Part shown: positions 1 to 39,214 of the stretch, one piece after another
Position numbering within the stretch: the stretch's first letter is position 1
How the letters are laid out: every line of letters begins with the position of its first letter
Sequence record: SRR20825006_369
Length of the DNA stretch: 39,214 nt
Direction: 5' to 3' (one strand)
Position numbers and translations under genes: made by a program
Notes under the pieces: generated by a model
Databases searched by the model: none
Told to the model about the DNA's origin: nothing
Seen by the model: the letters and a program-made list of their open reading frames with translations, nothing else

Positions 1-1443
1 CCCCTGCACGAACCAGCCGGGGTTTTGCGGCGTGTGATAAAGCCAAAGTCGACGGCCTTCGCGGGTCTCGATCCGCCAGTAATCGCGCACGCCCGAACGC
101 CACGCCTCATCCGGCAGCCACCATTCCGGTGCGATGCGTTCGGGGCCGATGGCGCGCCCGGTGGTGAGCGACATGCGGCGCCAGCGAAACCGCACAGGCG
201 GCTCCGCGCTGTATCCTGCAATCGGTTCCGGTGGAAACAGGTGCAGGGGACGCGGGCGCAGGTAGGACCATGCGCTGTCGGGTGTGCTGAAGGCGGCGGG
301 GGCGATGGCAAAGCTGCGCTCCGGGATGTGGCTGTCGGCGGGGAGGAAGCGTTGTACGTTGTCCAATCCGATGCGGGTACCGATGCGGGTGATCAGGTCG
401 TTGAGCTGATCAGGGGAGGTTTGCGCGCTGCCGATCTGTTGCACGGGGAGCGGTTCGACCTGTGTGGCCTCAAGCCGGATCTGGTCAATGCCAAAGCCCG
501 CGTCCACGTCCTCCACGCCACGTTCGAACAGGGGCAAAATCCGGTGCGGGTCCCGCATGGGGGCGGCAAGGCGCAGCTCGACTTGTTGGCTGCCCTGATC
601 GACCCGGCGCAGGGTGAGGGTCAGGCGACGCGCGCCCATTTCATGACGGTTGAGCTTATCGCAGAGCGGGGTCAGAAGTCGGGCGGTGAGGCCCATCACG
701 TCCTCTGTCAGACCGACGGGCTCGGGCAGGCTTATGCGTGTCGCAAAGCTTGGCGGTTCGCTTTCGGGCATGACGGGTTCGGGGATCGACCCCATGGCTT
801 GATCAAGATGGAGCAGCAGATCAGGGCCGAACCGACGGGCCAAGGGGGCGCGGGCGGCCTCCGCCAGATCGCCAATGCTGCGCAGGCCAAGACGTTGCAG
901 GGCAGTGACGGTGGTGTCTTCAAGACGGAGCGCGGCCACCGGCAGATCGGTGAGGGCTTCCTCTCCCGCGCCATAATGCGCATAGGCCCAAGCCGCACCT
1001 CGGGTCTCGGCGCAGCCCAAACGGAGCGTCAGTCCGGCGCGCATCGCGCGGCTCTGAATATCCGCCAGCATCTCCGCTTCGCCGCCCCAAAGATGGGTCG
1101 ATCCGGTGACATCCAGCACCAGCCCATCCACACCATCGCGTCCGACCCACGGACAATAGTGCGTCGCCCAGCGGCGCAGCGTGGCCAGGAAGCGGGCGTC
1201 GAGATCGGGGCGCGCGGGCTGACTGATCAGATCGGGGCAAAAGGCGCGGGCATCGGCGAAGCTCATGCCGCGCGTCAGGCCGAGCCGTTCGGCGGTCTCG
1301 TTGAGACAATAAATCCGTTCGGTGTTGTTCGACTTAAGCGTGATCGCGAAAGGACCATCGACAGGACGTGCGCGCAGAACCCGGTCACTCGCGAACCGGG
1401 GAAACCACATGCACACGACGCGCTTTTTGATCCCATCGAACAT
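1..1443 (-). CDS. imuB: Y-family DNA polymerase-like SOS mutagenesis protein ImuB (last few codons run off the window)
   Basis: Not in the ORF track because there is no stop in the window. The minus strand from ATG 1443 reads MFDGIKKRVVCMWFPRFASDRVLRA and ends GRRLWLYHTPQNPGWFVQG at base 1, matching typical ImuB termini. Overlaps the imuA 3' end. Confidence 0.9.
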   Translation of the reverse strand, partial: MFDGIKKRVVCMWFPRFASDRVLRARPVDGPFAITLKSNNTERIYCLNETAERLGLTRGMSFADARAFCPDLISQPARPDLDARFLATLRRWATHYCPWVGRDGVDGLVLDVTGSTHLWGGEAEMLADIQSRAMRAGLTLRLGCAETRGAAWAYAHYGAGEEALTDLPVAALRLEDTTVTALQRLGLRSIGDLAEAARAPLARRFGPDLLLHLDQAMGSIPEPVMPESEPPSFATRISLPEPVGLTEDVMGLTARLLTPLCDKLNRHEMGARRLTLTLRRVDQGSQQVELRLAAPMRDPHRILPLFERGVEDVDAGFGIDQIRLEATQVEPLPVQQIGSAQTSPDQLNDLITRIGTRIGLDNVQRFLPADSHIPERSFAIAPAAFSTPDSAWSYLRPRPLHLFPPEPIAGYSAEPPVRFRWRRMSLTTGRAIGPERIAPEWWLPDEAWRSGVRDYWRIETREGRRLWLYHTPQNPGWFVQG

Positions 1444-1936
1444 TCCAGGCACCCAATGTTCCTGATTTGTTCCTTTTAATTTCCCATCGCATCAGAGTCG
1501 AGTCTTCCTCTGCGGCATCGAAGACCGGCGTGGCTCGCCAACGGGTGTCGGTCGCATTGGACCCCATGCCTTCGGGAATGATACAGAGCCCCGTGGTGCC
1601 GCCCGCCTTGGCCGCGAGTTGCAACCGCCGTCCCTCGCGCAGGTTCAGCGGACGGGTGATCTCGAGGACGACAAAGGGCAGCGCGCCGTCTTTGAGCGCT
1701 TCTTCGGCCACGGCCAGCGCATCGGTCTGATCCTTGGGGCGGGCCAGCAACAGAAGGGCCGGGTCGAACATCGGCAATAGCCCCTGCGGGGTGAGCGTGT
1801 CCGACAGCCAGCTTTCCCTGATCCACAGGCATGCCCCCGCAGCGGCCATGGCGGCAAAGCTCATGGAACCGGGGCCATAGACCTCATGAACCCGCGCACG
1901 GCGCAAGGGGAAGACAGTGTGAAAATCGACTCGCAT
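1385..1936 (-). CDS. imuA: SOS mutagenesis protein ImuA (RecA/SulA-like)
   Basis: RARVHEVYGPG, DALAVAEEALKDG and GRRLQLAAKAGG motifs. Start set at ATG 1936, just downstream of the LexA box. Confidence 0.88.
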   Translation of the reverse strand: MRVDFHTVFPLRRARVHEVYGPGSMSFAAMAAAGACLWIRESWLSDTLTPQGLLPMFDPALLLLARPKDQTDALAVAEEALKDGALPFVVLEITRPLNLREGRRLQLAAKAGGTTGLCIIPEGMGSNATDTRWRATPVFDAAEEDSTLMRWEIKRNKSGTLGAWNVRWDQKARRVHVVSPVRE

Positions 1937-1941
1937 AATGG

Positions 1942-1956
1942 GAACGTAGCAAGAAC
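1942..1956 (-). promoter_or_regulatory. Alphaproteobacterial LexA (SOS) box GTTC-N7-GTTC
   Basis: Plus strand gaac-gtagcaa-gaac. It overlaps a minus-strand promoter TTGCCG(1971-1966)-17 nt-TACGTT(1948-1943). Confidence 0.9.
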
Positions 1957-2117
1957 ATCGGCGTGCGGCAATCAGGCTGCGATGGGAAGCGATGTCCAAC
2001 ATATAGATCGGCGTCAAACAGAGCTGACACATCCCGGCACACATGGTACGCAGACCCATGACTTAGATTTCCATCTCGCTCGCACGCCAACACGGACTTC
2101 TCCGTGACCAGTGTCGT

Positions 2118-2423
2118 GTGCCGATGAAAGGAAAATCTATGGATCGTTCTAAGCTTCCCCACCTCCAAGGCCGTCGTTTCGATATTGAGACACTGCAATA
2201 CGACGCGTTGAGATTGGCGCGACAGGCGGACAAAGGGCCGACGTTTTTGCGTCACCATGGTAGGATTGCCTATGTCGTCATGACAGAAGACATCTTCGAT
2301 CAACTCTGGCCCGATCCGCGCAGAGCGTGGAGCGTTGATGAAATGCCGCTGCACATTCTCCAGCTTTTAGAGCAGAGCTTGCAGGACGGGTTGTCGTCGA
2401 GACCGGAAGTTTCAGATATTTAA
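2118..2423 (+). CDS. Phd/YefM-like antitoxin-fold protein (apparently orphan)
   Basis: ADKGPTFLRHHGRIAYVVMTEDIFDQL resembles the Phd/YefM core. Start may be ATG 2139. Confidence 0.5.
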   Translation: MPMKGKSMDRSKLPHLQGRRFDIETLQYDALRLARQADKGPTFLRHHGRIAYVVMTEDIFDQLWPDPRRAWSVDEMPLHILQLLEQSLQDGLSSRPEVSDI

Positions 2424-2425
2424 GG

Positions 2426-2828
2426 CTCATATGTAATGAATGTGACGCCGAAGTGGCGCATGTCGCGGACCTCACCGGTATCGCGTTCGACGCACGGCGT
2501 TTCGATACTCCGTTCCTCGATGGGAACGGCTGGTTTCGGCTTGGCTTGTGTCGTAAGCGATAATCGCGCAGGTCTGCGCAACGGTCCGGTGAAAACGGCG
2601 CTTTTGGGAGCGGGGGCTCAGGTGGTCGATGTCAGAGCGTATCGCTTGGGCGACACGCCCTTCGTCGAACGGATGTGGAGCACGATGGAAAGCCAGGTCA
2701 TCAATTTGCTTCATGGCTACACGGGGCGTAAGGCGGGCCATCTCAAGGGGGACGATGCCAAGAAAAACGTGGTGATCTTGCGCGAGGACCTCTTTCGCCT
2801 GATCACGCGCTATCTGATCGTCGAATAA
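2426..2828 (+). pseudogene. Fragment of a TnsB/TniA (Mu-like DDE) transposase, possibly preceded by a TniQ-like fragment
   Basis: VVSDN...PFVERMWSTMESQVINLLHGYTG matches the D...E region of TnsB-type integrases. Only ~100 aa remain, truncated at both ends. Confidence 0.6.
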
Positions 2829-2858
2829 ACTCGGGCCTATTCAGACAGTGTCAAAACG

Positions 2859-2881
2859 TATGGAAAATTAGAATTTCCATA
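2859..2881. promoter_or_regulatory. Perfect inverted repeat TATGGAAA-N7-TTTCCATA, candidate operator
   Basis: Seen directly in the AT-rich region upstream of the secretion operon. Confidence 0.4.
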
Positions 2882-3053
2882 AGAGTGAAACTTTAGATTC
2901 CGAAATAATCTCAAAGTTAAACAAAAACTTAATTCGGGCAGAGATGACAATCTAACGCGCTATTTTTAATCTTAAGAACATCCCTTTACGCGAATGTGTT
3001 CCGGTCTCTTCCTGCGTGGTGTCGTAGCCTGACGGAAACGCGTGGAGAATATC

Positions 3054-3608
3054 ATGAACATCCGACTTAGTGCCATAATTTTGGCGATTCCAACGCTTTC
3101 TGCGTGTGGACAGAGCTTGAGCCTGACCATGCAGGATCCGTACTGCATAGCCGATAAGGCAGGGAAATCAGTCGAAGACTCCTTCTTTGTCGTCGATGGC
3201 GAATACTATGTTTTGAGCGACACCTATGTCGCGTCGAATGGCAAAATGACACAATATCCGGACGAATGCCCAGTAACGAATTTCTACGTCGTGCCGGCGG
3301 TGCGCCTTTCCGATGGCAGCGTGCGGTCTACGCAAAGTGTTCCAAACAATATTCCAGCACCGGCTGGCACTCCAGAGATTGTTGCTGAGAGCGCAGAAGC
3401 AGGAACCGCACAGGCGTCCGAAGTGGTTTCTGGTGGGACAGTGGCGCAGAGTGCAAGTACCGGAAACGTGTCTGTATCTGAAGTGAGTATGGAAGATGCG
3501 CCCAATGACACTGGAAAGGACGGAGACGACGCAGCTGTGACGGCGGGCAGCATCACGATCCACCGTGATGGTAGCGTTACAACGCCCAATCTTGGGCGCG
3601 TAAAATGA
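3054..3608 (+). CDS. Putative lipoprotein, first gene of the CsgG/HfaB operon
   Basis: RBS GGAG, lipobox LSAC, two further Cys and a low-complexity C-terminal half. Overlaps the next gene by 4 nt. Confidence 0.75.
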   Translation: MNIRLSAIILAIPTLSACGQSLSLTMQDPYCIADKAGKSVEDSFFVVDGEYYVLSDTYVASNGKMTQYPDECPVTNFYVVPAVRLSDGSVRSTQSVPNNIPAPAGTPEIVAESAEAGTAQASEVVSGGTVAQSASTGNVSVSEVSMEDAPNDTGKDGDDAAVTAGSITIHRDGSVTTPNLGRVK

Positions 3609-4117
3609 AACAACTCGTTCTCGGCCTTTCTCTGCTTCCATGTCTCGCATGGGGCCAAACCTATAGTACGTCTGGACAGAATTGGTCGGGAAGCTATGCG
3701 TTTCCGAGCGCATCAGACCGTAGCCTCGTGTTGCAGCAAGCGCAGGTGATCAACGACGCCGAAAACCCGACGGCTGCGGCACAAACGAACTACTACATTA
3801 CAAACGATAACCGCACTGGCTACGTTGAGGTGACAACGGATGGTGATGTCACGACCGATTTGCAGATTGGTGACGAAATCGGCCAGCAGACCTATGCTGT
3901 TGGATCTCTAAACACCGGCACGACGGAGGTGTCGGTGGAGGGCGATGGCAACATCATTACCGCAGACAACACGGCCGACAACAGCGGCTGTATTGATGCG
4001 TCTATCTTGTCATCCTTGCAGACTCCTGAAGGCGACGCCGCAACGGATGTGTCGTCTCTTTCGGTCCTTGATCTTGCCGATGCGCTCGCTGCTTTTGCAG
4101 CGGGAAAATGTAATTGA
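3605..4117 (+). CDS. Secreted HfaA-like / curlin-like beta protein
   Basis: Sec signal ending AWG-Q. TYAVGSLNTGTTEVSVEGDGNIITADNTADNSG resembles the HfaA C-terminal strands. Lies directly upstream of the CsgG/HfaB gene. Confidence 0.7.
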   Translation: MKQLVLGLSLLPCLAWGQTYSTSGQNWSGSYAFPSASDRSLVLQQAQVINDAENPTAAAQTNYYITNDNRTGYVEVTTDGDVTTDLQIGDEIGQQTYAVGSLNTGTTEVSVEGDGNIITADNTADNSGCIDASILSSLQTPEGDAATDVSSLSVLDLADALAAFAAGKCN

Positions 4118-4136
4118 TCTTGTGTTTGGGGGCTAC

Positions 4137-5432
4137 GTGAGACCGTTTCCAGTCATCGCAAGTGTTGTGGCTCTCCTTTCAGGATGTGCCAGCCTTGGAC
4201 AGGCTGTGGCGCCAATGGATCAGGATGTATTCATGGTTGATGGGCCACCCGTCCGCCGTGTCGAGACTGCATATGACGACGCGCTTGCGTGCATTGGCAA
4301 CCGCGCACCGAGATCGCTGACCTTCGCCGTCGGTGCCATCAATGATGCGACCGGCAAAGAAAGCTATGCCGACGCAGGCAGCGGGAAAATGGTCACGCAG
4401 GGTGCAGGGGATATGATCCAGACCGCCCTGTTTAATGCAGGTGTGCAGGTCGTAAACCGGCGCGATCCGGCCATTGCGGCGACTGAGCACAACTGGGGTA
4501 TCCGAGATATTACGTCGATGAAGCCGGCGGATCTTTTCATCACGGGAAGTATCAACAGTCTCGATTTTATTCCAGGAGCCGGGGCGTCTGTGACCGTCTC
4601 GGGAGTTGGGCCGAAAGCGCGGCAGAACCGTTTGTTGGTGGGAATGGACCTGGCCATGACCAATGCGCTGACCGGGGAAATTGTCGCAAATATCGCAATT
4701 CAAAAACAACTCGTTGGCAAAGAAATTGGCTTTGCGATTGGTCGGTTCTTTGACACGAGCCTCGTTGATATTTCGGCAGGCGCAATGGAACGCGAAGCCA
4801 CCAATGCTGTGTTCCGGCAGATGCTGTACTACGGTGTATATCAGCTTCTTTTACAAGCAAGTGACGCGGCAGAAAGTGCTGGCGAATGCAATGCAAAGCT
4901 GACTGCGACAATTGCAGAAGACTTGGTCTGGGAAGATCCGGCTGGGCGCGCATCCTTGCGGGCAATTGCCTCAGAGGTAGAGGCGGCTCGTCCGCCTTCC
5001 GAACAAGAAGTCGCCGAGATGCGTGCAGAAATGACGACAGCCGCTCCGGTTGAGCTGTCCGCCGAGGCACGCAAACTTGCCAACAACGTTACGACACAGG
5101 CGGCACGCGCCATCTCGATGTTTGATACTGCCGTGTCGGCGAAAAATGCCCAGGCCGCGCAAACAGCCTTTGAGAAGGGCAAAGTCTACCTGTCCATTGC
5201 CATTCGCGATCTGCGCGCCGGGGCCAAGGTGGGTTTGACTGGACCCGTAGGCGATGCCGCCGCGACGATTGTCGAACAGGCGATCCGCGCAGGCTCAGCC
5301 GCCGAAATTGCGCTCGCAGTCAAAATTGCTCCGAAGGGTGAGGAAGAGGCTGTGATCGCGCCCGAAACGGCGACGGATCCCGCGTCACCGTCCAACCCGG
5401 CTAAACCATCAAACGTGGAGGGAAAGCCATGA
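4137..5432 (+). CDS. CsgG/HfaB-family outer-membrane lipoprotein secretion channel with an Ala-rich C-terminal extension
   Basis: Start set at GTG 4137, lipobox LSGC. FAVGAINDATGK, VTQGAGDMIQTAL, VQVVNRRD and ITGSINSLDF...VGMDL are CsgG/HfaB motifs. Confidence 0.88.
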   Translation: MRPFPVIASVVALLSGCASLGQAVAPMDQDVFMVDGPPVRRVETAYDDALACIGNRAPRSLTFAVGAINDATGKESYADAGSGKMVTQGAGDMIQTALFNAGVQVVNRRDPAIAATEHNWGIRDITSMKPADLFITGSINSLDFIPGAGASVTVSGVGPKARQNRLLVGMDLAMTNALTGEIVANIAIQKQLVGKEIGFAIGRFFDTSLVDISAGAMEREATNAVFRQMLYYGVYQLLLQASDAAESAGECNAKLTATIAEDLVWEDPAGRASLRAIASEVEAARPPSEQEVAEMRAEMTTAAPVELSAEARKLANNVTTQAARAISMFDTAVSAKNAQAAQTAFEKGKVYLSIAIRDLRAGAKVGLTGPVGDAAATIVEQAIRAGSAAEIALAVKIAPKGEEEAVIAPETATDPASPSNPAKPSNVEGKP

Positions 5433-5580
5433 TGCATCCTTCTACATCCAGTTTTCTTTGCGAGACCCGCAAAGAAAGTTCTGTGGTCATACACCGCAGC
5501 TCAAACGGGGCCCTCGAACATGCCCTATTTAAGGACTGCCTGTTCTCGAGGGAAGAACAGGCACAAACGAGGACATCACT

Positions 5581-6453
5581 ATGAAAAAGTTTCTTGCGAC
5601 CACCGCTGTGGTGCTGATCGCCACGACCGGCGCAGCGTCTGCACAATCCGTTCTGGAGCGCGTTTTGGGCTCGCTCGACGCGGCGACCACCACTGAACTC
5701 AACGGCACTTTCGCCAACATCGCCGAAAACATCGGTGGCAATGACGTCACTTATCTTAACGAGGCCGGCGTTGCCTTTACCGAAGCTGAATTCGAACTGC
5801 TGGTCGATGATGAGCTTGGCCAGATGCTCGACGATGGCTATGTTTACTACGACACGACCACTGACAGCTACTACACCAACGAAGGTTTGGGTTTTGAGCT
5901 CGGCTCGATCATCGAAGCCAAAGCTTATGCCGAAGCACAGATGCTTAACTCCGCTGGCTACACCCGTGAAGTTGGCCTTGGCGGCATTGTTGACGGTTCG
6001 ATCACCAACGTCATCGAAGGCGTGACCAGCGCTATTGCTGATGCAAGCCAAAGCGCGACCGCCGGTCTCGACACAGTTGCTTATGAATTCAACTTGCCGA
6101 CTTATGATCTTGGCGCGCTGTCCACAACCGCACTTGGCGCTGTGAACACCGGCGACATCACCCTCGGTGTGAACTCCACCGTGGATGACGCAAAAACCAC
6201 GTCGACACAGGCCGTGTCCTCCGTCATGGAACAGCTCGGTGGCTCTTCGGGCACCGGCGCGCTTGTGCTTAACATCGCATCCAACATGACCGGTGTGGAT
6301 GGTTCGATCTCCAACACGATGAACAACGTGAACGGTGCTCTCGCCTCTGCATCGACAACGGCACTTGGTGCGGTCAACACCGGCACAATCACATCCGGTG
6401 TGAATGCTGCTGTTCAGGGCATCGTCGGCACGTCCGGCCAGTCCGGCCTGTAA
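5581..6453 (+). CDS. Secreted two-repeat protein, candidate major fibre/amyloid subunit
   Basis: RBS GAGG and signal peptide ASA-Q. Two copies of NIAxN...VDGSI...STTALGAVNTGxIT. Rich in G/A/S/T/N, with no Cys, Trp or His. Confidence 0.85.
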   Translation: MKKFLATTAVVLIATTGAASAQSVLERVLGSLDAATTTELNGTFANIAENIGGNDVTYLNEAGVAFTEAEFELLVDDELGQMLDDGYVYYDTTTDSYYTNEGLGFELGSIIEAKAYAEAQMLNSAGYTREVGLGGIVDGSITNVIEGVTSAIADASQSATAGLDTVAYEFNLPTYDLGALSTTALGAVNTGDITLGVNSTVDDAKTTSTQAVSSVMEQLGGSSGTGALVLNIASNMTGVDGSISNTMNNVNGALASASTTALGAVNTGTITSGVNAAVQGIVGTSGQSGL

Positions 6454-6482
6454 GCTTTAGGCTTGTTCGCATTATAAGAATT

Positions 6483-6504
6483 GGGATGGCAGTCATGCCA
6501 TCCC
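6483..6504 (+). terminator. Stem-loop after the major subunit gene (terminator or mRNA stabiliser)
   Basis: GGGATGGCA-gtca-TGCCATCCC, 9-bp perfect stem without a clear U-tract. Confidence 0.55.
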
Positions 6505-6645
6505 TCCAAACTATCAGATGTGGCACAATGTTCGCCCAAAGGCAGGGCGTACCGCCGAGTTTGGTCTTGGGCATATAAGGCGTTCGAATACGTTTGGGTT
6601 GATCGAGATAGCCCTCATGAGACGCAGAGCGAAGGAGTTGAAATC

Positions 6646-7665
6646 TTGCATAGTTTTCGCAGCTTTGTCTCTCGTTGCTTGCACAGGATGTGTCGCGGTC
6701 TGTCGCGCCGCCTGAGCCACAGCCTACCCAAAGTTGCTTTGAAACGAAGCAGATACCCCTTTGAGAGGTTTCAAAACCTGTGCGTCATTGCGATCTGTGT
6801 CCTTTCAGGACTGTCGTATCCGTACCCTGCGTCAGCAGAGACTCGTCTTGAACGTATTTTTGCCGCTTTGGCTGAAACAGGGTTTGGTGCTGACGTCTTG
6901 TTTATGGTCAATGTGGCCGAAAACACGTCAAGTTTTATGAGCCAACCGGCACGTCTCAAATCCGGACAAACTGTCGTCATCGGATATGATAGCGTTGGTG
7001 CGCCCGTCATCGCGCAATCCGACGATTTTGGCGTGACTGTGACGGCGGCGCAGGCATTGGAGCTTGAGCGTGGTCTACCGCCTGGTTTCTATCCGACCGG
7101 CAGCGGGCTTTTTTCCATTCCCGCGGGTGCACAGCTGTCCCTGTACGAAGCGGACCGGGACGGGCAGGCGATTGCAACAGCGCGCGAACTTGTTTCGACG
7201 CGGATTGATGGCCAGATCTTGACGGTTATCGGACTTTCCCCAAGGTTTGCCGAATTTGGGGACCTGGCGTTGGTTGCAGGACAAAGCAATGCCTTGCGTG
7301 CCATCACTCAAATTGATGCACTTCAAACGACGGTACTTGGCGCGGTGAACAACGGGATCGCTGTCACAAACGTCGCTGCCAATTACGGTACGGATGTTTT
7401 GGTCCCAACGGATCTTATCGCCTCAAAAGTCTCGCGTGGTGCCAACATGAGCTATATGCAGGCGGCTACGGATCAGCTCGACGCGGTGCATCTGGCGCAA
7501 GTTGTCACGACGGGTCCCAGTGTTTTGATGAATTTGGCGTCGAATGATATGGATATAATCGGTAGCATCCGTCTGCGGGTGTCTGATCAATCGGGCGCAG
7601 CCCTCAAGGTTGTCACGACGGCAATCGGTGCTGTGAACAGCGGGATTATCTCGAATACGAACTAG
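6646..7665 (+). CDS. Secreted paralog of the 5581 protein, candidate minor subunit
   Basis: ASA-ETRLERIF, NVAEN, TTVLGAVNNG, NLASN, TTAIGAVNSG. Start uncertain: TTG 6646 follows AAGGAG; 6688 and 6739 are alternatives; the ORF opens at 6481. Confidence 0.8.
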   Translation: MHSFRSFVSRCLHRMCRGLSRRLSHSLPKVALKRSRYPFERFQNLCVIAICVLSGLSYPYPASAETRLERIFAALAETGFGADVLFMVNVAENTSSFMSQPARLKSGQTVVIGYDSVGAPVIAQSDDFGVTVTAAQALELERGLPPGFYPTGSGLFSIPAGAQLSLYEADRDGQAIATARELVSTRIDGQILTVIGLSPRFAEFGDLALVAGQSNALRAITQIDALQTTVLGAVNNGIAVTNVAANYGTDVLVPTDLIASKVSRGANMSYMQAATDQLDAVHLAQVVTTGPSVLMNLASNDMDIIGSIRLRVSDQSGAALKVVTTAIGAVNSGIISNTN

Positions 7666-7687
7666 GGCGAGTCTTCAGGCCGATTGG

Positions 7688-10375
7688 TTATAAACACTTT
7701 GACAATAGCAATTGTGCAAGCCCTTGTAGGCGCACAATTTCTGCTTTGCGGCAGCATTTTTCGATCTCACCCAAAAGGCGGCCGAGTTTCGGGTAACCAA
7801 GAAACAGCAAACTCCCCGCAACAAAGTGCGAAAATTGCGCAATCTCATCAAGGTCTTTTGCCCCCGGGTCATTTTGCAGCATGCCCCGTAGCATGTCTCC
7901 AAGTGTTTCCACCTCTGTTTTGGCGCGATGGGTCAGTTCGACCAAATTGGGATTTTCCTCAAAACTCGGGAGCGGATTGGAAAGTCGTTCGAACTCGAAC
8001 TCCTCTTGCTGCTCGACATCGTCCATCGCGTCGCGTTCTGAAATGACTTTTTCAATGTGCGACCGAAGCTGATGCATGGTGAACGGCTTGTGGAGAATAG
8101 AATCGATGCCGCTTTCAAACAGCTCAAGTGTCTCTTCCATCTTCATGCTCGCCTGCGCCGTCACGGCAATAATGCAGGCTTTCGAGGATCTTGACCCCAG
8201 TCGTATGATGGATGAGGCATCTAAGCCTGACATGTTCGGCATATTCAGATCGGTCAAGATAAGATCGTAGGCTGTCTCACAAGCCTTTTGAACCGCTTCA
8301 AACCCATCAATGGCGGTGTCCACATCATAGCCGATTTGTTCGGCCATTGCCTTGAGCAATGTTCTATTGGTGGGGTGATCTTCGACCAACAAGACATGTC
8401 CTTTTGGTGCGCCGGTATGTTTCACATCCTCGCCTGCGGTTGTGTCTGGGGCTGGCGTGCTATTTGGCGTCTGATCGGTGCGCCCAGACATTTTCCCCAA
8501 TGGGATATTCGCGGGCATGTCGTCTTCGGATTGTTCCTGTTGCGCGGAAGAGGGCACCCGGATCGCGTCATTCTGCTCATCGTGTACAAAAGAGGGGATC
8601 GTGAAACAAAACCGACTGCCACTTCCCAGAGTACTTTCCAATGTGATTGTCCCGCCCATGAATTCCACGGATCTCTGGACAATTCCGAGGCCTAGACCGG
8701 TGCCGGGCAAAACCGGTGCAACTTCGTCGGATAGAGAATAGAAATCTTCGAAGATGCGCGCTTGATCTGCCTGGCTTATGCCAATGCCCGTATCAATCAC
8801 CTCGATACGTGTTTCCCATGCACTATTTACCAACGAGTTTGTGCCGAGCACAGTGATCGAGCCAGCATTTGTAAACTTGATGGCATTGGAAATGAGGTTG
8901 TAGATCGCATTTGAAAACGCGCGCCGGTATCCGATGTTTTCATCCGGACCCCGCCAGTTGAGTGTCAGGGCGTTGCCCTTTGATTTGGCCAATGCCTCGA
9001 GCTGCTCACATATCTGCTGTACTGTGTTGCGAGGGTTATAAGGCTGCGGGGTGAGCTGAGATGACATGGCATCGTGCCGCGCAATGTCGAGAACATCGTC
9101 AATTTGCTCAAGAGCTGTTGCCGCGGCATCGCGTGATATCTGAATATATTCGCGACGTTTTACGGCTTCCGTCTCGGTTTCTGCGAGATCAAGAGCCGCG
9201 ACAACGCCATGCAGAGGCGTCCGCATTTCGTGACTCATCGTCGCGAGAAAACGGCTCTTTGCAGACGCATCACTGCGTGCGCGGGCCAACGCTGTGCGTG
9301 CTTTTAGGCGTGCATTCCATTCTTGAGAAGTGTCACGCACGAAGCCGATTAAGACCGGTTGCCCGTCCATTCCCGTCTCTCTTACGATGCTAAGAGATGC
9401 GGGAAATGTTTCTCCATTGAAGCGACGGGCCCTTACATTTGAACGATGTAAGGCGTTGTTGCCGCTTTCTTTGCAGGCAAACATGATGCGGAGTTGTTTT
9501 TCGAAAGGTGCCCAGCTTTTTTTGGGTGTCAGGTGCTTTAAAACGGATTGTCCATAGGCCTCTTTGCGTTGACATCCAAACATGGCTTCGGCAGCAGCAT
9601 TGAACTCTATGACTTTAAAATCACAGTCCATTACGATGATTGCATCGTGAGAGACCTCAAGTAGTTTTGCGAGATAGGATGACAATTTTTTTTGAGTGAG
9701 ATTGGTGGTTGCGATCCGCCTCAAAAGAAACACCACGGATATGAAGCTCAGGAGAAGTAGACCGATTAGAACAAGAGAATAAAAGAGATAGTTGTTCAAA
9801 GATGAATGCAGGACGCTGCGTCTCTCTTCTTGAGAGTCGATTGCCGACTGCAGAGCCGACAACGCAAAGATCCGGCTAAGCGTTGCGGCATATTCGATTA
9901 AATCGAAGATTGCTCGCACATCATCGACCGTTTTCAAACGCCCTGCATCTATTTCAATTGCAGCCTTGTCACGCAGTGTGGTCAATTCCGATAGGGCGTC
10001 ACGGGCATCTTGTTCGACGGGAAATGTTCGCAACCTTTGTGCAACTGTGTCCACGCGCGCATAAAAGATGTCGAAACGCGTCTCAATTTCGAGATGGGTC
10101 TCGTCGGATATCTGAGACCCGTCTTGCGTTTCCATTAAGGCTTGAGCAAGGGCTAGCTGAAGGCGATGCAGTTCCACTTCGACCTGAACGAAGTTCCAGG
10201 TTTCGCTGTCAGAGCGTGCAAAAGAAAAGGAATTAACTTTGCGGGACAAGTCAACGGATATGGTCAAGAGGATCAGCAGGACGAAGCTGAAAATCGTTAC
10301 TGAAACGTACATTTTCCGTCGTGTCAGGCGCCAATGCGGAGACACGTTCAGAAATTTCGGAATGTGGCGTTTCAT
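7688..10375 (-). CDS. Hybrid sensor histidine kinase (TM-periplasmic-TM, PAS, HisKA, HATPase, REC, Hpt-like C-terminus)
   Basis: MSHEMRTPLHG, NLISNAIKFT, DTGIGI, GTGLGL, LILTDLNMP and C-terminal SHFVAGS. Confidence 0.93.
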   Translation of the reverse strand: MKRHIPKFLNVSPHWRLTRRKMYVSVTIFSFVLLILLTISVDLSRKVNSFSFARSDSETWNFVQVEVELHRLQLALAQALMETQDGSQISDETHLEIETRFDIFYARVDTVAQRLRTFPVEQDARDALSELTTLRDKAAIEIDAGRLKTVDDVRAIFDLIEYAATLSRIFALSALQSAIDSQEERRSVLHSSLNNYLFYSLVLIGLLLLSFISVVFLLRRIATTNLTQKKLSSYLAKLLEVSHDAIIVMDCDFKVIEFNAAAEAMFGCQRKEAYGQSVLKHLTPKKSWAPFEKQLRIMFACKESGNNALHRSNVRARRFNGETFPASLSIVRETGMDGQPVLIGFVRDTSQEWNARLKARTALARARSDASAKSRFLATMSHEMRTPLHGVVAALDLAETETEAVKRREYIQISRDAAATALEQIDDVLDIARHDAMSSQLTPQPYNPRNTVQQICEQLEALAKSKGNALTLNWRGPDENIGYRRAFSNAIYNLISNAIKFTNAGSITVLGTNSLVNSAWETRIEVIDTGIGISQADQARIFEDFYSLSDEVAPVLPGTGLGLGIVQRSVEFMGGTITLESTLGSGSRFCFTIPSFVHDEQNDAIRVPSSAQQEQSEDDMPANIPLGKMSGRTDQTPNSTPAPDTTAGEDVKHTGAPKGHVLLVEDHPTNRTLLKAMAEQIGYDVDTAIDGFEAVQKACETAYDLILTDLNMPNMSGLDASSIIRLGSRSSKACIIAVTAQASMKMEETLELFESGIDSILHKPFTMHQLRSHIEKVISERDAMDDVEQQEEFEFERLSNPLPSFEENPNLVELTHRAKTEVETLGDMLRGMLQNDPGAKDLDEIAQFSHFVAGSLLFLGYPKLGRLLGEIEKCCRKAEIVRLQGLAQLLLSKCL

Positions 10376-10878
10376 TCTGACGTTAAAACCCTAATTTCAA
10401 CGAGTTGCCAGACGGCGGCTCCATACACAGGTTCTGTTTGATATTCTTTGCGTTTGTCGAAGGGATACATGATCCACAGAGGGCCTTTCTCCCGGAGAGA
10501 AAACGGCATCCCATCGATCCTGTTGGCAATGATTGGATAGGTGTCATCAATCAAAGCGGGGCTAATATCAACCTTGTAGTCATTGGCTCCAACGAACGTC
10601 ATTGAATTTTGTTCGTGGATTCCCACCATGGAAAGGACGCTGGTAAGAGAAGGGCCACTATAACTTGGACTCCCTTCTGTCCAAAGCGAAGATGTTTGGA
10701 AGGATTGCTGTTCCAACTGCAGAAGCATGTCGTCCGTAATCTCGAAACGTTCATCTGTCCCTTCTATAGAAATTGTCAGAAGCACATCCTGAGCACAGAG
10801 CATTTGCGGCGATAGCGCGAAACAACCTGCGAAAGCAATCATTTGGGCAGCTTTAAGAGTAAAACTGTGTGGGAACAT
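10372..10878 (-). CDS. Periplasmic molybdopterin-oxidoreductase-like accessory protein coupled to the kinase
   Basis: Signal peptide, then TSSLWT, YSGPSL, ANDY, REKGPLWIMYP and VWQL motifs. Overlaps the kinase by 4 nt. Start set after RBS AAGGA. Confidence 0.8.
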   Translation of the reverse strand: MFPHSFTLKAAQMIAFAGCFALSPQMLCAQDVLLTISIEGTDERFEITDDMLLQLEQQSFQTSSLWTEGSPSYSGPSLTSVLSMVGIHEQNSMTFVGANDYKVDISPALIDDTYPIIANRIDGMPFSLREKGPLWIMYPFDKRKEYQTEPVYGAAVWQLVEIRVLTSE

Positions 10879-11083
10879 GGTCATTTCCTTGAGATAAAAC
10901 GCTTTTAGGGAGATTTTCACCAAAAAAGTTTTTTATACACTGCGCAAAAGTAAAATAGCATCATCTTTAGTTTCCACGTTATTCCACCAAGGATTTATTT
11001 GCTCTTAATAGTTTCTGCATATGGCGGCGGCGCTAAAATTCATACAAATAGTAAAAAATTGTATATCCTATAGAGAAAATCCT

Positions 11084-11755
11084 ATGCACAAACCTCAAAG
11101 GCAGTCGAACACAGAGATGCAACAGCGCATGGTTTCCGTCCTTATTGCCGACGATCATAAGCTGATCTCAGAGGCTTTGAAGATTATTCTGGTTGAAGAG
11201 GGAGATTTTTCCGTCGAAACGAGCGTCTCATTGCAAAGCACCCTCGACGTTCTGCGCGCACACCCAAAGTCTTTTGATGTTGTGATGCTTGATATCTCTA
11301 TGCCGGGAATGGAAGGTTTGCGATCTGTAAAGCAGGTCGTAGATGCCACCCATGAGGGATCAGTTGTCATTTTTTCTGGAACGGCTGACGATGACTTCGT
11401 CTGGCAGGCAATTGAGATCGGGGCAAAGGGATTTATCTCCAAAGGGCAACCTTTTCGCAGTTTCGCCGCGACACTCAGATTGATCGCCGATGGCAACGAG
11501 TTTGTCCCACTGTCATTGTCGAGAAGTGTTAAAAACGCAACCAAAGGCGCAGACGGACCCGATGAGCAAGAGCGGCGCATTCTCAAGCTGGTTGCAGAAG
11601 GAAAGACAAACAAGGAAATTGCGTTCGAGCTGAATTCGAGCGAGGTCGCAATTAAAATGAAAATGCGGTCGATATGTACGAAACTAGATGCCAAGAACCG
11701 CGCACACGCTGCTATCCTTGCGCAAAGACATGGGCTCATAACGATTGAAACGTGA
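11084..11755 (+). CDS. NarL/FixJ-family response regulator (REC + LuxR HTH)
   Basis: VLIADDH, VMLDISMPG, GKTNKEIA...NRAHAA. Start 11084 or 11117. Confidence 0.92.
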   Translation: MHKPQRQSNTEMQQRMVSVLIADDHKLISEALKIILVEEGDFSVETSVSLQSTLDVLRAHPKSFDVVMLDISMPGMEGLRSVKQVVDATHEGSVVIFSGTADDDFVWQAIEIGAKGFISKGQPFRSFAATLRLIADGNEFVPLSLSRSVKNATKGADGPDEQERRILKLVAEGKTNKEIAFELNSSEVAIKMKMRSICTKLDAKNRAHAAILAQRHGLITIET

Positions 11756-12130
11756 GCAGGGCTAAGAACAATCAATTGTTTCGACTATTCAAATCGGCTC
11801 ATATGAACAATGGACATGACGGAGATCGCCCCGAGGTCGCGTTTGTCAGAGATCTGTGGCATGTCTTTCACCTGGATGAGTAACGGGTCAGTGACTGCCC
11901 TTAACTTATTCCGACAAGTCGTAAATTTCTTATTTATATCTGTCACATGCCTCGAAACAAGCAGCTACGATAATCACGACCAAATTTGCAATAAGCAGGC
12001 CCAATGAAAGCGAAAATAGAACATTGAGGCCGATGAGTATCATCACGAGGGATGTAAAGATGAATGCAACTAGAGCCAAAATCCCAAAAAATATCATATT
12101 TCACGTCTTCTATTTCGTTACGAACCAATC

Positions 12131-12670
12131 TTACGGGTGACTTCGGAAATCGCGTTGTCCACGCTTTAAGGATTGCACAACCGATCGCGTGGGCGCGTGT
12201 GTAAGTGCAGAGTTGAGGCGTTGAACCCAAACGCGATTGTTCACGGGCGCTTGCAGCAGTGCGAGTTCAAGGCACGAGTAGGTAACTGGAAGTCGGAGAG
12301 AAACATCTGCGAGAAATAATCTGTGCGTTCCGAATTCATCTGTGCTGAAATCTGAAGATACCAGAATTGTTGCCACGTCCGGGAACCGCCCCCGCATTTC
12401 CCTAATCCTGTCATACTGAGCGGCGATGCCGCCGAAACTGTCGACGTCGATGAACGCAAAATTGATCCCAGGAATGGCGTCGAGACACCGCATGAACTTG
12501 CTGTAATCTTCGCAACAGGTCACGGTTGCGTCGTTTTCCACCAGCATAATTGGCAAGGTGTGCGCCAGAACTTTCGATTGGCTCAGGAACAGACATTTTG
12601 CATCCATCCCGTCGAAGATACTGAACATGATTTGCCACCTGCATTTGAATTTAAATCTTTGTTCCCTCAC
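12131..12670 (-). CDS. Stand-alone degenerate receiver-like domain protein
   Basis: FAFIDVD...IREMRGRFPDVATILVS...LRLPV follows the REC beta3-beta5 pattern, with R-L-P in place of K-P. Start uncertain. Confidence 0.6.
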   Translation of the reverse strand: MREQRFKFKCRWQIMFSIFDGMDAKCLFLSQSKVLAHTLPIMLVENDATVTCCEDYSKFMRCLDAIPGINFAFIDVDSFGGIAAQYDRIREMRGRFPDVATILVSSDFSTDEFGTHRLFLADVSLRLPVTYSCLELALLQAPVNNRVWVQRLNSALTHAPTRSVVQSLKRGQRDFRSHP

Positions 12671-13883
12671 ACTTACAGCGGATTGATCCCTGTAGTGTTC
12701 GCCCGAAAGGTGAATGAGATTCTCTTTAGTTGTTCGGCCACTCCAATGATCGCCTTCGCTAAAGAGGGGCCCGCAAAATCGGACAGTGGCCTATGCTGCA
12801 TCCTAAATCTTTGAAGGCTACAGGCGGCAAAGCGCGGAAATTCTGCAGATCGGTTTAAGACAAGGTTGCTTTGGCGGCATTGCGAACCTGTCTCAAAAGA
12901 GGGGACCACTTCACTCATCGCAAACAAAACGGTCAGCCCATAAGGTTTTGCCCGACCAGTATGTGTAGCCAGCATTGGGACATTTGCCGGTGATGCATTC
13001 TGATCGGGCAGGCAACACGAGATATGTATTTGCTGCGCGGTCTCGGGGGGGTGATAAGCACAGCGCCTACCCGAAGTCTCGTGTGTGATACGGGCGGTAT
13101 CTCAGCAAATATGAGGTGGTTTGCGCGCGATTCCAAAGTGTCTTTCGATTGGCGCGGGATCGAAAGTTGCATTCGGGTTCCACGACCTCGGCACGCTGGC
13201 CCAGCCGAAGCAGGTTCGTGGTTGCGCCTGATCGACGTCGGTAAAGAGATCGTCCGACCTGCCGAACGGTCCTCCCGCGACACCCTGAGCGTCTGATCAG
13301 GTGCCTGCGCAAGTTTCTGAAAGGGTGAGAATAGTTCAGGGCCAAGTCTGGTTGGACGTGCTGCATGGTCACAGAAAAAGACCGGCTTAAATGCGATGAT
13401 GAGTGCCGGGGTGGGCAAGCATAGCGTTAAAATCATCATTCAAGTTGGGCGATGTGATGCCCCTTTGAGTTGATGTATGCGCAAAAGTTTCCATTTCCTC
13501 ATAGCGCTTCTCTAAAGGGGATAGGCATGTACTAAAGAGAATTTGATTTGAAGGGCACCAAGTGATTTGAATGAAAGCGTGTTCAGCGAGTTTAAATTTG
13601 CTGTGCGCGACCTCACAGCTCAACACCTTCTCCACGCCAATTTGGCGTGGTTTTTTTTAATCAGGGGACGAAAATATTGAGTATTCGCTGTGGTCCCAAG
13701 TCGACCTTCGTGGGGGGCGCCTAATACGTGGAGATTACAGGCGCTTTGATCGGGAACCACACCTAACGCTACGGCTCAAAGGCATGTCCATGCAAGATCG
13801 GGGGCCCTTGAAAACGTGATGCAAGTCGAGCGGTCCTGAAAACTGCGCCCATGAAATCAACAAGAGGTTCCAAGAGTTTCACT

Positions 13884-14933
13884 ATGTCCGTAAAGATCAA
13901 AAAAGGAAAAGGTATCTTGTTTGATGCGGTGCCTGACAGTGGCCAAGTTATGGTGAAGGTCGCGCCACATGGGCGCCCACTTTACATTTGGCCTAACCGC
14001 CTTGGATTTCCAGAAAGTCTCCTGCCGAAGATTAAAAAACAGTCTGTTCCCTTCCTCTACCCACCGCAGACTCCGGTTGAATACAAAGGTGGCAGCTGGA
14101 TTGTAAACATGTGTGCGGACGCAGACGAATATCGCAATGCACTCATTGGTCTTGACCGGGCCTTTGGAGACAAAATCCCTATATTTAATCATCCTCGGGC
14201 TGTGGCGATGACACGTCGAGATCTCAGCGCAAAACGTTTGGCAGGGATACCCAACCTGGTCGTTCCTAAATGTGTGCGTTTTATGGCTGATGAGAACAAC
14301 AGTTTTCAGAGAGCTTTTGAAGCAAACGGGTTCAATTACCCGGTGCTCGTGCGTCCGGCTAAATCTCAAACTGGCCGCGATCTAGTCAAAATCGACAATC
14401 CGTTCGACTGGCCAAAAGTTTACAAGACGCATTGGCAAGGTAAGTCCCACTTCATGACCCAATACGTCGATTACTCAAACACATCTGGGGACTTCATTAA
14501 GTCTCGGATTGTTTATGTCGGCGAGCGCATGTTTGTGCGACATGTAAAGCGTGCGGAAAACTGGCGCATCCACAACCAGACCGCATCCAGCAAAACAACG
14601 GATGAAGCGTGGGAGGCCTCGATCTCAGAGCAATTGATGAGTGATCCTGTTTTTCACAACATGCTCAGCGAGGTGCCAGTTCGTGTGAAACTGGATTTTT
14701 TTGGCCTAGACATTGGTGTCGATCTTGAAAATCGGCGGGCGATACTTTTCGAAGCCAACGCTGCGATGTCTATTTTCTTTGCCACAGGCGCTGATGAGCG
14801 CTCGCAGGCGAGGGCGACGCGCCTTCAACATCCGATTGTGCGTGCTCTGGAGGAACATTTTGCGACCCCCAAAAACTGGCGATCCGGCGCGGACATCGGC
14901 GAAGAGCCCGTCGAAAGGATCTTTCAGTCATGA
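13884..14933 (+). CDS. ATP-grasp (RimK-like) ligase
   Basis: IFNHP, YPVLVRP, FMTQYVD, LDFFGLDIG and LFEANAAM. Alternative start 13851. Confidence 0.8.
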   Translation: MSVKIKKGKGILFDAVPDSGQVMVKVAPHGRPLYIWPNRLGFPESLLPKIKKQSVPFLYPPQTPVEYKGGSWIVNMCADADEYRNALIGLDRAFGDKIPIFNHPRAVAMTRRDLSAKRLAGIPNLVVPKCVRFMADENNSFQRAFEANGFNYPVLVRPAKSQTGRDLVKIDNPFDWPKVYKTHWQGKSHFMTQYVDYSNTSGDFIKSRIVYVGERMFVRHVKRAENWRIHNQTASSKTTDEAWEASISEQLMSDPVFHNMLSEVPVRVKLDFFGLDIGVDLENRRAILFEANAAMSIFFATGADERSQARATRLQHPIVRALEEHFATPKNWRSGADIGEEPVERIFQS

Positions 14934-15793
14934 GTGTCAGAGACGAACGCGCATTGTTTACAGGCGAGACTCTGCAGGCTCTGGCGGAAACAGCGCAAGA
15001 CATCCTGCAAGATGCGCTAAATGGGTGCGCGCAAGACTGTAAAGGGTTTCACGGATCGTGGCCGTTTACACAGCTTTTCAATCTCCTCCCCACCACATTG
15101 CGTGACAAAGAGTTCATCGCAGATCAGACCGCAGCCGCCGTTGGGGCCGGCGCGCGCAAATTGGTTATTTCAGGCGCTGCCGACGATGGCATTCTAAAAG
15201 CAATGCTCTCTAAATTGCCGTCGCCACCGTCAGATTTGGCGGTGCATGTCGTTGATCTATGCGACACCCCTCTTAAAGCAAATGTGCGGACTGCAAAGCG
15301 GCTTGGAGTCAATCTTTCCATAGCCAAAGCAGACCTTCGGGCTGGGTTGAACGTGAAAGCAGATGTGATTGTTGCTCACAATCTTCTGCCTTTTTCATCT
15401 CCCGAAGATAAACAGGTGGTGGTGCAGGCTTGGGCTGATGCTCTCAGTTCGGGTGGATTGCTATGCGCCGTGAACCGGATCAAACCAATGGCCGCCTATG
15501 GCGCACCACGATTTCCATTGGCCGTTCATGATGAGATGGTCCAAAGGATTTTGGACCTGCAATCGATCTCCCCATATCGCGATCATATTACGCCAGAGCT
15601 GTTGGCCGGCCTCTTCAGGGAAGCTCTGGAGACCTCGAAGATGTGGTATTTTCGTTCAAAAGACGAAGTGATCACGCTGTTGGAGGCGGCCTCATTCTGC
15701 ATCCTTGGGACCCATACTTACAGCCGAAGAGGGGAAGTCCCCTCGCATATGCCTGACAACGAAACCATCAGAATCTCAGCCGTTCGCTCGTAG
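14930..15793 (+). CDS. Class I SAM-dependent methyltransferase-like protein
   Basis: LVISGAAD (motif I), VHVVDLCDTPL, ADVIVAHNLL and LSSGGLL. ATGA overlap with the ATP-grasp gene. Confidence 0.75.
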   Translation: MSVRDERALFTGETLQALAETAQDILQDALNGCAQDCKGFHGSWPFTQLFNLLPTTLRDKEFIADQTAAAVGAGARKLVISGAADDGILKAMLSKLPSPPSDLAVHVVDLCDTPLKANVRTAKRLGVNLSIAKADLRAGLNVKADVIVAHNLLPFSSPEDKQVVVQAWADALSSGGLLCAVNRIKPMAAYGAPRFPLAVHDEMVQRILDLQSISPYRDHITPELLAGLFREALETSKMWYFRSKDEVITLLEAASFCILGTHTYSRRGEVPSHMPDNETIRISAVRS

Positions 15794-15824
15794 ATCCAAC
15801 CAAACAAGATCCAAAGGAGATAAC

Positions 15825-16805
15825 ATGATCAACAAGAAGACAGGCCGGGCTGTAATTTTGGCGGGCGCGGCGATTTTCGCTCCGATAAGCGCCTATGCGG
15901 ATATTGTCATCAAGGTCGGTTTTGCCGTTGGTGGTGGATATGATGTAAATGCTCGCTTGATGGCAAACCATCTTGGTCGTTTCCTGCCAGAGGCTGGGTC
16001 GATCTACGTTGAAAATGTTGATGGCGCGGGGTCTTTGAGGCTCGCAAAAATGATGCTCGCCAAAGAGCCCGCTGATGGTACCGTCATCGGCTCGATATCC
16101 TCATGGTTTCCTGTCGGTGCGACCTTTGATCCAGCCTTGGTTGGACTCGACTTTTCCCAGCTCAGCTGGATCGGTGGGATCGGAACGACGCAAGAACGCC
16201 TTTGTGCAGTCTCGTCCAGTCTTGGAATTGCGGACATCTCGGACTTTGCGGAACAAACTTTCCAACTTGGTGCAACCACCTCTGGAACCACCGATGTTAT
16301 CACCCGCTTGGTCCAAAACACGCTGCATGCTGATTTTGAAATCGTTAGGGGATTTTCAGGTACGGCACCAGTACGAGCGGCGATCATTCGCGGCGAATTG
16401 GATGGGTATTGTTCGTTGCGGGTACGTGATCTTGAAAAGGTGTTCGAACCCGGAACGATGACACCGATTTTGCAGGCCTCCTACCGCCCGAACCTTGACC
16501 TACCTTATCCGCTTCTTCGCGATCTCGTTGAAGCGCCTGAAGATATTGAAATTGTTGATTTTATTTTGTCGCATGAGCTGTTTCAATATAGTTTTGCCCT
16601 ACCGCCCGGCACGCCCGAGGATATTCTAACCGTGTATCGACAGGCCTTTGATGCCATGGTGCAGGATCCCGAGTTCCTCGCTGAGGCAGAAAAGTTGCGC
16701 ATGCAGCCGAGCCCGATCACCGGAGCTGAACTTGAAGATCATCTGGATCGCATTCAGAAAACACCCTTAGAGGTTCTCGCACGGGCGGGCGCAATGCTTG
16801 ACTGA
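15825..16805 (+). CDS. tctC: Tripartite tricarboxylate transporter substrate-binding protein (TctC/Bug)
   Basis: VGFAVGGGYD, ENVDGAGS, ADGTVIG and LPPGTPEDI. RBS AAGGAG and signal peptide. Confidence 0.9.
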   Translation: MINKKTGRAVILAGAAIFAPISAYADIVIKVGFAVGGGYDVNARLMANHLGRFLPEAGSIYVENVDGAGSLRLAKMMLAKEPADGTVIGSISSWFPVGATFDPALVGLDFSQLSWIGGIGTTQERLCAVSSSLGIADISDFAEQTFQLGATTSGTTDVITRLVQNTLHADFEIVRGFSGTAPVRAAIIRGELDGYCSLRVRDLEKVFEPGTMTPILQASYRPNLDLPYPLLRDLVEAPEDIEIVDFILSHELFQYSFALPPGTPEDILTVYRQAFDAMVQDPEFLAEAEKLRMQPSPITGAELEDHLDRIQKTPLEVLARAGAMLD

Positions 16806-16851
16806 GGTATCTCGCGCGCGCCGCCCGGTCTGACCAGATGAGAGATCCCAG

Positions 16852-18717
16852 ATGGATGTCATGACCTTACTCACGGTCGACGCTTTCACTATGCTCATGC
16901 TAGGAGTGTCGGCAGGCTTGCTCATTGGGGTCATCCCGGGACTGGGAGGCGTGTTTGGCCTGTCGATCCTCGTCCCTCTGACCTTTGGCATGGGACCGGA
17001 AAGCGCGATCAGCCTTTTGATGGGACTGGCCGCTGCCGTCACGATCTCCGATACGATTCCAGCAATTCTTATTGGGGTTCCCGGCTCGGCAGGGGCCAGC
17101 CCTACGGCCTTGGACGGTCATGCTCTTGCCAAGCAAGGTCAAGCGGGCAGAGCATTCATTGCCGCCTATACATCAGCTTTTTTCGGAGGAATATTCGGTG
17201 CGTTGGTTCTTCTGGCCGCGATCCCGTTTATGACCGTAGCGGCAAGTTGGCTCAAAATCCCCGATTATTTTGCTGTCGCCATGCTGGGTCTCTCCTGTGT
17301 GGTCATTCTGAACGGAATGAAACCAAGAGAAGGGCTTGCTTCTGCCCTCATGGGGGTGACCTTTTCGTTTGTTGGTTTAGACAGTTTCACCGGGGAGGAG
17401 CGCTGGACCTTCGGCTCGTTATATCTGTGGGATGGATTGCCCATTTCCATTGTATTGCTCAGCATGTTTGCTCTGCCGGAGATAGGCCCGCTTCTGGTTC
17501 GCGGGCGCATCTCGGCACGTGATGTTGGCTTTCGGAAAGAGGACATCATCTTGGGCATGCGTGATGTTTGGCGTGAAAAGGGACTTGTGGTGAAGTCGAG
17601 CGCGCTGGCCTGCATCGTAGGTATGATCCCAGGGATCGGCCTGTCGGTGATTTCCTGGCTTGTCTACGGGATTGCCTCCCGTCATCGGGGAGACGGTCCG
17701 GATTTTGGCCAGGGCAACATAAGAGGGGTGATCGCGCCCGAAAGTGCGGCCAATGCCACGGAGGGGGGGACCTTGATCCCGACTTTGGCGTTGGGCTTGC
17801 CCGGCAGCGCTTCTATGACACTGATCCTGAGTGCCTTAATTATTCAAGGCATCGAGCCGGGCCCAGTTTTGATCGCCCAGCACAGAGAACTTGTCGTAGC
17901 AATCGTAATTGCGCTTTTACTGGCAAATACGATTGGATCAGTGATGAGCTTGGCCTTGACGCCGCTGCTTGTCCGCATCGCGCTGCTGCGCGCGAATATT
18001 GTCGTGGCTATTACGGTCATGGCGGTTTCGTTATCGGTTACTTTGCCAACACCGACATTGCCAGTTGTGCTTGTACTGGTCATCTTTGGGACCCTTGGCA
18101 TCCTGATGAGGCAACAGGGCTGGTCTAGGCCTTCTTTTGTCCTCGGATTGGTGCTTGGCCCAATCCTTGAGAAAAACTTTATGCTGGCAACGCAGTTGAA
18201 TGGCTATCACTGGCTTCTACGCCCCAGCATCATCTGCGCGGTGGTCGTCTTGATCGCTGTTCTCTTTATGCGAAGGAAATACGCGCACAAACACCTTCGA
18301 GAGGCTTCGCGCCCCGAAGGGGGCCCCTTACAGTGGGCTCTCATTGCCCTTTCGTTTGCTCTGGTCGCTCTTGTCGCTGTCGGCTCATACAGTTTTAAAA
18401 TGCAGGCTGCGGTCTTTCCTATAGTGACCGCCGGGGGTCTTTTTGTTGTTACTCTGACCCTGGCTAAATCCGCCGTTTACTCCGGGACCGCACCGGTATC
18501 GCAATTGCCAAAGGCACTTCAAGCTGACGCCAAGATTCTTCTGCTTTTGTTGGCGTTCGTTGCCATAAGCGTCTTTATCGGCGCCGCGCCTGCCGTCTTC
18601 TTTTCTGTGACCATCTTCAGCAGCCCTGGCCAAAAAACGTGGTGGCACAGCTCTGCAATTGGTGCGATTTGCGCACTTTTGGTGGGAGGTTTAGAGTTCT
18701 CCTTGTATGGTTTGTAG
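16852..18717 (+). CDS. tctA: Tripartite tricarboxylate transporter permease TctA with a C-terminal TctB-like extension
   Basis: GVIPGLGG, GVPGSAG, APESAANA, LGLPGSASM and GLVLGPILE, followed by ~140 extra hydrophobic residues (621 aa total). Confidence 0.9.
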   Translation: MDVMTLLTVDAFTMLMLGVSAGLLIGVIPGLGGVFGLSILVPLTFGMGPESAISLLMGLAAAVTISDTIPAILIGVPGSAGASPTALDGHALAKQGQAGRAFIAAYTSAFFGGIFGALVLLAAIPFMTVAASWLKIPDYFAVAMLGLSCVVILNGMKPREGLASALMGVTFSFVGLDSFTGEERWTFGSLYLWDGLPISIVLLSMFALPEIGPLLVRGRISARDVGFRKEDIILGMRDVWREKGLVVKSSALACIVGMIPGIGLSVISWLVYGIASRHRGDGPDFGQGNIRGVIAPESAANATEGGTLIPTLALGLPGSASMTLILSALIIQGIEPGPVLIAQHRELVVAIVIALLLANTIGSVMSLALTPLLVRIALLRANIVVAITVMAVSLSVTLPTPTLPVVLVLVIFGTLGILMRQQGWSRPSFVLGLVLGPILEKNFMLATQLNGYHWLLRPSIICAVVVLIAVLFMRRKYAHKHLREASRPEGGPLQWALIALSFALVALVAVGSYSFKMQAAVFPIVTAGGLFVVTLTLAKSAVYSGTAPVSQLPKALQADAKILLLLLAFVAISVFIGAAPAVFFSVTIFSSPGQKTWWHSSAIGAICALLVGGLEFSLYGL

Positions 18718-19077
18718 ATGGCCTTGCGGCGCGTGAATGACAAATAATCGTTAGGTTGCATATCTTTTTCATCGGCCCACGGATGAAAGATCAGCCAGTA
18801 TATTGATAGCCTTACGGCAGGTTTCATTTTGCGACAGAGGAAGAAGACATAGCCACGCAAGCAACGATTTATATAAGTGCAGATGTGTCGAACGGGATGC
18901 TTGCCGGCACGATTTCAGGCAATAAGATTTGCCCCGGCGTTATGAATTTCGTCACACTCGAGACGGCTTTAGCCAGCGTTGATAAAAATTTCAAAAGGCT
19001 TTGAAGTCGTGTGGCTTGTCTGCTTTGCGGCGGTGCCGACAGAGTGTGGCTCTATCGGTGGGACCGCGTTCTTTGAT

Positions 19078-19296
19078 TCAGACATGGTAGCCCCGGTCGA
19101 CTAGCGAGAGCGCCTCGGCGAACGGTTCTGTCCTGAAATTTCGCGGGCGGAGCACCAGACAACGGACGGGAAACGGACCTTCGTCGCGATCTGCACCAGA
19201 TTTCCCAAGGCAAGCCGTCCACGCATACAATCCGGCACACAGTAGTCCCAACAGAATTGGCATCACGGCCAATGTGCCTTGGTATGTGCTTTCCAT
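19078..19296 (-). CDS. Possible small membrane protein
   Basis: 72-aa ORF with one N-terminal hydrophobic stretch, divergent from the 19537 gene. No clear RBS. Confidence 0.25.
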   Translation of the reverse strand: MESTYQGTLAVMPILLGLLCAGLYAWTACLGKSGADRDEGPFPVRCLVLRPRNFRTEPFAEALSLVDRGYHV

Positions 19297-19536
19297 TTAA
19301 TCTAACGGGCTATCTTGTGCCTCCAATTGGCTAGGCTTCAGACATCCAAAGCAGTGGGTATCGGGGGGCATACTTCTTGGTAAGCTACCAAAATATCTAC
19401 TAATTTTTCCGATAGACATCAGTCCAACTGTCGTGTCTCCCAAGGTCCCCATACATTGATGTCGAGGCAATCAGCACACTCATAGCAACGGGGTAATTGA
19501 TGGTCTCGTTTGGAAACCCAATAGGAGGAAATAAAA

Positions 19537-19929
19537 ATGAAACTCTTTCTTATTCTCGCTTCAACAGCAGCTTTGGCCGTAGGGGCCGCTTCGGCCGATA
19601 CCGTTCTGGGGACGGGGTCTTGGTCCGGTTCCGAAAGCGGCGCAGCCGTTTCGGGCTCCTCTGGTGCAGGTACATTCGGTGGCATCGCAGCAGCCTCCAA
19701 CAGTTCCTCGATGGGCCTGTCCTCGACCGGTCAAGCGGTTGGCTATACCGGACTGGGCTTTGGGAGCGCAGGGTCGGGTTCGGCTTCTAGCACCACGGCA
19801 GTTGGCTCCGTGAACAACACGTCCACCAGCGGTTCGATCGGGTTCGGTGGCGCGAACGCATCTGGCGGCTACACGGGCTCCAATGGCAGCTCCAGCGGTG
19901 CCTTTGGCGGATTTGGCACCATGTTCTGA
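19537..19929 (+). CDS. Secreted Gly/Ser-rich low-complexity protein
   Basis: RBS AGGAGG and signal ASA-D. Mature part is nearly uncharged and contains STTAVGSVNN. Confidence 0.82.
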   Translation: MKLFLILASTAALAVGAASADTVLGTGSWSGSESGAAVSGSSGAGTFGGIAAASNSSSMGLSSTGQAVGYTGLGFGSAGSGSASSTTAVGSVNNTSTSGSIGFGGANASGGYTGSNGSSSGAFGGFGTMF

Positions 19930-19943
19930 TACTTGGTGTCAAA

Positions 19944-20005
19944 GCCTGACCGCTCACTGCGGTTTCAGGCGGCCGAAGTGGATATCCGAACGTTCCGCTT
20001 CGGCC
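19944..20005 (+). other. Two tandem intergenic hairpins
   Basis: GCCTGACCGC/GCGG-tt-TCAGGC and GGCCGAAGTGGA/TCCGCTTCGGCC. Confidence 0.55.
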
Positions 20006-20043
20006 TCATATTAAACCCTCTGCGTTCGGAGAGGAGAAATCTC

Positions 20044-20760
20044 ATGTCTTATGCAAAGAAGGAAACATCCATCGAAACATTGGCAAAGGTCGCCATAATT
20101 TCCATGTCAGTGCTGTGGGCAACCTCTGCAGCCAGCCAGTCCAGCACAAGCTCGTCGACGTCAAGTTCGTCGAGTTCAGCGCAGGTGGACAGCAATGCGT
20201 CAGCAACCGTAACAAGCGGCAACTCCAATGCCCAGATTTATCTGGATCAAAGTACACCGGGCACGATCAGCACCCAAAACGCCTACAGCGGGTCGTATAC
20301 GGTGCGCTCCGCACCAGCTGTGCAACCCCCCTCAATGGGGTCGGGTCATCCCTGCGCCTTATCCAACAGCATCGGAATATCCCTCATCGGTGGCGGAGCC
20401 GCGGGTGGGTTAAGTCGTGTCGACGAAGCCTGCCTCTTGGCCCAGATGGGACAGGGTCAGGCCGCTTTGATTATGATTGCACGCCGAGACTCCGAAGCCT
20501 GTTTTGCACTCCGACAGGTTGGGACCATTCCAGCCGGCAGTGTGTGTTCCGCGTCTGACCGCCGTTCCACGGTTCAAGCACGGCGCACGACGGTTTCCAC
20601 AATGAATCAGCAGGCGACAACACGCACGACCCCGGCACCGATCTCGCGCTATGTGTCATGTTCAAAACGCTCGGATGGTAAAATTCTCGCCCGAAAACAA
20701 ATGGGCGCTCCCTACACGAACGAACAGGTGGCTGCATACTGCCGCAGTCAGATAAACTGA
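20044..20760 (+). CDS. Secreted Ser-rich protein with six cysteines
   Basis: RBS GAGGAG and signal peptide, poly-Ser N-terminus, then APAVQPPSM...C...SIGIS..GGG...DEAC. Confidence 0.8.
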   Translation: MSYAKKETSIETLAKVAIISMSVLWATSAASQSSTSSSTSSSSSSAQVDSNASATVTSGNSNAQIYLDQSTPGTISTQNAYSGSYTVRSAPAVQPPSMGSGHPCALSNSIGISLIGGGAAGGLSRVDEACLLAQMGQGQAALIMIARRDSEACFALRQVGTIPAGSVCSASDRRSTVQARRTTVSTMNQQATTRTTPAPISRYVSCSKRSDGKILARKQMGAPYTNEQVAAYCRSQIN

Positions 20761-21036
20761 ATTTGCGGCATATGCGACTTTGAAATCTGGCCCTGCCTCG
20801 ACCAACTCGCGGCAGGGCACCCGCTTTGGTTCAAAATACTTCCGCAAACATTCATGACATTCATTCGGGTCGGTCGTGGGATGCGTTAAGATGTTCCGCA
20901 GACACGCCTTTCCCACTGTTTTTTGCGAAGCGCAGCACCGTTGCAACGGCGCAGATGTCTGGCCGATAGCGAATATCAGGCCACAGGTGTGACGGATTAA
21001 ATCCCTTGTGGGTCTCTTAGGATGACCGTCCGAACA

Positions 21037-22032
21037 TCAGGTCTCGACATCACGGAAATCCACCGCATGAGCGAGAAAATACCGCGTGTAATCGTCGCGT
21101 ACAGCCTCGGCGAGACGTTCGAAATAGCTGGCAAATGTTGGCACCATCATGAGATGGCGCGGCATAGCCAACACCATCTTCTGTGCAACGCAGCCTGTAT
21201 CATAGAAGGCCACATCCTTATGAAGGCGGTCTGGCAGATTGCTGTGTAACGTCATGGACAGATGACACGTTCCAAGATTCGCGGCGACGATTTCGATCGC
21301 GCCCACATGCAGATCACTGGTAAAATAGGGCGCAGCTGATGCCAATCGCGATTTGTACCATGCATTGCTTTTTGCAGACCATTCATGTGGCGCTCTGACG
21401 GCGACGCGTTTCTTTAGGGCTTGCGGCAAGGGCGCAGAGATGCTGTTTGAGTTGATAATGTCGATGGCAAGTTTCGGGTCCACACTTTTCGGTACGGCCC
21501 ACAAAATACGGTCTTCATAGAGCGTTTCGTATTTGAGGGATGTTGTTTCTCTCAAACCTTCCGTCATCACCATAAGCCCAATGCTGGCTTTTCGAATCGC
21601 GAGATATTCGAGAAGGGTGGTGCTGGAGTCAGCGAGTTCTATCGAAAACTCCGATATCCTCGGATCAGCATGTGCTTGGGCCGCAGCCAATCCCCATATG
21701 CGCCCGGCGTGCGATGGGATGGTTGCGAAGCTTATTTTGCATTGTTTCTGTCCAAACTGTTCACAATGACGACCTCTGCCCTCTTCGAGATCGGACAAAA
21801 CAGTGCGGGCAGTGCTTGCCCAGAGTTCGCCAGCCCCTGTCAGAACCTCTGATCTCTGGCGATCTCGATGCACCAACTGTGTCCCAAGGTCGTCTTCCAG
21901 TTTTGCAAGCTGGGCCGAAACTGTCGGTTGCGACAACCCCAGAAGCTTTGCGGCTTTGCGTATTGATCCAGAGACCGCAATTGCATTCATGACCTCCAGT
22001 TGACGTATGGTGATTGCGTTTGAATAGTTCAT
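21037..22032 (-). CDS. LysR-family transcriptional regulator
   Basis: IRQLEV...GSIRKAAKLLGLSQPTVSAQLAKLEDDLG HTH. The ATG is preceded by a G9 tract. Confidence 0.9.
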   Translation of the reverse strand: MNYSNAITIRQLEVMNAIAVSGSIRKAAKLLGLSQPTVSAQLAKLEDDLGTQLVHRDRQRSEVLTGAGELWASTARTVLSDLEEGRGRHCEQFGQKQCKISFATIPSHAGRIWGLAAAQAHADPRISEFSIELADSSTTLLEYLAIRKASIGLMVMTEGLRETTSLKYETLYEDRILWAVPKSVDPKLAIDIINSNSISAPLPQALKKRVAVRAPHEWSAKSNAWYKSRLASAAPYFTSDLHVGAIEIVAANLGTCHLSMTLHSNLPDRLHKDVAFYDTGCVAQKMVLAMPRHLMMVPTFASYFERLAEAVRDDYTRYFLAHAVDFRDVET

Positions 22033-22041
22033 CCCCCCCCC
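22033..22041 (-). repeat. G9 homopolymer abutting the LysR start codon
   Basis: Nine consecutive C on the plus strand. Confidence 0.8.
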
Positions 22042-22342
22042 GATTTCCAGCGACACCTTATAACGGCGACGTTTGTATTCGACTCGGCCACGGCAAGCGG
22101 CGATATAAATCGTCTTTTGCGCTTTTCGCTCATCCTGCCCCGATGCATTTTACATCCTACGAATGAAGCTTTTCTCCTGGACGCGCGTCAGTTCAGGATT
22201 TCCGTACAGTGACTAAGTGCTTTGACCAATTCCGGTCGCCATGTGACCGATATTGTCGTAGAAATTATTTAGATTTAACCTTGACGATCACAGACAATGT
22301 CATGCGAGGCGCGCCCGCCCAATCTGGCGCAGATGAGTTGCA

Positions 22343-23131
22343 TTAACCTTTTTGACTGTGAAAACAGATTGCGGCCTCAGTCCGGTTCGTAACGCCAAGC
22401 TTACCCATGATGCGGTGAAGATGTAGTTTGATCGTATGAGCCGAGACGGAAAGTTCATTGGCGATCATTTTATTGGGGTGCCCCGACGCAACCAATTTGA
22501 GGACTTCGCGTTCCCGCGGAGTCAGTTTTGCAACCCCTCGGGCGCACACAACATCGCGTAGGCCATCAGGTGAAACGTCGTTTTGATGTTCCTCGATATA
22601 GTGCTGCGATACCCCGCTTTCCCCGTTGATTGAGTGCATTGCCCTCAACGCGCAAACAGGCAGGTAATGCGCACCGCAATCAATCAGACGGATCAACTGA
22701 ACCCAAGCTGTCAGATTCAGATTCATAGGCAAAACACTTATCGCGTATTTTGATAGGCGCTCGCCCCACCGTCCCACCACATCTGTGGCACTCACATCAT
22801 TGCGCACTGCAATGGCCAGTCTAATCCCTGGTGTCTGACGGCCTTGACGGTCCAGAAACGCCATGAGTTTCTCCGCATGACGTTCATCTACGATCAAAAG
22901 GCGTGTCATTTGCTGTTTGGGCTGAACAGGATGTGCAAAGACCAGATCCCAAGTCTCTATATCAGGAAAGCGAGACGCCCGAACTTCCTCAAACTCCGTT
23001 TCAATTGTCCTGAGGACAACCTCTGAAAATAACCTTTGCGACCCTATGAATGTGAATAAATCTTTTTGGCACATGTTTGACTGCACAACGACTTGCGCGA
23101 CGTCCTGATCAGCTCCATTCGGTTCGTACAT
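22343..23131 (-). CDS. LuxR-family regulator with a degenerate receiver domain (CsgD-like architecture)
   Basis: C-terminal LTPREREVLKLVASGHPNKMIA...NRTEAA, with LLIVDE in the N-terminal domain. RBS GGAGG. Confidence 0.88.
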   Translation of the reverse strand: MYEPNGADQDVAQVVVQSNMCQKDLFTFIGSQRLFSEVVLRTIETEFEEVRASRFPDIETWDLVFAHPVQPKQQMTRLLIVDERHAEKLMAFLDRQGRQTPGIRLAIAVRNDVSATDVVGRWGERLSKYAISVLPMNLNLTAWVQLIRLIDCGAHYLPVCALRAMHSINGESGVSQHYIEEHQNDVSPDGLRDVVCARGVAKLTPREREVLKLVASGHPNKMIANELSVSAHTIKLHLHRIMGKLGVTNRTEAAICFHSQKG

Positions 23132-23237
23132 TTCAACCTCCCCTACTATTTCTCCAACTGTACAGGCGGCCGCCCCCTAAAACCAAACGCCGCATATCGC
23201 TGGACACCCATGTTAGTACACCATAGTTAGCAGAAAA

Positions 23238-23261
23238 TTGACTGTCATTAATCTATGTCAA
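23238..23261 (-). promoter_or_regulatory. TTGAC-N14-GTCAA palindrome containing a consensus -35 (TTGACA) facing the LuxR gene
   Basis: ttgac-tgtc-attaat-ctat-gtcaa. Confidence 0.4.
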
Positions 23262-23871
23262 GCAATTGAAAACCCTATCACCTGCACAAAAGAACAACTT
23301 GTTTTTGGCATTTATTCGCATCTTTAGGCGCAACGTTTCAGCCCTTTGAGTGCTTTAAAACCTGCAAGTTTCACTCAACCCAATGATCGTAAAGGCTTAT
23401 ATCGGCAATTTATGAGGCCGCGTTCAGAGCTTGAGGAGAGGCAAGGCATATTAACCAAATGGCTAAATAACATTGGTTCCTAGATCAACTTTCGACACAA
23501 ATTACTGGGGTGCTGAGCATATGGCATGGTGCAGCCACAGCATCTACTCGTCCACCGACCGAAAAGATTGTGTGCCATGCCCCAGAACAGTTTGGGAGCA
23601 TGGCACCATCCAGCCTCGATACCGCAAGCCTTTTAATGTGTCTGAGCTGCCCTGTACGTTATCGGCCCAAAAGGTGCATTCATGCCGAGATGTACCACAG
23701 TACATCGACGTCGGGGAGGGGCGTCGGGGATAGTCGCGTGCTCCTTAGACGCGCATGCAATCCATGCATAATTCCCTGATAATTCCGCATTCGGAAGGTG
23801 AAGGTCTTTTGGGAGAGCACCTTTTGTGATCTGGACGACCCAAATGGAGTGAAACGGATGAGCAGACAAAC

Positions 23872-25056
23872 TCACACCAGAGACATGCGGCTTTCCGATG
23901 ACTCACGTCCAATGCTGACATTGCGGTAGCGACACATGCCGGTCTGGCGCTGAAACACCGACACGCCCAGCAGCCAAACCCGCACGGCCCGCTTGGCCGG
24001 GCCGCCAATATGGGCATGATAATCCGCCGTCACATCGCGGCTTTCACTCTGCCATTCGCCCAAATCGGCAAGGCCGCTGCGTTGCACCAGATGTGTTTCA
24101 ATCGCATCCCACCCCGGCAAGGGACAGCGAAACACATGACCGACAGGCAGTTGCGCGCTCCACAGATAGGTCAAATCCTGACCATCATCAAACTCGACCC
24201 CGATAGACAGGTAATCATGGGTCGTCATCTGATCTTCGGCCAAACGCGAGGGCAGTTCGTCCACCAGCCAATCCCAATCGAGCTTTAGCCCCTCCACCAG
24301 ATCCATGTTCACATCGCGTTGCAAAATGGAAACGGTCTTGTGGGTGTGGCAGGCCATTTCGTCACCGTCCTGACGGAACACCCCCGCTTCTCCAAAATGG
24401 AAATGATTGTGCCAATTGGCCGGGGTCACATCCGGGAATTCGGCGCGCTGAAGTGCGTGTTGCACAGTGCCATCCACGTCGCCTTGGGCCATCAGCCGTC
24501 GCAGCCCCGCAACCGGATCGGTTTTCCATGCAATCGCAATGCCCTCGACCCGACCATCGGCGGCGGAATAGGCCTCAAGTGGGATCGCAAGCGCGCCAGT
24601 GGCATCGGCAAGTTCACCCGCTGAGCGGGCGATTTCCAATGGCCCGTCCTGATCGGCAATCATCGTGCCGACATTTTCCATCGGGTTGAACAGCGCGCCC
24701 CCTGGGCTGCGCGCGAAAAAGACAAATCCCGGTTCCAGCCACAGATCAAGATCACGCGCCAGATACCATCGCCCACTCAGTAAGAATGTCACCGCCTGTC
24801 CGGCGCGCACATCCATGAGTTTGGTGTCCCATGGCGCGGTCGTCCCGGTCAGGACAAAGGGCATGGCCTCGGCAATGGCCTCGCCACCTGCGGCCTCGAC
24901 CAGCGCCAGCATCCGCCGCGCAAAATCGCCGTCGCTGTAACGGTCCGCCCATGCCGATGCGCTCAGGCCACCGGTACCCGCGACAAAAGTTGACGCTCCA
25001 AGACCACGCAATATGGCGCGGCGCGAAAGGTCCAATCCATGACAAGCACAAGGCAT
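23872..25056 (-). CDS. Tat-exported DUF3047-family protein
   Basis: SRRAIL twin-arginine signal. LDWDWLVDELP, DLTYLWS and WQSESRDVTADY match the DUF3047 pattern. RBS AGGAG. Confidence 0.8.
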   Translation of the reverse strand: MPCACHGLDLSRRAILRGLGASTFVAGTGGLSASAWADRYSDGDFARRMLALVEAAGGEAIAEAMPFVLTGTTAPWDTKLMDVRAGQAVTFLLSGRWYLARDLDLWLEPGFVFFARSPGGALFNPMENVGTMIADQDGPLEIARSAGELADATGALAIPLEAYSAADGRVEGIAIAWKTDPVAGLRRLMAQGDVDGTVQHALQRAEFPDVTPANWHNHFHFGEAGVFRQDGDEMACHTHKTVSILQRDVNMDLVEGLKLDWDWLVDELPSRLAEDQMTTHDYLSIGVEFDDGQDLTYLWSAQLPVGHVFRCPLPGWDAIETHLVQRSGLADLGEWQSESRDVTADYHAHIGGPAKRAVRVWLLGVSVFQRQTGMCRYRNVSIGRESSESRMSLV

Positions 25057-25124
25057 TTCTCACTCCTCCTTTGGGGTTTGTCGGTCCCTGCTATCGCCCC
25101 GAAACCGAGGGCGGGTCATGCGCG

Positions 25125-25142
25125 TGTAAGAACTCTGTAAGA
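25125..25142 (-). promoter_or_regulatory. OmpR-type direct repeat TCTTACA-N4-TCTTACA upstream of the DUF3047 gene
   Basis: Plus strand tgtaaga-actc-tgtaaga, 11-bp period. Confidence 0.65.
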
Positions 25143-25208
25143 TCGGACCCGGTGACCAAGACCAACGTCCAGCTTCTTTCATTTTGGGGCACGGTTAGAT
25201 TTCTGAGC

Positions 25209-26690
25209 ATGGTTCAGATCCCCAATCCGCAGCAATTCCGCCGCACATCCCCCTTGCTTGCACCGGTGGGGTTGCTCATCCTTTTGCCGATGATTGCGCT
25301 GGCGTTGTTGGGATTGCGCTATGTCGAAGCGGATAAGGCGGCGGTCGCCGAGGTGCAGCGGGCACAACAGCAGGTGAGCGCCGATGCGCTGGCGCAGGGG
25401 ATCGTCTCCCATGCCACCACGCGGGCTGACGCATTGATCGGCTCTGCCCGGACCCGGTTTGCGACAGATGGCCCGCAAGGCCTACGCAATCTGTATCTGT
25501 CACAGCCGGAACTGGCATTGGTGGTTGTTTTTGATGCGGCAGGCACACGGGTCTTTCCCGAAACGCAAGAAGTGCCGCTGTTTGCCGAGGCGCATTACCT
25601 GCGCCTCGGGCGGACCCGGCTTGCCGAGGCACAAACAAAGGCGAAGGATCACAAAGATCATATTGTCTGGGTTGGCGCCTTGTCAGACGTTGAAACGCCA
25701 ATTGTGGCGTGCCAAGTGCAAGATGGTATCACGGTTTGCCTGTTGCTCCATACTGCGCCTTTGCTGAAAATCGCCGCCTCTGAACCGCTCGAAACTCTTG
25801 GGACCGAAACCACCCCGCCAGAGGGGATGGCAAGGGTGCGCGCGCCCCTCGCGGAGCCATATTCCGGCTTTGCCGTGGCGGTGGATTATCGGCCCATTCC
25901 AAGTCGCGGCTGGCGCGGGCTGGCCCTGATGCTTGGCCCCACCGTGTTGGGAACCGGTCTCGCGGCCTGGCTTTTGGTTCTGGCACAGCGGGCGGTCCTT
26001 GGCAGCGAACGGCGCAGGCGGCGTCTGCTTGCCGAGATGTCGCATGAATTGCGCACACCGCTTGCAAATCTGCGGCTTTATTCCGACATGTTGACGCGCC
26101 ACAGCGAGGATGTGGTCCGGGTCCGCCGCTATGCACGGGTCATCGCGCAAGAAGCCACGCATCTGTCCGACATCGTTGATAACACCTTGATTGTCACGGT
26201 CAGGGGCGGTTCTCCCTGCCGCGCGCCCATCGTTGCAAAAGCGGATCAAGTGGTTGCCGCCGTCTTGGACCGGTACGGCCCGAGCCTGATTGCACAGACC
26301 CCACCACATCTGGACCTGCAAGCGGCCAAAGCGGTGCGTTTTGATCGGGATACCTTTGAGCGGGTGTTGGTGAATGTGCTGGACAATGCCCGCAAACACG
26401 TGCCCGGCACAGAACTGCGCATTACCACTCGGCTCACTGCGGATAGGCTGGTGCTGGACATTTGTGACACTGGCCCAATTTGTGACACGGGCCCAATTTG
26501 TGACACGGGCCCAAAGCGTACGCCGCACCATGAGAATATGACCGGATTTGGGTTGGGCTTAAACGCCTGCCACACCATGGCCGAACAGGCCGGCGGGCGC
26601 TTTCGCCCGCAGATTACACCAAAGGGCAGCCGTTTCACCCTTGAACTGCCACTCCATCCCGACTTTGCCGAGGCGCAATGCGAATCCTGA
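25209..26690 (+). CDS. Sensor histidine kinase (two TM segments, HisKA, HATPase)
   Basis: MSHELRTPL, NVLDNARKH and GFGLGL. Start set at ATG 25209 because the ORF-track start overlaps the divergent gene. Confidence 0.88.
   Translation: MVQIPNPQQFRRTSPLLAPVGLLILLPMIALALLGLRYVEADKAAVAEVQRAQQQVSADALAQGIVSHATTRADALIGSARTRFATDGPQGLRNLYLSQPELALVVVFDAAGTRVFPETQEVPLFAEAHYLRLGRTRLAEAQTKAKDHKDHIVWVGALSDVETPIVACQVQDGITVCLLLHTAPLLKIAASEPLETLGTETTPPEGMARVRAPLAEPYSGFAVAVDYRPIPSRGWRGLALMLGPTVLGTGLAAWLLVLAQRAVLGSERRRRRLLAEMSHELRTPLANLRLYSDMLTRHSEDVVRVRRYARVIAQEATHLSDIVDNTLIVTVRGGSPCRAPIVAKADQVVAAVLDRYGPSLIAQTPPHLDLQAAKAVRFDRDTFERVLVNVLDNARKHVPGTELRITTRLTADRLVLDICDTGPICDTGPICDTGPKRTPHHENMTGFGLGLNACHTMAEQAGGRFRPQITPKGSRFTLELPLHPDFAEAQCES
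26460..26513 (+). repeat. 3 x 18-bp in-frame tandem repeat (ICDTGP)
   Basis: atttgtgacac(t/g)ggccca three times. Confidence 0.95.
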
Positions 26691-27358
26691 TTGCCGAAGA
26701 TAACAACGCCCTGCGTGAGGGCCTGTGCGATTTGCTGGCCGGGGATGGTCATGACTGTCATCCCGCCGCTGACGGTCTGACCGCCCGCGCGCTGTTTGAT
26801 GCCGCGCCTTTTCCTGTGGTGATTTTGGATGTGGTGATGCCGGGCATGGATGGGCTCAGCCTGTGTCGCCACATCCGCAGCACTGCCCCTCACAGCCAGA
26901 TCCTGATCCTCAGTGCCCGAGGCGAATGCTTTGACAGGGCTTTGGGCTTGGAATTGGGCGCGGATGACTATGTCGCCAAACCCTTTGATCCGGCAGAGCT
27001 GCGCGCCCGCATCAAGGGGATGGCACGGCGGGCAGGCGGGCCTCCGATCGGAGAAACACAGTTTCAGATGGATGATCTGTGGATCGACCCACTGCGCCTT
27101 ACCGCGCGCCGTTCTGGCGAGGACAACATTCCGCTTAATCCGCGCGAGCTCGCCGTTTTGCGCCTACTCTACCGGCACGCTGGCATCCCGGTCAGTCGCA
27201 ACACGCTTTTTGATGAATGTTGGGGTCGCGATTATTTCCCCAACAGCCGCGCGCTGGATCAATATATCTCTGCCTTGCGTCAGCGCATTGAGCGACAGCC
27301 AAGGCAGCCTCGCATCATCGAAACAGTGCGTGGGGTCGGCTACCGATACCCGCGCTGA
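26678..27358 (+). CDS. OmpR/PhoB-family response regulator
   Basis: RILIAED, ILDVVMPG, GADDYVAKPF and IETVRGVGYR. Confidence 0.95.
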   Translation: MRILIAEDNNALREGLCDLLAGDGHDCHPAADGLTARALFDAAPFPVVILDVVMPGMDGLSLCRHIRSTAPHSQILILSARGECFDRALGLELGADDYVAKPFDPAELRARIKGMARRAGGPPIGETQFQMDDLWIDPLRLTARRSGEDNIPLNPRELAVLRLLYRHAGIPVSRNTLFDECWGRDYFPNSRALDQYISALRQRIERQPRQPRIIETVRGVGYRYPR

Positions 27359-27365
27359 CGCGGAA

Positions 27366-27383
27366 TCTTACAAACTTCTTGCA
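27366..27383 (+). promoter_or_regulatory. OmpR-type direct repeat TCTTACA-N4-TCTTGCA upstream of the Sel1 gene
   Basis: Same motif and relative orientation as 25125-25142. Confidence 0.65.
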
Positions 27384-27448
27384 GGACCATGACCAAGCGG
27401 CGCGGGCCCGCTTTAATCTGGCATGATCAAGCAAGAGGAGGTTCCCCA

Positions 27449-27937
27449 ATGCGTTTCGCAACTGTTTTGACACTGGCCTGTGGTTTGGCACATCCCATTC
27501 AGGCCGACAACCTTGGCACGCTCAACCCCGAAGAGGGCGGATTGAACAGTCTGGAGGCAAACATCGCCTTGCACCCGGATCGCATCGGGATGCTGTGCTG
27601 GATCGCCTATGAGATTCAAAAGGGGGGCGGAAAAGAGTCAAAACCCGCAGCAGAAGTAATGACAACCTGCGCGAAAAACGGGAATGCTCCCTCGATGATC
27701 ATGCTGGCCCATGCTTATGAAAATGGTCTCGGGGTGGAAAAAGACCTGACACAAGCAACCTATTGGCTGCATGAAGCCGCCCAGACCGGATATTCACTTG
27801 CTGAATATCACTACGGCATGGCGCTGTTCACAGGAAGCGGCACCACCAAAGACCATGCCGCCGCCCGTCTCTGGCTCAAACGAGCCGTCGAACATGGCAG
27901 CGATGCGGCCCGCGAAGCCCTGTCCCAGTTTGAATAA
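27449..27937 (+). CDS. Secreted Sel1-like repeat protein
   Basis: RBS GAGGAGG and signal peptide; LAHAYENGLGVEKD...YWLHEAA repeats. Confidence 0.88.
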   Translation: MRFATVLTLACGLAHPIQADNLGTLNPEEGGLNSLEANIALHPDRIGMLCWIAYEIQKGGGKESKPAAEVMTTCAKNGNAPSMIMLAHAYENGLGVEKDLTQATYWLHEAAQTGYSLAEYHYGMALFTGSGTTKDHAAARLWLKRAVEHGSDAAREALSQFE

Positions 27938-28035
27938 CGCCTTGAAGGGCCCATCCCCTGGCCCGTTCCGCCTTGCGGCACATGTCGGGTTGGGCGAACG
28001 CGGCCTCAGTTGCCTGTTTCATCCGGAGACAGGGA

Positions 28036-28249
28036 TGAGGGCGCGTGGCGTGTCCGTTTGTGTCTTGCGCCACTGCACCAACGAAAAGTGAGTGGCAGGG
28101 GAGGGGCGTGTCGAGATTCCGTTCAAGGCCGATCCCGGTGTTGATCACATAGTCCAACAATCGCACCTTTCATTTATTGGGATCGTGAAAACATATTGCC
28201 AGCGTCCGGGTGGGTTGGTCCCATGGCCTTTGACAATGGGATTGCTCAT
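28036..28249 (-). pseudogene. Decayed MBL-fold metallohydrolase (Blh/persulfide dioxygenase-like)
   Basis: After RBS GGAG and ATG 28249, shifting frames give MSNPIVKG...WQYVF, MKGAIV, DYV...LDT and HFS..W.K..T..P.A, collinear with the family N-terminus. Confidence 0.6.
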
Positions 28250-28318
28250 CGGCCCTCTCCTCTATGGATCTGGTGTGAACGGGCGAGAGCGGCGGGCCGC
28301 AACAGCCCGCCTGTTACG

Positions 28319-28963
28319 TTAAAGTGTGCGGGTCGAGAAATACCAGTCGACCGTCTCATAGCCTTCGCTGGCGCGGGCCATGGCCGCCTCGGGTGTTGCC
28401 GGGGTCGGCACGATCACCGGCTTGCCGGGGGTCCAGTTTTCGGGCATCGCGCATTTGTGTTCGTCTGCGGTCTGCATCGCCACCAACAAGCGATAGATTT
28501 CGTCCACCGAGCGCCCGGCATTCATCGGGTAATAGACCATCGCCCGCAGCACGCCTTCTGGGTCAATCAGGAAGGTTGCACGCACGGCGGCTGTGTCGGA
28601 CGCTCCGGGCTGGATCATGCCGTAGGCTTGCGCCACCGCCATGTTCAAATCCGCGATGATGGGGAATTTGATCTCAACACCAAATTTTTCCTTGATGTTC
28701 AGCATCCAGGCGATGTGGCTGTAATGGCTGTCGATGGACAGGCCCAAAAGTTCGGTATTGCGCGCGGCAAAATCATCATGCTTCTTGGCGAACGCGATGA
28801 ATTCGGTGGTGCAGACCGGGGTGAAATCGGCCGGGTGCGAGAACAGCACCAGCCACTTGCCGCGATAATCCGCAAGCGTTTTGCGGCCGTGCGTGGTGGG
28901 GGCGTCAAAGGCCGGTGCGGGTTCGTTCAAACGTGCGCCGGGATATTGGATTTGGTCGGTCAT
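28319..28963 (-). CDS. Peroxiredoxin (Prx6/1-Cys-like subfamily)
   Basis: FSHPADFTPVCTTE, VRATFLIDP, YYPMNAGRSVDEI and MPENW. Confidence 0.93.
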   Translation of the reverse strand: MTDQIQYPGARLNEPAPAFDAPTTHGRKTLADYRGKWLVLFSHPADFTPVCTTEFIAFAKKHDDFAARNTELLGLSIDSHYSHIAWMLNIKEKFGVEIKFPIIADLNMAVAQAYGMIQPGASDTAAVRATFLIDPEGVLRAMVYYPMNAGRSVDEIYRLLVAMQTADEHKCAMPENWTPGKPVIVPTPATPEAAMARASEGYETVDWYFSTRTL

Positions 28964-29028
28964 TTTTGCAGTCCTTCTGTGTATCGTCTTGATGACACAG
29001 AGATAGAGAATGGACAGATATAGGGGAA

Positions 29029-29065
29029 ATCGAATATAACTACATCTGTCATAGGATTCTTCTAT
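29029..29065. promoter_or_regulatory. OxyR binding site
   Basis: ATCG-N7-CTAC-N7-ATAG-N7-CTAT versus the consensus ATAG-N7-CTAT-N7-ATAG-N7-CTAT, between the divergent peroxiredoxin and oxyR genes. Confidence 0.8.
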
Positions 29066-29067
29066 CA

Positions 29068-29943
29068 ATGCCAACTCTTCGCCAATTGCGCTTTCTGACC
29101 GCCGTCGCCGAGACGCTGAATTTCTCGCGTGCGGCCGATCTGTGTTTTGTCACGCAGCCCACGCTCAGCGCGGGGATCAAAGAACTCGAAGACCGTTTGG
29201 GCGTGCCGTTGATTGAACGCACCCGGCGCAGCGTGATGTTGACCCCGCTGGGCGAAGAGATCGCCGACAGAGCACGGCGTCTGCTTTTGGATGCCACCGA
29301 GATCGAAACGCTGGCGCGTGCACATCAAAATCCATTCAAGGGCGATCTCAAACTTGGATCGATCCCGACGATTGGGCCCTATCTGTTGCCACCGGCCCTG
29401 CCTGCAATCCGCGACGCCTTTCCCGAATTGCGCGTCTACCTGCGCGAGGAGATGACCGAGAGCCTAATTGAGGGCCTCAATGCAGGGCGTCTTGATCTGA
29501 TCCTGATCGCGCTGCCGTTTGAAACGGGGGCACTGGAAACTTTACCGCTGTTTGTCGACGGGTATCAACTGGCCACCCCTGCAGATTGGCCGGTGCCCAA
29601 CGGAGCCGAGGCCCTCACCCAAAGCGGGCACCTCATGCTGCTTGAAAAAGGTCATTGCCTGCAACGTCATGCACTCGCGGCCTATCCCGGCCGCATCTTC
29701 GCGGCGCAGGACAGCTTTGCCGCGACCAGTCTCACGACATTGATCGCAATGGTGTCAGAAGGGTTGGGGATCACGCTTTTGCCAAATCTCGCGATTGAGG
29801 CCGGGGTGGTCGGCTTGCAAAAGATTCAACTGACACCACTCCCCGACGCTTGCCCCCGTCACGTGGTCCTCGCATGGCGCCCCGGATCGGCACGGCATGA
29901 ACTCTTTGGCAAGCTTGGCGACATCTTGCGACGCGAAGGATGA
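29068..29943 (+). CDS. oxyR: OxyR-like H2O2-responsive LysR regulator
   Basis: CFVTQPTLSAGIKELE, IPTIGPYLLP, LEKGHCL and ATSLTTL; divergent from a peroxiredoxin. Confidence 0.9.
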   Translation: MPTLRQLRFLTAVAETLNFSRAADLCFVTQPTLSAGIKELEDRLGVPLIERTRRSVMLTPLGEEIADRARRLLLDATEIETLARAHQNPFKGDLKLGSIPTIGPYLLPPALPAIRDAFPELRVYLREEMTESLIEGLNAGRLDLILIALPFETGALETLPLFVDGYQLATPADWPVPNGAEALTQSGHLMLLEKGHCLQRHALAAYPGRIFAAQDSFAATSLTTLIAMVSEGLGITLLPNLAIEAGVVGLQKIQLTPLPDACPRHVVLAWRPGSARHELFGKLGDILRREG

Positions 29944-30071
29944 AGATTGTCGGAGAAACTTTTGCACTCAGAGACGCTTTCGCACACACGGCTCGCTGAA
30001 TGCCCACCTCACTCACGAGTTGCCCACTGGTAAGATTCTCCCATGACTGTTTTCGAGTGGGATGTAAGATC

Positions 30072-30242
30072 ATGCGTAGTATTACTGTAATGTTTGCGGG
30101 CGTCATTGCCTTAGTCACGCTTTGTGTTTCGGCGTATCTTGGAGTTTCGCTATTCTGGATGTTCACAAGCTATCTTGCAGCCGGATATGGCACGCTCGCG
30201 ATAATCAGTGCTTACATGTATTTCACGAGAAAAGATTTTTGA
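30072..30242 (+). CDS. Small two-TM membrane protein
   Basis: 56 aa, two hydrophobic helices with a basic C-terminus. Confidence 0.45.
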   Translation: MRSITVMFAGVIALVTLCVSAYLGVSLFWMFTSYLAAGYGTLAIISAYMYFTRKDF

Positions 30243-30307
30243 CCATTCACTTCCGGGCAACAATAATCTTGGTCATAGCCTCTCAATCAGCGTCATTACA
30301 AAGGTGT

Positions 30308-30621
30308 TACGGCCCGGAATACGTCAGGGGAAAGCTGATGGCTTGGGCCGAAAAACGCAACATCCGGCTCGCATACATCCAGCCGGGCAAGCTGCAACAT
30401 AACGCCTATATCGAGCGTTACAATCGTACGGTTCGCGGCGAATGGCTGGCCAATACATCTTTGAGACGATTGAGGAGGCACAAGACCAAGCAACTGAACG
30501 GCGCTGGACTTACAACAACAAGCGACCCAACATGGGCATCGGCGGCATGACACCCGCCATGAAATTGAAAACAGCCGGGCGAATTCTACGGCTGAACCCC
30601 ATTCAAAATGGCGGGATTACC
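30308..30621 (+). mobile_element. IS3-family remnant (3' part of OrfB with a frameshift, plus right terminal repeat)
   Basis: GPEY...IQPGKLQHNAYIERYNRTVRGEWL, 1-nt frameshift near 30450, then QYIFETIEEAQDQA...YNNKRPNMGIGGMTP. Ends aaatggcgggattacc. Confidence 0.88.
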
Positions 30622-30661
30622 GAAAGAGGGCGGGCAGCCTCGATTTTGGCACAATGGCGGC

Positions 30662-33600
30662 TCAATAATCCTTTTCAAAATAAACCCCAACGCCGGTGTC
30701 GCCGGTAGAGGAGACGGACCCTTTGACGGTCACCTTGTCGGTGGCGTCAAGGTTGAGGTTGATCACCGATTTGCCATCACTGTCGATGGTCACATCCGTG
30801 TAGATTTTATCCGAAATATATTTGCCGAGTTTCAACGAGCTGCCGCCCTCTTCGGAGGTTTGCAGGTCAAGATCGTCGAGGCCAAAACTGTTGCGGATCG
30901 AACCGACAAGCCCACCACCGCCGCCGGTTAAGGTCGCCACAGCCGAGGCCATTTGCGCCGCTTGCAGCGCGGAAATTTGGCTCAGACCGCGACCGAACAA
31001 CAGTTGAGAAAGGATTTCTTCTTGCGGCAAGGTGGGGGAGGAGCTGAGCGTCAAGGCCAGCGCGCTCAGCGGCCCTTCGGTGACCAGTTGCACGTTCAAG
31101 TCAGGCGTCTGCGTTTCCGCGACAAGCCGCACCACGGGGTCCAACTCGCCCTGCAAGGTCAAAGTGCCCTCTTTCATCACAATGCGTTTACCCAAAAGCG
31201 ACAAGCGCCCGCGGATCAGCGAGAATTGCCCCACCGGGATCACATCCTGCGTCGTGCCGCGCAGGCGCAGCCGCCCGCCGAGTTCCGCATCCAAGCCACG
31301 ACCGCGAATGAAAATCTGGTTCGGGGCGGCGATAGTGACATTGAGGCCATAGGAAGCCCCCGGTCCGCCATTGCTATCGGTGATCACAAGTCCCGCGCGC
31401 TTGCGGGTGGTGAGCACAGCGCCGGTTTGGCCGGTGTGGGTGATCTCGGGGATGTCGCCGCTACCGCCAAGACCAGAGGCGGACACAGTGATGTCGGTGC
31501 GGCCCAATGTGAGATCGCCCGCGATGGTAGCCCCCCCAGACAGCGGACCAGTGATGGCCAAATTGCCATTCAAAGAAGTGCTGTAGAGTGTCGGGTCCAC
31601 CAAGGTCAAACCATTGAAAGCCATCGTCACATCGGCGGGAACTGCGCCGGTGAGGCCAATTTGACCAGAGGCAGAGATGCCGCCGCCGGTGTCGGCATTG
31701 GTGACCACGTCGATTTGGGCGCGTTCGCCCGAAAGTGTGATCGTGCCACGCTCCACCGTCAAAGCCAGTCCTGCGTCTGAGACCACCACTCGGGCGCCGG
31801 GGGTGACTTGAACTTGTCCCGACAGCGACGAGAGGGCGAGCGGGCCGTTGAGTGCGAGGTCAAAGCCAGCGTTGCCTTGGGTTAGTGCGGCGGTGGTGAA
31901 ACGGTTGGACAGGCCCAAAGGGGCGGTGCCGGTCAGCGACAGGTTGGCTCGGCTCGCGTCTTGGGCGAGGGTACCGGTGACACGCGCAGTCGATCCGCCG
32001 GGGCCGGTCATATTGGCCTCGGTTTGCCACGGCGCTGTGACGCTCGCGCGGGAGACATCGGCGGCAAGGGTCAATGGTCCGGAAAGGCCAAAACCGAGGC
32101 GCGCCACGTCATCGAGGCGGGCGGAGAGCGTCAGCGCCCCGGCCTCAGACGACAGCGTGCCCTTGGCGGAGGCGGTTACGGCCCCCGTCGTCATATCCGC
32201 CGCGCGCAGGATCAGCCCGGTTTCGTCGCGTTTGGCAGAGAGGCTCACCGTGCTGGAGCCATTGGTCAGCGCGTCCACTTGCGCAATGCCAAAGCGCAGA
32301 TTGGTGCCTTTGGCCTCGGCGGTCAGATCGAACTTCCCACTCAGAGGCGCGTAGCTGCCCGAGCCTGTTGCCTGAACCGCCCCCGCAAGGTCAAGGCCGG
32401 ACAGGCGGGCAAATCGTGCCAGACGCGGGGTGTCGAGGCGCATGTCGCCAGTGAATTCAAGCCCCGCGTCAAGCCCGGCCAGCCGACCTTGGACCGCGAC
32501 GGTGGTCGCGCCGGTTTTGAGTTCGACTGTCTCGAAAACGATGTCCTGCCCCTCTTGCCATGTCAGTTGGGTCAGCAGGCTGGGATTTGCGCCAATGGCG
32601 TCTTGAAGGGCGGGATCATCAGAGACCAGGCCGATCACGGTGGCGTCAATCTTGGCGCTCACCGCGCCCAATGTGGTCAGGCCATTGTTATCCGTCAATC
32701 GCGAGATGGTGCCGCCCGCATTGATCGCCGCTTTGCCAAGGCTCAACCCGTCCTGCGTATAGCCATCGACATCAATCAGCGCGGTCCAACCGTCGCCTTG
32801 TTCGGCATCGTAATTGGCAATGATCAGGGCTTTATCGACCATGCTGCGCGCAGAGCCAAAAGGCAGCAGCGTCGGGCGGCCGTCAGGGCTTTTGAGCGAC
32901 CCGGAGAGGGCGAAGGAGTGTGGCAGGCCATCGGCGCCAATCTTGGCCGCACCGACCATCGAGACTGCTTGGGTAGAGAGGGTGAATTGCTCAAGCTCAA
33001 ACCCGCCCGCAGGGAAGGATTGGCCACGCGCTTGTAGTGTTGAGGAGGAGCCAAAGAACCGCGCATATTCGGCGCTGAACAACGGGGTGAGATCGCCGGA
33101 GAGATCAGCCGTAAACGCCCGTGGGGCAGGGGCGTCCGGTGCGTTTGGGTCGGCTTCGGCTTTGAGGGCCACTGTGCCGGTGAGGCGGTCTTTTCCCTGC
33201 GTTGCCAAGGCGATATCGGCGGTGAAATCATCCAAAGGACCCGCGCCCTTGGCCGTCAGAGACAGCTCAGGCGCACCGGGTAGGTTGGCAAGCGTGGAGA
33301 TCAGGCCGCCCGCGCCTTCCGTGAGGGCCAGATCAAGATCCAACACCTCGGTTGTACCATCAAAGGATACACCTACGGTGAAAGCGCCTTCTGCTGCATC
33401 CAGACGTTGAATGCCCAACGTCGCGGCACCCGAACCACCGGCCAAATTGGCGCTGCCAGCGAGGCTCAGATCCACCGCTTCGCCCAGTTTCAACACCGGG
33501 GCTCCAAGATGGACACGCTTGGCCTCAATTGTGCCGATATTGATCGACACGGGCAAATCCGGCAAGGAAAAGGGTGTGGCTTCGGGCGCGGGGAGCGCGG

Positions 33601-33970
33601 TCGTGGCCTCTGCCACGGGCAGGCGGTCAAACAGGATTTCACCCGCCGTGATGCGGTTGATCTCGACCCGACCGGAAAAAAGCGCAGCCCGGCTCCAGTC
33701 CAGCTCGACATCGCGCAGGGTGAACCACACGCCAGTGTCATCGGCGATGGTCAACGCGTCGAGCGTGGCCTTGGAGGACAACAGGCCTTTGAAGCCTTCG
33801 ATGCGAATATCGCGGCCCGCACCCGACAGGTTGTCTTCCAAAAAGCCAACAATCACAGAGCGGTCCCGGGCGGTTTGTGCCGTGTCTGTTTGTGCTGTGT
33901 CGGGGCTGTCCTGCGCCATCAGCGTCAGAGGGATGCAGATGGCGGTCATGACCGGAAGAAATTTGTTCAA
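30662..33970 (-). CDS. tamB: Translocation and assembly module protein TamB
   Basis: 1102 aa, IFIRGRGLDAELGG, DUF490-type C-terminus ending GVYFEKDY; downstream of tamA. Confidence 0.93.
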   Translation of the reverse strand: MNKFLPVMTAICIPLTLMAQDSPDTAQTDTAQTARDRSVIVGFLEDNLSGAGRDIRIEGFKGLLSSKATLDALTIADDTGVWFTLRDVELDWSRAALFSGRVEINRITAGEILFDRLPVAEATTALPAPEATPFSLPDLPVSINIGTIEAKRVHLGAPVLKLGEAVDLSLAGSANLAGGSGAATLGIQRLDAAEGAFTVGVSFDGTTEVLDLDLALTEGAGGLISTLANLPGAPELSLTAKGAGPLDDFTADIALATQGKDRLTGTVALKAEADPNAPDAPAPRAFTADLSGDLTPLFSAEYARFFGSSSTLQARGQSFPAGGFELEQFTLSTQAVSMVGAAKIGADGLPHSFALSGSLKSPDGRPTLLPFGSARSMVDKALIIANYDAEQGDGWTALIDVDGYTQDGLSLGKAAINAGGTISRLTDNNGLTTLGAVSAKIDATVIGLVSDDPALQDAIGANPSLLTQLTWQEGQDIVFETVELKTGATTVAVQGRLAGLDAGLEFTGDMRLDTPRLARFARLSGLDLAGAVQATGSGSYAPLSGKFDLTAEAKGTNLRFGIAQVDALTNGSSTVSLSAKRDETGLILRAADMTTGAVTASAKGTLSSEAGALTLSARLDDVARLGFGLSGPLTLAADVSRASVTAPWQTEANMTGPGGSTARVTGTLAQDASRANLSLTGTAPLGLSNRFTTAALTQGNAGFDLALNGPLALSSLSGQVQVTPGARVVVSDAGLALTVERGTITLSGERAQIDVVTNADTGGGISASGQIGLTGAVPADVTMAFNGLTLVDPTLYSTSLNGNLAITGPLSGGATIAGDLTLGRTDITVSASGLGGSGDIPEITHTGQTGAVLTTRKRAGLVITDSNGGPGASYGLNVTIAAPNQIFIRGRGLDAELGGRLRLRGTTQDVIPVGQFSLIRGRLSLLGKRIVMKEGTLTLQGELDPVVRLVAETQTPDLNVQLVTEGPLSALALTLSSSPTLPQEEILSQLLFGRGLSQISALQAAQMASAVATLTGGGGGLVGSIRNSFGLDDLDLQTSEEGGSSLKLGKYISDKIYTDVTIDSDGKSVINLNLDATDKVTVKGSVSSTGDTGVGVYFEKDY

Positions 33971-35742
33971 AACGCTTGCCCTATGCCGATGTAAATTTGG
34001 ATGCCGTCACCCGTGTCGCCCGTCACAGGTCCGGCAAGGTCAAGGCGGATCGGGCCAAAGCCGGTGTCATAACGCAGCCCAAGGCCTGCGCCCGAATGCC
34101 ATTCGGCGGCGTCGCCCGGCAAAGCCGATGTGCCGATGCCGCCGAGGTCATAAAAGCCCACGACGGAAATTTTACCCGTGACCAAGGCGCGCAATTCGGT
34201 TGAGAGGCCAAGGAAGCTTGAGCCGCCTGTGGCATTGCCGCCGCCCAAATCGACGTCGAGGGATTGGTATGGTTGCCCGCGTACGGTGCCGCCGCCGCCG
34301 GAGTAAAACAGCAGATCGGGGGGCACCTCGGTATAGTCCGCCCCGGAGATGGACCCCAGTTGCAGCCGCCCAGCCAAGGTAAACCGATCATCGTCCCCAA
34401 AAGAGAGATAGCCGCGACCATCGGCAGAGATGCGCACGCCGGAGGCCGATCCGCTCACGCCCACAAAGGGCAGGATGTCGGCGTTGAAATAGGTGCCGGA
34501 TTTCGGATTGAGCGCATTGTCACGCCCATCGCGGCTGCCGTTGATCGGGAAAATCACATGCGAAAAAGAGCGCGAGCCAAGCGAGTCCTCGACCTCGGAA
34601 TAGCGGTAGCCGAAGCCAAAGGAAAACGTCGAGTTCTTAGAGGTTTCCACATCGGCGCTTATGGTGAATTCGCCACGGTCCGAAAGGTAATCCGGTTCGT
34701 CCAGATGTTCGATTTCAGCGCCAAGGACGAGGGTTGTTTTGCGGGTAATCGTGGCGGGGCGGCGGTAGGTTGCGCCAAGGGTGTAATCCACGCCTGTGGT
34801 GCCGCCGAGACCGCCGATTTCGGCGTCAAAGCGCAATCTGTCGGCGTTTTTGGTGAGGTTGCGATGCATCCAGTAGGCCGAAATCGTGCCGCCTTCGAGC
34901 GATGACAGTTCCGCGCCAAAGCCAAGGCGACGCTTTTTTTCGTCCACCAGCGTTGCGGTGATGTCCAGGGTTCCATCCGCATTCAGAGCGTCGGCCTCTC
35001 GCAGGGTGATCGAGCGGAAAGTGCCGGTTTTTTGCAGGCGCCGGGTCACCAGATCAAGCGTGTCGGGATCATAGGCGCTCCCCGTTGGCAAGTTGGCGAT
35101 ACGCGACAGGCGATCTTCGCGCACGCGGGTGTCGCCTGCAAATTTCAGGCGGCCAAAGGCAACGGCGGGGCCGGGATCGATGGCGAGGGCGACATCGAGT
35201 GTTTTGCTGTTGTGATCTGCGATAATTTGTTGATCTGACAGGGCCGCTTTGGCGTGCGATGCCTGCCGCCATGCCTCGATGGCCACGTCTTTTGCCTCGC
35301 CAACCAGACCGGATTTGGCCACCGCGCCGGATGTGAAATCTTCGGGCAATTGCGTGTCGGGGGCGAGCGGGGTAACGGTGGCGCTGCCAAATCGGAACCT
35401 TGGGCCGGGGGTGACGGTGATCACCACTGCGTCGATCGTCGATGGCAATGAAATCAGGGACATATCCGCCCCTTCGCGCCCGTCTACGCGGATTGAAATA
35501 CTGGGCCCATAATAGCCCTCTCGGTAGAGCGCACCGATCAGAGCGCGGTAATCGGACTGAACGGCGGCGATGATTTCTTCGGGGGTTGTGACGTCGTTTT
35601 TGGCGGCTTCCAAGATGGCAGAGGCGCTTTCCAGCCGGGTTTTGACCTCGCCCTCGGCCGTGGTTTCAAGCGTGGCCTCAAAGGCATTCGAGGTCCCTGC
35701 GTAAAGCAAGGCTACCGCCACAAACATAATCCCTCTAAGCAC
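33967..35742 (-). CDS. tamA: Translocation and assembly module protein TamA (Omp85 family)
   Basis: POTRA region, FYSGGGGTVRG, GLGLRYDTGFGPIRLD and terminal IGQAF. Confidence 0.93.
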   Translation of the reverse strand: MLRGIMFVAVALLYAGTSNAFEATLETTAEGEVKTRLESASAILEAAKNDVTTPEEIIAAVQSDYRALIGALYREGYYGPSISIRVDGREGADMSLISLPSTIDAVVITVTPGPRFRFGSATVTPLAPDTQLPEDFTSGAVAKSGLVGEAKDVAIEAWRQASHAKAALSDQQIIADHNSKTLDVALAIDPGPAVAFGRLKFAGDTRVREDRLSRIANLPTGSAYDPDTLDLVTRRLQKTGTFRSITLREADALNADGTLDITATLVDEKKRRLGFGAELSSLEGGTISAYWMHRNLTKNADRLRFDAEIGGLGGTTGVDYTLGATYRRPATITRKTTLVLGAEIEHLDEPDYLSDRGEFTISADVETSKNSTFSFGFGYRYSEVEDSLGSRSFSHVIFPINGSRDGRDNALNPKSGTYFNADILPFVGVSGSASGVRISADGRGYLSFGDDDRFTLAGRLQLGSISGADYTEVPPDLLFYSGGGGTVRGQPYQSLDVDLGGGNATGGSSFLGLSTELRALVTGKISVVGFYDLGGIGTSALPGDAAEWHSGAGLGLRYDTGFGPIRLDLAGPVTGDTGDGIQIYIGIGQAF

Positions 35743-35923
35743 CGCTCGGCCTTCCTCTTTGACGTGGTCACTCGCCCTCTACATAAAGCAACTATGCGGT
35801 GTTCCCAGCATTGTTTCCAGTGTCCGCACGAGTCTTTTCACGCGGCTGTGATGAGGTGGCGGTTTGTTGCTTGCGTGGTTTGGGGGCGAGGCCTAGGGTC
35901 CGCGGGAATAAAAGGAGGGCAGT

Positions 35924-36433
35924 ATGGCCGAATGTGAAATATGTGGTGCGGATGCGGCATTGGTGGATGTGACCGTTGCGCCCAAAACGGAGGTGGCGCA
36001 TCTGTGCGAGACCTGTGCGGGCGGGATCAAGGGGGAGGCAGTGCCCGAGGGGCATTGGCAGGCGTTGACCACGTCGATGTGGTCGGAAAACGATGCGATC
36101 AAAGTGCTGTCCTGGCGGTTGCTTAATCGTTTTGGATCAGAGGCTTGGGCGGCAGATGCGCTTGAGATGCTCTATCTTGAACCCGAGGTCGAAGAGTGGG
36201 CCAAGGCGGCCGGTCCTGAGGTCATTCATCGCGACAGTTTGGGCGCGGTTTTGTCGTCTGGCGATACGGTTGTGTTGATCAAGGACCTTCCGGTCAAAGG
36301 CGGCGGCTTTACCGCCAAACGTGGCACGGCTGTGCGTGGGATTTCATTGGTGCAAGACAACGCCGGGCATATCGAAGGCCGGGTGGAAGGTCAGCGGATT
36401 GTGATCCTGACCGAGTTCGTGAAGAAGCGTTAA
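35924..36433 (+). CDS. PhnA/YjdM-family zinc-ribbon protein
   Basis: CxxC...CxxC and GDTVVLIKDLPVKG...LTEFVKK. RBS GGAGG. Confidence 0.88.
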   Translation: MAECEICGADAALVDVTVAPKTEVAHLCETCAGGIKGEAVPEGHWQALTTSMWSENDAIKVLSWRLLNRFGSEAWAADALEMLYLEPEVEEWAKAAGPEVIHRDSLGAVLSSGDTVVLIKDLPVKGGGFTAKRGTAVRGISLVQDNAGHIEGRVEGQRIVILTEFVKKR

Positions 36434-36456
36434 TTCAAAAAACAGTGCCTAAAATG

Positions 36457-36491
36457 AAAAACGCCCGCAGAACTTAATCTGCGGGCGTTTT
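36457..36491. terminator. Bidirectional Rho-independent terminator
   Basis: AAAACGCCCGCAGA-acttaa-TCTGCGGGCGTTTT between convergent genes. Confidence 0.9.
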
Positions 36492-36512
36492 AGAATTCTG
36501 TTCGAAACAGGC

Positions 36513-36719
36513 TTACGCCATTTCGATGTTGACTGCGCTTTCGCGGCCGTCACGACCAGCTTCGATGTCGAAAGTCACTTTCGCGCCATCGGCAAGACCG
36601 GACAGGCCAGAACGTTCGACAGCAGAGATGTGCACGAACACGTCTTTTTTGCCGCCTTCAGGCTCGATAAAGCCAAAACCTTTGGTAGAGTTGAACCATT
36701 TCACGGTGCCATTAGCCAT
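36513..36719 (-). CDS. cspA: Cold-shock protein
   Basis: GTVKWFN..KGFGFI (RNP1) and VFVHIS (RNP2). Confidence 0.96.
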   Translation of the reverse strand: MANGTVKWFNSTKGFGFIEPEGGKKDVFVHISAVERSGLSGLADGAKVTFDIEAGRDGRESAVNIEMA

Positions 36720-36840
36720 CGTGTGTCTCCTAGTTTAGATGTTGCCCGCTTAAGTGCGGCAACCCGGCGTAGTCAGGGATCGATCGAAGACTGTAGCCGA
36801 TGAAGGAGAACAGAAGGGTCGATAGAGGTAACGTAGCGAG
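36720..36840 (-). promoter_or_regulatory. Long structured cspA 5' leader (possible cold thermoregulator)
   Basis: About 120 nt leader with a GTTGCC...GGCAAC hairpin before RBS AGGAG. Function inferred from known cspA leaders. Confidence 0.4.
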
Positions 36841-36927
36841 GCCTTTATGACAGGATTCTATGCGCTTGCATAGGGGAATGTTTGAGGGGGGATTTGAGTG
36901 GAGTGGAAGCTCTCGTATCTTGACCAT

Positions 36928-36977
36928 TCACAGATGCAAAGCATCTGTGACGCGCCTGACCCTCCCCCACGGGAGGG
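36928..36977. repeat. Twin palindromes, REP-like element
   Basis: TCACAGATGC-aaa-GCATCTGTGA and CCCTCCC-ccac-GGGAGGG. Confidence 0.55.
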
Positions 36978-37042
36978 CATGGGGGTTGCGTTCTTTTGTG
37001 TGTGGGATACGCTGCTGGTGATGTTATTTGATTGGACACGAT

Positions 37043-37675
37043 ATGGCTTTACCGTATGTCACAAGTGCTGCAAACATTCATAAGGTTATTGCCGCAATAA
37101 AAAAGGCTGCCGTACCAAACAAAATTACTGGTGAGTTTGTGAAAACAACCTTCCAAATTAAGGGAGGTGGTGGGGACCAAATAACCAGCTTTATAAAAAA
37201 AATAGGTCTTGTGGATAGCAGTGGAGTGCCCACCGATCTTTACAATGATTTGCGCAGTTCATCTACCTCCGGTCATGCAATCGCGTCAGTGATGAGAAAT
37301 GCCTACAAGCCCCTTTTTGACCGAGACGTAAATGCACATGCACTATCCGATAATGCGCTTGAGGAGCTTATTGTACAGGAAACGGGCGATGCAGCGAACT
37401 CATCGGCCGTAAAACTAACCTTACGATGTTTTAAGGCTCTTAGGGAATACGCTGATTTCGATGCAGATGATTCATCAAATGAGATAGCAACCATCGATTC
37501 CAAGCCACAAACATCAGGTAGCCTAGATGCAAGCGAGGTAAAACGATCGTCAGCAAATCAATTGAAAATTGGATATACGATAAATCTTAATTTGCCGGCA
37601 ACAAGTGACCCCGCAGTTTTTAACGCAATTTTCAAGAGTTTAAAAGAACATTTGCTGAGTAACGACGATGGTTAA
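37043..37675 (+). CDS. DUF5343-family protein
   Basis: LPY...IKKAAVP.K...IGLVDSSGVPTDLY...AYKPLF and C-terminal YTINLNLPATSDPAVFNAIFKSLKEHL. AT-rich. Confidence 0.75.
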   Translation: MALPYVTSAANIHKVIAAIKKAAVPNKITGEFVKTTFQIKGGGGDQITSFIKKIGLVDSSGVPTDLYNDLRSSSTSGHAIASVMRNAYKPLFDRDVNAHALSDNALEELIVQETGDAANSSAVKLTLRCFKALREYADFDADDSSNEIATIDSKPQTSGSLDASEVKRSSANQLKIGYTINLNLPATSDPAVFNAIFKSLKEHLLSNDDG

Positions 37676-38258
37676 GCGGCCAGACAGCCTATTAAAAGCT
37701 CTTGGAATGAGCGGCTTGCAAATCGTTGACGATATCAAGGATATTGAAAAGCGATTTGGCGTCGATTTTGGCGTTGAGGCTAAGGAAAAGGCCAGTCGCG
37801 CTTATGAGGAATATGAACAGTTTTCTTCAAGGGTTCGTGCCCAAGCATCTGAAATGTCAGAGTATTATGAAATATTTTTCTGTTTGGAGAATACGATTAG
37901 AGGGCTAATTGAAGAAATTTTACGAGACCAGTATGGAGCTAATTGGTGGTCTGATGCGAATGTCTCTCCCCAAATTAGAGAAGACGTCAAAAAGAGAAAA
38001 GACACCGAAATCGATACGGCAATTGGCGCTCGATCAGAAAAGGAAATTGATTACACGACCTTTGGTGAGCTCACAGAGTTAATCGTGCAAAATTGGGAGT
38101 TTTTTGAGCCAATCTTTACCTCCAAAAATGCAGTTTACCGTGTTTTAAAGGAACTCAACATCTTGAGGGGGCCAATTGCACATTGCTGTACAATTGACTC
38201 CCATGAAAGACAACGATTGCTTTTTGCAGTAAAGAATTGGTTTCGGATAATTTCCTAA
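37668..38258 (+). CDS. Swt1-like HEPN-domain protein (putative RNase)
   Basis: ENTIR...YGANWW, DYTTFGELTELI..NW..F and the HEPN Rx4H motif RGPIAH. Overlaps the upstream gene by 8 nt. Confidence 0.82.
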   Translation: MVKRPDSLLKALGMSGLQIVDDIKDIEKRFGVDFGVEAKEKASRAYEEYEQFSSRVRAQASEMSEYYEIFFCLENTIRGLIEEILRDQYGANWWSDANVSPQIREDVKKRKDTEIDTAIGARSEKEIDYTTFGELTELIVQNWEFFEPIFTSKNAVYRVLKELNILRGPIAHCCTIDSHERQRLLFAVKNWFRIIS

Positions 38259-38259
38259 C

Positions 38260-39214
38260 TCACCGACTAAACTTCTTATACTTCATCCGCTTCGGCTCCA
38301 ACGCCTCAGCCCCCAACCGCCGCTTCTTGTCTTCTTCGTAATCCTCGAAGTTGCCTTCGAACCATTCGACATGGGCGTCGCCTTCGAACGCCAGGATATG
38401 CGTGCAAATGCGGTCGAGGAAGAAACGGTCGTGGGAGATGACCACGGCGCAACCTGCGAAGTCGGTGAGCGCGTCCTCCAAAGCGCGAAGGGTCTCGACG
38501 TCCAAATCGTTGGTCGGCTCATCGAGGAGCAACACGTTGCCGCCGGATTTGAGCAGGCGGGCGAGGTGGACGCGGTTGCGTTCGCCGCCGGACAGGATGC
38601 CGACCTTTTTCTGTTGATCGCCGCCTTTGAAGTTGAAGGTCGAACAATAGGCGCGGCCGTTCACTTCGGCGTCGCCGAGTTTGATGATGTCTTGACCGTC
38701 GGCGATGGCTTCAAACACGTTGGCTTTCGGGTCCAAATCGTCGCGGTTCTGATCGACGTAGGACAGTTTGACCGTGTCGCCATATTCGACCGTACCCTCG
38801 TCCGGCTGTTCCTGGCCGGTGAGCATTTTGAACAGCGTGGTTTTACCCGCGCCGTTGGGACCGATGACGCCGACGATGCCGCCGGGCGGCAGGGAGAAGG
38901 ACAGGTCTTCGATCAAAAGCTTGTCGCCCATGTGTTTTTTCAGCCCGTTGACCTCGATCACCTTGGAGCCAAGGCGCGGACCGTTGGGGATGACAATCTG
39001 GGCGCGGCCGACTTTTTCGCGCTCGGATTGACTGGCGAGTTCGTTATAGGCGTTGATCCGGGCCTTTTGTTTGGCTTGGCGGGCTTTGGCGCCTTGGCGA
39101 ATCCATTCGAGTTCGCGCTCAAGCGTCTTTTGCTTGGATTTGTCCTCGCGGGCCTCTTGCGACAGGCGTTTGGCCTTTTGTTCAAGCCATGCGGAATAGT
39201 TGCCCTCGTAGGGG
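38260..39214 (-). CDS. ettA: Energy-dependent translational throttle ABC-F ATPase EttA (5' part outside the window)
   Basis: GPNGAGKTT, LSGGERNRVHLA, LLLDEPTNDLD and ISHDRFFLDR. The frame continues upstream to the window edge (RELEWIRQGAKARQAKQKAR). Confidence 0.95.
   Translation of the reverse strand, partial: PYEGNYSAWLEQKAKRLSQEAREDKSKQKTLERELEWIRQGAKARQAKQKARINAYNELASQSEREKVGRAQIVIPNGPRLGSKVIEVNGLKKHMGDKLLIEDLSFSLPPGGIVGVIGPNGAGKTTLFKMLTGQEQPDEGTVEYGDTVKLSYVDQNRDDLDPKANVFEAIADGQDIIKLGDAEVNGRAYCSTFNFKGGDQQKKVGILSGGERNRVHLARLLKSGGNVLLLDEPTNDLDVETLRALEDALTDFAGCAVVISHDRFFLDRICTHILAFEGDAHVEWFEGNFEDYEEDKKRRLGAEALEPKRMKYKKFSR

Follow-up and report, generated by a model that had tools for sequence, protein, structure and literature searches.

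A conserved curli/holdfast-type channel gene cluster in a marine Rhodobacterales bacterium and its probable role in building a variable cell-surface fibre or coat

The channel gene and its neighbours

The window analysed here, a 39,214-nt stretch of DNA (sequence record SRR20825006_369), belongs to a marine Rhodobacterales bacterium that carries a conserved curli/holdfast-type outer-membrane channel cluster at 3054-7665. Its five co-oriented plus-strand ORFs are g1, for a lipoprotein; g2, for a small secreted protein; g3, for a lipoprotein of the CsgG/HfaB family; and g4 and g5, for two secreted repeat proteins that are paralogs. N-terminal signal sequences of all five products were read off the translations by eye. 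The features of the cluster and of the adjacent regulatory genes are as follows.

3054..3608, plus strand: g1, lipoprotein of 184 aa, candidate accessory factor
3605..4117, plus strand: g2, small secreted protein of 170 aa, candidate nucleator, anchor or periplasmic accessory factor
4110..5432, plus strand: g3, CsgG/HfaB-family outer-membrane lipoprotein of ~440 aa, presumed secretion channel
5453..5477, no strand: perfect inverted repeat with 10-nt arms and a 5-nt loop, 21 nt after the g3 stop
5537..5563, no strand: perfect inverted repeat with 10-nt arms and a 7-nt loop in the g4 leader, directly before a GAGGA ribosome-binding site
5581..6453, plus strand: g4, presumed major cargo, 290 aa
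~5735-5975, within g4: hypervariable domain, ~residues 53-133
6483..6504, no strand: hairpin with a 9-bp stem including 6 G-C pairs, 30 nt after the g4 stop
6646..7665, plus strand: g5, paralog of g4 (339 aa with the TTG at 6646 as start), presumably a minor subunit or adaptor
7688..10375, minus strand: hybrid sensor histidine kinase (Pfam PAS, HisKA, HATPase_c, receiver and Hpt), presumed regulator
10372..10923, minus strand: orf183, secreted protein without a known family, presumed to partner the kinase in the periplasm
11021..11755, plus strand: response regulator (Pfam receiver and LuxR/GerE DNA-binding domain), presumed cluster regulator

The start of g3 was placed at the GTG at 4110, which overlaps the g2 stop by 8 nt; the longest ORF begins at 3945. 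The translated N-terminus (...VVALLSGC) contains a lipobox, and the C-terminus carries an extension of ~130 aa. A Pfam search using g3 revealed similarity with the CsgG family (PF03783; 36.2 bits, cut-off 20.8) over profile positions 9-206 of 210. The best NCBIfam match was HfaB at 93.6 bits, far below its 300-bit cut-off, and the CsgG equivalog model gave only 14.5 bits. Residues 111-233 could be aligned to the solved E. coli CsgG structures (E 0.0037), a stretch that presumably holds both membrane hairpins of the published CsgG structure. In the family tree, g3 falls into a clade of its own (SH-aLRT 98), apart from both true HfaB and the sister group of HfaB.

The N-terminus of g1, MNIRLSAIILAIPTLSAC, contains a lipobox with its cysteine in LSAC. 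The protein has a short segment with two cysteines and a low-complexity tail rich in Ser, Gly, Ala and Pro, and it matched no Pfam or NCBIfam family. In 10 other loci and in genome G570, a lipoprotein gene likewise precedes g2, with sequence similarity to g1 detectable only in locus L002 (33%). The signal sequence of g2 ends at ...LLPCLAWG/QTY, and C129 and C169 are invariant among its homologs (alignment A4), all 24 of which are labelled 'hypothetical'. A single copy of a motif resembling the g4 signature, YAVGSLNTG, was noticed in g2, for which hhalign gives a non-significant probability of 6%. The AlphaFold model of g2 was unusable (pLDDT 52).

A Pfam scan of the 33 window ORFs gave no match to curlin, CsgE, CsgF, Fap, flagellin or polysaccharide-synthesis families. 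In the nearest genome available for comparison (G001), the HfaD model had no match at E <= 10 and the curlin-repeat and CsgE models none at E <= 1, while the best matches to the HfaA and CsgF models (E 0.76 and 0.48, respectively) were sub-threshold, at chance level and located elsewhere in the genome. The sequence-only reading of this DNA, which had described five co-oriented exported proteins with a CsgG/HfaB-family channel gene and a window free of recognisable curlin, CsgE, CsgF, Fap or polysaccharide genes, is borne out on each of these points.

The order g2-g3-g4 is colinear in 16 of the 17 related loci with enough upstream sequence, and this recurrence is not due to chance. The one exception is an orphan genome whose g3-type gene is located elsewhere. 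The gene-neighbourhood analysis proposed by the sequence-only reading thus places the cargo in tight linkage with the channel gene. Matches to the g4 profile were found in 4 of 201 genomes of the taxonomic family and were absent from the other genome of the genus. All four belong to the six genomes with a strong g3-type match; a divergent g4 relative adjoins the channel gene in the fifth (G570), and the sixth g3-type match is cut by a contig end. Each locus holds two to four paralogs (g4, g4', a short form and g5), with g4 duplicated in loci other than ours.

Module structure and variation of the cargo proteins

The signal sequence of g4 ends at ...TGAASA/QSV and is followed by a conserved N-segment (residues 22-52, SVLERVL...NGTFANIAEN), the hypervariable domain, a stretch reading IDGSITN...STTALGAVNTGDITLGVN, and a second full module (residues 213-290) that closes with ...GTSGQSGL. 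The protein is one module in two copies, with the hypervariable domain inside the first. Residues 131-212 and 213-290 form an internal duplication (z 9.4; 0 of 500 shuffles reached the score), and each module carries the motifs NIAxN, DGSIxN and TTALGAVNTGxI.

The signal sequence of g5 ends at ...PYPASA/ETR, and an AAGGAG lies 8 nt upstream of its TTG start. It has two TT(A/V)(L/I)GAVNxG motifs and a conserved middle domain of its own (GDxVVIGYD...GLYPxGS...LSLYE...RIDG). Comparison of g4 with g5 by hhalign gave a probability of 99.9% (E 7.5e-34, 242 columns), which, with the g4 duplication, upholds the earlier description of two paralogous repeat proteins. We found 18 g5 homologs (alignment A3), and g5 lies downstream of g4 in six other loci (L004, L005, L008, L010, L011 and L012).

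Neither cargo protein matched a Pfam or NCBIfam family, and neither matched the HfaA or HfaD model at E <= 10. Comparison of g4 and g5 with HfaD by hhalign gave probabilities <= 0.6% against three HfaD alignments (5, 11 and 8 sequences). The profile searches suggested earlier thus returned no HfaD or curlin match, and the claim of a non-curlin cargo held: g4 and g5 form a family of their own that lacks annotation and does not pass the profile tests for HfaD, HfaA or curlin. This family has more than 668 g4 homologs in 178 clusters at 50% identity, none of them named; two Celeribacter homologs bear the UniRef name 'Flagellin'.

Variation in the g4 family is concentrated in the centre, where mean pairwise identity is 0.17 (0.61 in the N-segment and 0.59 in the C-part) and length ranges from 1 to 219 aa. 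In G001 the g4 centre is swapped for another, while the flanks are 99% identical and g1 and g2 100% identical. Contigs of three runs (X1, X3 and X4) likewise have 310 other letters in its place. Relatives carry other inserts (~330 aa) or N-terminal passenger domains (up to ~380 aa). The SVLERVL segment begins past residue 100 in 14 of 213 proteins, which argues against a simple CsgA-like N-terminal targeting signal. Of the 241 family proteins with a length of at least 200 aa, 226 have no cysteine after residue 30, and mature g4 (pI 4.05) and mature g5 (pI 4.46) lack both Cys and Trp. What is new here is the two-module g4 core, the hypervariable insert replaced between 99%-identical strains, the other inserts and passengers in relatives, the nearly cysteine-free family and, as weak evidence, the much greater RNA depth on g4 described below. 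The sequence-only reading was silent on the split core, the strain-swapped insert and the passenger domains.

The AlphaFold model of the g4 monomer is of middling quality (pLDDT 75.4, pTM 0.51) and mixed alpha/beta, with no obvious beta-solenoid. Its conserved parts are predicted to be mostly beta strands, with long paired strands at 174-189 and 251-266, and it has no look-alike among solved structures. The first ESM Atlas match, to be taken as a lead only, scored 0.88 to a cluster auto-named trimeric-autotransporter-stalk-like. Further leads at 0.85, with 151 shared features, were two clusters whose members carry PF27277 HfaD in 70% and 52% of cases.

Expression and adjacent regulators

The RNA depths considered here are those of contigs of one metatranscriptome (run X2). 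The inverted repeat behind g3 may end transcription of g1-g3 or bind a regulator, and a high-depth contig starts within it, at 5468; another contig starts at 5544, within the g4-leader repeat. Both starts are weak evidence. The hairpin at 6483..6504 is a candidate attenuator or terminator between g4 and g5. A contig of depth 6008.6 stops at 6477 and the next, 6448-7121, has a depth of 59.7, and across the cluster the contig depths were 124 for g1-g3, 215 to 11505 for g4 and, for g5, 60 declining to 12; genes cannot be ranked by depths of this kind. Together with a good ribosome-binding site and hairpins on either side, they weakly suggest that g4 is a separate, strongly expressed unit. The earlier assignment of g4 as major and g5 as minor subunit fits the leader that g4 has to itself, the hairpin behind it, its deeper contigs (weakly) and its duplication in other loci.

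Downstream of g5, orf183 and the start of the kinase gene share 4 nt, and the response-regulator gene is divergent from both. Kinase homologs adjoin the cluster in L004, L005, L006, L010 and L012, and orf183 homologs stand beside the kinase in the same five loci. Homologs of the response regulator adjoin the cluster in L005, L006, L010, L012 and L052.

Proposed function and alternative explanations

A fibre or coat on the cell surface, variable and so far undescribed, is the probable product of the cluster. We give a probability of about one half to the reading that the cluster encodes a type VIII-like system (CsgG/HfaB-type), not characterised before, which exports and displays such a structure under the adjacent two-component system. 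In its favour are the full-length CsgG-family lipoprotein g3, the gene linkage, the cargo-like properties of g4 and g5, the conserved ends flanking a variable centre and, weakly, g4 expression. Against it stand the middling, mixed alpha/beta model of the g4 monomer, the occasional placement of SVLERVL away from the mature N-terminus, the fact that membership of the CsgG family does not establish a pore, and the invariant cysteine pair of g2, which fits passage through a narrow channel badly. Of the sequence-only interpretation, the channel family, the separate cargo family and the linkage of the two are supported; the beta-arch or amyloid polymer, its passage through g3 and the role of g2 as anchor or nucleator are hypothetical.

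In the proposed mechanism, Sec would carry all five products into the periplasm, g1 and g3 would be lipidated, and g3 would form the outer-membrane channel. CsgG passes unfolded CsgA. g4 and g5, acidic and free of cysteine, may pass the g3 channel unfolded, as major and minor component respectively, and build a fibre, an anchor or a coat on the cell surface. The split core of g4, made of the N-segment and the two modules, would be the buried or assembling part, with the hypervariable insert facing outward and diversifying through the exchange of cassettes; the place of this insert would be taken in relatives by a passenger domain at the N-terminus. g2 may prime or anchor assembly or serve as a periplasmic helper, g1 may be an accessory lipoprotein, and the hybrid kinase, orf183 and the LuxR-type regulator would turn the system on.

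Curli (type VIII: CsgG, CsgE/CsgF, CsgA/CsgB and CsgD) resemble this arrangement in the CsgG-family lipoprotein channel gene and in secreted subunits, major and minor, that are paralogs and contain internal repeats. A further small secreted protein, here g2, has a motif in common with the major subunit, which recalls the relation of CsgB to CsgA, although the g2 motif match is not significant. The nearby regulator has the receiver and LuxR/GerE architecture of CsgD. However, here it is paired with a hybrid kinase, curlin repeats, CsgE and CsgF were not found in the window or in G001, and g3 scores poorly on the CsgG equivalog model. The cargo also differs, consisting of long modules and a folded variable domain instead of five short Q/N-rich strand-loop-strand repeats.

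The holdfast anchor (Hfa) system of Caulobacterales (HfaA-HfaB-HfaD(-HfaE)) also resembles the cluster in layout. There too, a small secreted protein is encoded upstream of the CsgG-family lipoprotein gene and larger secreted Thr/Ser/Gly/Ala/Asn-rich repeat proteins downstream, and our gene order mirrors hfaA-hfaB-hfaD of the true locus L028. This correspondence, which the sequence-only reading missed, turns a highly divergent Hfa-like system into a serious alternative to an entirely different pathway: g2, g3 and g4/g5 would act as HfaA, HfaB and HfaD, and would tether a polysaccharide adhesin encoded elsewhere in the genome, as in Caulobacterales. HfaB is the best curated model for g3, scoring far above the CsgG model, and ESM Atlas leads connect g4 with HfaD (0.85) and g2 with a cluster auto-named HfaA family (0.94) and a cluster with PF27294 HfaA in all members (0.87, 183 shared features). 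The HfaD model is narrow, above cut-off in 3 of 401 genomes compared with 14 of 401 for HfaB, and failing it therefore means little. Similarity also forms a weak chain, in which g2 is linked to small proteins encoded next to other HfaB-like genes (hhalign 16%, E 0.0016, 90 columns) and these in turn to HfaA (10%).

However, g2 gave no HfaA model match at E <= 10 and an hhalign probability of 10%, limited to the N-terminus. The label 'HfaA-like' given to g2 earlier was thus unconfirmed by every profile test and has a language-model lead as its basis; g2 is possibly a very distant HfaA relative. The cargo failed the HfaD tests as well, with no model match at the G001 locus, and the g3 clade is separate from true HfaB. 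The g4 signature (SVLERVL, NIAEN, DGSIxN, TTALGAVNTG), split two-module core and hypervariable insert, the two to four paralogs per locus and the linked two-component system set the cluster further apart, and a strain-swapped exposed domain is not known for Hfa proteins. In the window, the Pfam scan turned up no genes for a holdfast polysaccharide, and the cluster is spread patchily in Rhodobacterales. We regard a divergent Hfa system as unlikely, if still a serious candidate.

Less likely is a monomeric display scaffold, in which the exported g4-type core would dock at or in the channel or outer membrane, like CsgF on CsgG or an autotransporter anchor, and present a single variable or passenger domain that acts as adhesin or receptor. 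The core does accept very different passengers, as inserts of 1 to ~330 aa or N-terminal fusions of up to ~380 aa, and the long paired strands of the g4 model and the autotransporter-stalk lead agree with this. Outer-membrane barrel proteins are marked by an aromatic C-terminal residue, however, which the end of g4 lacks; several paralogs per locus resemble major and minor subunits more, and the very high g4 RNA depth relative to the channel gene would, weakly, suit a structural polymer better than a 1:1 partner.

It is improbable that g3 is a CsgG-fold scaffold of a periplasmic or envelope complex instead of a pore for the cargo, with g2, g4 and g5 staying in the periplasm or in vesicles: CsgG-family membership does not establish a pore, because curli operons hold just 171 of 601 Pfam CsgG hits in the counts given by Dueholm et al. 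2012 (PMC3521004), and the g2 cysteine pair is typical of periplasmic folding, but g3 fits the CsgG profile over nearly its whole length and aligns to solved CsgG, and the nearly cysteine-free g4 family with its strain-level replacement of a folded domain points to an exported, exposed protein.

The variable fibre or coat proposed here also invites comparison with flagellin, by analogy only. As in flagellin, the g4 protein has conserved N- and C-terminal parts around a hypervariable, length-variable centre that differs between close strains. However, it has no flagellin Pfam domain, its conserved parts are predicted to be mostly beta strands and not coiled-coil helices, and its gene lies beside a CsgG-type channel gene and not a flagellar export apparatus.

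The gene cluster and its CsgG-family protein

Five co-oriented open reading frames lie on the + strand of 3054-7665, and ORF calls and translations bore out this arrangement as first described from the sequence. A histidine kinase, a secreted protein and a regulator follow. The features are given below; the signal sequences of g1 to g5 were read by eye from the translations.

Features of the cluster and the adjoining genes
3054-3608, + strand: g1, lipoprotein; N-terminus ends with the lipobox LSAC
3605-4117, + strand: g2, small secreted protein; its start overlaps the g1 stop
4110-5432, + strand: g3, CsgG/HfaB-family lipoprotein; GTG start, 8-nt overlap with the g2 stop, lipobox LLSGC; longest ORF from 3945
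5581-6453, + strand: g4, presumed cargo; ATG behind GAGGA, signal peptide ...GAASA/QSV
6646-7665, + strand: g5, presumed cargo; TTG behind AAGGAG, signal-like ...PYPASA/ETR
7688-10375, - strand: hybrid histidine kinase, downstream of the cluster
10372-10923, - strand: orf183, secreted protein; overlaps the kinase start
11021-11755, divergent from orf183 and the kinase: receiver/LuxR-type regulator

No Pfam or NCBIfam family was matched by g1, g2, g4, g5 or orf183, even at E ≤ 10. The g3 protein matched Pfam PF03783 (CsgG) with 36.2 bits (cut-off 20.8) over profile positions 9-206 of 210, as did its ortholog in G001, the nearest genome compared, where it is the only CsgG-family gene. The N-terminus of g3 (...PVIASVVALLSGC) reads in translation as a signal peptide ending in the lipobox cysteine. 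Residues 111-233 aligned without large gaps to residues 85-214 of the solved E. coli CsgG (E 0.0037), a stretch that in CsgG holds both membrane hairpins. Judged by these matches, g3 is a CsgG-family protein.

The best NCBIfam model for g3 was HfaB (NF037935), which gave 93.6 bits in two stretches, below its equivalog cut-off of 300, and the E. coli-type CsgG model gave 14.5 bits. G001 scored 56.5 and 40.6 bits on the HfaB model, and 14 of the 401 genomes of the class exceeded 360 bits. In a quick maximum-likelihood tree of the g3 family (39 rows), 16 g3-type proteins formed one clade (SH-aLRT 98) and 14 true HfaB proteins formed another (97), which grouped with four intermediate HfaB-like proteins (96); the very long branch of E. 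coli CsgG leaves the root and deep order of this tree unsure. Table 1 of Dueholm et al. (2012, PMC3521004) gives 601 hits for Pfam CsgG, of which 171 lie within curli operons. What is understood of CsgG-type channels comes from two cargo sets, the curlins and HfaA/HfaD, and most members of the family stand beside unknown genes.

Relation to known systems and conservation of linkage

The gene order hfaA-hfaB-hfaD of L028, a true hfa locus confirmed by NCBIfam (HfaA 93.3 bits, HfaB 404.4, HfaD 123.2), equals the order g2-g3-g4/g5 found here. The HfaA model (NF037934, cut-off 50 bits) gave no match for g2 at E ≤ 10, and its best match in G001 was at chance level (E 0.76) and on another contig. 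An hhalign comparison of g2 with HfaA (9 sequences) reached 10%, at the N-terminus only. Small proteins beside other HfaB-like genes matched g2 at 16% (E 0.0016, 90 columns) and HfaA at 10%. In the ESM Atlas, leads from g2 pointed to a cluster auto-named 'HfaA family' (0.94, 210 shared features) and to a PF27294 HfaA cluster (0.87, 183 features). The description of g2 as HfaA-like was therefore echoed by these language-model leads and not by the HfaA model or hhalign, and we take a remote relation of g2 to HfaA as a lead from the ESM Atlas.

Neither g4 nor g5 matched the HfaD model (NF037936, cut-off 100 bits) at E ≤ 10, nor did any protein in G001. Their hhalign values were 0.3% against HfaD (5 sequences) and 0.6% or less against broader HfaD alignments (11 and 8 sequences). 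The failure of the HfaD model is weak evidence because the model itself is narrow, exceeding its cut-off in 3 of 401 Alphaproteobacteria genomes, with weak matches in 9 more, while the HfaB model exceeds its own in 14. HfaD-like proteins (216-315 aa) in other holdfast genomes score only 20-50 bits; HfaD is therefore fast-evolving and under-annotated. ESM Atlas leads from g4 pointed to a 'YadA-like stalk' cluster (0.88) and to two clusters partly carrying PF27277 HfaD (0.85, 151 features). As for holdfast polysaccharide (hfs) genes, Pfam found no polysaccharide-synthesis family among the 33 window ORFs. The cluster might be a highly diverged holdfast anchor serving a polysaccharide whose genes lie in another part of the genome, as the shared gene order and the ESM Atlas leads would allow; set beside the HfaA and HfaD profile results, we regard this as unlikely. 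If it were so, holdfast-anchor biology would extend beyond Caulobacterales, and the cluster would show how fast its cargo evolves.

Curlin repeats (PF07012) were found neither in g2, g4 and g5 (E ≤ 0.1) nor in G001 (E ≤ 1). The 33 window ORFs gave no Pfam match to curlin, CsgE, CsgF or flagellin families; G001 gave no CsgE match at E ≤ 1 and only a chance-level CsgF match (E 0.48) on another contig. According to the survey in PMC3521004, csgC, csgD and csgE are absent from Alphaproteobacteria and csgH is often present. The Fap families (FapC-type repeats and the FapF channel) were likewise missing from the Pfam matches of the 33 ORFs, and the presumed channel g3 is CsgG-like, not FapF. The sequence-only reading had noted that curlin repeats, CsgE, CsgF, Fap and polysaccharide-synthesis genes were lacking from the window, in agreement with these Pfam results. 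Its view of g4 and g5 as a cargo distinct from curlins and HfaD also stands, since they matched neither model.

The locus L035 (G387:C11:457000-472000), in a genome with five HfaB-like matches, carries three tandem cassettes within 15 kb. Each encodes an HfaB-like lipoprotein (278 aa), a secreted protein of 370-383 aa and a secreted protein of 174-202 aa with 'RNRSLAAQF'. The cassettes appear to represent a further CsgG/HfaB cargo set of Alphaproteobacteria that lacks annotation.

A scan of the genome collection with g4 returned 14 loci, from which L015 (a spurious 18-residue match) and L007 (without upstream sequence) were excluded. The genes g2-g3-g4 were colinear in 11 of the remaining 12. 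The exception is L013, where an orphan gene standing by itself encodes a fusion of passenger and core; a g3-type gene lies on a different contig of that genome (46% identity, E 4.5e-92). Within the same taxonomic family, the g4 profile matched four of 201 genomes, all with g2-g3-g4 colinear, and a g3 search of the same genomes gave six strong matches (E ≤ 2.6e-58) that included these four. The fifth is in G570, whose locus encodes a lipoprotein, a g2-like protein (E 6e-22), a g3-like protein and a divergent g4-like protein (E 4.6e-11), and the sixth strong g3 match is a fragment at a contig edge. By these tallies, g2-g3-g4 are colinear in 16 of the 17 loci with enough flank.

A lipoprotein gene of little conserved sequence lies 5' of g2 in 10 loci, and many loci have a second g4 copy and/or a short form before g5. 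The kinase, orf183 and the regulator adjoin the cluster in L004, L005, L006, L010 and L012. Of these regulator matches, the one in L004 is weak: it covers 92 residues at 27% and falls within the receiver region of the kinase itself. In L052 a regulator also adjoins the cluster.

The other genome of the genus compared, G569, was without the g4 cluster by the g4 profile, and it matched the window only at 1-1958 (77% identity) and about 30660-39214 (64-82%). The middle of about 29 kb, which has lower G+C and holds the cluster, is therefore a variable region. In G569, about 38 kb of other DNA lies between the two matching ends; the G+C of the window is 0.43-0.60 in the middle and 0.61-0.66 at the ends. 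A tblastn search with g4 against 72,556 plasmids gave no match, so a plasmid origin is unsupported. Among papers listed in searches on CsgG/HfaB systems, no title or abstract opening described the cluster or its cargo family.

The presumed cargo family of g4 and its exchangeable insert

The two cargo genes proved to be paralogous, as proposed: hhalign matched g4 to g5 at 99.9% (E 7.5e-34, 242 columns). When the best 7999 candidates of a clustered protein collection were scored, g4 had at least 668 relatives at E ≤ 0.001, and an exhaustive search of cluster representatives gave 178 g4 clusters (50% identity), of which 59 matched at E ≤ 1e-30. Carriers of relatives include Celeribacter, Sinisalibacter, Yoonia and Nioella. 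Among the 120 matches listed, the source names were 'hypothetical', save two Celeribacter entries that UniRef calls 'Flagellin'. This label is unsupported, since Pfam found no flagellin family match in g4 or g5 at E ≤ 0.1, including the helical N- and C-terminal domains of flagellin. The 18 relatives of g5 and the 24 of g2 are all unnamed.

An alignment of 75 g4-family sequences showed invariant or nearly invariant blocks, SVLERVL and NGTFANIAEN near the N-terminus, followed by IDGSITN, STTALGAVNTGxIT(L/S)GVN, which occurs twice, and LVLNxASN. Within g4, residues 131-212 aligned with residues 213-290 (z 9.4; none of 500 shuffles as high), and a weaker alignment (z 3.0; 5/500 shuffles) linked the N-terminal segment to where the second copy begins. 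On these internal alignments, g4 reads as one module present twice, the first copy being split by an insert at about 53-133. Mean pairwise identity across the family is 0.61 for residues 22-52, 0.17 for the centre and 0.59 for residues 134-285. The centre is 1-219 aa long, with 10 aa or fewer in five of the 75 sequences.

Other members carry additional domains or units. N-terminal passenger domains of about 190-380 aa precede the core in the proteins P0133, P0145, P0155 and P0249 and in the L013 orphan (L013:6179-7552); P0160 and P0163 have inserts of about 330 aa in the core, and P0235 consists of three tandem g4-core units. An SVLERVL-like motif is present in 213 proteins; it starts no later than residue 40 in 185 of them and after residue 100 in 14. 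Cysteine is absent after residue 30 in 226 of the 241 family proteins of at least 200 aa; mature g4 and g5 contain neither Cys nor Trp and are acidic (pI 4.05 and 4.46, respectively). A kinship between a g2 motif and the g4 motif (YAVGSLNTG vs TALGAVNTG) is not supported: this pair was the top hhalign match, at a probability of 6%, and 802 of 1000 shuffles reached the pairwise score.

The AlphaFold2 model of g4, built on the 75-sequence alignment, was of middling quality (mean pLDDT 75.4, pTM 0.51). In it, SVLERVL is helical and GTFANIAENIG forms a strand; the two signature motifs lie on long strands (174-189 and 251-266), and residues 199-221 are disordered. The insert was modelled as a confident alpha/beta domain, with pLDDT 80-94 in 10-residue blocks of 61-130. 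No related fold was found for this model by Foldseek in the PDB (best E 1.7) or by VIA-align among 48161 chains (best Z 3.9); the VIA-align rows cover residues 53-133 only, so that this search bears chiefly on the insert. Sequence searches of the PDB with g4 and with the g5 profile gave 0 matches, and the g2 profile gave chance-level matches only (E 0.2 or worse). The g2 AlphaFold model (32 sequences, pLDDT 52.3) was unusable. A complex prediction with three copies of mature g4 scored 0.00, giving no answer with an uncertain partner fold, and is uninformative either way. A monomeric display scaffold docked at the channel is an alternative that we consider distinctly unlikely.

The centre of g4 is replaced between closely related strains. 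G001 is 98-99% identical to the window over almost its whole length, aligning at 99% over 1-5738 and 5973-20000 with an unalignable gap between 5738 and 5973. Protein identity to G001 is 100% for g1 and g2, 98.4% for g3 and 96.2% for g5; in g4 the N-terminal 50 and C-terminal 155 residues are almost the same, and the centre cannot be aligned. Contigs of the sequencing runs X1, X3 and X4 join 5660 to 5992 via 310 other letters. The g4 insert is thus hypervariable and swapped between strains. Between g4 and g5 (window 6428-6592), a contig of X4 carries an additional 2053 letters, probably one or two further paralog genes, like the loci with two g4 copies.

Expression around g4 was considered with run X2, a marine metatranscriptome (RNA-seq) available as contigs, together with inverted repeats.

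Perfect inverted repeats and X2 contig depths
5453-5477: inverted repeat behind g3
5537-5563: inverted repeat in the g4 leader
6483-6504: inverted repeat (hairpin) behind g4
g1-g3: depth 123.9
5499-5537, within the g4 leader and immediately 5' of the g4 start: depth 4980
Conserved g4 parts: depths 6009 and 11505
g4 variable part, matching the window: depth 214.9
6448-7121, g4/g5 boundary: depth 59.7
Further into g5: depth 11.8
Kinase: depth 35.2

High-depth X2 contigs begin at 5468 and 5544, with adapter letters as loose ends, and one stops at 6477, just before the 6483-6504 hairpin; the two beginnings mark candidate transcription starts of g4, and the hairpin is a candidate terminator. Since X2 depths sum over organisms and are unfit for ranking genes, they hint only weakly at a strong transcription of g4 separate from its neighbours.

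Interpretation and the remainder of the window

As the best-supported reading we favour, at a probability of about 0.5, a type VIII-like system for export and display. In such a system g3 would be the outer-membrane channel, and the cysteine-free g4 and g5 would cross it unfolded and assemble at the surface as major and minor subunits, the split core of g4 being buried and its variable or passenger domain exposed. The g2 protein could serve as primer, anchor or periplasmic helper and g1 as an accessory lipoprotein, and the two-component system may switch the cluster. The sequence-only reading had proposed such a pathway, with the ORF at 5581 as major subunit, that at 6646 as minor subunit and that at 3605 as anchor or nucleator. 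Its CsgG-family gene, distinct cargo and linkage between them hold. The sequence data establish the genes present, their families, linkage and paralogy, the modules of g4, the replacement of alleles and the depletion of cysteine; that the cargo leaves through g3, lies at the surface and polymerises, and what each protein does, we infer. A non-pore envelope complex, against which the nearly full-length CsgG profile match of g3 and its alignment across the hairpin stretch weigh, is very unlikely.

An extension of the type VIII-like reading, which we put forward tentatively as a possibility, is a third self-standing CsgG-type (type VIII) class beside curli and the holdfast anchor, a variable 'plug-and-display' surface fibre. 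Here the conserved split beta core would polymerise outside the cell and carry exchangeable folded passengers between its first two strands or at the N-terminus. By recombining these passengers, strains might alter the specificity of their adhesion or evade phages and grazers, and the system would be common across marine Rhodobacterales and highly expressed in the sea.

The CsgG/HfaB-type module is itself known in kind; the modular, strain-variable cargo family is new here. The cluster gives an orphan channel a defined large cargo family with a clear signature, a modular design tolerating foreign domains and allelic swapping. If it forms a surface fibre, marine Rhodobacterales, which matter on particles, algae and plastics, would have in it an as yet unstudied structure for adhesion or antigenic variation. 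It might also lend itself, as a scaffold found in nature, to protein display on the outside of Gram-negative cells.

Several other parts of the window were noted. At 1-2059 on the - strand, an ImuA-like gene (1385-2059; NCBIfam 23.6 bits, below cut-off) adjoins a long open frame that extends past the start of the window, and the two are probably part of an imuA-imuB-dnaE2 mutagenesis cassette. Three consecutive ORFs without a Pfam family (360, 287 and 366 aa; 13851-16805) lie directly 5' of a TctA transporter gene (16852-18717). The 275-aa ORFs at 19933, 28196 and 30953 are equal in length and mutually unrelated. A DUF3047 protein, a second histidine kinase/OmpR-type regulator pair and a Sel1-repeat protein are encoded at 23872-27937, and a TamA/TamB (Omp85 and TamB) pair at 30662-35742. 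At 37028-38258, where G+C is 0.42, a DUF5343 gene is followed by a Swt1-like HEPN gene, which looks like a small defence or toxin-antitoxin-type pair.

Follow-up and report, generated by a model that had tools for sequence, protein, structure and literature searches.

Within a 39,214-nucleotide stretch of DNA from sequence record SRR20825006_369 (the window), four consecutive genes, here called B, C, D, and E, probably form an operon for CsgG-dependent (type VIII, curli/Hfa-like) secretion whose substrates build a surface fiber with a plug-in site. We propose more tentatively that D represents the building block of a novel kind of CsgG-secreted fiber. Its non-curlin, two-repeat core would fold only on polymerization, and at a dedicated plug-in site entire globular domains would be inserted, deleted, and exchanged in nature, both by recombination between strains and by way of spare subunit genes carried by small plasmids of high copy number, with E as a fixed nucleator or tip. 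Fiber formation, secretion, and polymerization are read here from sequence and structure models alone.

All four genes lie on the plus strand. B (positions 3605 to 4117) encodes a 170-aa secreted protein with conserved Cys residues and a signal peptide read from the sequence. C (4122 to 5432, with GTG 4122 and GTG 4137 as start candidates) encodes a CsgG/HfaB-like outer membrane lipoprotein, the presumed secretion channel. D (5581 to 6453) encodes a secreted protein of 290 aa that would be the major subunit, and E (6646 to 7665) encodes its paralog, presumably the minor subunit, whose insert is conserved. An open reading frame starting at 6481 had been assigned to E, which proved too long; the likely start is TTG 6646, which is preceded by GAAGGAG and coincides with the start of the homolog P0121, and mature E begins at 6838 (ETRLERIF). 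A further open reading frame on the same strand, A (3054 to 3608), is small and lipoprotein-like, with a signal peptide ending in LSAC. It had no Pfam family in our scan, its homologs adjoin the operon in just 2 of 27 fetched core loci (L043 and L050), and it is not a core gene.

The order of the operon in relatives, found in loci of marine Rhodobacterales, is B, C, D, with or without a second D, and E. D lies directly downstream of C in 27 of 40 fetched loci, which span many Rhodobacterales genera, and B was found in 26 of these 27. At least two D/E paralogs are encoded in 20 of the 27 core loci; the other 7 have a single one, and in 5 of these 7 a contig end truncates the locus. Few genomes carry the locus (4 of 201 in the family and 3 of 33 in the genus), and its distribution is patchy and island-like; Celeribacter baekdonensis DSM 27375 would be a tractable carrier. 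Because of the strict gene linkage, we infer that the substrates pass through C.

C matches the Pfam CsgG family (PF03783) with an E value of 5e-9 (36.2 bits; cut-off, 20.8), has the lipobox LLSGC, and carries an extra ~170 aa at its C-terminal end. It is the sole CsgG-family gene in G001, the nearest genome and the one used for genome-wide family searches. Its best NCBIfam match is HfaB (NF037935; E value of 1.1e-26), at 93.6 bits below the equivalog cut-off of 300, while the true HfaB of G029 scores 385.8 bits against the same model. This top match raises the alternative that the locus is a divergent Hfa system, in which B, D, and E tether a polar polysaccharide adhesin, as do HfaA and HfaD of Caulobacter, and form no free-standing fiber. 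The gene order is likewise that of hfaA-hfaB-hfaD (in G029 and L003), namely, a small secreted protein, a CsgG-like protein, and a larger secreted protein, with B in the HfaA position. Furthermore, the core resembles HfaD in composition (8% charged, 2% aromatic, no Cys), and in language-model features the annotated clusters nearest D carry PF27277, HfaD, with scores of 0.83 to 0.85, which we treat only as a lead. HfaA and HfaD are described, in 10.1101/2022.07.20.500906, as HfaB-dependent, SDS-resistant surface multimers.

Nevertheless, we consider a divergent holdfast anchor improbable. C falls below the HfaB equivalog cut-off, and PF27277, in precomputed Pfam annotations, is present in 119 of 120 HfaD homologs but in 0 of 120 D homologs, among the matches listed, and in 0 of 25 E homologs. 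Our family alignments A1, A2, and A3 gave at most 0.5% in hhalign against 120 HfaD sequences, while comparisons of D, E, and B with HfaD and HfaA profiles reached at most 17% in hhalign, that value covering the signal peptide only, and at most 2.6 bits in hmmsearch. For B specifically, the family gave 2.9% in hhalign and −1.8 bits in hmmsearch against an HfaA alignment, and pairwise BLASTP with HfaA returned an E value of 0.031 over merely 48 aa. Moreover, D has a presumably outward domain that is hypervariable and horizontally exchanged (see below), which is not expected for a buried anchor, and the locus is rare, patchy, and island-like in distribution; in both respects it differs from Hfa.

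B has neither a Pfam nor an NCBIfam family. Its conserved motifs are GQNWSG.WGF and T.AVGS(L/M)NTG, and its conserved Cys residues, if oxidized, may not pass a narrow channel. That B might represent the D/E family in minimal form is unproven, resting as it does on a 17-column motif match, with 1.9% in hhalign against D.

The preliminary description held that D and E share a mature N terminus and a twofold three-block repeat, and this was borne out. D and E are paralogs along their whole length (alignment A1 against A2: hhalign, 99.9%; E value of 2.4e-33; 244 columns), the motif S-x-LERVL at the mature N terminus is conserved across both families, and the twofold block repeat is present in both proteins. 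The blocks of copy 1 in D are NIAEN (aa 46 to 50), IVDGSITN (aa 136 to 143), and TTALGAVNTG (aa 182 to 191), the latter two (blocks b and c) spanning positions 5986 to 6153 on the plus strand; those of copy 2, at 6271 to 6384 on the same strand, are NIASN (aa 231 to 235), VDGSISN (aa 239 to 245), and TTALGAVNTG (aa 259 to 268). Numbered from TTG 6646, the corresponding blocks of E are NVAEN (89 to 93), RIDGQILT (186 to 193), and TTVLGAVNNG (228 to 237) in copy 1 and NLASN (296 to 300), IIGSIRL (304 to 310), and TTAIGAVNSG (324 to 333) in copy 2. The repeat exceeds chance for blocks b and c (D-family aa 133 to 200 against aa 226 to 290: hhalign, 98.6%; E value of 1.2e-15), where the sub-alignment of the D family covers 41 columns at 63% identity, while the NIAEN/NIASN pair by itself is not significant (hhalign, 0.4%). 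The first copy is indeed split by an insert, as had been described, but copy 1 of D holds two insertions rather than one, since a second, of ~26 aa, lies between GSITN and TTALGAVNTG in addition to the large one. E has an additional 24-aa insertion past block 1c. The two-repeat core is rich in Gly, Thr, Ala, Ser, Val, and Asn.

A search for relatives of D returned 668 homologs at an E value of ≤0.001 among 7999 candidates scored. D and E, like B, have no Pfam family and no relative in the PDB. A Pfam scan of 30 long family members yielded 0 real domains and one low-complexity match, and in a scan of the 65 members of A1, PF24243 occurred in only 1, with no match in the window protein. PDB sequence searches with A1 and A2 gave nothing below an E value of 1.5, and full-text literature searches turned up no description of the D/E family. 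In one paper (PMC12281610), Dshi_0598 of Dinoroseobacter shibae is presented as homologous to CsgA but entered in the supplementary table as "SDR family oxidoreductase"; none of the motifs GAVNTG, LERVL, and NIAEN occurs in the supplementary files, and the paper, as far as its available parts extend, does not concern the D/E family.

The large inserts behave differently in the two paralogs. It had been proposed that conserved blocks alternate with hypervariable, swappable inserts, which proved true of D and not of E. In D, the insert (aa 54 to 133; 5740 to 5979, plus strand) is an independently folding domain and, as first noted, acidic and Tyr rich (E, 12%; D, 9%; Y, 10%). Column entropy is ~2.1 to 2.7 bits over aa 61 to 130, compared to 0.01 to 0.2 bits in the blocks. 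When the D gene is compared with those of L043 and G001, which represent near-identical strains, the flanks are 95 to 97% identical at the DNA level and positions 5738 to 5979 show no nucleotide similarity; likewise, contigs from three runs carry 310 other letters in place of 5660 to 5992. Inserts are also shuffled among backbones: among 7260 pairs, 35 had a core identity of at least 95% yet an insert identity below 35%, 40 had a core identity below 80% yet an insert identity of at least 60%, and the correlation between the two was r = 0.29. The insert of D is mosaic in its distribution, with one insert type found on different backbones. Insert length in nature ranges from 3 to ~146 residues, and the natural forms P0032, P0037, and P0049 have no insert. 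Additional, orphan D genes were found in four named genomes in which the core locus is also present, and 3 of 9 orphan D loci have relaxase and HTH neighbors in common, as is typical of plasmids. By comparison, the insert of E, a beta-rich domain that extends from NVAEN to RIDGQILT (6925 to 7200, plus strand) and bears the motifs G.xVVIGYD ... YP.GS ... LSLY, is conserved within the E family (alignments of 26 and 36 sequences) and is therefore not swappable there.

In AlphaFold2 monomer models, confidence is confined to the inserts. The insert of D is predicted with confidence (aa 55 to 132; pLDDT of 73 to 95), as are mature aa ~40 to 92 of E (pLDDT >90), whereas the conserved core is beta-rich but drawn at a pLDDT of only 30 to 65, the behavior one would predict for a region whose folding requires assembly. 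At this confidence the models speak neither for nor against the stacking cross-beta core suggested in the preliminary description. Searches with the models returned no known fold: Foldseek gave 0 matches to the PDB at an E value of ≤0.001 for D, and a VIA-align comparison of the E model with 48,161 chains gave no fold match, with a best Z of 2.7. Two Wza/OPX entries among the latter results, with Z values of 2.0 to 2.5, are not meaningful.

These models bear on a second alternative, namely, that D and E do not polymerize into a fiber and are instead monomeric secreted or surface-attached proteins (adhesins, decoys, or phage-receptor masks) that simply make use of the CsgG-like channel, or components of a two-dimensional surface layer. 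Each protein contains just two repeat units, the modeling yielded no stacked core, and S-layer and receptor proteins equally tend to have an exposed hypervariable domain; from the UniRef name "Flagellin" given to a homolog, one learns only that a filament-like pattern was picked up by automatic naming. However, the N-terminal 30 and C-terminal 110 residues of D are conserved far beyond the needs of a secretion signal, two independent models fail to fold the core in monomeric form, and a major and a minor paralog occur together in most core loci (20 of 27), as in known fiber systems. Given these observations, we judge this second alternative quite improbable.

The mature N terminus of D, QSVLERVLGSL (5644 to 5676, plus strand), is an amphipathic helix that AlphaFold2 draws, at low confidence, over aa 22 to 31. 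Residues Q22 to L29 show no variation among the 65 sequences of A1. In PMC6173800, the N22 peptide of CsgA is reported to target CsgA to CsgG, and by analogy, as the preliminary description proposed, the S-x-LERVL helix could be an export tag that directs substrates to the channel. In D as well as E, the motif immediately adjoins the signal-peptidase site, and plasmid-borne and orphan copies of D retain it. On the other hand, B, likewise a presumed substrate, does not begin with S-x-LERVL, and in D the invariance runs on through NGTFANIAEN, a segment belonging to the repeat core. The helix could be an assembly interface instead, and its invariance fits either role equally; a function as an export tag, though possible, seems to us doubtful.

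Among known systems, curli have several features in common with the proposed fiber. As in curli, genes for Sec-dependent substrates rich in Gly, Asn, Ser, and Thr accompany that for a lipoprotein channel of the CsgG family, there are a major and a minor paralog (CsgA/CsgB and D/E), and the mature subunit has a conserved N-terminal segment. Unlike curlins, D has just two repeat units, far below curli-type solenoids, and carries a large globular insert within its first repeat; C, in turn, resembles HfaB more closely than it does CsgG of E. coli. No curlin repeat (PF07012) was detected in B, D, or E at an E value of ≤1, and neither PF07012 nor CsgF (PF10614) had a match in G001, although the E. 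coli controls were positive. A major and a minor paralog are also found in the Fap system, with which Pfam scans revealed no sequence relation; FapC and FapB of Pseudomonas are exported by the FapF channel and not by CsgG, according to PMC6173800.

The organization of D also recalls that of flagellin in its conserved N- and C-terminal assembly parts, its variable, outward, independently folded middle, and its allelic mosaicism, although flagellin takes another secretion route. Flagellin and other filament subunits keep their termini conserved, whereas their middle domain is hypervariable and recombines. The UniRef name "Flagellin" given to homologs P0005 and P0009 is unsupported, as no flagellin family was found in D or P0005 at an E value of ≤1.

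Putative regulatory genes lie next to the operon. On the minus strand, 7688 to 10375 encodes a hybrid histidine kinase (PAS, HisKA, HATPase, receiver, and Hpt domains by Pfam), a recurrent neighbor across loci, and 10372 to 10923 encodes a 183-aa exported protein with no Pfam family that is cotranscribed with the kinase and adjoins the operon in 7 loci. A LuxR-type response regulator (Pfam Response_reg and GerE) follows on the plus strand at 11021 to 11755. Control of expression by the kinase, the 183-aa protein, and the LuxR regulator is probable. A stable hairpin with a 9-bp stem lies at 6483 to 6504 (plus strand), 30 nt past the stop codon of D, with no U-tract on the plus strand; an 85-nt fold of this region reaches −30.6 kcal/mol (z, −3.6). 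A scan for promoters and terminators gave counts no higher than chance. A weak hint of transcription comes from RNA-library run X2, where contigs bearing the conserved ends of D had a word depth of ~5000 to 11500, compared to 124 for a contig with A to C and 12 to 60 for E and the kinase; these depths are those of contigs, possibly from several strains, and cannot rank genes.

Taken as a fiber-forming secretion system, the operon would work as follows. Sec would export D, E, and probably B, whose signal peptides are visible in the sequence, and these proteins would then be threaded unfolded through the outer membrane lipoprotein channel C. On the surface, subunits would join into a fiber or surface polymer, held together by the two-repeat core and by the N-terminal helix that is invariant in D, while the domain between blocks 1a and 1b would fold by itself and be displayed outward. 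This plug-in site may be empty, short, or filled with up to ~146 aa, its content presumably being swapped when the conserved flanks recombine. E, whose insert is conserved, would be a minor subunit with a fixed task, perhaps as a nucleator, tip adhesin, or anchor. Extra D genes, located elsewhere in the genome and on small mobilizable plasmids, could supply alternative major subunits.

To our knowledge, two sets of substrates are known for CsgG-type secretion, the curlins and the Hfa proteins of Caulobacter. A third, unrelated substrate family would broaden the known exports of this type of channel. Since the insert site takes from 3 to ~146 residues, D is a candidate scaffold for the display of foreign domains in marine bacteria. 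If our reading is true, the locus would be a natural system of surface display and antigenic variation in marine Rhodobacterales. The exchange of inserts as cassettes suggests that phages, grazers, or hosts exert strong selection on the cell surface. Roseobacters are major colonizers of marine surfaces, and a structure built from D and E would give them an undescribed surface structure.

Five + strand genes make up the locus: A (~3054-3608), whose product is lipoprotein-like; B (3605-4117), encoding a signal peptide-bearing protein of 170 aa; C (~4122-5432), with the lipobox LLSGC; D (5581-6453), encoding 290 aa; and E. The blocks and paralogy that the preliminary description reported for E hold, but the ORF start at 6481 is too early, a TTG at 6646 with GAAGGAG upstream being likelier and the mature protein beginning at 6838. 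C matched the Pfam CsgG family (E = 5e-9, 36.2 bits), and its top NCBIfam match was the holdfast protein HfaB, with 93.6 bits where the equivalog cutoff is 300. No Pfam or NCBIfam family matched A, B, D, or E. The stretch from 2 to 24 kb is 46-56% G+C, and both flanks are 60-66%. Elsewhere in the window are an ImuB-like Y-family polymerase (1-2059), with an adjoining ORF that we read by position as ImuA-like, and a short ORF bordering the low-G+C island (2436-2828) that resembles a transposase/integrase fragment, both ORFs being without a Pfam match; TamB and an Omp85-family (TamA-like) protein (30662-35742); and a DUF5343 and HEPN (Swt1-like) gene pair (37028-38258).

D and E are paralogous from signal peptide to C terminus (profile-profile probability 99.9%, E = 2.4e-33, 244 columns). 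All six blocks claimed for each protein, three motifs present twice, were found in place, and the matching mature N termini are a property of both families, which keep an S-x-LERVL start; Q22-L29 and G42-N50 of D are invariant in 65/65 sequences. Within the D family, aa 133-200 (IVDGSITN...TTALGAVNTG...GVN) aligned with aa 226-290 (probability 98.6%, E = 1.2e-15, 63% identity), repeat copy 1 having 26 residues more than copy 2; similarity between NIAEN and NIASN taken alone was not significant in this profile comparison. The repeat and the paralogy are real.

The first copy in D is interrupted between its NIAEN-type and GSI-type blocks by an insert of 3 to 146 residues. Column entropy is 0.01 to 0.2 bits in the blocks and ~2.1 to 2.7 bits over aa 61-130. 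The locus of C. baekdonensis DSM 27375 is 95 to 97% identical to the window in DNA over 2845-5738 and 6592-11515, with no nucleotide similarity over 5738-5979, exactly the insert; the nearest genome shows the same break, and contigs from three public runs carry 310 other letters in place of 5660-5992. Across 7,260 pairs (121 sequences), mean identity was 76% in the core and 25% in the insert (r = 0.29). Inserts fell below 35% identity despite a core of at least 95% in 35 pairs, and reached at least 60% (maximum, 84%) despite a core below 80% in 40; inserts have therefore moved between backbones. Moreover, natural variants P0032, P0037, and P0049 (210 to 227 aa) join NIAENIGG to GVDGSIT through just 3 to 6 residues, so the core exists without any insert. 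Many D inserts open with a loose consensus, TVY.D..G..(I/L)T.AEY.A, and the insert of one homolog (P0116) matched a phage tail tip domain, PF24243, in two stretches (30.4 bits). The proposal of conserved blocks carrying a hypervariable insert is thus borne out for D by entropy and exchange, whereas the E insert is conserved across its family; likewise, the evolutionary evidence gives good support to a "swappable display domain" in D, and the idea is wrong for E.

AlphaFold2 monomer models were uninformative for the core. For D (65-sequence alignment; mean pLDDT, 64), only aa 55-132 were confident (73 to 95), with helix 22-31 and a beta-rich core at 45 to 65; for mature E (36 sequences; mean, 49.5), only the insert (~aa 40-92) exceeded 90, and the core lay at 30 to 45. 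Neither model nor either family profile retrieved relatives among solved structures. A core that fails to fold alone in such models would be compatible with folding on assembly, without proving it. The N22 peptide is described as targeting CsgA to CsgG (PMC6173800), and we treat the suggested cross-beta core and N-terminal targeting tag as hypotheses.

Scoring of 7,999 candidates gave 668 D relatives at E ≤ 0.001, in Celeribacter, Phaeobacter, Nioella, Pseudotabrizicola, Pseudorhodobacter, and others; those named are all "hypothetical protein," two additionally bearing the automatic UniRef name "Flagellin." A word-indexed search gave 25 E relatives, and a merged D+E profile searched against 1.84 billion representatives matched 283 clusters at E ≤ 0.001, of which 204 pass 1e-10 and 117 pass 1e-30. 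None of 30 long members contained a real Pfam domain. The distribution is rare and patchy (4/201 genomes of the taxonomic family, 3/33 of the genus). Among 40 loci fetched from named genomes, C lies immediately upstream of D in 27, with B in 26 of these; the other 13 comprise 10 D genes lacking both B and C ("orphans") and 3 tiny contigs. At least two D/E paralogs occur in 20 of the 27 core loci, and 5 of the remaining 7 stop less than ~1 kb from D. The genes convergent to the operon (7688-11755) encode a hybrid histidine kinase, an exported protein of 183 aa, and a response regulator of the LuxR type; this module borders the operon at 7 loci. At L009:1232-4793, from another species of the genus, homologs of the module (29 to 37% identity) lie on the flanks of a different CsgG-like locus, which has other secreted proteins.

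Orphan D genes accompany a core locus in Sinisalibacter lacisalsi, Zhengella sp., Yoonia sp. 67-2, and Tropicibacter alexandrii, and the same kinds of neighbor (relaxase-like, HTH, and coiled-coil) recur at 3/9 orphan loci. A 4,470-bp contig of T. alexandrii (L074; NZ_RCTZ02000045.1), whose name states a coverage of 9036, carries a 335-aa D-family gene with Rep-like, HTH, and relaxase-like ORFs and is a probable small high-copy mobilizable plasmid. Tiny contigs (L073, L078, L079, and L080) that are 100% identical pieces of it occur in Blastococcus, Thalassococcus, Alcanivorax, and Geodermatophilus assemblies, most likely through cross-contamination. The D-E gap in C. baekdonensis (L043:7833-9878) is 2 kb longer than in the window. 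The added stretch encodes a 529-aa TPR plus sulfotransferase-like ORF with the motif PRSGTSL; it also has the N-terminal part of another E-type gene, fused to E on the upstream side. In the window, a remnant is all that survives of this N-terminal part (6437-6645), inside the overlong ORF from 6481. This long form is present in contigs of run X4.

In RNA library contigs of run X2, the two conserved ends of D (5' and 3') had word depths of ~5,000 to 11,500, compared with 215 for the allele-specific insert contig, 124 for A-C, 60 for E, and 12 to 14 for the kinase. Such depths may add up several strains and are unfit for ranking genes; as to expression they are a weak hint only. The high-depth contigs stop at 6477. 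A GC-rich 9-bp hairpin (6483-6504) lies 30 nt past the D stop codon (85-nt fold, -30.6 kcal/mol; z, -3.6), with no U-tract on the + strand.

The gene order matches that of a genuine hfaA-hfaB-hfaD locus (HfaB, 385.8 bits), but the substrates are unrelated in sequence. With HfaD profiles of 28 and 120 sequences, hhalign probabilities were 17% for D (signal peptide only), 0.1% for E, and at most 0.5% for D+E; HfaA against B gave 2.9%, and hmmsearch of D, E, and B against HfaD/HfaA reached at most 2.6 bits. Among matches listed, the precomputed Pfam label PF27277 (HfaD) marks 119/120 HfaD relatives, 0/120 D relatives, and 0/25 E relatives. By these methods, homology of D, E, and B to HfaD/HfaA was not detected. 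The D core is similar to HfaD in composition (G15 T14 A13 S12 V10 N8, 8% charged, no Cys), and the annotated clusters closest to D in language-model feature space are labeled HfaD (0.83 to 0.85, under the 0.9 level), a lead only. In the nearest genome, the C ortholog is the sole CsgG-family gene, and neither CsgF nor a curlin repeat was found there. Dshi_0598 of Dinoroseobacter shibae we take to be probably a namesake of the Myxococcus C-signal CsgA, not a curlin. It has been engineered as an endogenous "CsgA," and the study's own supplementary table gives it as an SDR family oxidoreductase (PMC12281610). HfaA and HfaD reportedly require HfaB for surface localization and form SDS-resistant multimers (10.1101/2022.07.20.500906). 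An architectural parallel is Pseudomonas FapC, described as having conserved repeats linked by larger variable regions that may be domains outside the fibril core (PMC6173800). The best reading, to which we give slightly better than even chances, is a new substrate family of CsgG/HfaB-type secretion, whose members would assemble into a surface polymer that has a plug-in site. This system would work in a curli- or Hfa-like manner, with substrates outside both families.
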